From assembly GCF_000143415.4 (NCBI RefSeq), contig NW_003314299.1, positions 1,141,581-1,205,580 of the forward strand: a stretch of 64,000 nt of DNA, written 5' to 3'. Each line of letters opens with the position of its first letter. The stretch's first letter is position 1. The translations under genes were made by a program, and so were the position numbers. The notes under the pieces are model-generated. The model was not told the origin of the DNA. It did not search any database and was given only the letters and a program-made list of their open reading frames with translations. Positions 1-64,000 of this stretch are shown here, one piece after another. The stretch is from Selaginella moellendorffii. Lineage: Eukaryota; Plantae; Lycopodiophyta.

Positions 1-1448
1 GAATCGTTGATACTATGGTTGATTTTGTTGTTCTTGCCGATAGTAGTGTTGTTGGTGTTGCTGTAGCTATGGTTTTTGTTGGTCTTTTCTCTCGATGATC
101 CCTCCATCGTTGCTAGTAGCATCATCCCATTCCTGCCGATCGAGCCATCGCCCAAGATCGCCCTCTTCTTCCCCTCTTCTTGTTCCTGCCGCTGCTGCTT
201 TAGCCTCCACTCCTCCTCCACCGTCTTCTGGTCGTGGAAAGACAGCGATCCACACCCAAACCCCGTGCCTGGGAACGTCGCCTCCACCGGCAGCCTCGAG
301 CACTTGAGGCACATAAAGTCGAGCGCGAACGTCTCCTCAAAGTCCCCATTCTCGAAGCATCCACCGCAGTTGTCACACCTGGGAACGCAGCTCAGGCAGC
401 CCCGGCACTGCTGCTCCCCCGCGGACCACTTCTCGTGGCACTTGGTCCTCCAGCAGTCGTAAACCACCCGGAGAAGATCACACCTCGGGCATGCTTCCAC
501 GTCCAGGACCCTGTCGCCGTAGCCCCTGTGCGTGAGCCTATAGTAGAGCGGCCAGCACTTGTCCGGGCAGAGCGCCTCGCGCAGCTCCTGGATGCGCTCC
601 TTGGTGATGTCGTTCAAGCCCTCCACGCGCAGCCGCCGCAAGCGCTGGTATCCGGGCAGTGTGTGCCGCTGAGCCATCTTCACGACACCCTCGATCGTCA
701 ATCCCTTGCAACAGGACACGTCCAACTGGAAAGAACAAGATCACCAACAAAGTGTGTAAGAAACGCAGAAAACAGAGAAAACTTTGCTCACCTTTGTAAG
801 CATGGTGTTGCCAGCGAGAACACTCTCCAGCGACGCATCCGTGATCCTCTGGCAGTTCGCGAGCTTGAGGCTCTGGAGGCGTCCCTGGGCTCGGAGCGCC
901 AGGATCAGCAGCGCGGTGTCCGTGAGCTTCAAGTCCAGGGGCGGATCCAGCCTTAAGTTCTGCCAGTGTGGAGCCTCGCGCCTCACCATCTCCAGCAAAG
1001 GCTTGCAGACCATCTCCAGGGAAAGAAGCTCCTGGAGCCCGAGGTAGTGGATCACGTACCGGAAGGCCTCGTGTGGAGGGCCGGGAGATGGAAGAACCTC
1101 TCGCTCTTGTGCGCCCTGCTTGAGGATCTCCGCGGTGACCACCTCGGCTGGAAGTTGGCAGCAAATCGCTGGGTTGATCCCAAGCCAGTAGCAGTACCAC
1201 TGGAGGACGGAGACGAAATCCCTCCCATCGCCACACCAGCCCAACTTCGTCCCATACGAGGAGAACTTCTCGGGCGGGCGCGAAGGAAATGGAGCAAAGT
1301 TGGCATACTCGAGACCGCCGCCATAGCTGTGATCGTAGTACGGTGGAGGAGGCTGCTGCCCGCTTGTGTCGAATTCCACCCACGCGACATCGCCCCAGGA
1401 GTAACACGGTCGCTGGAACGCGAAGCCTTTGTCCAGAGATGACGCCAT
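1..1448 (-). CDS. F-box protein, SKIP14/SKIP28-like (F-box, LRR-like repeats, Cys-rich C-terminus); 3' end runs off the window
   Basis: Exon 1 has GPPHEAFRYVIHYLGLQELLSLEMVCKPL (F-box) and LQSLKLANCQRITDASL. After an intron at about 726-790, exon 2 reads LDVSCCKGLTIEGVV...DVEACPRC..VYDC..CRGCLSCVPRCDNCGGC..EETFALDFMCLKC and stays open to position 1. Confidence 0.8.
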
Positions 1449-1981
1449 AGCCGCCTTAGGTCTCCAAAAGGGAGGAAAGGGAGGAGAGAGAAGAAAAAGG
1501 GAAATCTGGAGGGAATTGAGAGCTAGAGAGAGCGAGAATGAGACCCTTCCCCGCCGCGCACTGGAAACGCGCCGAAGAGCGAAACCCTAGGTTGGATCCG
1601 ATGCGCCGGGCAGCAATACGCACCTCGATGGAACGGCCGCGCGGCGGGGAAGGCGTCAATCCGATCGGCGGGGGAGATTGGAGCGCGGCGCCAGTGGAAC
1701 CGGCGGCGTAGCAGCAGCGAAGAACAAGAAGAGGGAGCGCGCAAACACGCAACGAGGGCGATCCACACGCACTGCCGGAGAAAAAGAATAAAATTATTAG
1801 GGCACTCTTGGTGACGTGGATGCCGTACGCTAAATGGGCAGTGCTTACTTCGCGAATCATTCAAGAAATGCTGGCGTGTTCTTTGGATCCCGATTGGGAC
1901 GTATTCGAGCCGCAAGCCCTAATTTGCAAGCCCTAGATTTCAAAATCTTTTTTAAACTTCTGAGTTTGCGCGCGAAAGCTT

Positions 1982-3393
1982 TCACTTCGTCTGGAAGATG
2001 TTTTGGATCATCTTCTGGGGAGAATTCGCTGCTGCTGCTTCGATCTGGGCGATTTCGTCGCTGGAGAGCCGCCAGCCAAGCGCGCCCAGGTTCTCTCGTG
2101 CTTGATCCAGGGTCTTGACTCCGGGGATTGGGATCGTTCCCTTGCAAATGCACCAGTTGATGGCTACCTTTTGGACGAACGCAAAAGGCATAAGAAAGAT
2201 CTCAGCAGTGGAATCGAATTTGATTACCTGTGACATTGTCTTCTTCCTTTTTCTCGCGATTTCTTCCAGGGCGTCCAGCAGCGGTGTAATTCCCGGCAAA
2301 ACTCGAGAGAAGAGCAATCCCCTGCGCGTACGTGTTAACGTAATGGTGGATCAAAAGAGAATTTCTCAGATACCGCGGTCCCTGTGGAAAGATGGTTGAC
2401 GACGCTTGGTATTTTCCCGTGAGCATTCCAAGTCCTAAAGGACTGTAAGCAATGACTTTGATTCCCAAGTCATCGCACACGGATTTAACCTCCATTTGAT
2501 CGGTCCCCATGCTTAGAAGAGAGAATTGGACCTGAAAATCAAACAAGAAGTTCCAAAGAAGAAAGGACTATCTAGACCTGGGCAGAGCTTAGAGGAACTC
2601 CTTGCTTTTCCAAATACTTGTGGATTTTTACCAGTTGCTTCGGTCCATAGTTACTTACACCCACGGCCTTCACAAGTCCCTGGCAGTAATTTTATCATGT
2701 TTTTTTCTTACCGTCGTAGCAAACTAACTTGGAGCATACCTCCTTGTAAATTTCCGCAAGGCCGGACCACAGTGCTTGTTCTTGGAATGGAGCATAATTT
2801 GCAGCTGACCAATGCAGCTGACCAATTCCAAGCTGTTCCAGTTGTAATCTTCGCAAAGATCCTCTGAAAACCAAAGAAAACAAACTTCCAAAATCACGTA
2901 AAAAGGAGAAAACTTACTTGCAAGCTTGAACCATTTGCCATGGTGTAACTCGCCATGGATAAGCTGCAAACTTGGTGGCAATCACAATATCTTTTTGAGT
3001 GCCTGGGAAGAACAGAGTTTCATTGAGAGAAGCGCAAATGTGGATTAAGATCTTAAACCTTGTTGGAACTCCCGGATAAATTTGCCCAGAAGAATCTCGC
3101 TTCGCCCATTCAGTTTTCCTGTGCCATACGAATCCGCTGTGTCAAAGAAATTAACACCCTTGGAAGTTGCAAAGTTGAAGAGCTGCTGAAGCTCGTTGTC
3201 CATGGAGGGATTGTATCCCCACAGCAGTGTGTTACCCCATGCCCAAGTTCCCAATCCCATTGGAGAGACCTTTACAGGGCCAAGCTTCACCTTTGCCACA
3301 GAGAATCTCAGAATGGATTGATTTCTGGAATAATCTTCCAGTTACCTTGTCCCATGGCCAAAGTGCTGGCATGAATGGTAGTAGTGAAGACAT
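1982..3393 (-). CDS. PLR1: Pyridoxal reductase (aldo-keto reductase), multi-exon
   Basis: [79 protein letters not shown]-terminal [10 protein letters not shown]; matches plant PLR1 as I recall it. Confidence 0.88.
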
Positions 3394-3539
3394 AGATTCT
3401 TGAGGGAAGAAACTGTGAAATAAAAAAGACTTTAAAGGCTGCTTGGATAATTTAGAGGTTCTGTGAAACAAAGGTTATATATCCAAATCTTGCTGTGCAG
3501 AATGAGATTTATTTTATCAAAATTGTGTGTGCAAAAGCC

Positions 3540-4421
3540 TTAATGAGACTTTGCAAAAGAATAATTAGTTCGTATTGTACAAAATCTGGTGCGCCAACAC
3601 CTGAATAAAGAAGCCATAAGATGGATTTTATTCAGGAAAAAAACACTAGCATCCTTCACCCGTTCAACACCCCTCACTCTCGCACCGCTGGTAAACTTCC
3701 GCTTGCAGACGGAACATCTTAGGCGCTGTTGGTCATGCTCCTTGTTGTTAAAGTAATCAAATCTAGTCTCCTGGCCGCAAAATATACACGGAACTAGCTT
3801 TTCAGTGTCTTGCTTAAACGCCATTGATCTCTTTCTCTTCAGGCTTTTCTCCAAACCGGGCTTGCCCAGCCCAATCGGCACCCTACAGTCACTCAAAATC
3901 TGAGCTTCACGAGGCCTTGGATTAGAAAAACTTGAGCTTTTGAGTGGCACAAGATCATGAAGAACTGCACTGGAAGATGAAGATATGTGCATAAAATCAT
4001 GTAAAACTGGCTGTGAAGTTGAAGATGTTATGTTCTTCCTGTGCATGCTTGAAACCTCCAAATCAGGCAGTGCCCTTAGTTGGCTGTTCATGTTTGCTAT
4101 AAGAGCAAAACGATCCTCTTCATCCATTGCAGCAGCACCACCACTAGAACTTTCCTCTGTTTCATCTGATGACAATAACGACGACTCCGGCGAGCCCCCA
4201 GATCCAGCAATGGCTTCCGGTTTAGCATCAAATCCTCCAGCTTCATCTATACCTAGCGCTTCATCGCGAGTTACGTTTCCTGTGATTACAGTTTTCACAA
4301 TTATTGAATCCGTCTCCCTCCCCCTCAAAGATGTAATATGTTTGTGACAACTTTCGAGCGATGGGTGCCAGGTTTCCGTGAGAAGAATCACACCTCTGGC
4401 ACCCCGATCATCTGGCCGCAT
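3540..4421 (-). CDS. Non-canonical Dof-like zinc-finger protein 1 (C-terminal CX2CX20CX2C)
   Basis: 293-aa ORF containing CIFCGQETRFDYFNNKEHDQQRLRCSVCKRKFTSGARVRG. TATA-like element at 4431-4438. Exact start codon and a possible terminal intron (about 3601-3660) are uncertain. Confidence 0.65.
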   Translation of the reverse strand: MRPDDRGARGVILLTETWHPSLESCHKHITSLRGRETDSIIVKTVITGNVTRDEALGIDEAGGFDAKPEAIAGSGGSPESSLLSSDETEESSSGGAAAMDEEDRFALIANMNSQLRALPDLEVSSMHRKNITSSTSQPVLHDFMHISSSSSAVLHDLVPLKSSSFSNPRPREAQILSDCRVPIGLGKPGLEKSLKRKRSMAFKQDTEKLVPCIFCGQETRFDYFNNKEHDQQRLRCSVCKRKFTSGARVRGVERVKDASVFFLNKIHLMASLFRCWRTRFCTIRTNYSFAKSH

Positions 4422-4728
4422 CTCATCACCTATATAAACTTTTTGGAAACTTTTTGAGTGTAACTAGAAACCTTGGATTCATAAGGTCCTAATTATAGTG
4501 AAAAAAAAGGAAACATAAGGCCATAAAACCTTTAGGCCAAAACCCAAAACCCTGAATTTTTTGTGTGTGTTTGTTCTTGTTCGTGTTCTTCGCTGCTTCG
4601 CCACTTTTTTTCGTCTTCCCCAAACCAGGTTTTGCTCTTGCAATCTCCATCACTCTAGTGAAACATAGCTGCTGCTCGATGCCCAGCCACCGGAACCAAA
4701 GCACCCCAACACAAAGGATCCCGCTTGT

Positions 4729-5336
4729 CTACTCGTCGACGACGTTGACAAGCTCGTACTCCACAGCGGATAGGTTGTTGTCTTCCTTGACTGTGAAACT
4801 CTCGTCGGCTGCTGGCTCCACCCTTCCCCATTTGTCCACCGCCAAGCGCATGGACCCCTTGAACATGTCGATCTTGGCGTTTCGGAGGTTTACTGTCACT
4901 CCTGGCTTCATTAGATCCACTGCAAAAAATCGAGAAAGAAACAAGGAGTTAGCAATCCAAAGAACTTGCAGACAGATGTAAGAACGAGACGATCCAAAGA
5001 ACTTGTAAGAACGAAACTATCCAAAGAACTTGTAAGAATGAAACCATCGCACAAGAGCTAGATCCAATCCAAACAACTTGAGCGAAGCAAGAAAACCAAG
5101 CTGAAAGAACGAGTGAAAATACCTTGTTCGTTCCTGGCAGTGAAGATGATCACTCCAGTGTCATCACCGACGACACACTCCGCGATTCGGACCTGGCGAA
5201 CGTTTTGGCCGTCGGGTCTCGCTTTCCTGAGCACCATTTTCGACGAGACCACCTTGACGACGAGCGTGTGCCCGGTGGTGCCCGGGCGGAGCTGGTCGAC
5301 CTTGATAAACACGGGCTTTCGCAAGGAAGCGGCCAT
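4729..5336 (-). CDS. Small OB-fold nucleic-acid-binding protein (At4g28440-like), 2 exons
   Basis: LRKPVFIKVDQLRPGTTGHTLVVKV...IAECVVGDDTGVIIFTARNEQ/VDLMKPG..LRNAKIDMFKGSMRLAVDKWGR..NNLSAVEYELV; GT-AG intron at about 4921-5122. Confidence 0.9.
4954..5046. repeat. About 3 copies of a ~27-bp tandem repeat in the OB-fold gene intron
   Basis: atccaaagaacttg(t/c)a..aacga(a/g)ac recurs at about 4954, 4992 and 5019. Confidence 0.7.
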
Positions 5337-6181
5337 CTACACCACACTCGAGAGCAAAATTTCGCAAAGAACGGCGAATGCGGCGCTCAATCCTGGGGAT
5401 CTAGCAGCGAATTTACCTGGACAGCGCCAAGAGATGGATCGATCACCGAGCGAGCGCCACGGACGAAGAAACCCTAACGCGCAAAATTTCCCTCTCGTGC
5501 GTGCCCTAAACGAAGCTTCGAAATGGATTATAAAAAGTGAAATCGGGCCGTTAACTTGCGTGGATTTACCCCTGACAAGGGTGAAAAAGGCCGTCCGAAT
5601 ATTCTAATCGTATAATTTTGTCATTTTCCCAGAGAGGTAGTGACGCATCAACATCGAAATCTTCTCTCCGTTTGGTAACAGGTACGTGTCCTTCTCTCTG
5701 GCGGCCCACTCCAAGAACCCTAAAAATCTCTGGCCCCATTGGGATGGTGGGAGAGGGGAGATTTTCACGGTAGCTCGCAATGCCACCAGCAGCGAGGGGG
5801 TCCACATGGAATTCGGGTAGAGATGCTCCCATCGATCGCTCGATCGGCATAAACAAAATGGAATGGAAGGTTGCTCGCTGTCTACTTCAAGAAGGTTAGG
5901 TTCTTGCGCGCCTCGCCCAGGGATATTTCTTGCCTTGAGCACGCAGATTTCCAGCGAGCAGCGCAGCGCCAGCGCCAGAGAGCCAATGCCGGCAGATTCT
6001 TAGCTTGCAAGGCCTCCTTGCGAGAGATTGCGGTCGATTCCAGGCGCCGGTAAGTGAATTGGCAGGGATTTCGGTTGTTCTTGGCGATATTTCGAGCGGA
6101 TCTCACGATCTTTGGCAGCTGTCGGCGAGATTTGGGACCTGGAACACCGGCATCGAGAGAATCCCGCGATAATCCACCTCC

Positions 6182-7126
6182 ATGGCTCTGTTCCCGTCGC
6201 CAAATCCCAAGAACAAGCCGTCCTGGAAGCTCCTCCCGATTCTCATCCTCGTCGTCTTCTCCCTCGCCTTCTTACTCTTCCGCGACGCTAGCAATCCCTC
6301 GCAATCCCTCGCATCTTCTTCTTCTTCTTCTTCCTCCTCCTCTCCCTCCTCGCAGATCGTCCTCGTCCCCGTGAAGAACACAATCTCGGTCCCAATGACG
6401 GTGGAGCGCCTCCCGCACGATCTCATGACCGCGCTCGTCCACTACGCCTCCACCGACACGACGCCACAGCAGACCCGCGAGGAGATCCTCATGACCGCCA
6501 AGGTCCTCGCCAGCCGCGGCCCTTGCAACTTCCTCGTCTTCGGGCTTGGCCACGATAGCCTCCTCTGGAAGATGCTCAACTACGCCGGAAGAACAGTGTT
6601 CCTGGAGGAGTCCGAGGATTGGATCCGGCAGATCAGCGAGAAACATCCGGAGCTAGAGACCCATATCGTGGAGTACAGCACAGTTCTCACCGAGGCCGAT
6701 CAGCTGCTAGAACACGCTCGATCCAATCGAAAGGGGAAGTGTACTGCCGTCCAGAATTTGCTACTCTCCGAGTGTAAGCTCGCGCTCAATGGGCTGGCGG
6801 ACGAGCTCTTCCAGGTGGAGTGGGATGTGATCATGGTGGACGCGCCGCGCGGGTATTTCCCCGGCGCGCCCGGGAGGATGGCGGCGATCTTCAGCGCGGC
6901 GGTGATGGCGCGGAGCCGCAAGACTGGGAATGGGACGGATGTGTTCGTGCACGATGTGGAGCGCCCCGTGGAGCGCAGCTACTCGGAGGAGTTTTTGTGC
7001 CGGGAGAATTTGGTGGAGGAATCGGTGACGAGCCATCTGTGGCATTTTAGGGTTCTTCCCAGCCCCGTGGGCAGGCACGAGTTTTGCGTTGCATCGTCTT
7101 CCTCGGGGGGATCTCCCGCCAATTGA
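6182..7126 (+). CDS. DUF579 glucuronoxylan/arabinogalactan 4-O-methyltransferase (GXM/AGM-like), intronless CDS
   Basis: N-terminal TM anchor; PCNFLVFGLGHDSLLW, RTVFLEE, WDVIMVDAPRGYFPGAPGRMAAIFSA, DVFVHDVER. Probable 5'UTR intron at about 6050-6118. Confidence 0.9.
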   Translation: MALFPSPNPKNKPSWKLLPILILVVFSLAFLLFRDASNPSQSLASSSSSSSSSSPSSQIVLVPVKNTISVPMTVERLPHDLMTALVHYASTDTTPQQTREEILMTAKVLASRGPCNFLVFGLGHDSLLWKMLNYAGRTVFLEESEDWIRQISEKHPELETHIVEYSTVLTEADQLLEHARSNRKGKCTAVQNLLLSECKLALNGLADELFQVEWDVIMVDAPRGYFPGAPGRMAAIFSAAVMARSRKTGNGTDVFVHDVERPVERSYSEEFLCRENLVEESVTSHLWHFRVLPSPVGRHEFCVASSSSGGSPAN

Positions 7127-7323
7127 GCTCGTGTGATCTTTCCTCCTTTCTAGAGAAATTTAGGGTTCTTCCAAAGGGCATTTCTCGATGCTATGATTTG
7201 TCGCATTTTTTTTATCAATCGTGCGCGCGTCTTCTCGACGAGAGAGCTAGATCTTCCTAGGACGAATCTTTCTTAAAGATACCTTCTTCCCCTAGGACAA
7301 TATTTTAGGGCTCTAGCGCGGCA

Positions 7324-11465
<4,142 letters not shown>

Positions 11466-11536
11466 AGCAAGGTTCGCTTTGTTCTGTAAACTAGATTTGT
11501 TTCTGACTCAATGTTTAGGGGTTTGCAGCTTCCACA

Positions 11537-12378
11537 ATGGCAGCAGCATGTCCTTGCGCTTCCGTCTCCCGGCCTGGAATGCTCTCGAGCATGGGTTTTC
11601 TCAGAAATCAATGCTATCAGCTCCAGAAGAGAGTGGCATTTCCCGCAAGAAGCTGGACACGCAGATTGGCTACTGTCGCATATATGGAGAATTCGAGCAG
11701 CAACCCAGTCGCCAAGCTCGTTAGTTCACTCCCTATCGTGGGTCTGTTCATGAGGATACTCAGTGACGAAGGTGGAATAGGAGGTGATAGAGTGGATTTT
11801 CCGGACTTTTACACAAGGGTGCAGAAGAGATGTCCGGAGGACGCGTCAGGAGCGTTCGCTCGTTTTGTAGAGCGCCACGGCAAGGTAGATTTTTACTTCG
11901 CAACTAAGAACTCATTTTTTTTCCCTTTCTTCTTCCAGGTAGCGAAGCCAATGTTCGTGCTTGTTTGGTGCTGGGTAGCTGCAGTCGGCGCTGGTCTCCT
12001 TAAAAGTGAGGACATTGCAATGGCGGCTTCTCGTCTCAGAGTTTCTTACGACGTCCAGTACGAGGTCGACTGCTTTGGCCTTCTCATGGACGAAGCTCTA
12101 CAGGTTCGGGAGCATCTCTGTCTTCACAGTTTCGTAATCTCACGCAGCTTGTTTTCGTTTAGAAACGAAGAAAGTCTAATTCACCAGTTCCGGACGTGCC
12201 AATGATCACACGGATCGATAAAGCTCTAGACGGGATTTGTGCGTGCTCCATCGGGACAAAAAAAATCTCCAAGGAGGACGCTGAGCTGCTCTCCAAGATG
12301 ATGTCGGCAGTCTTTCCGGGAGTCCCAGCACGCGAGATTGATGAGCTCGTCGAAACTCGAGTGTCCAGTGCAAGCTGA
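11537..12378 (+). CDS. PSA3: Photosystem I assembly factor PSA3, chloroplast; 3 exons
   Basis: Transit-peptide-like N-terminus, then VAYME..SLPIVGL..ILSDEGG.G.D.VDF, CWVAAVGAGLLKSE, R.DKALDGIC.C, AVFP; matches PSA3 as I recall it. Confidence 0.85.
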
Positions 12379-12871
12379 GCGAACAAAACTAGAGGTACTT
12401 TTGATTTTTACACTATTATAATTTTTTTGCTCTCGCAGCACAGCTTGAGATCTCCGCTACTCACTTAATCCTTGATGTGTTTACTTTCTCAAGGATTTTC
12501 TTGGGAACTAAGAGATGTTTCTCGATTTTAGTCTTGCAAAGCTGAGAGATTGAAGATCCTTTGCTTCTCAAGCGTTGTTTGGCTTTCCAGGTCTCTCAGC
12601 TTTGACGAGAAAACTGTCCCTGCGATTTCGTCGCTAAACAGGTTCGCAAAGCTTTCCTCGTTTTCTTTGCTTAAAGGTCACGCCATTCCTCTACAGGGAA
12701 ATGCCATGCTTTGTACAAACGTCCTCTTCTACAAGAGCCTTCTCCTCCAAGACCAATGGCGAAAGCCAAGAACCACCGAGAGGGAAGTTGGAAAGCTAGC
12801 GAAAAACCAAGAACCTCCGAGAAAGGGGAAAAAATGGAAAAGGTAAATTTACACATTGCATTGATCGAAGC

Positions 12872-13432
12872 TCACGACTTTGGATCCATGGCGTGGAGCT
12901 TGGCCAGCCTCTTGCGCTCCTCCCCGCGCAGCTTGGCGCCGGGAGTGAACTTCCTCTTGCACCTCAAGCAGCGCCGCCGCGGTTGATCGTGCCGGTGATT
13001 GTTAAAGTAGTCGAATCGCGTCGCGGATCCACAAAAGATGCATGCCACCGCTGCCGGATCATCCCTGCGCCTCAAATCGCTGGCCGGAGGAGGAGGAGGA
13101 GGAGGAAGAGGAGGGCGAGGCAAATCCTCCGCGCTCGCTGGAGAAGTCACTGCGCTGCTCGATCCCAGAGGCGCTCCGGCAAACCCCAGCGTGAGCCATG
13201 GTTTCTTGCCGCCAAGGTCGGGAGCGCCAGTGTCTCGAGACGAGGACGACGATGACGACCTCTCGCAGCTCGCGCTCGCGCTCGTCGATGGGCTCCCGCC
13301 CTTGCAGAGCGCGAGGCCCAGATCGAGCTCCTCCCCCGGACGATCCTTGTGATCTTGGGCGATCAAAGTCGCGATTTGGAGCTCTAGCTTGCGGAGGAGA
13401 GTGGTGTCCTGGTGGCGGCGATGATCATCCAT
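12872..13432 (-). CDS. Non-canonical Dof-like zinc-finger protein 2 with LxLxL (EAR-like) motif
   Basis: ATG at 13432, 186 aa; ELDLGLAL; C-terminal CIFCGSATRFDYFNNHRHDQPRRRCLRCKRKFTPGAKLRG. TATATAAA on the minus strand at about 13493-13500. Confidence 0.72.
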   Translation of the reverse strand: MDDHRRHQDTTLLRKLELQIATLIAQDHKDRPGEELDLGLALCKGGSPSTSASASCERSSSSSSSRDTGAPDLGGKKPWLTLGFAGAPLGSSSAVTSPASAEDLPRPPLPPPPPPPASDLRRRDDPAAVACIFCGSATRFDYFNNHRHDQPRRRCLRCKRKFTPGAKLRGEERKRLAKLHAMDPKS

Positions 13433-13484
13433 GGAAGAGAAGAAGAGAGGAAAAGGAAGAGAAAAAAGCAATGCATTACTTTAG

Positions 13485-13675
13485 CTTTAGGGTTTATATA
13501 GAGCCACCGACAATAAAAGGGAACTGACGTGTCTAGAAAGATTTATATGAGAGCTAATTTTTACTATGGAATTAAAGTCGTTATGTGACTAGGATTTAGG
13601 GTTAAAGCCCAGGGGTTAAAGTAGTTTAGGGTTAGGGTTTATAGCTTTTTAAAGTCCTGGTTTAGGGCTTTAGCG
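13485..13675. promoter_or_regulatory. Short bidirectional promoter with telo-boxes, TATA and a TGACGT site
   Basis: 246 bp between divergent ATGs. TTAGGGTT motifs at about 13487, 13596 and 13626-13640; TGACGT at 13525. Confidence 0.55.
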
Positions 13676-13678
13676 GGA

Positions 13679-16880
<3,202 letters not shown>

Positions 16881-17481
16881 CAAAAACTTCATGACACACA
16901 CACACACATGCTAGACTTGTTTTGGATCTTTGTGTTGATTAAACACAGGAAACTATGATGTTTTGGACTGGAGCCCTTGACTCTGACTACGAGCATGACA
17001 GTGGAAGTTACATTTTTAAATGGCAAAGCACACGAGAGAAGATTAAAGAAAATGGCCAGTGGGACTGACTGGAAGAACATGCATCTCATCAGAGATAGAA
17101 AGTTACACCTCAATTTAAAATCTTTTTCTTTTTTACACAAACATTAAACAGTAGCATAAGGTGGGATGGTATCCATCCACACTTTTTTTCATTTTGATGG
17201 GCAGACAACACAAAACTTGCAATAAATTAAAAGAATCCTCCACTACACAGAGAGGTGGCATGGTATCCATCCAAACCGAGGATCTCCTGTGCAAATCCTA
17301 CAGGCTCAAACGATACCTTACGCTCTCACTCTCTCCAGGCTCCCAAATTTTTACACTAGACCTCTACACTACACTCACCAACAAAGCAAGAAATAAAGAA
17401 AGAGAGAGAAGGAGAGATAGGTAACTTACATCCTCCCTTTGAAGACGAAGAAAGCTCGAGTGTGTGTGGCTCCCCAAAAAT

Positions 17482-20311
17482 TTACACGCTGCTTCCAGGT
17501 GCGGTGGTGCGGTAACTGGCGACTCTGATCTTGGCCCGCTCACCGCTCGCCGCATTTATGTACACGAAAACGAAGCTCTCGAGCGGATTCAAGGAGCTCC
17601 GCCAGTGAGGGAAGGTGAATGATCCGTCGCCCGCGTCGCTGCTGCTGCTGCTGCTAGTGCTGCTAGTGCTCCTGCTAGTGCTGCTGCCGCTACTGGATGT
17701 ACGCGTCAATCCCCAATACTGGCCCTCTTGAAGCCGATTGATTTGGAGAACGATGGCTTTTACCGTCCGCCTCCTCGATGTGTTCTTCACTGTCACCTCG
17801 TACTTGTACTGGACCTGGCCTTCCAAAGTCCACGAGCCCACCAGCCTTTGCCGGATGGACAGCACTGATTTCACGCCACCTTTTAGTGGAGAAAAGCAAA
17901 GCACGGAGTAAGTATACGATTGTTAAAAGAGAGTGGACTCTCTTTACGAAGAGAAGCTTACGTGGTATCGTCTTTAAAGCCGTTCTTACTGCTCCCACCA
18001 ACGACGTCTTTGAGGCCTTGAGCTCTGCGAAACCAAAGAGAAAACGTAAGTTCTTGAGCACTCACTCACTCTAGCCGTAAGAAAGAGAGATAGATTCCTG
18101 CCTGATTGCTGGTAGCGGTGGTCTTGTAGCAATCTGGCCAGGATGCCGATAAGCGGCCCAGTGTTATACGTCGCGGGCTCGGTCTGCTCGAAGTTGTATC
18201 TCTCGTCGGCGAAGTTATCGTACAGGTCGGGACCGCCGACGAGCGCGCCAATGAGGACGTTTGGGTCGCTCATCTTGCGCAGGTACCAGCTGCTGTAGCC
18301 GCCCCGGCAGCTGACAAAGGCATTGTCGACTTTGATGGACACGATGGACGATGCCCGGTGGTGGACCTGGCGGGGATAGTTCTGACCAAAACCGATGAGG
18401 TAGCTCGTTGCTCTTGGATTGTCTCCTAGGATGTAGTCCACCTGGGGCAGCATATAACAGACTCGCATTAAAAACTTGGTCGAGGGGTTCTTGAAGAAGG
18501 GAATTGGACTAACCTGGGACTTTGCGAGTGCTAGAAGCTCACTGGAGTCGGAGCTCAGCCTGGGGCATTGCAGTTGCTGGCGTGACGACGCGAGGTAGTC
18601 AGAGTACACAGTTAACAAGAAAGATGCAGTTACAACGTACTGCATGTTGTTCCAAGATCTCACGTACATCAATCCGCCTGAGAGAGACAAAGAAATTAAA
18701 GAGCAATGGTCAGCCAGAGGGTGTACAAACTTGGAAGAAAAAAAACATGGGTCCAAAAAAAAGAAAAAAAAAACGAAGAAAAGCTCACCAGGCGTTCTTG
18801 GCAGGTGAAAGCCGTTATTTTTCTGAAGAGCAGCACAAAGGAAGAATTGTGCCTTGGATTGAAACAGCTCCAGCGTTGGAATGTGTCGTGGAGAAGCTCG
18901 TCCTTGCATGAGAATCTGCAGCTCATGAATAAGCCATGTTCAATAGCCAGTTAAAAAAATGCTACCTTCGATGCAAGAACTTGAACTCCTGGATACTTCA
19001 CGTCCCAGGAGAACTCCATAAGCCCCCAGATTGTGCCCCCCAACGCTCCGCCGTTATCGACAGCGTAATCGAGATACTGCTCGTCTCCAGTCGCTTCGTA
19101 AAGCCACAGGGACGCCCACAGAAGTTCATCCTGGAAAAGACCAGTTACCAGAATATCTCAGTCACCAGCTGTTGCTGAGACGTAAAGACCTTACCGCGTA
19201 GCCACTCTTGGAAGTGTAAAAATTTTGCGCGAGGCGGATGCTACTGTCGTACTTCCCGCGATACTTGTCCGCGAATTCAAACAGCTGGTAAGACACCAAA
19301 ATCGAAGGAACAGGGAAGTGAGTACCGAGTATACAAAGAAAACGCGAAACAGGAACAAAACAATGAAATGCCAGCCATGGGTGATAAGCGCTCCGGACCG
19401 ACGAAAAGACAAGAATGACGAAAACAGAGCCGAAAACGAGGAGATACCAGCAAGGGGATATAGAGAGGTGACCTGTTTGGAATGTTCTACGAGCAGATCT
19501 GAGTAAGTCGGGTCAGAGCTACGCAACGCGATAGATGCCGCGGCCATTGCTGCCGCCGTTTCGCCCGCAAGGTCGGATCCAGGGTTGCTGGTGTCGATCT
19601 TGTAAGCACGGCGCGAAGTGGTCATGTCTTCTGGCCGCTGCCAGCAACCATGGTCGTTCAGGCCATCGCCCACCTACAAAATCGAGAACTTTGGGTAAGA
19701 ACACGAATCCACATTCACCAAAGAAACGTGAGTAAAGTGAAAGATTTTAAGAATGTGAGCTCTAAAAATCTTAGCTACTGGCTAGTCTTTGAAAGAAAGG
19801 GGTTCTATACCTGGCCCCACAGCTCGAATGGCGCAGTGTGAGCTTTGAGGAAGTAATCGGTGCCCCATTTGATGGCTTCTTTCGCGAATCCCATCTGGCC
19901 GGCGCCATCGATCTGCTTGCCATACTCGATGGCGCTCCAAGACAGCATTGTGATCGTGAAGGCCATTGGGAGGCCAAACTTGACATTGTCGCCGGCGTCG
20001 TAGTAGCCGCCGACTAGATCAACCTGGGCAAAGAAAGAAAGAACGAGGGGTGTGAGAAACCCGGGCAAAATATTTCGACGATCGAGCAAGAAAGAAGCGC
20101 TTACGCCCTGGGATTTGCCGTCGTCGAGCGCCGAATCCCCCCGCCAAGACGCCCGCTGGCTCGGCGGCAGCCTCCCGGATCGCTGCGCCTCGTAATACAA
20201 GAACGTCTTGCCCAGCGCATCCGAGTAATCGAACGCCAGCGCCGATTCGAGCAATGCAGCTACCAGAACCGCGCCCAGGCACGCGCAAATCGATGCATTC
20301 CTCCTCGACAT
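17482..20311 (-). CDS. Endo-1,4-beta-glucanase GH9 class C with C-terminal CBM49
   Basis: Signal peptide; [62 protein letters not shown]; C-terminal [15 protein letters not shown]...WGL...[15 protein letters not shown]. Confidence 0.92.
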
Positions 20312-21699
20312 CACTCCGCCGGCACGAAATTTCTGGAAATTTCCGCTCACACTTGCGAAATCTCTCACAGATGCGCGCGCCAGGCGCCAGAATATCACTG
20401 CACACGCCCGGATCGACAGCAAAACGATCGATAACGGGCAATGCTGGAAGAATCAGGGTAAAGAAAGATCGATCTAAAGCTATAGCATCAAGAACCCTAA
20501 AAACACGACGATCGTGGAATGGTGTATAGAAGTAGCAGCAGTGGCTAGCTAACAGCTTCAGCCGACAACAATTTCCTTTCCATCTATCTTTCTTTCTTTT
20601 TTTTACCGTGCGTGCTGGTTAGCCGTTAGACGACAATGCTGCGGTAACTTTATCTTTTCCCTCTCCAGTGACGGGTAGTTAGCCGTTGCGAGGGCGTGCG
20701 ATACGACAATGAAGAAAATGTTTTGACCGGCAGATCCATCCGGGGTTAAACTTTATTTGGCAATTGACTTTGGGTAAAATAGACAAGTCTGGAGAACTTA
20801 TGGTGACCACGACGAAAGAAGGAAACTGTTGCATTTGCTAGCCATGTGAGGGGTTCCAGGTATCGCATGTGCCGGGCGCGAATAAAATAGAATATCTCAG
20901 TGATGACTGGTGAATTTAAGTGCGAATATTATTTATTTTGTAACAGTATAATATTTTGCTTTAATTGGTTAATTTAATATTATGCAAATAATTATAAATT
21001 AAAGCTGTGAATATACAATTAACCCAAAAACGTTAGCTTATATATAAAAGTGAGTGGTCCAGTGAGTGGTCCAGATTGAAACTAATCAAATAACTATTAA
21101 AATCCTATAACACTAATAATAGTATATAACATTACTCACCATCCCCTTCTTTAAGAAGGATAGAAAGTAATTAAAATTCTTTGGTTGATGGGGATTTAAA
21201 GGAACATTAGGAGGAAGTATTGATAGTGCTATTTATTTTTTATCCCTTTGTATGAAGTGTTTTAGTTATTGTGTATATACAATTTTTGGAGGATTGTTAT
21301 GTTGAATGTTTTGTTGAACCTTATAAACTTGTGGTATAACTTGCTACAACAGTTAATAAGGTTAAATTTCTACATGGTGAGAGGAGAAGGGGTGATGGAA
21401 TGGATTTTTGGCAATTTTCCAACAAAAATTGTGATCTTGGAGATTTAAAACAACCCAAAAACACAAGTTTTTTATCATTCATCAGGCATACTTTTTTAAT
21501 AAAATATAATTACAAACTTTTTGATACAGATATTGATGTGAATATCAAAAACAAGATGCTCATGAAACATCCTTTACAGTTGCTGAATCTACACTAAAGT
21601 CAAAACCTAGAAGTATAAGCGTGCAATTTTTTAGTCAAATAATTTTACAAATGGCTTGATTATGTGTTGAGTTGTAGTCATTGCAAATGGTGTTGAGTC

Positions 21700-23340
21700 A
21701 AACTTTTGACTTCATCTTTGGTATGGATTGGTTGCAGCACAATCATGCCTAATGTGACTTTGTATTATCATAGAAAGCATTGTAATAAGAATGGAATTTC
21801 TTGTTATGGTCAACTTAACCTGACTAGAGCAAAGTCATTATTTCCTCAAAAGCTTTCAGCAAATATTCGACATTATATGATTTATATGATCCATTAAGAT
21901 TTCACATCAAATCAGATTTATAATAAGTATATACAGATTGTGGAAAGGAATAAGTCATCTGGTGAACCTCTTTGTCGAAATGATTTTCTAACTATGTAGA
22001 ATATTAACAATTTGCATAGAAAGTATTTGCTTTCAACTTATCAACTACATAAAAATGATGTACAAAGTGTATATATTTAGAAAAACACAAATCCTGAGAA
22101 AATATTTTCTTATCACAAAGGTGATCGAGGTAAAGATTATTTTAGCATTGAGATTCAAACAACTTAGCAACTGCAAAAGATGGTAGACTTTGCAAATAAT
22201 AATTTGTTCAGTTTTGATGCAACTTTTAAAATTAATCGCTACAAAGTAAAATTTTATTTATTTTTAAGTGAATAACATTTAATAATTTATAGTTCCCATT
22301 ATATACCATGCTTATTTTTCATTATCATGGAAATGATCTTCCAATTGCATGGGTTTTAACTTTTAGTGAGAAAGGAGAACATATGAAGGATTGGATGATA
22401 GTTTTTAAAAAACAAGTTTTAAAACACATTTCAGATTGAAAACCATATGTGATAGTGATTAATGATGCTAAAGTAGAGATTAATGCTATAAAGTAATTAG
22501 TTTGATATGATATAATATAATTTTTTTTCTTTTATATAGAGCTATATTTTTTATTATCAAATTCTATTATGTATTTGGCATGTAAGGAGGAATTGGCTCA
22601 AACTTATTATTCATAATGTGAAATCTTGGGATATTATGATGGAAATATGGAAACTTCTCAAAGATATTATATATTATTTATTTCATGCAACTTTTCATGA
22701 TGATAATATTATACGAGCTGAGATTAAACAACTTATCGAACATTTTGAGATGGATTTTCAAAATTAAATAGCCTTTATCAAGTATTTTCAAAATGAATAG
22801 AAGGACAAAGTTAGTAAGTGAATTAATATTTTTATTTTTATAAATTATTTTAATTTATATTTGATAAATATGTGGGTTGTTGCTACTTGAAATTTCCCTC
22901 ATACTAACAAAGCAACAAATAGTTTGATTGAGGCATTCCATGCAAATATGAAAACTATACTCTCATTCGAAAAAATATATATTTTCAATCGAAAGATGGA
23001 TTAGGTAATTCATCAACTTATCACTAAGATTTATGTGAGGTATTGGTTTACTAGTTATTGCAAAGATCATGGTCTTATTCGAAACTATGCATACGAAAAA
23101 CTAATTGATGGTGTGATTATTAAAACAAGAAATATTAACAACTCTCAAGTAAAATTCGATACAGACAATACTCACAAATCTTGTGTATAATCCTCTTTAG
23201 ATTCAACTATATGGTATTTTATTGTTGGAGATGAAGGACATAGTGATTGGGCTTTTTTGATTTGGTGTAATTGTCCATAGGCAAGCAAAAGAAACTTTTG
23301 TAAGTCTCTAGCAAAAGTTATTATGTTAAAACAAGGAGAC
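21700..23340 (+). pseudogene. Decayed intron-containing MULE-type transposase with SWIM finger (At1g60560/At4g13970-like family)
   Basis: YYHRKHCNKNGISCYG; QLQKMVDFANNNLFSFDATFKINRYK/FPLYTMLIFHYHGNDLPIAW; ILLCIWHVRRNWLK; TNSLIEAFHANMK; RKMD*VIHQL; CNCP*...FCK. Several in-frame stops. Confidence 0.75.
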
Positions 23341-26300
23341 AAAATTGACCGCACTACAACTAATTATGAGATTTAATCATCACAATTGTATGCAATTTTA
23401 GAACTTAGGTCAGATGACTTATTTTATCATCATCAAGATTTTGAAACACAACTATGACATAGGTAATTCACTTATTAATTAAAATTTTGAAATACTTTTA
23501 AAATTTGAGCAAAAACTTATCCATCAAAATGTTTATTATGAGCAAGAAATTCAATTGGAGACTATATTAGAGGTAAACTACTACATTTTATATACTAATA
23601 TATATGAATATTGTNNNNNNNNNNNNNNNNNNNNNNNNNNNNNNNNNNNNNNNNNNNNNNNNNNNNNNNNNNNNNNNNNNNNNNNNNNNNNNNNNNNNNN
23701 NNNNNNNNNNNNNNCCTCAAAGTTATAAAAACAACATTGTAACAAAAGATGATAGATATTTTACAAAATCTTCCTGATGAAGAAACTTTTTTATCTATGA
23801 TTAACAATGATTTAGAAATGATACAAGAGACGATTGCAACCTTTAAAGCTAAACTTCATGTCTCCAAAAGAGTATATCATCCATCAAAATAAAATTAGCT
23901 ACTCTCTAGATAAGTTGCCGGCATTCATGTTGTATGACATGAGAACAAGTGTCTTGTTGGAGTAGAACAATAATGTCCAATCTAAATAAGGAAGTCAAAT
24001 ACTTGGAGTTAAAGAACCCCATAAGCATGTTGTCCCCGTAAGACTAACTAGTTGAGCAAATAGAAGAGAGGATTGACCATCATATGAACAATTGTTAGAG
24101 GATGTTTATCCACTAAGCCTCCTAGAAGTTTCTGAAATGCAAATACAATTGTAGCATAGTACTCTATTTGAGATTTTGAAGTTTTTTTTGCTCCAAATTA
24201 CACCTAGTGAAATAAATCACAGAAAATGGTGGTTTTCTTTTCTTTCTGATCACCAAGAAAACACCATAACTAATGAATAGAAGGTATGGCAGTGTGAGAC
24301 AGTTGCTCAACATTTGGCTTGTATACTTCAATACCTCTATTGCTCACAAGATGGCCTAGCAACTTCCCTTTTTGGATAAAGAATTGGCACTTACATGTAG
24401 ATTTAGAGTGTAGAGTTAAATCATGGAACATGAACATCATAAGCCTTTGGAACGTGGTGGGAGCATTAATGAGGCAAAAAGGGAGGATGCAATATGCAAA
24501 AATTCCCCAAGGAGTACAGAAATATATCTTTAACTAATCCTCTATAGTGATTTGAATATAGTTGTAAGTAGAAAACCCATCTATAAAGCTATATATATGT
24601 TTGTTAGCAACCACATCTAGAATAATATCAATAAATGGAGTAGAAAAGTAATTATAGATAGTAGCTTTGTTCAGTGCCCTAAAATCAACACAAACACATA
24701 AGTTTCTATTAGCTTTACATTCCAGAACTATAGAAGAAATCCAATCAATGACCTCCACAGGATATGTAAAATTTGACTGTAGGAGTTGTTGGATTTGCTA
24801 CTTGATGAGAGGTTCTAGGACTATATTCAATCGACTACCAAACTACTGTACTAGTATAGCTTTTGGCTTAAGAAAAATATGATGCATTTTGACTATTGAA
24901 TTGACTCTCTTTCAGTCCTTATAACTCCAAGTGAAAACATTTGACCACTCACAAAATAACACCATAGCACCTACTGTTCACTATTTGTAAGAGTGTTGCC
25001 AATAAAGATTGGCTGAGGCTCTAAGGTATTATCAGCCATATCCAATTGAAGTAACTTTAGATGATCTGTTATGCCATCTGCTTGTACTTGAAGAATATCC
25101 ACAAGAGAGATATTATCTAAGGGAGTAAGTTGTTCCTCTTCCAAAACCAAGTCTTGAACTAACATCTAGAGGCCTTGCTTTGTTAGTGCATCTGCCATTG
25201 CATTAGACTCCTTAGGTATAGTGACAATATCCCAGCAATCCAACTCAATGAGGAGTGATATCAGACTCCCATGCAAACGTTGTAAGCAGTGATTGAGGAC
25301 TTTATATGTGCCTAGTACTTATCAAACCAACAGCTGAGAATCTGATCTAGGGCTCAACCAATGAACTGGATATTGTAAGACTCTTTGAACCACCAATAAC
25401 ATTGCCTAATACTTCACATTGTTGGAGGAAGATGTAGAAACTACCATTGATATGGAGAAGAGTATGTCTCCAATAGGTGATACAAGAAAATCACCAATAC
25501 CACCACAGTTCAATAATCAGGAAAACACCCCATTAGAAAATAATCTATATACTAGTGGCTCATTTGTATTTGAAACACTGGAAACAGTTGTATTAGTGTA
25601 ACTTGCAACCATAGTTGAGATCAGAGTGTCATTGGAGGCAACACAGGTATGAGAAACATCCATGACACTCGAAGTTGGTACGCTGGCTCCATATTGCACC
25701 TTCTCATCCTTGAAGTATTGTATCTTTCATCTCTTGAGTCTCATCAATTAACAAAACTGACACCATTGCTGAGTTGAAAATATCATTGTCAATTGGAACT
25801 AGTTCTGATGCCTAAAATCATATATAAGGTGGTGGTTATATTTCCTACTAAACTGCACATCAAACCCTTATCCCAAAACATGTGAGCTGAAACTCTATCC
25901 AACAATTCTTGTCCCAAGAGCAGTGAAAATGACTAAACCAAATCTGCCTAGCCATCTTGTGGAAATTCAACTACCAAAAATATTGAGTTGAACCTGCACC
26001 ATGTCCACAACAATTGTCACAGCCTTAATCAATCCAGCGGGTTTCACCTAATGTTAAGCACACATCTTAAGAATAATTGAGGTTTGGGTGTTGGAATCAA
26101 TTTGCAACTACCAACAAATGGGTGCTGGCATGATACTTGTTCCTGAGTAAGAGTCTATGATTGCTTTAGGCATGCATTTGCCATTGACTAGAGGATTGTA
26201 ATAGAAAGCCCTTGGATCAACCGAATGTGAGTGATCCACCACATGGATTCCCACTTAGTGTAGATTACACATCAAATTCTTAGTTACCTATGGAGCTACT

Positions 26301-28457
26301 CTAGAGAAAGAAAGATTGTCCAAAAGGCATGGAGCAACATGAAGAAGTTATGCCATGGTAATTGTTAACCTTAGTAGCTATAAATCCTCAAGCAAGGAGT
26401 ATGGTGGGGAAGTGGTTACAAGGAGTGCAACCTGAACCATGACCCGACGAGTTGGCAAGCATTCCTAAAAACGTTCTCAAGCAGCTGCCCATTGAGATTT
26501 TGTAGCCATGAGAACGTCAATGGATTCTTCCTTTAGTTCTCAAAATAAATCCACTAGTGAGATTTGCTCATCTTCCAACATATGACCCTTGATGAATTTC
26601 ACTAGAAGTAGAGCATTATCTTACTGTTTGCATCATCCCATTGGAGGCCCTTTTAAATAGGGTGCCATGGTTGGATCCAAAGCATTTGGCTACTCAAAAT
26701 CTTTCTCTTCATGTTGATATTTACCCAAGCCCATGCCAGGTAACCATCCTTGTTTTTGCAACAATTGATACCCCTTGTTATCCTTAGAGATTCTTGCTCT
26801 TCACATTGGATTAAGCTTTACCAAATAGACAAAGTTCTCCACTTATACATGGTTGACTGTTAAAGATGGTGAACTTCTAGTAGCCATAGCTGTTTGTGGC
26901 ATTATTTTTGTGTGATCTAGTAGTGGCCTTGGGGCATACACTTGAGTTGGTGGGGGAGGAGAAAGCACCAAGTGCATTGGAGGTGCTGGAAGTAAATGTT
27001 GTTGCTACAATTGGAATGCTTGTTGCTTGATGAAGCATTAGTCTTGGTATGATCTGGCTTACTGTAGTAGAAATCAAGAATTGATAAAAAGTTGGTGCAA
27101 CTGGCACTTGCAAAGCCAATTGAGTTGATGAAGGCCACTAAGCTAGAGCGGACCACTGAGGGGAAGCATACCTTGGAGAGACTGCATTGTGATTGTGTGG
27201 ATGATAAAAACTTAATGCATAATACAGCACTTGATACAAATAGATCACAGTGGATGATAAAAACTCCCTATTTGGTAAATTGGAGCAAATGTAGACAGTG
27301 TCATCCCTTCGGTGTAGCTAGGCATCATTGCTAGAGTTTCCAAGGGTGTAGCAGTGATAGTAATTATAGGAACAAAATCCCATCTTGCTTGTGTAGCCCC
27401 CAGCTTTGCAAAGAACTTCTCCTAACTATTAGTGATCATCTTTAAGACTATGGTCATCATTTTGTAATATCCAACATGCAGGATTCCAAAGAGACAAACA
27501 TGTCTCATTGGATATTAAAAGTGGATGCGGAGGAAGTGGATCCCATCTAGATGAGATACTTGCATTCTTGTGTCTTTGCTTCTAGTATTGCTGCTTCAAT
27601 TATCATTGGTTCCTTGCAGTGCACTTTCCTAGCCAAGTCAAGATGTAGAGCATCAATATATGCCTGGACAACACTCAAGCTTTAGCATTGACTCCTTTGT
27701 TATTACACTTTTGGATATAAGTTTGGAAGCACTAATTGAATTTGATGAAGGAGGTCCAATTTTGCCATGATACTATCCTTGTTTTCTAGGTATCAAATTG
27801 CATCAAGAAAAACTTTATGAGGGTGTCAAATTCTGCTACTTGTTGTTGCAACACATTCAACTACCATGATAATTCTTGCCCCAAGAGAGACAATCAGAAA
27901 TAAGTTGTTTGTGCCTCTTTTGGGATTGCTATTGCCACAAGGAATGATTTGATGCTCTCCATATACAACCAAGGATCGTTTTTTGACATCTCCTTTGAAT
28001 TTTGGCAAGATTGTGACTATGTGAGTGTCAAGAACATTCCACAATCTCCTAGCTATAGCATAGATCTTCTTCTTTGTTAGCACTAACTTGCAAATTTCTC
28101 AAAATGTATTCTTGGATATCTAAATCTTAGATTTTGTTCCTATTGCCAGCACAAGAAATCATGCCCTCCCCATCAATGTCCTAGAGTAGTTTGTGAAAAT
28201 CTTGACTGTAAGCACCCAGATCCATCCATCCCAAGATCATTTATCCATAGTAGAACTTTCTATTTTCTACCAGATATGACTGATCCATCCGAAAGGATCC
28301 CGAATTTCTTTCATACCTTCCTTCATGAGCTTTATATCCTAAATGTAGAAAAGACCACTGAAGCAACAGCCTCAAGATCCAGAGGCCACTCACTTCCTTA
28401 TCTGGCATGCCATAGATGGAAAGCTATCTCATTTCCTTGCTTAAAAACAGGTATAAA

Positions 28458-28460
<3 letters not shown>

Positions 28461-28491
<31 letters not shown>
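28461..28491. repeat. (CT)n microsatellite
   Basis: Seen directly. Confidence 0.95.
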
Positions 28492-28495
<4 letters not shown>

Positions 28496-31400
28496 AAATA
28501 ATCATTAGGGGTAATTGGGGCAAATGCATGCACAAGTTTTATAAAATCTTGATAAATAGTTGACTTTAACATTCCTAGCTTAATCCACATATTTAGCTCT
28601 GCACGAAGCAAAAGGATCTGGAAGCGATCACCAAAATTGTATAACTAACTCAAACAAAAATGATGCAATTGTTAAAATGTATTATCATAATCATTAGTAT
28701 GTCTAAATGTGTGTTTGAAGATATTTGGGAGAAAAATCCAATTTGCATAATTAGTTGCACTTAAACCATTGTACCACTGTAACATCGTTCTTGAAGACAT
28801 ATGAAAAACTTATATAAACATTGGATATCACCCCAAGAATGATAAGTGGCAATCTTTAAAAACTAATTGAACCAATAATACATATCATTCCTAGGATTTG
28901 AATGGAAAAAATTTAGTTGGACATAAGGATTGAGAGCAAAAGTGGGAGGAACTATCAATTAAGTTTGATTATTCAATTGTAAACACATAGCAATAAGTAA
29001 TTGCACCAATTGTTGGTCTAGTGTCAAAACAAGAGAATACAAAGGATGAGTATACTACGTTGCCATAAAAAGAAATGAAAAGAAAAGAAAAAAGTAAAAG
29101 TGAATAAATAGAAACATTACAAGATCAAAAGAAATCTAAACAATGCAAAAGTTACATCTAAACAAAAAGAACATAAATCCAAGCACTCCTTAAAGGCAAT
29201 TTAAGTTACTTCACACTAATACAATTGTATAAAATATAGAAAAATCCATATTCAATTAACCCAAAAACCTTAATCTATATATAGAAGTGAATGATCCAGA
29301 TTGAAACTAATTCAATGGCTATCAAAATTATATTACACTAATAAAAGTATATAACATCATAGGCATATAATACATATAAGATTATCTAAATAAAAAATAA
29401 AAGACATATTTTTATTATAAATAATCAAAGATTTAGTTTTAAAAAACTAACTTATATTAATAACAAAATTAATGAGAATAAAACTATATAAAGGATTTAT
29501 AAACCTATATATTAATACTTATAAATACTGAATGTTAAGTTTATTTATAATGTCACCTTCTTATAAAATTTATAATTTTAATGGATTAAAACCAATCCAT
29601 ATTAAAATGTCATAAACTTTACATATTGAAGAAGTTTAAGTGATAATAAAAGTATTGATCTTTCATATTTACTTTTTTTCCCTTGAAATTAGGGTATTTC
29701 AAATATATTCATATTTACTTAGGTATTATCATATATTTATCATAAAAAATTACAATTTAGGCTTGATGACTGCTATATAAATATTTTCATATCCACTTTA
29801 GTAATATAGTCAAGGTTTGGTTACCAAATTTTTAGTTATTTCCCTTTATTTCTTCTGATTAGAAATGTTTATCTTAAATTACAAAATCATAAATTATTAC
29901 ATATGGATAATTATTTTCATAGCTTTTACATTTAATATGTCAATTTCTGATGATCCTTGTGTTGGGTGGCTTAAAAGTTGTAAAATTACATCATTTCAAT
30001 TAATGAATTAAAGATTTTTATAAATTGCAAGAAAATCAATGGTGATTGGCATAGATCTTCTTTTATAATTGGCACTTGTAATTTAGAAATTCTAGATTGC
30101 ACTTTTTATCCAACAACAAATAATTTAATTTGTAATAATCTTCATGGTGAAGAATTTAATCTGAATACTCTTGCAGGCAATGATGATGGGCATCTTGTTT
30201 GTTGCTCACTTCCAATATTTTAATCCATAATTCTCATTTATTTATCAAGTAAAATATCTAGAAAGTAGAATTAATAAATATTTTTATTCTAATCCTTCTT
30301 TTATATCATTCTTAACATTACATTTTACTAAATTGCATTAAATTGAAACTTTATTTAAAAAATTTATATTTTTTTCATAACTTCATACCATAGTTTATTA
30401 ATTGTATATACTATACATCATTTAATATAATATAGTTAGATTATCTTGTATTTAGCTTCAGAACACTTCATCTAACAGAAATATTTATTCTAATAGACCA
30501 TGAATCTTAACAACTATAAGTTTTAATCATGAAAAACTTTAAGTTACTACAAATTTCACTATTTGTTTTAGTATTTTTATTTTATAGTAATTTTCACATA
30601 TTGATATCTAAATCAAATTTAAACTACAGAGAAAAGTTGTAATAGTAAAACTTTTTTTTGTTAAAATTAATGAGATCCTATCTTCTAATAAACAGCATTA
30701 GAAAGATGTTATTTTCTATAAATTTATTAATATAAATAAAATAAATGCACTATCATGCATTATATCGTTATTTACATAATAAAACAGGGCCATAATAAAT
30801 AGATTCAGATAATGTTGTAATAGATATATTGTATGTTTTTATTCAAATAAAAAAATGTATTCTATTTTAATTTTATTTCTTAATTTCAAAATATATTTGT
30901 ATTTGAATTCAGAATAGCACTAGGCTAGGTGATTTTTAATTAAGTATTTGTTACTGAATATATCACCATTAAAAAGTCTATAATAAATCTTGTTTCTTAT
31001 TAAATACATCACCACATTTAAAATTGCCATGTGGAGCTATATCTTGTTACAGGATCATATAATCTTAACATCTGGAGTTTTAACATCATGGTATAATTAA
31101 CTAATAGTTATTAAATATATCACCACATGTTAGTATTGATATCTAAAGGTCTAGCTAAATTAACTATAAGTGACATTTGGAGGTTTAAGATCTAGATAAA
31201 ATAAAGAGCTCAATGTTAAAGATGACAAAAATAAAAGACAAAATGTTAATATTTTATTGTATAAAGTCATATATATACATTATATTATTACATTTTTTTG
31301 GGGGGTCATGGGCATCTAGCTAGAGGCATGAGACAGGGAAAACCTTTCTCCTACTGCCTCCATAGTCTTTACTTGAGTTTCTACTCTTGACCCTCCTTCA

Positions 31401-33469
31401 AGTAAAAGTCCCAAGTGGCATGCTGGGAGGAGGATAACTAGGTCAAGCTTTTGCCAAGAATTGAGCATGCAGATCACAATTTCCATGTCGTGGTATATGT
31501 CTTCCACCTCATCACACAGTTAGAGGTGGCACAGGAGCTGCAGGTGAATTCAATGGCCAGTCTTTACCTAGAGGCTATAATTCCTGCATCTATATGTGCC
31601 TAGAGTGTGCCACACCCAGAGTGGGGTTCATACCCATGGGATTCACTGTTCCATGTTATAGTTTACCACTTCCTATCTAAGCCATCTCCCAAAAGTACTT
31701 GTCAAGAGGGTGTTGGAGGGCAGACTCCAAGTCAAGGCCTAGATGCATGGTCCACTTCTTAAGGTCGAACCACTAGCCACTATCTCTCTTGTACATAAGA
31801 CTTATGATTGAGTGCTTGCATAGATAGTTTCATTTGAAGCTGGCTTAGTCTTCTTTGCAACATGATGTATTTGACTACTTGCTTCAATGCCAAGGGGATG
31901 GGTAGTTTTTGAGTTGAGCTCACAAGCTAAACTAAAGTCAATGAAAGCAAAAAAAAGTCAAAGGAAGTCAATACAATCCCCTAACTAGTAAAAGTTTAAT
32001 GGAACTACTTTAGTTTGTCCAGAACCAAGAATTTTTAACTTGAAATTTAATTGCTTCAACACTAATTAATCTTCTAGTCTAAAAAGAAAGAAAATTATCT
32101 ATTAAACAACATAATTAATATTAAAATCAGAACATATTCAATCTTCTTCTATGTCTAAAAAAGTAGAAATGGGTATAGTGGAATGCTCTTTCACTATAGG
32201 CTCATGTTGCATGTAATGTTATGCTATGCATTTAGCATAAACAGGTAAGTGAATGTGAGATACAAATCCCTAAGCCCCAAAGTGGAGCCAAAATGGTGTC
32301 ATGTGGTAGTGGCCGAAGCGAAAGCCAAATGAGCATAACACGTTTGGATTAAAAGTTTAGACTTGAAAAGTCAAGAGGAGTGGAACTCTCAACAAAGTAC
32401 TCAAGGAACGAGCACGAAATAAGCAATAAGTGAGTCTCTAGAAAAGGGACACAAAAGGACCAAAACATGACACATGGAAGTGTCAAGATGGACCTAAGAT
32501 GGAGTCCGAAATAAAATCGAGATTGAAACCGAAACTGAGACTGAGTTCAAGTCTAGGATTGAATCCAAGTCTAAATCTAAATTCAAGTCTGAGTCCGAGT
32601 CTGAATACTAATACAGGTTGTTGGGTGAAAGCCCAAAGCTATCTATTCGGGGGGGGGGGGGTGCTGTAGGGGGTTCCAAAAGTATAGTAGGAAGAGTGTG
32701 GGGGTTGAACTTCAATGGAGCCAGTTTGGCTAGGAAAGTCTAGTGTGACCCAGAAAGGTTATGCTAGCCATGTGTTGGGTGATGATATATCCACTTAGGA
32801 GTCTAAGGCTAAAATAAATACGGATTGACAAGTGGGATAGCTTGGTGAAGTATTCAAGAGCTGACTTTAGTTCCTCTGGGAGATTAAATAGTCAATGCTC
32901 CCAGTCCAAGTGTGGGTGGCACTACCTACTTGAATATCTAGCGTGGCTCAACGAAACCTCGCTCTAGCTCTATGGCTAGAGCACCCAAATGCAAAAAGTG
33001 GGAAGAGTATCCATAAGGCTTGTGTTTCAAAATCTTGTCCCAAAGTCTCGGATTATGGACAGAAAGATAAGCAGTTCTTTAATATAGTGACCAAGGATAC
33101 AATCACATGGGAAGAGTGTGAACTATACTTGAGCTCACAAGTTGAAAAGTTGAGCTCATGAGTTGAGTTGAAATTTCTATTGTAGTTTAATACAAATATT
33201 AAAAACTTTAAAATATTTAAGAGATTGAGAGATTGAGCATGGAGCGCACAAGTGGGAGAGATCAATTGCAGGAGAGTGTAGGAGATGGAGTGTGTTAGTG
33301 TGAACATGAGTTGAGATTGAGAATGAGAGAGTGAGATAGTGCAAGAAATCTAGAACGATCGAGAGATCGAGAACGAAAGATGCCACCAAGGGTGAGTTTC
33401 GATTTGATTGCTTCCACTTCCATTTTTTTTCTTCTTGCTTCTTTCTTGATTGCTTCTTCAGGGCTCGCC

Positions 33470-33877
33470 ACCTCAAGCACTTTGGCCGCCCAAGGGGCCA
33501 AGGTTATTTGAATAACCTTGGCCCTTTGGGTAGCCAAAGTGCCCGAGGTCAAGCTTGGGCTGGCCACCTCAAGCACTTTGGCTGCTCAAATAACCTTGGC
33601 CCCTCGGGTAGCTAAAGTGCCCGAGGTCGAGCTCGAGCGAGTCATCTTGAGCACTTTGCTCGCCCGAGGGGCTGAGGTTATTTGAATAACCTCAACCCCT
33701 TGGGCAACCAAAGTGCCTAAGGTCGAGCTCGAGCTAGCCACCTCATGCACTTTGGCTACTTGAGGGGCTGAGGTTATTAACCTCGGCCCCTCAGGCAGCC
33801 AAAGTGCTCAAGGTCGAGCTTAAGCAGACCACCTCGGGCACTTTGGCCCCTCGGGTAGCCAAAGTGTTTGAGGTGGG
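33470..33877. repeat. Tandem array of about 5 internally palindromic units (~80-95 bp)
   Basis: Unit: acctc..gcactttggc..cc.aggggc..aggttatt-tg-aataacct..gcccct.gg..gccaaagtgc..gaggt, joined by (t)cgagctcgag-like linkers. Confidence 0.9.
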
Positions 33878-34096
33878 GTTTGATTTTTTTTTTTTTCTTT
33901 GACTGTTTGAATTTTTTATTATCTTTATTTAGTTTGACTACAAAAAAAAAAATTCTTTCAGAAAAGGAAATGTACCACATAAAAAGGTTGTTAGAGCCAA
34001 GAAGACATAAGAAGTTTAATTTGGCACTGACGATGACATTACAATCGATATGTTCATTGGCACATCAACAAAGACACATTTACTTAGAAATCCATC

Positions 34097-34280
34097 GCCT
34101 CCACCACCATCACCTCCGCCATTACCACTTCCACCACCTCTATCGCACCTCCACCAGCACCATCACCACCTCCACCACCACCATCGCCACTACCACCACC
34201 ACTGCCACTATTGCCTCTGCCCCGGCTGCCACCACCACCATTGCCACCTCTACCACTACTCCTCATTAGCCCACCACCAA
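34097..34280. repeat. Imperfect (CCA)n low-complexity tract
   Basis: ccaccaccatcacctccgcc... seen directly; it explains the Pro/His/Thr-rich ORFs. Confidence 0.85.
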
Positions 34281-34839
34281 CACAAATCCCTAAAGTTGGG
34301 CAATTTAGTGGTGTTCATGATATGGAACCTAAGGAACAACTTGGAGCTAAAAGAGTTGCAAACCTTCCTGACAATATAGTGGACAAGTGCTTCTAATAGA
34401 TTGTTATGCGGACAAGGGAAAAAGTAGTTCACCAAACACTTGAGGTGCTCAATTGGCCAAACCCTTGTGACTTGATCAAAGAAATCCCCTTTTGCCGTTT
34501 GCACCAAACAAACTTTGTCTGCATAGCATCCAAGTATGTCAACCCAGACATATATAGCTTGTTCAAACAGAATGGCCTTGCGATGAATATCGGTATGTTT
34601 CTAGTCTCTTTTTGTAAGCCAGGAAGAATGAAGATCATTACTATCACACTTGAGATTGTGAATAGCTGGGATCCTATTTGGAGGAGAAAGTCCAATTAAG
34701 GATCTTGTTTAGCATCAGTCACCAAAGGAGATTAAAATTTTATGCACAAATATCAATAAGATGTTAGAGAAGGGTGTTTTTTGCAAGTTTTAAAATCTTT
34801 GGGCATGTGATCTTGTGATAATCTTCATAGGAATATTCA

Positions 34840-35050
34840 ATTTTGTATTGACTATTATCTATTAAATGATGTGATTATCTTATATATGTACCTTATTCCA
34901 CACACTACTAATCTTTTGGATCATGTAGGGAGAAGTCATTAATTCATCAAGTTAGATCTTGCTTTTAAATACTAATAAATGCCAATAGCAAAAGAGGATA
35001 TTCCTAAAATTGCTTTTTGTACACAATTTAGTATTTGTACGAGTTTTAGT
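34840..35050 (+). mobile_element. Ty3/gypsy reverse transcriptase relic (second, unrelated element)
   Basis: CIDYYLLNDVII..YLIPHTTNLLDHVG..FIKLDLAFKY**MPIAKEDIPKIAFCT resembles CIDYRxLN..YPLPRIDDLLD..FSKLDL..YHQI.I..EDIPKTAF. Confidence 0.65.
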
Positions 35051-35835
35051 AACTTCATTAATGATGACATAATCCACTCAGAGGGAACATGTTTAATCAA
35101 TTATGAGAAGTTGGTTTAAAGCTAAAGTGGTTAAAATGTGATAAAGAGTGAAGACTAACTTTGCTATATAATGCAACTATAAACAACAACGTGTAACAAT
35201 AAGTTAAGTAATAGAAAATAAACTTAAACATATATCAACTATAATAGAGGACCTCTTTTCCTAAAAATAAGCTTAGAAAATAAACACTGGATGAACTTAT
35301 GCTAAATGAACCCTTTGACGGTACTTTAAAAGAAGGATAAAAGAGTCACTAATTTATTCATGTAAGGACTCTTTATTATTTATGAAGAACTATCTGTCAA
35401 GACCTTCTATTGTAATAGCACTAACAGAATATTATTAATGTCAAGGCCTTCACATAGAAAATAAAGCATACAAATTTAAGAGATGTCAACAACACTAATA
35501 TATATGGCAAATCTCATCACATACCCAACAATAAATATCATGGCCATAACCATGTCCTTGCCTTTGTTCTTAGGCAACATCAGTGTCCATCTCTATCAAA
35601 ACAAGAGCATCTCCCATGGGAAATGGAGTTAAAGCACATCCAACTATAAGTGGGAAAGGTGATTTTTTTAGTATTGTGCCAATAAAAGAGTATTGTCAAG
35701 AGTGGTTAGGGCAAATGCATTCATAAGTCCTTTAAGACCTTGATGAATGTTAATCACAATATGCTCAAACTTAATAATATATTTGGCTTTGCATAAAGTA
35801 AAAGGTTTCAAAAGCAAACATCAAATTGCATACTT

Positions 35836-36495
35836 GACATAGACAACCCTTAATAAAGATGATGCAATTGCTAAAATGCATCATTAGAGTTGTTAGCATA
35901 CCTAAATACATACTTGAAGACTTTTAAAAGAAAACTTCAATTCACATAAGTGGCTATATTTAAACCATTTTACCACTGTAGTGTTGCAGTGTTGTTCTTT
36001 AAGACATGTGGGAAACTCATGTAAATACTGGGCATCATCCCAAGAATAATAAATGGTAATTATTGTAAAGTGATAGAACTAATAATATACATTCCTAAGG
36101 AAGAAATTTGGCCAGACACGAGGATTGATAGTAAAAGTAAGAGAAGCTAAATCATGTGTCATAAGCACCACTATCAATTAAATTTAAGTATTCAATTGCA
36201 ACCATATAGTATCAAGTAATTGCACCTATTGTTACTCCAGAGTCAGAGGAAGAGGAGAGGTTGCAAAGGAGGAGTATATTACTTCGCTACTAGATTAAAT
36301 CGAAAGCACAAATCTAAACACTCCTTAAGGATAATCAAAGTTGCCCCCTCACTTCTATCAATGTAAGTATATGAAATATAAAAATATGTATATTTAATTA
36401 GCCCAAAAACCTTAACTTATATATAGGAGTGAGTGTTCTAAATTGAAATCAACCCAATAGCTATTAAAATTTTATTACACTAATAAATACACATA
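35836..36495 (-). mobile_element. Third, diverged LTR copy (probable solo LTR) of the Tat-like family
   Basis: Colinear similarity to 28660-29356: tgatgcaattg.taaaatg, ccaagaat.ataa.tgg, gtaattgcacc, cccaaaaaccttaa..tatatata, tattacactaataa. Confidence 0.65.
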
Positions 36496-37029
36496 ATTTA
36501 CCTTATTAATAGTTCTCTCAATAAAATCAAAAAAAGAAAGAATACTATTGTGAGTATAATCTACATATTCCAATTTAGCTATAATACTAAAGAGAATAAG
36601 AAAGAAAATATAAGAAGGAAGACAAAGATAAAAAATACAATGAGGAAAAACTTAAACCAATCATAGGTTATATACTTATAAATTATAGCCATTGCTAATT
36701 ATAAAATTATAGTCATCTAACATAGATTTAAGGGCCAGCCACGTAAGTGCTGGCTTTTCGAATTCCATGCTTGCCTATTACAACAAGAATAATGAATTTG
36801 GACAAGCTATAAAACCGTTTAATTTGGTGCCCAGCAGAGATCTGCAACCTGGAACTCTGTGCTTATGTAAGTGGAGATCACCACTAAAAGTGGCATCGGC
36901 CCAAGAAGCTCAACCTGGTGAAGAAGTAGAAAGCTTTACTTCCTGGAGTCCTGGCGTCTCAACACCGGCAATTCCTTCTTCGAGACCATGGCGTTGTTGA
37001 TCAAAACAAGCTTGAAGTCGGCCATAAGA

Positions 37030-40000
37030 CTAAGATGGTTGAGGAGATTTTACCTTTGAGCACTCAACGGCCTCAAGCGCAAGCTTCCACTGCTTGTCCA
37101 CAAGCTTCCACCGCGCCACGTCCTTGATGTCACAGCGTCCCACAACTTGCTCAAAGAACAGACCCTTAGGAAGCTCGTAAGGTAGCTTTTCCATTAGACT
37201 GCGGATGGTTGCATCCCTGTTCTGCATCTCTTCTTGCAACCTGGTTACCTTTGCCTCAAAGGCACCTCGTGCGGCGTTGTTGTTGTTTACCGCCATCTTC
37301 TCTGCAAGAGCTTCCACTTTCCTGTCAAAAACACAGTGTCATAATCAAGTTGTGGAGTTCACGCGAGTGTATCACCTGCGATCGTCTTCCTGTTGCGTGA
37401 CGAGCTTGTCCAGCTCACGACGGACAATTGATAAGCCTTCAAACACGAGGCAGACAGACAGTTTCCCATCGATAACACTTATGCCACAGGCGGGAGGAAC
37501 TTCAAAGATTCTTTTCACAACCTGCAAATCACAGTGAGAACACCGACCGGAAAACAGGAGCTTACTTGCCTTCACAGAAGAAAGCTTCGCCAGCGTTGAA
37601 ACTTCCAAAACTTTGGAGTTGAAGAGCCCCGCCCGATCCTCGTCTTCAGTAACAAGGTAACACTCTGGCCTGGCATCCGCATAGCGCGTCAAGAATACAA
37701 TGGGCTACAAAGGACGATGAATGCAAACCTTTGCCTTGGCTTCAGCTCTGCAGCTGCATGAAGACTCCGTGCTGTCTTTACGACGGAGCTTATAAGCTCC
37801 ATCTCCTTCTCAACTTCGTGATTGCTCCACCCCTGAAAGACAAAGGAAAAGAACAACGTTAGGTAGTGTCAAAAGAATCATGGTTTTTACCGGCTTCTCT
37901 GTGGGATAGCTTGCGGTCATAATCGAAGACCGCTCTTCACTCTTGTTCTTGTGAGGTAGCCTCTGCCACAGCTCTTCGGTAATGAACGGCATAAACGGGT
38001 GCAGCATGCGTAATCCCGAATCCAGACAAATATATAGAGTAGACCTCGTAGCAGCTTTACCATCCTCCCCCAGCTCCTCGGAAGATAGAAGCGGCTTCAC
38101 TAGCTCGATAAAGACGTCGCACAGAGAGTATTGCCACCACGAATAAACTGCGCTTGAGGCTCCAGATAAATCATATCTAGCAAAACTCTTGTTGATCTTG
38201 CAGACTATGTCGTTCAAGGAGGACAAAATCCATTTGCAGGACCAGGGAAGCGAGGATATGTCGAGATCTTCCTCTGGCTCAAAGCCGTCATGAAAGTTGA
38301 GTCTCGCAAAACGGACAGCATTCCACAACTTGTTGCACCACTGGCGGTAGCCAAGAAACCGCTGGATGTTCAAGTTCATGTTCTCGGCCTGCAAAAAAGG
38401 ATGGCGTCAAACAACAAGATGCAAGAAAACCATACCTGTGCTGTATAGGCGATAAGTCCAAACCGCAGAGCGTCGACTCCACACTCGGGGATCCCTCGAG
38501 GAAAATCTTTGTGGAGCCCCTCAGTGGCTTGTTTGAGCTCTGACGGTTGCAGGTTGAGCAGAGCTAACTTGGCCACTAAACCATCCAAAGATATCCCGGA
38601 TATCACGTCAAGAGGATCAATCACGTTTCCCAGGGACTTGGACATCTTGCGCTTGTGAGCATCCCTCACCATCCCGTGCAGCAAAACCTGCATACCAACG
38701 TTTCCCATTTGTCCAACAAAAACTGCTAAAACATACCGTTTTGAAAGGAAGCTGGCCGGTCAGCTGTGTCCCCAGCATCACCATCCGCGCCACCCAGAAA
38801 AACAATATATCATGTCCCGTCTCCAAAACTGTTGTGGGATAAAAGGCAGCGTAGTCGGCTGTAGAATCAGGCCATCCAAGCGAGGAGAATGGGAAAAGTC
38901 CCGATGAAAACCACGTATCAAGAACATCGGGGTCATGCTGCAACTTGAACGTAGCACCCGGAAATCTTTGCTTGATCTCTGCATCTGCAGCCTGTTCGGA
39001 GTCTGCAACCGCCCAGTGATCATCGTAGATTCCAAACGTCTGATCTTCGTCCGCGTCCAATACGGCATACCAGGCGGGTATCCTGTGTCCCCACCAAAGC
39101 TGGCGAGATACACACCAGTCTTCAATATTTTCCAGCCACCTTCACAACGAAACATGACAAATAAGAACGCGCAAAAAGAGAAGGAACTTGCCTGAACCAG
39201 ATGTCTGCAAAAGACGACGGAACAATCTGAAGCTCGTTGTTTCTCAAGGCCTCACAGGCTCGCACAGCCATTTCCTTGCAATCCACGTACCACTGAGGCT
39301 TCATCATCGGCTCCAGCACATCGTTTGATCTTGAACAAATGGCAAGAGGCATCTTGTGAGGAAACTTCCCTCGGAAAAGTTTCTGGAATTACCAATTCTT
39401 AGAGTTCATTAAAGTTACCAAAACCAAGCTTTCTTTTACCTTGCGTTCTAAAGCTTCCAAAACTCGTTCCCGAGCAATGTAGCGCTTGAGGCCCTCAAAT
39501 TCATGGCCGCCATTCTCGTTGATCCTTCCATCGTCCGTGAGGATGTTGATAAACTCAAGACCGTGCCTCTTTCCTCTTTCGAAATCCTTTTCATCGTGTG
39601 CCGGAGTAATCTGCAGAAAGAGAATGGCATCACGTAGTATAAGAAAGCACAAACCACATACCTTTACAGCTCCAGTACCTTCATTTATCTTCACTTTCGA
39701 GTCCTGTATGACGGGAATCCTTCTCCCGTTGAACGGATGAGCGAGGAACTTCCCGTGAAGATGTGCAAATCTCGGATCGTCTGGGTGAACAGCAACAGCG
39801 GTGTCTCCAAACATGGTTTCCGGTCGCGTGGTAGCAACCACAATCTCTTCAGAGCTGCCCTCCACCGGATACGCAAAATGAAACATCCAACCAAATGGGA
39901 CTTTCTTGTCATAGCCGGGTACCGACAGCGAGGTAGCCTCAACGTCTCCTGTGTGCTCAACTTCAATGTCCGAGATGGCAGTCTTGAGAAAGCAGTCCCA

Positions 40001-40833
40001 CTTTACTATCCGGTTGGCCCTGGGACAAGAAAAACGTTAGTCTATCACTGAAGTTGATGTACACATACCTGTAAATCAGTCCCGCTTTGTATAACCGCAC
40101 AAAAGCTTCAGTTACAGCGCGTGACCTCTGCAGATCCATTGTGAAGCACTGTCCAGAAGAGCAATTACTTGCGAGATGGTAAACAAGGGAGGGGAAAAAA
40201 AGCTTGTAAACCTCTCGAGACCAATCTAGCGATGCTCCCATTGTCCGGAGTTGAGAACAAATGGCTCCTCCATACTCTGTCTTCCACTCCCAAACTTTCT
40301 TGACAAACGCATCTCTCCCGAGATCATGCCGGGTAAGGTTCTGCGTGGATGCGAGCTTCTTCTCGACCACCACCTGCGTAGCAATCCCTGCATGATCGAC
40401 TCCAGGCAACCACAAAGTCACGCGGCCGCTCATTCGGGAATGCCGGACAAGAGCATCCTAAATCACACACCAACACAAGAGTTACAAAAAATCGATGTTA
40501 CACCAAAACCGGCTATACCTGCACAGACACGGTAAGAGCATGGCCGAGGTGCAAATGCCCCGTCACGTTTGGTGGTGGCAACACCTTCGCAACGAAGAAG
40601 GATGAGAGTTCACTACGAAGAAAAAACGTTTAAATTTCTTCTACCATAACGAATTTTGGCTCAGTGCTGGCCGCATCCGCTCCAAAGAATCCACAGGCCT
40701 CCCACCAAGAATACCAGCTAAAGAAGAAGCGGATGAGATTGCTAAATGACCGAGACACATACCCAGCCTGAACGTCCGCAGGATTGTAGCCCGGCTCCAT
40801 TGTTGGATCCAGGGGCTTTTTTTCCGCCGCCAT
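37030..40833 (-). CDS. Valyl-tRNA synthetase (cytosolic type) with C-terminal F-box-like extension
   Basis: [120 protein letters not shown] found no frameshift when splicing by eye. Confidence 0.92.
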
Positions 40834-40911
40834 TACCCAAAAGGGTATGGATTGATTCCAATGCTGCTGCTGCTGGTGGGCGCGAATGTCGCACGGCGCC
40901 ACCCCAGACGA

Positions 40912-40942
40912 AGAACCCTAATTTCAGGGTTTTAGGGTTTGT
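40912..40942 (-). promoter_or_regulatory. Telo-box cluster upstream of ValRS
   Basis: AACCCTAA and TTTAGGGTTT about 80-110 bp upstream of the ATG; telo-boxes are typical of plant translation-machinery genes. Confidence 0.55.
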
Positions 40943-43900
40943 TTTAGGAGTGTAATTTTATTTTTCCTTTATTTTCTTAAAAACAACCTACACTGGCATT
41001 GGAAGCTTCGTGGAACTCCCAGGATTTCTCCAGTATCTTGGAAATAAATAAGCTGTAATGATTAATTAAATTATGTGATTCTCTTTACCTTTGTTTTCAG
41101 TAAATGCCCTTTGAAACTTGTCATTTTTCTAAATAGTATTTCTCAATTAAAATATTGCTAATATTTTCATTATTGTTTTTTACAAGTAACTAGCATTGAT
41201 ATATTAAAATTTTAAATTCTGAATTAAGAAATATATCAAGATGAATATATAGTTTAACATTTTTTGGTTGAGAAATAAATCACTATCATAAACTGAATCA
41301 AAGTGAAAAAAATTACTTTGATATATTAGTTTGAATTTTTATATTTAACTTTTTGCATTTAAAGATTATAGGTAAGAATTATTTTATACATCAAGATTCA
41401 TCTCTATAAAAATAAATACTTTAAAATAAAATATTTTATAAACAATTTAAAAAATTAATATAATATAATATATTTATTATTTTTAGGTTATATGTAAAAG
41501 ATACTAAAATTAAAGCCTACTTAGGTGAAAGAATATAATAAAAAAACATAATAAAATTTATATTGAATTATTCTAACATATAAATTTTAACAAAATTAAA
41601 ACTTACTGGTAGTACTACAATATTTTAAATCTATTGAAAAAAATTTAAAATTTAAAGTTTCAAACACTTTTAATTTACTTTAAAATTTCTTTTAACAATA
41701 AGTTTTTGAATTTGGTTGTCTAAGTAATTAAAATATTTAATCACATTTTATTTAAATTTAAAATATTTATTGTTTTGAAATTTTTTACTTCCCTCTTGCT
41801 TTTTTCACTGGGTATCTTTAGGAATATAACATTTAAATCTAAACTAGGTGAATTTTATTGAAATAATTATAATATAAAATTCATTTATTTAAAACTTGAA
41901 ATAAATAATATTTTTTGATATACTAAAAAGTATATGTTTAATAATTAAAAAATAATTTAAATTTGTATTTATATAACTATTTAAAATCATAGTATATGAT
42001 CATATTTGTTTTTCATCAAATTTGCTGAATCCTTCACTATATTTTTAAATCTAAGTTTTAATATATATTTAATTGAAAATTTGAACATGTTTGTTTTACT
42101 ATTTAGATTCAGAAAATGATAAGAGAAACATAATTTTATACTTAACATGTTATAAATCTTATAAATAAGTTGATATATATAACTTGTTTATGCTATTTTA
42201 ACACATAATTATTATTTGGTCATTAATTACTACATGTTATTTTTTCTCTTTTTTTTTCAAAACTTTTTATGCTGTCATAAACATTTATTTACTTGTGTAA
42301 GTTTGTATATATATATATATACACACACATGTATTACCTTGACTAGGTAATACATCAATTATAATACTATAGCATATGAATTTTCCATTTAGGATTGCAT
42401 GTAAATAGAGGTCTAAACCCTAATTAATATAACTATTTCTATATCTTGAACACACACATTGATGGAAGTGAGGGGTATTGCAATATATCCCTGAAGGTTT
42501 GGTCTTATTGCTTTAGTGTTTGGGATTGTGCTTTTTATTTTTATTTTTCATTCTCTTTTAGATTTAAATATATTTTAGCCTTTTGCAAGATCTAAAATTT
42601 TAGCTATCACTGTGCTTAGATATGCTCTTTCTTCTAAGCTTTATTACATTCTTTTCTTCTACTATCCTATGCTATCATTAATCAAAGAGTATGTCATTTA
42701 AGGCTATTGATATTACTCTATTAAATTGAGCTTTTGGTGTTATGGGGTGTGATTATAATGGTGTTGCACCCATCTTTGGTGTGTTGTTGTTTCCAACTTT
42801 TATGAGATGTGATTATATAACTTGTTCTATTTTTGGTGTTTTGCTATCTCCTGTTAATATGAAGTGTGATTGTGATATTGATTAGTGAGATATAAATGAT
42901 GCAATCCAGTCTTTAGAGAATGTTTAAAAATTGAGTTTATAAGAAGACAATATTTACTAGCTCAAACAAAGTCTAAATTGTGACAAAAAAATTGATTATT
43001 ATGGAGATAGCTTTGGAGATGAGTTAGAGATTTAGGTAAGTGTCTATCATTTGATCCTTTCACTTTACCTTCTACTTTTTTCTAACCCTTTCTTATTTCC
43101 CGGCTACCTCATTTTTTTAGTGTTCTTTCCTCATTTGCAATATTTTTTTCTCCTGACACATCAATTATTTTTTACTCTTATGATCCTCATTTTTAATCTG
43201 CTGTTGAGTTAAGTGTTTTCTACCCTTCTTATATTAATTTCAATTTTAATATTGAGTATTCCCTCATTCCAATAATTGAGTCACTTTGGCCAAAGTTTTA
43301 AATTGAGTGCTCCCTAGTTGTAAGTGTTATTAAGAACCTTTGTTTTATTATTGTTATTGAAAGGTTTATATGTTCCCTTGAAATTGTGGGCTTTTCTATT
43401 AATGTTTTTGTCATAAGTGTTAAATTGTGTCTTGAGGAGGTTGAAGAGATTGAATGGTGTGAATCCTTTATTTATCTTATGTTAACTAAAGTATTTTATC
43501 ACAGTAAATCTTTGTTCTCCAAGTTTTAAACATATTTTTTTCTTTTCTTTTATTTTAATAATTGTTGAAAATTCCTCTTCTAATACTTCTTCATCCACTT
43601 TTTCTTCTTCTACAATTTTTTTTCCTCCTTTTTTCTTATGATGCTTTAAACCCTTTTTCTTTTTTGGAGGAGGGGGTAGAAGGGATAGAAAGAAGTCCAA
43701 CTCTAATGATAAAGTGAGGACAAATAAATACAATAGTGGAGTGAAAATGAATGATATAGATTGTGAAGTGAAGATAACTATAACGAGTTTGAATAAAATT
43801 TTTAACCTCAACGTAATAAAGTTAAATGGAGTGAAGTTAAATATAAATGGTAGAATGAGGACAAATGCAAAGAGTCCAAATAAAGCCAGTGCTTTAGAAT

Positions 43901-44364
43901 TTTTTTTTTTTCCAAGGAGGGGATTAAAAGGATGTAAAAGACGAATGAAGTGAGTTCAACCTTTTATATATAATGTTAGACGAAGATGACAATCGTGAGT
44001 TTAAGTTAACATAGGTTTCAAATGTTGACCAAAGGGAAGATGCAAAAGCAAATTCTACTTATAGTCATGAGTTCGAGTTAATGGTGGTTTTGGAGGATTG
44101 TTGACAAATAGACTTAGAAATGGGATATATTATTTGCTACAATGGTTCTTTATGAAATATAGTGGCTCTTAAAGTTTTATTTTGGTTCAAAANNNNNNNN
44201 NNNNNNNNNNNNNNNNNNNNNNNNNNNNNNNNNNNNNNNNNNNNNNNNNNNNNNNNNNNNNNNNNNNNNNNNNNNNNNNNNNNNNNNNNNNNCATAGATA
44301 ACTAAAACGAATAAAGAAGAGGATTAATGTGAGGCTGGAAAGGTATTTAAAACGTAGTTTATGT

Positions 44365-44937
44365 TTATCATTCCCCATACAAGATGTCACAGCTGGCAAG
44401 TCTCTGGGAGCTCCACAAATCCATGAGGTTGTCATTGAGAACCAAGCTGCACTCAGTGAAATTGGCATTCCAGTTGGAGACAATGGCAATCACTCCCAAG
44501 AACATCCTAGATCCAATCTGCGCACAAAAGAAAAAACATTAAAGTTCAGCAATTGAAGTTTTGAGAGCAACATCATGAACTGACATCTGCGGTCTTGTGA
44601 AACTCTGACTTTGGAAGTTGTCAATCAGGTGAATTCCAATGTTATATCCCCTGATAGAGAGAAAGAAACACACAGAAATTCTTATGAATGCTAAGAAGGG
44701 ATGAAATTAAAGAGAAATGCTCAGGGCTTACATCACTTCCTCCATGTCTTTGAAGTCTGTGAGGAGCTGCCGGACCATAGGTGAGAGTGAAAAGTTCTGC
44801 ATTCTTGATTCAGGATGGACAGAATCGAGAAAAACCACAAAGACACAGTGAGCGCTCCACGAATCTCTAGATCCAGGACGGGATTTAGCAGCTCTCCACA
44901 TCCATGACTTCTCATTCGGCATATTCGATGGCATCAT
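44365..44937 (-). pseudogene. BET3: TRAPP subunit BET3/TRAPPC3 unprocessed pseudogene
   Basis: NAELFTLTYG/MVRQLLTDFKDMEEVM/GYNIGIHLIDNF/EFHKTADV/MFLGVIAIVSNW..CSLVLNDNLMD/VELPETCQ; frameshifting deletions, introns retained. Confidence 0.8.
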
Positions 44938-45011
44938 TTGTCATTCGTATTTCGTATTTTGACATATTCCCTGATTCTCTAAAGCCCTAAAAGCTTTCTT
45001 TCTCTCTCGCG

Positions 45012-45808
45012 ATGGAGGAGGAGGCGTCGCGGCACAGCGTGGCGCTGGTGCTGGATTTTGGCTCCCAGTACACGCATCTCATCACACGCCGCATCCGGCA
45101 GCTCGGCGTCTGCTCCTTCTGCCTCTCCGCCGCCGAGGCATCGCTCGACGCCATCGCCAAGCTCGCGCCGTCGCTCATCCTCCTCTCCGGCGGCCCCCAT
45201 TCCGTCTACGAGCCCGGCGCCCCCAGCGTCCCTCCCGGATTCTTCGATTACGTCCGCGATCGCGGCGTCCCAGTGGTGGGCATTTGCTATGGGCTGCAGC
45301 TCATCGTTGCGCAGATGGGCGGCAGTGTCGAGCCGGCCGCCAATCGCGAGTATGGGAGCATGGATGTTGTGCCAGTGGCGGGATCGGTGTTGTATGGCGA
45401 CGACGATTCTACGCAGTCTGTGTGGATGAGCCATGGGGACGAAGTTGTGGAAATGCCGCGCGGATTTGTCGTTGTGGCGAGGAGTGTTCAAGGCAGCATT
45501 GCGGCGATCGAGAATCCAGACTTGGGAATCTATGCATTGCAATATCATCCAGAGGTACTCGTGATTCTTTCCTTGTGCAATGCCTTGCGTGATCTTCTTC
45601 GATCTTCACTGATTGTTTTTTGTTCTTTAGAAAAGTTTTGGTCTAGTGCAATGCTTTGTGTGTTCTACTTTGATGTGGTTGATTTTCTTTGAAAGGGTGT
45701 GTTGTTTGAATTCATTTGAAAGTTTGCATTTCATTTGTTCTCTCTTTCTTGCTCTTGGTTTTTTACAATAACTTTCAAGGATTTTCTTGCTGTGATTGAT
45801 CTTCTTCT

Positions 45809-45851
<43 letters not shown>

Positions 45852-46732
45852 CCCCCNNNNNNNNNNNNNNNNNNNNNNNNNNNNNNNNNNNNNNNNNNNN
45901 NNNNNNNNNNNNNNNNNNNNNNNNNNNNNNNNNNNNNNNNNNNNNNNNNNNNNNNNAAGAAGCCCAAGTACCTGGTGCAAGGGACGCTCTATCCCGACGT
46001 GATCGAGTCGTGTCCTCCTCCTGGAGTCGTGGGACACTCTCACACTATCAAAAGCCACCACAACGTTGGGGGACTTCCACCATCGATGAAACTTTTGCTC
46101 TTGGAACCTTTGAAGTGGCTTTTCAAGGACGAGGTAAGTGTAGTACGTCGAATCAGATCTTTCTTCCATGCGTTGCTTCTTTTCTTCTCCAGGTAAGAAA
46201 GCTAGGAAAACTTCTTGGCATTCCCGAAGGATTTCTGAAAAGGCATCCATTTCCTGGTCCCGGTTTGGCTGTTCGTGTGATCGGTGGCGACGTTACTGAG
46301 GAAAACCTTGAAACTTTGAGATTGGTAAGCACACACCCTGTGCTTTTTGTGTTCTATCACTTCCACTGGTTCTTGTTTGTAGGTGGACGAGGTTTTCACA
46401 GCTTCGATCAAAGAGGCTGGTCTCTACGACGAGATGTGGCAAGCTTTCGCTGGCATTCTCCCCGTCAAGACTGTGGGAGTCCAAGGAGACAAAAGGACTC
46501 ACTCCGGCAGCGTTGTTCTTCGTGCAGTCACCAGCGAAGATGGCATGACTGCCGAGAGGTTTTCTCTTTTAACTTTTCCTTTTTCTTTGCTTACACTGTT
46601 TGTGCTAGGTATTCATTCAAAAGGGAGTTTCTCGACCAGGTGACGAGAGAAATCTGTAATACGGTGGTGGACGTGAACAGGGTCTTTTATGACTTGACTT
46701 CAAAGCCCCCCGCAACGATAGAGTGGGAGTGA
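45012..46732 (+). CDS. GMP synthase (glutamine-hydrolysing); middle part falls in an assembly gap
   Basis: [41 protein letters not shown]; after the gap [50 protein letters not shown]. Confidence 0.92.
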
Positions 46733-48648
46733 ATCGCTCGAATTTGATTTGTTTTACTTTTGCTCACAACTCAAAGGCAACGCACATTATTTTCGTCGTC
46801 TAGATCAGTTCTTAGCAAAGGAGTTCAAGGACTGTATTCATGTAACCTTCCCCAAACCAAAAACCAACCGTTGAAACTTTTTCTTTAGGGTTTTGCGGAG
46901 CAAATGGTGTTCCGTACACAGTATGTATATGGATATCTCCTCAAGCCATTGAACATTCTCGGTATATTCTCGTATACTTTATTTGATCAAGCAAATCATC
47001 AAATGTCATGAAGAAACAATGTGTTGTGTGCAATCCTTGGGTTTTGGTAATAGCCTTCATGCTGCTGAGGCAAAGATCAAATGCCATGCAACTCTCCAAT
47101 AGCTTGCAACAACAAGGACTGAGCAAAAATGTGTTTCATTGCAAGCCCAGATGGATGGTATGGTGGACTACCCTCACAGCTACATGTGAGTAAAACCAAT
47201 TAAAAAAAGCCTGCATTTCAAAAGTATCAAACAGTCATCATGCATAGCATATATACCGTACACAATTTTAAAGTTTAGCGGCCAAAATATTGTTCACATA
47301 AATGGAGAGTGGAAAAATCAAACTTCCCCTTTTAAACAGCTTCTAATTTCTCCAGATATGTAAGGCAATACTTGTTCTTACTTTATTACCTCTCTCTGTG
47401 TAGTACATCAATCATAAAACAAATATTAAATAATGAAACGATAAAAACTCAAAAATACATCATAAATTCATATGAACAATTTAATATTTTGTATTTAATA
47501 ATAATAGAGCTGTTTTCAGTTTTAATATCTTTTAGTACAAAAATCACTGAATTACTTAAATAACTTATTTAAGTATCTCTATTTTTAAAGGAAAAGAAAA
47601 ATGCTTAAGTTTTAAATTTTATAAAATGCATATCTAATTATTAGAGTTGAGATGTTTAAATGTAAAGTAAAAATATTTGCTTAGTCAACTATGATTGTTA
47701 AAATGTTTATTCAATTTCCTTAAAAATATGAAACCATTAAAAATAATAAAAGGAAGTTCTAATTTAAGGAAATTAAAGATTTAATATAAACACCTCCAGT
47801 AAATTTTAATTAAATATGATTTCATTAAATTTAAAACCCAATATAAAAGCTAAAACAATAACAAATCAAACTTTTATTAGTGATTTTAATTTTTCCAATA
47901 CAAATTGGGTAAATATAATAATGCTAAAAGACAGCAAATGTCTAATCCTGAATCAAAATTCATGAGTTGGCTATGCATATTGGTCAAACTCCCGAATGTG
48001 ATCACAATTTAAAGTAATTAATTTAAATTTTGTGAATATAAATTTTATTTATTTATTTATTTTTGGATAATTTTAACAAGTTAACTATCTTATCAAATAA
48101 TTTTTTTTAATGTAATTACAAATTTTAGTACTTAATTTTGAGACCTTTATTAAATAGTTGCTTACAAAAAATATTGAATTTTTCATACTTAATTACAACA
48201 TGGAATTCTACTATCTGGTGTGAGATAATAAATTTTGCATTTAAGATGAGATTTGGTGATTAAATCATTCTCAAGCATTGCATCAAAGGCAAATCTAGAT
48301 TGGGCATGCCTGACAATGATCAAATGTCACAATGCTTGGGTATTCTCCAGTGGGGGACTGTCACTGGCTGAACATAAGAAATCAACAAGTTCAACAAATA
48401 CTCTGGTCGTATCCGCGCAGAAAACATGGGAGCATGTGGAAAAGCGTTTGAGCAATCAGTGGTTACTATGAAATTTTGAACCGCAGGCAATTGCTCATCA
48501 AGACTGACTCTCAACTCTCCTAGTCTGGTTGTGGTAACTTCTTGTTTTGCTTGTGTCAAATTTAGAACACAGATCGCAGTGTGAATCCTCAAACCCAACA
48601 CCTCTGACTCAATAGCAATTCCAGAGTCCATTCTGGAATCTCACATGA

Positions 48649-48816
48649 ATCCTTTGAGTCATATCTAAACCTTTGAACACAATGAACGAGCTCAGCAGTG
48701 TTGTGTACATGGTGTGAAAATGTGAACCATATGCACGTTTTCACACTACTCACATCGTGTACACAACACTAATGAGCTTGTTCAATGTGTTCAAATGTTT
48801 AGATATGAAAAGGATG
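48649..48816. repeat. Long imperfect hairpin (~59-bp arms): candidate pre-miRNA/hairpin siRNA locus or MITE
   Basis: 48659-48717 is the reverse complement of about 48750-48808 with about 7 mismatches; an alternative inner stem is gtgtgaaaatgtg/cacgttttcacac. Confidence 0.8.
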
Positions 48817-48912
48817 CCGCAAAGGATACAGAACCATCACCATGTCGCCATGTATCCATAAAACACGAGAATGTTGCACCGCTGCCACACCTGCCGCCGG
48901 TGGTAAATACGG

Positions 48913-49523
48913 AAAACAATCGGCAATTAAAAACATTGACTGGAAGTGGTCACATCACATCCGATTGCTTCTTATCCGATTCTGCATGGTCGACTGGGGT
49001 AGGTAAAATTAGCCGAGGGAAGTGATGCTCGCTGGGCCTGGAAGCCCGAGCTGGAAGTGGCTGGCTCGGAACCATTAGAGATGTCGAAATCCCGGAGGCT
49101 TGACGTCAACAAAGAGCTTGGAGTTGCCCCTAGAGCTGGTTGCGAGAGGCGTAGAAGATCTCCAGTTGTGTACAAGTTAGACAATGGAGATCTGGAACCC
49201 TGTAATTGCTTGAAGTGGTCAGGCACATAACTCTTCAAGCCTAGCTTTCTTCAAATACCCAATTTGAATTGCTATGGTGGATGGGTGTATTTCCCATCGG
49301 TGAACACATAGCATGGGGATGGGTCCTTATGGCCAGAGAAAATTTTACCAGCGCCGTTCGCGCATTGAAATCTCACGCGGGATCACCAATGGTTGAATGC
49401 ACGTGGCTTTATTACGGGCTGGCAGTGGACTTGATTTACAAATAGTACGCCATAGCTTAAGTCGACCATGAAGAATCAAATCGGATGTACTTCCGGTCAA
49501 TGTTTTTAATCGCCGATTGTTTT
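48913..49523. mobile_element. ~610-bp element bounded by ~50-bp inverted repeats (MITE/non-autonomous DNA transposon-like)
   Basis: aaaacaatcggcaattaaaaacattgactggaagt...acatccgatt (48913-48966) versus its reverse complement at 49479-49523; no clear TSD. Confidence 0.55.
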
Positions 49524-49867
49524 ACTGGAGAGTTTTGACATGATTTCTCATTTCCCACCCACTTGCACTAATTCAAGGATGTGTTGAGCTAGCACAAACG
49601 ATGCAGGATTCTTAGCAACTCACATTAGAGCTAAGCAGGTGATGGCGCGTTAGGGTGGTGTGGAGAAGCTTCTTCTTTTTCACTGTCCATCTAAAATAAA
49701 TTGGAAGCCTTCCTCTTCTTCCCTCTCAGCGTCTTTCTACTCTTGGTGTTCTCACTTCTTAGCGTCTTTCTCTCATGCGGCAAAGCAGCTATAGGAAATC
49801 TCTTGTAGAGGAGGGTTTTCAACTGTGACTCAATTTACAGTTCCTCGCGATCGTCTCATTTTCAATC

Positions 49868-52800
49868 ATGGACAGCTTTTGTCTTCGGTAGAACCAGCAG
49901 TCGTGTTCCAGTTGAATACAAAGGATTTTTTCTCTTCCTCTTCCCAGTATCTTGCTAATGCCTCGGGTCCTGCGACTCGCTGGAAGCCTGCTCGGTAACA
50001 ACACCCCCTCCGATCAAATCGTCTATAAAGGTATTGTGGTTGTTCAGAAGCCCAGTTCACTGAGTGTCACCGATGTTGGAGCTTCCATGGTGGCTAATGC
50101 TGCAAATTTTCTTGGAATGGGTATTACTCTACAGCTCATCAGCAGCACTGCAATTGACTCGAGTCAGTACACGATCTGCTCAATAAAAATATGGCAAGAA
50201 CTCACCGTGTTTTTCGTTCCCCAGGTACGAACACGGGGAAGCTCAGCAAGCCAGCGGCCTTGGAGAAGTGGCTGCTCTCTCCTGCTGTCTTGTTTGGAAC
50301 GGATGAAGTTAAATATTCCGTCAAATTCACGGTGGATGCCGACTTTGGCTTGCCTGGCGCATTCAGCATAAATAATGGCCATCTGAACGAGTTCTTCCTC
50401 GTCTCCCTCACGGTTGAGCTACCAGGCGGTGGTAAACACGTTGAATTCCCTTGCCATTCCTGGGTGTTCAACTCCAGAGCATACAAGACCCAACGCATCT
50501 TCTTTAGCAACGAGGTAACATCTACAATACTAATGCTCACTGGCTTCTTTGCTTTTAGTTTTATCTTCCAGCAGACACACCGAAAGGCCTAATCACTGCC
50601 CGATACAACGACCTGATAGCTTTGCGAGGTGATGGAAGCGGTACTAGAAAAGCCTGTGACCGCATTTACGACTACGACGTCTACAATGACCTGGGCAATC
50701 CCCTCCTGAATGCTGCAAAGAGACCTGTGATGGGAGGATCAAAAGAATATCCTTATCCACGAAGATGCAGGACTGGCAGAACCATTTTCATTGGAGGTAT
50801 ATGGTAACTCATCACCTCTCTGCATTTGAATAGCAACAGTCATATGGTATAAACAGTTGTTGTTGCTTGATTTCTCACGTAAAAACATAGTCATGCTGAA
50901 TGCATAGCATATAACCAAGAGTATGAAAAAAATCTCTCATTTTGATTTGATTTGTTTATTTTTTCAGCTGAAACGTCTGGCCTAAATTTACTGGCTGACT
51001 ACTATATACCAAGTGATGAGAGGTTCAGCTCAGTCAAGGCGACTTCTTTCTTGGCCGATGGTCTCAAATCACTAACTCATGGGGTGCTTCCAATTCTAAA
51101 AACTGTGACTGGTTTTAAGCAGACCTTCCGCTCCTTTAAGGAGGTAAAAGGTTTGTACGACCAGGGATTAGATCTGTCAAAAATAGTCACTGCTCCAATC
51201 AATGGCATCAAAACCCCATTTCAGCTCTTCAACCAGCTTAATGCCGACACTGGAAACACAAGCTTCATGAAGTTTCCGGTTCCACAAGTTTTCAAAGGTA
51301 TCTGGTTACTCTCTTGACTCTCAAAATGTAAGACATGAAAATGCAGCTGATGAAAAAGGGTGGATGTTGGACTCTGAATTTGCTAGGGAAATGCTTAGTG
51401 GATTGAATCCCATGGTCATAGAAGCTCTGACAGTAAGTTATAAATTTTATGTAGGACTTACCTCTTGATGAAATTAACTTCCTCCGTCCAAGGAATTCCC
51501 ACCAACGAGCACACTGGACTCTGCTAAATACGGACCACAGAAGTCAGCTATTACCGAAAAACATATAGTGAATTTCCTAGAGGGACTGACTGTTCAAAAG
51601 GTACGCAACTCCATAACCTGTAAAACTAATCTTTAAATGTCATGCAGGCATTGGATAAAAAAAAGCTGTTCATCGTCAACTATTACGACTCTTATATGCC
51701 ATACCTCGACAAAATCAACTCACGGCAAAAAATCTATGCTTATGCTTCCAGAACACTGCTATACTTGAAATCCGACGGAACTCTCCAGCCAGTAGCCATT
51801 GAGCTAAGCACACCATACTCCCAAAGGGTGTTTGTTCCACCAGCAGCTGGACAGATCGACTGGCTCTGGGAGCTTGCGAAAGCACATGCTGCAGCGAACG
51901 ACGCAGGATATCATCAGCTTGTAAGCCACTGGTAAGAAAAGTCTCACATACCTCCAATTGAGATGCTCACTGGCTTGCTGTACAGGTTGAGAACTCACGC
52001 ATGTGTGGAACCATTCATCATTGCGACCAACCGGCAGCTGAGTAAACTCCATCCCCTGAACACATTCCTGCAACCACATTTCAAGAACACAATGGCGATT
52101 AACGCCAAAGCCCGTAAGTCACTCATCAGTGCGAAAGGCATCATTGAGAGAACATTCTCATTGAGACGCTACTCAGTCGAAATGAGTTCCTTGGCGTACA
52201 AAGGCTGGAGATTTGACCAAGAAGGCTTACCAGCAGACCTCCTTAAAAGGTAAGAAATAGTTAAATGGGACACAGATGACAAAGCCCTTGCTGTTCCAGG
52301 GGCATGGCTGTGCCTGATGCAACCTCTAAAGGTGGAGTCAAGCTAATCGTTGAGGACTATCCATATGCAGTCGACGGACTGGAAATCTGGACGGCGATTG
52401 AGAAGTGGGTCACAGACTACCTCGAAATTTACTACAAGAACGATGCATCAGTGACGAGCGATCCAGAACTTCAAGCATGGTGGAGCGAGCTCATCAACAA
52501 GGGACATGCTGATAAGAAGGATGAGAAATGGTGGATCAAACTGGACAGCAAGAAGAGTCTGACATCAGTACTCACCACACTGATCTGGATCGCATCTGCT
52601 CACCATGCAGCAGTCAACTTTGGGCAATACGCATATGCCGGCTACATGCCCAACCGTCCCACAACGACACACCGACCCATCCCAGAGAAAGATTCTGACG
52701 AACACAAGAAGCTGCTCGCGGATCCCGAAAGGTTCTTCCTGTCATGCGTATCGAGCAAGATGGAAGCGATCTTATGCTTGCTCACAGTCGAGATTCTATC

Positions 52801-53053
52801 CAGCCACTCAGCGGAAGAAGAGTATCTCGGGCAGCGTGCCGTGGAGAACTGGACCGCGAACGCCAATGTGAAGGCCGCATTTGTGGCATTCGGCGAAGAG
52901 CTGAGGAAGGTGGAGCGATCAATCATCAACAGGAACAATGATCCAGCACTGAAGAACAGAGTGGGAGCTGTGAACGTGCCCTACACGCTCCTGTATCCTT
53001 CCTCTGCGAACGGAATTACAGGCAAGGGAATACCCAACAGCATCTCCATTTGA
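49868..53053 (+). CDS. Lipoxygenase (PLAT plus catalytic domain); start at 49868 via a small exon, or at 49958
   Basis: [88 protein letters not shown]-terminal PNSISI; iron ligands intact. Confidence 0.95.
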
Positions 53054-53294
53054 AGAACCGTATACCCTTCCTTTAATTTCCTGAGCAGTTCCTTTCATCT
53101 TCATGCTCTAAGGTACCTCACATGGATATTACAACAGGTACAACAAGAGTAAGTTTTTCTTTTCTTTTGATTCTAGTAAAATATCCAAGTATGTTGGTTG
53201 TGATTTTAGGGTTTAATGGCAAGTCAGAAACCTTCCACGTTTACTCACCTCTGATCTAGCTGCGAGAAAATGCCATCCACATTGAAAACACATA

Positions 53295-53362
53295 TGTTAG
53301 AAAACTCTAGATATAGAGGTGCATTGAAGCATATGCAAGATTTAACAACAATCCCCCATAGC
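53295..53362 (-). mobile_element. Possible copia-type PPT/LTR junction relic
   Basis: Minus strand reads GGGGGATTGTTGTTAAA, then about 55 bp ending ...TAACA; no coding domains recognised nearby. Confidence 0.3.
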
Positions 53363-54077
53363 ACTGTCTTCCACAACTTTGTAGGCAGGCTTGTTAACAG
53401 GTTGTGGCTCACCCGTTAACTTGATCCAACTGTTGACAACCATCGGATTAAGTCAGGTTCTCTGTGAGAACATGGTTGACAACTGCGAAGTTCTGGAGAA
53501 CTAGGCTACCAACTGCCAATTCTTGAGAACCTCTCACCCTTGAATAACATTCTTCCATGTGTCCATTAACAGTCTTGCCATAACCTATTAAAGCTGTTCA
53601 CAGGCACGGGCTCGCTCATTCCTTCCAAAAGGCACTCGCCAGGCTAATGTCTGGCTTGCCCATTCTGGGCGGGAACGTGCTTGCCCTACCCAGGAATTCC
53701 TTCATCATGGACAACCATTATGGCTTCAATATCACTGTTAGAAATGGCCAGCCACCTAGGACCAAAAATCTCCACTTCCACACCCTTCATGACCACTATA
53801 CTCAACATGACTAATCTGATTCATCAAGAGCTTGAATATAGCAATTGCATCAATTTAATTTGAATGTTGTAATAATGAGATTAGAATTTTTTTTAGCATT
53901 AATCTAAACAGTAAAGTTATAGTGGAAACTTGACAGCATGACTTTAGGTTTTGCTTCTATAATGGTTATTAACAATTACATTTAGTTCCATGGGAACTTT
54001 AAATTCTTGTGGTAATGTATAATTGCATGTAAAAGCTCCAGATGTTTATTCATTTTCTGGAGGGTGTATAGTTTGTA

Positions 54078-54394
<317 letters not shown>

Positions 54395-54584
54395 TATGGC
54401 ATCCAGCGTCTTTTATTCCATTTTTAGAATATTATTTCTGAATATACCTATAATCTAACAGTTCATATTCAAAAACTTCAAATAGATGGCATAGATCAAG
54501 TGCCAAAGGGGTGGCAACTCTTCAATTTTTTAATGACGATCCAAATCAAGAGAAAAAATTTAGGGCGATTGGGCAGATTGTGAG

Positions 54585-54633
<49 letters not shown>

Positions 54634-54658
54634 TCTCTCTCTCTCTCTCTCTCTCTCT
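54585..54658. repeat. Compound (CT)n(CA)n(CT)n microsatellite
   Basis: Seen directly; it abuts the start of the gene-fragment mosaic. Confidence 0.95.
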
Positions 54659-54685
54659 GTGTCTGTGTGCTGAAATTTTCTATTT

Positions 54686-55251
54686 GCTGCGTTTGATCGG
54701 ACTGGCTGGGGACTGACGAGCTGGCCGTGCAAAAAAAGTGGCCGTGACAAAGATGGTCTTCCCAATCCTTACGAGCACCAGTCCCAAGTGAGTGTTCTAT
54801 TCATTGTCGTTTAGAAAGAAAAAAAAGAATTTTTTTCCTGTTGTTCTTGCTTATTTGATTTCTCTGATTAGAGCTCGCAGGTGGATTTGCTGCTGAGCTT
54901 TTGCCAGCAACTAAAATTCTCATCGGTCGTGCTCGTTGGTCATGACGACAGTGGATTGCTTGCTCTTATGGCAGCTGCCAATATCTTGACAACTCTAAGC
55001 TCAACGCAGGTAAGCTCCAAGCGACTATAGTTGGATCATCTCATGGATTTTCATTTCTGTGGTGAAGGTGGTGATCAAAGGTGTGGTTTAGATCGTGGTG
55101 AGCTCCTCCAGGTATTGCCATTTGCTTGAGTTTTGGTCCACACTTCTTTGGGACGGCACATACTCCGGCCATTGCTGTGCCCGGAGATGGCGAGTGGCCA
55201 TGCCTGGCATGATGCTTCAAAGCTCACCTCAAAAGTGATGGAACTTTACAA
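54686..55251 (+). pseudogene. Alpha/beta-hydrolase fragment (At1g80280/At1g15490-like family)
   Basis: AAFDRTGWGLTSWP..GLPNPYEHQSQ/VDLLLSFCQQLKFSSVVLVGHDDSGLLALMAA/VVIKGVV*...AWHDASKLTSKVMELYK; introns kept, no N- or C-terminus. Confidence 0.8.
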
Positions 55252-55341
55252 GGTATGAGGAAAAAATCAAACTTGATCAAAAGAAATCCATGATTTTCCA
55301 TGTATACATAGGTACCTTTTCTATCTTGTTGTGATGTCTAG

Positions 55342-56157
55342 GCCATTTTCTTCTCACAAACTTGCTACTTGACAAAATGAAGGAGACCGCTAAGGAAAGT
55401 GTTTGTCAATCTCTCCTCCGTTGTGCATATCGCCTGGAATCCAGTTCTCACACCTTAATGACAAAACCCTGGTACGCCAAAGAACTCTCTTTTGTCGTGA
55501 GCTTACATTATTCCTTTTTTCTTCCAAAAGGTTCAATCTCTCCTCTGTTGCGCATATTGCCTCTTACAGCAGTGGAATCCAGTTCTCACACCTTAATGAC
55601 AAAACCTGGTACACCAAACAACTCTCTTTTGTCGCGAGCTTACATTATTCCTTTTTTCTTCCAAAAGGTTCAATCTCTCCTCCGTCGCGCATATCGCCTC
55701 TTACAGCGGTGGAATCCAGTTCTCACACCTTAATGACAAAACCTGGTACGCCAAACAACTCTCTTTTGTCGTGAGCTTACATTATTCCTTTTTTCTTCCA
55801 AAAGGTACTCATACAGTCAATCCAAGCTCGCGAACTTTTTCCACACCAAAGAACTGGCAATAAGATTCAAGGTATTCGTCTAATGCTTTGAAATCTCTCC
55901 CACCTTTCTCTTTTGCCAATGCTTTCTCTTTCGCTGATTAGGCCGAAGGAGTTGACATCACAGCCAACGCTGTTCATCCAGGGTTTATAATGACACCTTT
56001 GATGGCAATGAGATTCAAGGTATTCGTCTAATGCTTTGAAATCTCTCCCACCTTTCTCTTTCATCAATGCTTTCTCTTTCACTGATTAGACCGAAGGAGT
56101 TGACATCACAGCCAATGCTGTTCATCTAGGGTTTATAATGACACCTTTGATGCGGTA
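55342..56157 (+). pseudogene. Short-chain dehydrogenase (TIC32-like) fragment with tandem exon duplications
   Basis: GHFLLTNLLLDKMKETAKES, NLSSVAHI, GIQFSHLND, YSQSKLANFFHTKELA (YxxxK), DITANAVHPGFIMTPL. Confidence 0.85.
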
Positions 56158-57344
56158 CAAGAACATAAATATGATAAAAGGTGGGCTTAATTTAGCAACT
56201 TATGAGAACTATCTAAGTTCGTTGCTTTGTTGTTCTAGGTAGAGATGGCTACGGCTAAGCGGACGATCAGGAGGACTCCACCACAGTACCTTTTTTTTAT
56301 TAAACAAATCACAAATGTTCGGGTTCACTCAATTTAAGCAGCTGGAGGTGAAAACCACAAGCTCTCAACACTGCCATTAGTTACTTGTTGACCTGAATGT
56401 AGACCTGAAGCCCCGCCTGGGACAAGCTCTGTAATGAGTGGAAAGTAAGCTCAATACGTTAAGCAGCAGCTCTCATATACCAGCCAGCTGTAGCACACAT
56501 GCAGCCAATAGCAAGCACGCCAAACAACTCCACGAAAATGATCTCTTTGATCCAATCAGGTGACCACCAACAAGGGAAAGAGAAACTGCAAAACAAAGAA
56601 AAGGAGATAGGCAATAAAAACACACAGCAGACAGACACACCTTCATTCAGGTACTATACTTTCCCTTTCCCTTTTTCACTATGCTGTTGCAAAATTGAGA
56701 TAACAAGAGCTCAGCTCAATCACTAAGAGCTTAGCTGATGGATGAAAGCTGACTCACCCTTGTTTTACCTGACAGGTACACTATAGTGCCGTTTTTGTTT
56801 TGTTGTGTGGATCAACTGCTAAGGCGTTCTTAAGGGGGCAGAGGATGATTATTCAGTGAGCGTGAGACAGATGAGCAAGAAAAACACAAGCGCCTTCACA
56901 AGCATTGGATCCAAGAGCAGACACACCAAAAAAAAGTATTCTCTGGCATTTACATTATCTGGAGATGAGGTCAGACACACACCTACAGCTTACCTCCTGC
57001 ATTTGCAAAAGCCCCATTGGAAATGGCGACAAGAAATGTGTCAAATAGCACAAGAAAACTATACAGCTTACTTCCAAAACACTCATTCATTCATATGTAG
57101 GCCTTTGATTTTCAGGTAAATCGGAAATAGATGTTTTGAAAAATGAGAGATGAAAACAAGAATAGAAAGAAAGAAAGAAAGAGAAAAACAAACCAAGTTT
57201 TGAAAAGCCGTGTCTTTAAAGCTTCCACTCCTTTTAAAGAAATACACACCCAAATATATCAAAACATTCTCCCAATTTTACAAAACACTTCAAAAACTTA
57301 ACTGCCACCTTTTGCAAGCATTATATATGAAAAATGATCCTTGT

Positions 57345-57594
57345 TACAACCACCAAACTCCTGTGCCGTCTGCAAGGCAGTGCTTAGATCCCAGTACATT
57401 CGACAAGCTCCCAGCAGACTCTCTCACTCCTCTTGCCCAGGATCCCCTTGGAATCCTTCAGCTTCCCGGCCCTTGCAAACACATGTTGCTGAAGCAATCT
57501 GGATTCAAGCCATGGTTGCAGACTCCAAGTACTGCCACATGTTCACGAAAGTGATCTCCTCCTATTTCAAGGCCATGGCATGGAAGAGCCATGG
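57345..57594 (-). pseudogene. PLS/E-class PPR gene fragment
   Basis: WLFHAMALK*EEITFVN, RAGKLKDSKGIL, SLLGACRMYWDLSTALQTAQE; frameshifted and deleted. Confidence 0.55.
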
Positions 57595-58650
57595 CAACGT
57601 TGCCTACATTGCACATGACTTTGGTTTCAAGCATGTCGTCCATCACGTACTTGACACCCTCTCGTTGGATTCCAGAGTCTTTGATCCCACTGTATGGCTG
57701 GCTATCAACGCACATTCTTGGCGAATTGTTGAGGCAAACTCCTCCAGCCTGTGAGGATCAAATAATCATCAAACAATCGATCAATACTTTCTATATCTCA
57801 AACGCAAAGCTACCTCTATGTGCTCAAACGCATAGAAGGCCTTGTTTAGATCATGCATAAAGACGCTGGCCTGGAGACCGTAATGCGTGTTGTTAGCTTC
57901 CTTCACGGCTTCCTTGAAATCACTGCGTCACCACCGTTTTAGTTTAGAGAAAAAAAAGGAAGTAAAGAAGAACTTCAGGGGCTAAGAAACTTTGAGAGTT
58001 TACTTGTATGAGTAGAGAAGGATCACTGGACTGAAAATCTCTTCCTTCTTTGCATCTGTGTCAAAGGGAGCGTCTTCCAGGATCATTGGCTCCATGAAAG
58101 CTCCCCTTCGCTTACCACCAACTAAAAGTTTGGTGCCTGCCTTCACTGTCTTGTTCACGCTCTTCTCCACTGTAGCTGCCAATTGTTGAGTATACACTCT
58201 CTATGACATGATCCTAGATGGCAGGAGTGCCACTTCACTGATCCAGGTGTAGGCTAGAGGCATGTCTCTTCATCATGTATATATATCTTTGATATTATAT
58301 ACGACTATCCTTTGGAGTCATCCACCATCGTAGCTTCCGCTCTTCTTCTCTTCATGGTATCGGAGCCCTGAGGGCTTCAGATCCAGGGACGATGGCGCTG
58401 GCCGAGGAGGAGGTGGCTCATCGTCATCGTAGCTTCCGCTCTTCTTCTCTTCACCAATGACTTGGGCCAGATTGACATGTCGTCTTGGCGAGGATCTCCA
58501 CCTTTGAGTTTCTTAACGGCAGCAATCAATGTACACAACCAGCACCAAAGACGTTAGATCAAAGCTCGATTTGAGAACAAAGAATATGATAGAATTTAAA
58601 GATGAGTGTGGATATCTAGTCTTCAACAATAGCATTTTCTACAACATCCA
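57595..58650 (-). pseudogene. ALDH21-like aldehyde dehydrogenase C-terminal fragment, interrupted by an LTR relic
   Basis: AAVKKLKGGDP, LLVGGKRRGAFMEP, EEIFSPVILLYSY/DFKEAVKEANNTHYGLQ, DLNKAFYAFEH, VDSQPYSGIKDSGIQREGVKYVMDDMLETKV. Confidence 0.8.
58184..58453 (+). mobile_element. 270-bp internally deleted LTR retroelement (TRIM-like) with 5-bp TSD
   Basis: TG at 58184, CA at 58453, CCAAT on both flanks. LTR 58184-58354 followed by PBS TGGTATCGGAGCC; the last 29 bp of the LTR recur at 58425-58453. Confidence 0.85.
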
Positions 58651-58835
58651 TCTTATAACTGATATAAATCCCAGCTGAAAATATGTTTCTTTTTCAATAA
58701 TTTTTATTAAAAATAGTTTTATATTTTATGTAGATAATGGTATTCTATAGTATTTAAAAAGGCCAAAAATTTCTTACAGTTAGAAGCAAGTAGTGGTTCT
58801 TGAAATATAAAATATAGTTTAATTATTATTATTTA

Positions 58836-58880
<45 letters not shown>

Positions 58881-58934
58881 TTATATACCAAATGACGACG
58901 AGCCATTCTATATAGAACTAGCCCTAATCATCAG

Positions 58935-59255
58935 AACTGCTCACGAGAAACGAGAGTTGTTTGGTGTACCAGGCTTTGTCATTAAGGTGTGACAACTGGA
59001 TTCCACCGCTGTAAAAGGCAATATGTGTGATGGAGGATAGATTGACACTGTCCTTGGTCTCCTTCATTTTGTCCAAGTTTGTGAGAAGAAAATGGCCTAG
59101 ACATCACAACAAGATAGAAAAGATACCTGGATCAATGTATACACGGAAAATCATGGATATCTTTTGATCAAGTTTGAATTTTTCCTCATACCTTGTAAAG
59201 TTCCATCACTTTGGAGGTGAGCTTGGAAGTATCGTGCCAGGCATGGCGACTCGAC
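58935..59255 (-). pseudogene. Inverted second copy of the hydrolase/SDR chimeric junction
   Basis: Reverse complement of about 55190-55505 (hydrolase exon end, intron, SDR GHFLLTNL exon, next intron start). Confidence 0.85.
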
Positions 59256-59399
59256 TTTGTGGTGTTGTCCGAGTCTCCTTTTGGACAGGGCATGGGCATT
59301 TTTCCTTGAGTGGTTATGTTCGTTGGTGGAAATATTGCCTTCATTTCTTAAGGCATTATTCCATAATTATTTTGTCTTTTAAATATAGCATATTTGCGA

Positions 59400-59630
59400 G
59401 AAGATTGGTGAGGACAAAGCAGCCAGAATCATCAAGCAGCTGATAAAGACTTCAAATAGATTTATTTGAGAGGCGTGGTTCACCAGGATCTCAAGCTGGA
59501 CAACATTCTTTCCAAGCTAAACATGTGTGACAAAGTGGTGATCAACACCTTTAGGAGATATCACAACAGTGAAGTACATGGTAGCTGAGGTGGTGGAGAA
59601 CAAGGATTGGAGCTCTACATGGCAGCCTAC
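59400..59630 (+). pseudogene. Ser/Thr protein kinase fragment (CaMK/CDPK-like)
   Basis: EDKAARIIKQL, RGVVHQDLKLDNIL (HRDLKxxN-like), VKYMVAEVV (YxAPE-like); broken frame. Confidence 0.6.
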
Positions 59631-61004
59631 TCTACTTTTTTACAGACAAAGCCATGAACTGTTTTTAAAAAAGCCATTTCTGAAGGAATAAGACAGCATT
59701 AAATAAACTGTTGTGTATGTACGTGTTTATAGACACAACTTTGAAGCCATGAGCTTGGTTTGATTCAGTACATAATATTTGTACATTAACTCAGGGCATA
59801 GAAATGTTTTCCATGTCTGATTTTATTTAGTGTTTTGCTCTCTCTCGTAAAGGTATTAGGTAAAAAAAAAGTCTATATGTCATTCCAGAAGAGTTTTCTA
59901 CAATAATCATCTTAAAATTAATATAAATCATAGTTGTAAATATTTCTTTGATAAATGTTTTAATAAATAGTTGCTATATTTGTGTTGTAAAGACATACTA
60001 TATTTATATTACTTGAAACATTTAATAAATATTAATATATTTTTCTTTATATATTAATACGATATCTAATTAGATAGTATTAATTTTTATATTCTCTGAA
60101 ATATAAGTATCAACAATGTAATTTCTATAGTATAAAATGAAGAAGTATTAAGAGCAAAATGCTATAGTAACACTTTACTCACAAATGAAAAGCTTAATAA
60201 TACAAAGGATTTTTTAAATAAATAATAAATAAATAAATATTTATATTAATTCTTATTTAAAATTAAATAATGTATCATTTAAAAAATAGTATAATATTAA
60301 TTTTTCATTAATATTGTTGTAAAGTCAATTGCTTTTNNNNNNNNNNNNNNNNNNNNNNNNNNNNNNNNNNNNNNNNNNNNNNNNNNNNNNNNNNNNNNNN
60401 NNNNNNNNNNNNNNNNNNNNNNNNNNNNNNNNNNNNNNNNNNNNNNNNNNNNNNNNNNNNNNNNNNNNNNNNNNNNNNNNNNNNNNNNNNNNNNNNNNNN
60501 NNNNNNNNNNNNNNNNNNNNNNNNNNNNNNNNNNNNNNNNNNNNNNNNNNNNNNNNNNNNNNNNNNNNNNNNNNNNNNNNNNNNNNNNNNNNNNNNNNNN
60601 NNNNNNNNNNNNNNNNNNNNNNNNNNNNNNNNNNNNNNATCCTTGCTGACTAATTTGTTCTATAATGATTAGGTCATCTATATAGAATGACTGTATACAA
60701 AGACAACGAGCCATTCTATACCAAAAATCCCTTTACCATGCCATCCCATTAACTGCTCTTACCTCTGGAATGCCCAAATAATATACCAAATTGAGGAATA
60801 TGATTAAGCCACCTCTTCATGGGTTGAATAATTCTTTTAAGCTTTGAGTCCAAGCTTGTATTATTCTATTCCAGTAAACCATTTAAGAAATAGTGTTTGG
60901 TTGCAATCACTAAGTAAAAACTAAATAAACCAAGTGCTTGTTACATATTGAACTTAAGCAAGTTTTAATAAATTTTCTTTCTTTTAGAATTAGCATCTAA
61001 CTAT

Positions 61005-61030
61005 CCCAGCGGAGCTGGGTTCCCTGCTAG

Positions 61031-61031
<1 letters not shown>
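61005..61031 (+). mobile_element. Helitron-like 3' terminus
   Basis: GC hairpin CCCAGC-GGA-GCTGGG, 7 nt, then CTAG followed by T of a (TA)n tract. Confidence 0.5.
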
Positions 61032-61083
<52 letters not shown>

Positions 61084-61096
61084 ATATACATATACA

Positions 61097-61134
<38 letters not shown>
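61031..61134. repeat. (TA)n/(TACA) microsatellite
   Basis: Seen directly; another (TA)n lies at about 58840-58877. Confidence 0.95.
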
Positions 61135-61484
61135 GAGTCCTATTTAGGTAATATACTAATTATAGTACTATAGCATATATTTGAGATTAAATCTGGTCCA
61201 TCCATTCTTGTATATAAATGTTTAAACCTGAATTAATATAAAAAGTTAAATATAATAATTTTCTAGTATAGACACAATCTATAATGTTGTTATTTGTTTA
61301 GCTCAAAAACTCATGATAATATAACAACTTTAAAGGGAATGGTATTTTCCCAGAATTCTTAAATCAAATGTAATTTCGTGTGTAATTGCCAGTCTGCTCA
61401 ACTTTAATACAGATTTATGACCATCAGTTCATGTCAAATTTCTTTTAGGCTTTTGGCTGGCTGACGTAATATGGGTTAGGGCTG

Positions 61485-62577
61485 GTGATGGAGCACGTAG
61501 ATATCCTTTTGAAGCTTCCTGGGCCGAGTCTCTTGAGAGCCAGAGCTGTTTGCAAGGCTTGGAAAGAAGTAATTGATTCTCCATGGTTTTCAAACCGCTG
61601 GCCTGACAAGCTTTCTTCTAACATCGCCCTACATATTATTGCCATCGTCAAACCAAAAAGAGCCAATTGATGTGTGTTACCTGATGCTAAGCTATACCGT
61701 TTCCACTTATTAAAGAATGGGTTCCCCACCCAAAAAACTCTGCCTTCCCGGACCAGCACCAGCCCGGACTGAGAGACCGACTGGATATACGTAGATGGAA
61801 ATTCCAACTTGAACCACTTACCCAGAACCAAGTGGCATATGTTACACAAGGGCAAGCCCTCTAGGAGACGATCAGCAGCGGCAGCTATCAGCTGCCGACT
61901 CGAAATCTAGCTTGGAGAAGATCAAGAAGCAATTGAGCGCTGGCTCTGGGAATTCCGCTCTGCAAGGGCCACTTTTCAAGCGCAGGTTTATGCAAACAGC
62001 AGTCCTCTACTCTTGGAAGTCAGAGTGGCTCGTCACGGAGCAATGTCAGGAGGATATCAAAATGGAGGATTTTGCGGAATTTGTCACATCCTCTTCCACT
62101 GTTTGTGGCAACATCATCCATTCCATCGGGTCCAAAAACAAAGTGGCACTACTAAGTTGTCGTGTAGACAATGGCAAGGTTCTTTCGCTCCGCTACTTGA
62201 AGCTGGGATCTGAAGTACTTGAAGGGCGTTTTAAGCTCTTTGGTTGGGATGGCAAGCTCTACTTGCTGGGAGAAAATGACAGTCACTTATTTGGAGTCTT
62301 TGAAATAAGAGGAGAGAATGTAGTTCTGATAAGCTGGGCACCAGAAAGCATTTCTACAAAATTTCCCTTCGTAAGGTCGGCAAGCATCTACAACAATACT
62401 ATCTACTGCATTTTTCAAGTGAAGCTAGCAATGCTAGTAACTTACAACCTCAGTAAACATGGTTCGTGGCAGGTGGTACCACTTCCAGAACCATTACCTC
62501 CGTGCATTGGAATCTTAAATATTGTGAAGTTTAGTTTAGACTTACCGTTTGGGTTAGACTTGTGTAGTTCCTATTGA
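61485..62577 (+). pseudogene. F-box (beta-propeller/FBA-like C-terminus) pseudogene carrying an inserted PH-protein exon fragment
   Basis: ILLKLPGPSLLRARAVCKAWKEVIDSPWF, stop at 61670; downstream AVLYSWKSEW..LVTYNLSKHGSWQ; foreign segment SSLEKIKKQLSAGSGNSALQGPLFKR. Confidence 0.7.
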
Positions 62578-63119
62578 TTTTCTTTTTCTCCTCCACACCT
62601 TCTGTCTTGTGAGATATATTTTAAGGTGAAAGGTTGTTATGAAGGCAAATCATACACATTTCTAAATAATTTTCTGTGACACTGGAAACTCACTTCCACC
62701 ATGACAGCCTGCTGATCCAAGAGAGTTTTTTTTAACTGCCATTAAAAGGTGCTTGAAAGCTATTGTAGAAGAACCAGTTAACCTCTTATTATAGACAAAG
62801 TGGCCTGTCCAACAGCTTTTCGGATTGAGAAATTTTCGTTCCCACTATAAATCTCATCCAGGCCGAGCATTGAGCACAGAATAAGGCCCAGCACTGGAAA
62901 TGGCGGTGCTATCCGAAGGAATAATTTTGCAAAACCTTTACTCCTAAAATGTTAGAAACATGGTGTTAAGAATAAATAGGACAAAGGAAAATAAATGTGA
63001 ACGATAACATGGATCATGGTCAATCTCCCTTGCGGGAGGCTTACTTCCAAGCCTCTTTAGCAGAAATTATGTCTTTTGAGTGGACAAGTTGTCAGAGTTT
63101 CGGTACAGTCCTACCATTT

Positions 63120-63240
63120 AGATCTGTGATAGATGGTAATCAATCACGTCAATATATAGGCTAAAGAGGGCTGAGGAAAGCAGGCAGCCTTGCTTTAACC
63201 CAATGGTGTTGGTGATTGAGCAAGGATAATGTTGTATAGT
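63120..63240 (-). mobile_element. LINE reverse transcriptase relic
   Basis: TIGLKQGCLLSSALFSLYID resembles the LINE RT motif GxKQGCPLSPxLFxLYI. Confidence 0.65.
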
Positions 63241-64000
63241 GCCTAGATTATATCTCGGGTGTCCCCCGATAAGCTTTGTCTTGGGACTGTATCCAAGGCT
63301 TTCTTGAAGTTTACGAAGCAATATATCTGCTTGTGTGTGTGTGGTGCATAGCAAGTGATCCGCGCAATTGTATTATCGCCAGAAACCCGTCACACATTTC
63401 CCTTTCATTCTCTTGCCCTTCTTTTCAGGAGCCATGCTCGCAATTTAAGAGAGAAGACAAAAAGCAAAAAACAAGAATCAAGAAATGAACTCAACATAAG
63501 ACGCACCAATGGATGTGACATGTGATCTTATCATATGAGAATTCTTGCTTTCCGGGCCGGGCTGTGTCCAGGAGTTCTCGTGGATGCCCTGATGGATCTG
63601 TTGGAGGTGATCAAGCTCTCGTGGGAGATGGTCAATCCTCTGAAAGCCAGGCCAGTTTCGAGGAGGCCTGCTGCTGCTCATGGCAACAAGGACTACGGCT
63701 ACTACTACTGCTACAGTTGTTGACAGAATGACTCTCAGTGTGTTACGAAAAGGCTCTGCAGAGATTGGAAATGGGTGTGTCTCCCAAGCGTTGGAGCTCG
63801 AATCGCCCACGTCCGCCCGCACAACAAATCTCGTGTCCAACTTCTGAGCAAGACTACCATCTTTCAGATGTAGATTGATCTCTTTATTCAAGCCAGAACG
63901 AGGCCGGGGTTGGTGCGAGCATGCCAAGCGTATGCATTCTCTAGACAAAGCGATTGGCCGTACCGATCTCTCAAACGAGATCCAGAACAAGATCAGCAGC

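Follow-up and report, generated by a model that had tools for sequence, protein, structure and literature searches.

A valyl-tRNA synthetase gene of Selaginella moellendorffii carries a transcribed C-terminal tail of probable F-box ancestry

The gain of new roles through appended domains is a textbook theme for the aminoacyl-tRNA synthetases of eukaryotes, which are old enzymes; the modules that they bear include GST-like, WHEP, EMAPII and UNE domains. These modules resemble the C-terminal tail of the valyl-tRNA synthetase (ValRS) described here in being non-catalytic and in sitting at the terminus of a conserved synthetase, but their conservation extends over large clades and their functions are demonstrated, whereas the tail, a putative F-box, is known from a single lineage. 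A literature search found no published report of a fusion between an aminoacyl-tRNA synthetase and an F-box, in agreement with an earlier note on this DNA, made from the sequence alone, whose author knew of none. The nearest published link between the two is the KLMT-1/KSS-1 toxin-antidote system of C. tropicalis, in which a synthetase-derived protein is tied to an F-box protein and to SCF-mediated degradation (bioRxiv 10.1101/2024.09.16.613340; PMC12680543). That system consists of two separate proteins, a PheRS-beta paralogue and an F-box/LRR antidote, rather than a fusion, and it belongs to a nematode and not to a plant. A similar architecture is seen with the PRANC domains, F-box-like domains at the end of ankyrin proteins from poxviruses and Orientia; in these proteins the target-binding part is N-terminal and the short SKP1 handle occupies the extreme C-terminus (PMC9414399, PMC4353913). 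The Selaginella protein has no sequence or family relation to these proteins (no Pfam PRANC match); its N-terminal part is a housekeeping enzyme, and its F-box-like tail is at most a putative SKP1 handle.

The gene lies on the minus strand of a 64,000-nt stretch of S. moellendorffii DNA (contig NW_003314299.1, positions 1,141,581 to 1,205,580), which is referred to as the window and to which all coordinates below apply (Table 1). It is a member of the eukaryote-type (cytosolic-type) ValRS family in which class Ia catalytic, editing and anticodon domains are present. The gene model was searched exon by exon, with each exon ORF taken separately, and the Pfam tRNA-synt_1, editing-domain and Anticodon_1 models match successive exon ORFs. 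PF00133 matches four of these ORFs, the editing-domain model matches an exon ORF with an E-value of 1.8e-9, and PF08264 matches the anticodon-domain exon with an E-value of 6.4e-31. The best PDB matches of the exon ORFs are the ValRS structures 4xkz (2.6e-21) and 1gax, and homologues of the anticodon exon carry the name valyl-tRNA synthetase. All of the HIGH-type (HLGH), editing and KMSKS motifs, which the earlier note had described as intact, were located in the gene. The start codon (MAAEKK) is presumably that at 40833-40831.

Table 1. Features of the ValRS gene and its C-terminal tail, in coordinates of the window
Feature	Position	Strand	Basis
Valyl-tRNA synthetase coding region, eukaryote-type, with introns	37030..40833	-	Pfam, PDB matches, motifs
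HLGH (HIGH-type motif)	40540-40551	-	located in sequence
TTRPET, editing motif	39815-39832	-	located in sequence
GTGAVK/ITPAHD, editing motif	39593-39610	-	located in sequence
KMSKS	38634-38648	-	located in sequence
Last intron, 54 nt, GT-AG	37322..37375	-	RNA joint, splice sites in sequence
Terminal exon: end of coiled-coil arm, F-box-like tail, stop, 3'UTR	36723..37321	-	RNA contigs, raw reads
Last-exon ORF	37030-37317	-	stop at 37032-37030
ValRS-derived part of last exon (KVEALAEKM...ATIRSL), coiled-coil loop and second helix	37195..37321	-	alignment, AlphaFold
F-box-like segment, 47 codons, in-frame ATG (MEKLPYELP...) to AAG before GTAAAA	37054..37194	-	phmmer, hhalign, ESM Atlas
F-box-like core, LPKGLFF...KQWKLAL	37075-37173	-	sequence
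Seven codons VKSPQPS and TAG stop, opening with donor-like GTAAAA	37030..37053	-	sequence; unspliced in RNA
3'UTR, ~210-307 nt	36723..37029	-	RNA contig ends

The eukaryote-type (cytosolic, TWN2-like) ValRS of plants are the closest described relatives of this protein. They share with it the class Ia core, the anticodon-binding domain and the HIGH, KMSKS and CP1 editing motifs, and their C-terminal coiled-coil arm, with its KM..G(Y/F).(E/D)KV loop, has an alignable counterpart in the Selaginella protein. The Selaginella enzyme is somewhat more diverged, with 48-52% identity to angiosperm ValRS in the anticodon domain as against 53-61% for three relatives (P0007, P0008 and P0013), and the model with the presumed start lacks a long Lys-rich N-terminal extension, though upstream exons are possible. 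The gene is expressed and apparently functional, and its product most likely still works as a ValRS. RNA-seq depth over 36500-37900 is low for a housekeeping synthetase, with 10 reads among about 9 million in one run (X11) and contig word depths of 7-16. Possibly the gene is a second paralogue that is used less.

The Pfam model of the C-terminal coiled-coil arm (PF10458) matches none of the ValRS exons. The segment AEKMA...GAFEAKV...QEE of the last exon aligns with the coiled coils of other ValRS, and AlphaFold renders the ValRS-derived part of the exon as a long helix (pLDDT 72-93). The earlier note had called the arm shortened, which is borne out under one alignment, where the second helix falls about 14 residues short, and not under another, where it is full length.

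Transcription of the 3' end of the gene was followed in RNA reads from four runs, belonging to four studies, that were placed on 36500-37900. Two contigs (X1 and X5) skip 37322-37375, 37522-37569 and 37669-37727 and, because they are spliced, represent RNA. Contig X1 is unbroken on the genome from 37320 to its end at 36723 and X5 from 37320 to its end at 36817; X7 behaves alike in two pieces and also ends at 36817. Because X1 and X5 run unbroken past the last intron, one spliced contig joins the anticodon-domain exon, across three removed introns, to the tail and the 3'UTR. Contigs from three studies show no sequence differences from the genome in this region. Stranded raw reads from X11 cover 36782-37486; all 10 are oriented as expected for minus-strand RNA, and three of them, together with contigs of three studies, contain the joint 37320/37375 (cut +1). 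The F-box-like tail is present in the mature ValRS mRNA. The claim that the synthetase frame runs without a stop into an F-box-like motif thus stands, the motif lying exactly where it had been placed (37075-37185). The last intron is spliced out as expected, with bounds one nucleotide inside the predicted 37321-37376 at either end, and RNA that spans this intron and the stop codon retains the tail and ends ~210-307 nt past the stop. The concern of the earlier note that transcripts might splice out the tail or end before it is not borne out, as the RNA runs through it.

Introns at the 3' end of the gene measure 48-59 nt, a size in keeping with S. moellendorffii. The second-to-last intron (37522-37569, minus strand, 48 nt) appears to be of the GC-AG type: its RNA joint (37520/37569) can be shifted by up to three places, and GC...AG are the sole splice-like ends within that range.

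A mistaken gene model, in which transcripts would end or splice before the tail and the F-box-like ORF would belong to a separate or overlapping gene, is a very improbable source of the fusion. An in-frame ATG lies just ahead of the motif and a donor-like site just behind it, as such a gene would have. Single RNA contigs in three studies nevertheless join ValRS exons, tail and 3'UTR, and the raw reads agree with them. No RNA joint occurs at the donor-like AAG|GTAAAA (GT at 37053-37052) in contigs or raw reads, and the reads placed on the region show no pile-up of ends ahead of the tail. An overlapping F-box gene that splices at this site was rejected on the RNA and on the absence of downstream exons, and a chimeric assembly at the ValRS-tail junction was ruled out by the RNA contigs that cross it.

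The C-termini of other ValRS indicate how much of the last exon is additional. Cuscuta P0126 and several further C-terminal fragments of eukaryote-type ValRS all end 32-36 residues past the G-Y-x-x-K-V-P loop, and so do the last exons on two genomic contigs of relatives (L003 and L004) that have 55% identity to the ValRS gene in the anticodon domain. Aligned with the Selaginella protein, they stop at about its MEKLPYE, so the approximately 50 residues beyond, which none of the other ValRS compared has, are an addition that starts where a normal ValRS ends. A word-index search with the anticodon exon returned best relatives at 59-61% identity, the closest contigs (L001 and L002) ending before the C-terminus. 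Among proteins of 53-168 aa, none shared words with the last exon in a word-index search, and phmmer found no representative of the coil-plus-tail combination among 1.84 billion. The earlier note had asked for the same fusion in related species; the tail is absent from every ValRS C-terminus compared, those of the two relatives with 55% identity included, and so looks specific to this lineage.

Whether the tail is an F-box was approached with several types of search, which differ in outcome. The F-box-clan models of Pfam (PF00646 and PF12937), the check that the earlier note had proposed, match neither the last exon nor the tail alone, even at E<=10. A phmmer search of PDB sequences with the last exon returned no F-box; a match to acyl-CoA-binding protein (E 1.1) was taken as chance. 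AlphaFold models of the tail are of low confidence, with pLDDT of 43-64 from the single sequence and a mean of 59.6 from a six-sequence alignment, and contain two helices instead of three; Foldseek found no match in the PDB for these low-confidence models.

When the 96-residue last exon was compared by phmmer with 1.84 billion representatives, six matches fell below 1e-3: two coiled-coil proteins, two CBM14 repeat proteins and two angiosperm F-box proteins. The top matches, the long CBM14 chitin-binding repeat proteins P0001 and P0002 (E 7e-11), were rejected as chance; in these, the short stretch Y-E-x-P-K-x-x-F-F-(D/E) ... G-R-C is matched nine times, and multiple copies inflate whole-protein E-values in this search. 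The only matches which are neither repeat nor coiled-coil proteins are the two plant F-box proteins, P0003 and P0004 (Nepenthes GMH22234.1 and Penstemon KAK4487279.1), whose F-boxes are verified by Pfam. The tail aligns in register with a Pfam-verified F-box (KLQSELPKQLIFTEILTRLSVKPLVRCKLVSKEWK) at 42% identity and 40.8 bits. The E-values of P0003 and P0004 are likewise inflated by the two to four F-box copies in each protein; estimated from bit score and library size, a single copy corresponds to an E-value of about 0.5 database-wide and to about 1e-3 under an F-box hypothesis stated beforehand.

Against a five-sequence F-box profile, hhalign assigned the tail a probability of 95.7% and a score of 41.7, and 300 shuffled tails scored 9.3 +/- 2.1 with a maximum of 16.9, so that none came near the real score. 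A word-index search with the F-box of P0003 returned one protein, P0127, a Pfam-verified F-box which was therefore found through P0003 and not through resemblance to the tail. In hhalign, the alignment of the tail to P0127 alone is in register (P 8.7e-4); the corresponding BLASTP comparison is not significant. Among the named clusters of the ESM Atlas, all of the nearest neighbours are F-box clusters (top score 0.93); they come from plants, nematodes, rotifers and fungi.

Based on these alignments, the tail keeps the Leu-Pro start, the spaced hydrophobic core and the Trp of the F-box in a form alignable to bona fide F-boxes. With plant F-box/FBA proteins such as Nepenthes GMH22234.1 it has the pattern LPK.L.F..(I/V)(L/V).R...K.....KLV.K.WK in common, in register. 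It differs from them in falling below Pfam detection, in lying at the very end of its protein, where no substrate-binding domain follows, and in having Cys where F-boxes usually have Leu after the conserved Arg. No resemblance to a substrate-binding domain (LRR, WD40, kelch or FBA) occurs in the 3'UTR or downstream of the tail. The fit to the F-box consensus asserted in the earlier note consequently holds as regards in-register alignment to P0003, P0004 and P0127 and the hhalign result, and fails as regards Pfam. Since Pfam finds no match and the architecture of an SCF substrate receptor is absent, the protein is not classed as an F-box protein. The F-box identity of the tail is moderately supported, and F-box ancestry is quite likely.

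Alternatively, the F-box resemblance could be due to chance, the tail being a lineage-specific extension that arose, for example, by loss of the stop codon and reading into what had been 3'UTR. Its amphipathic, helical sequence would then merely imitate the F-box pattern, which carries little information. The negative Pfam, PDB sequence and fold tests agree with such an origin, as do the borderline database-wide value of the best single-copy match, the chance repeat matches from the same search and the BLASTP result with P0127. An open frame of 55 codons at the local base composition would moreover arise about 6% of the time by chance alone; the open frame by itself is therefore weak evidence, and the case for a fusion rests on the in-frame F-box resemblance together with the RNA data. 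What makes coincidence rather improbable is that F-boxes, aligned exactly in register, make up two of the six significant matches from the search of 1.84 billion proteins, that the separately found P0127 also aligns in register in hhalign, that none of the 300 shuffled tails scored close to the real one, and that the language-model neighbours are uniformly F-boxes.

The anatomy of the tail suggests how F-box sequence could have come to follow a synthetase. An in-frame ATG (MEK) lies three codons ahead of LPYELP, as in an ordinary N-terminal F-box, and the segment ends in AAG|GTAAAA, a good 5' splice-site consensus, beyond which the frame closes eight codons on. Only 14 residues separate the last position of the F-box core from the stop, and the stretch 37030..37053 may be former intron sequence. 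A second donor-like sequence, AAG|GTAACC, occurs in the coiled-coil coding part of the same exon (37243-37251, minus strand, GT at 37248-37247) and is used by no RNA record, so that the one which closes the tail may likewise be a chance occurrence. The span from ATG to donor, the stop in the would-be intron and the lack of a gene downstream fit the capture of exon 1 from an F-box gene that has since been lost. In this proposal, a deletion or rearrangement would have brought that exon, from an adjacent gene, into frame behind the end of the coiled-coil exon of the ValRS, the captured segment extending from the ATG three codons before LPYELP to the AAG|GTAAAA. About 54 residues, with a diverged F-box as their 47-codon core, would thereby have taken the place of the canonical C-terminus of the ValRS or lengthened it, translation would continue for seven codons into the former intron before it stops, and the remainder of the F-box gene would have been lost. 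Such an exon-capture origin is the most likely one, and of the two explanations offered in the earlier note, a young accidental fusion with an F-box relic is the better fit to this anatomy.

The approximately 10 kb downstream of the ValRS are AT-rich and hold no credible ORF on either strand, and the ValRS 3'UTR shows no coding signal. With tblastn, the tail found no paralogous copy of itself in the 64,000-nt window, and F-box proteins searched against 35000-37400 matched in their F-box only, the rest of those proteins remaining unmatched. A long AT-rich stretch (20000-36700, 25-42% GC, no ORF above ~130 aa) adjoins the 3' end of the ValRS; transposons or repeats may make up this stretch and have taken the place of the remaining part of the putative F-box gene. 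Upstream of the ValRS, on the opposite strand, an exon ORF at 45012-45689 contains a class-I glutamine amidotransferase domain (Pfam GATase, 1.1e-31) and looks, by eye, like the N-terminus of GMP synthase. Assembly gaps (runs of N) occupy 23615-23714, 44193-44292, 45857-45956 and 60337-60638, 602 bases together, and two of them flank the intergenic region between the ValRS and GATase ORFs.

It is also possible, though unlikely, that the tail is a working C-terminal F-box that docks the ValRS onto SKP1, in an SCF-type ligase or in a non-SCF SKP1 complex, and that couples valine/tRNA status or the turnover of the ValRS to ubiquitylation. The hydrophobic core positions, the Leu-Pro and the Trp are all kept, the frame is open and transcribed, and other proteins, those with PRANC domains, do bind SKP1 through an F-box-like domain at the C-terminus (PMC9414399, PMC4353913). 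Against docking are the lack of a Pfam match and of a confident three-helix fold, the absence of the tail from every other ValRS compared, and an anatomy that fits a captured exon ending in former intron sequence. Binding of SKP1 by the putative F-box is accordingly judged unlikely, and a shade less probable again is that a SKP1-bound ValRS would recognise substrates for an SCF ligase or that SCF would control the stability of the ValRS itself. We infer that any SCF role of the tail is small or absent. The reading preferred here, with a probability of roughly 0.6, is a working ValRS with a tolerated, lineage-specific, F-box-derived appendage that came from a captured exon.

Surveys of domain architecture that are based on Pfam would miss a ValRS-F-box-like combination of this type. 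If the tail does not bind SKP1, the gene would be a transcript-verified case of the birth of an appendage, in which the last exon of an essential gene was joined, in frame, to a scrap of its neighbour and the product was tolerated. If the tail does bind SKP1, tRNA charging would be linked directly to ubiquitin-dependent proteolysis in a plant, and if it were a working F-box, this ValRS would be the first of the aminoacyl-tRNA synthetases to have a direct connection to the ubiquitin system.
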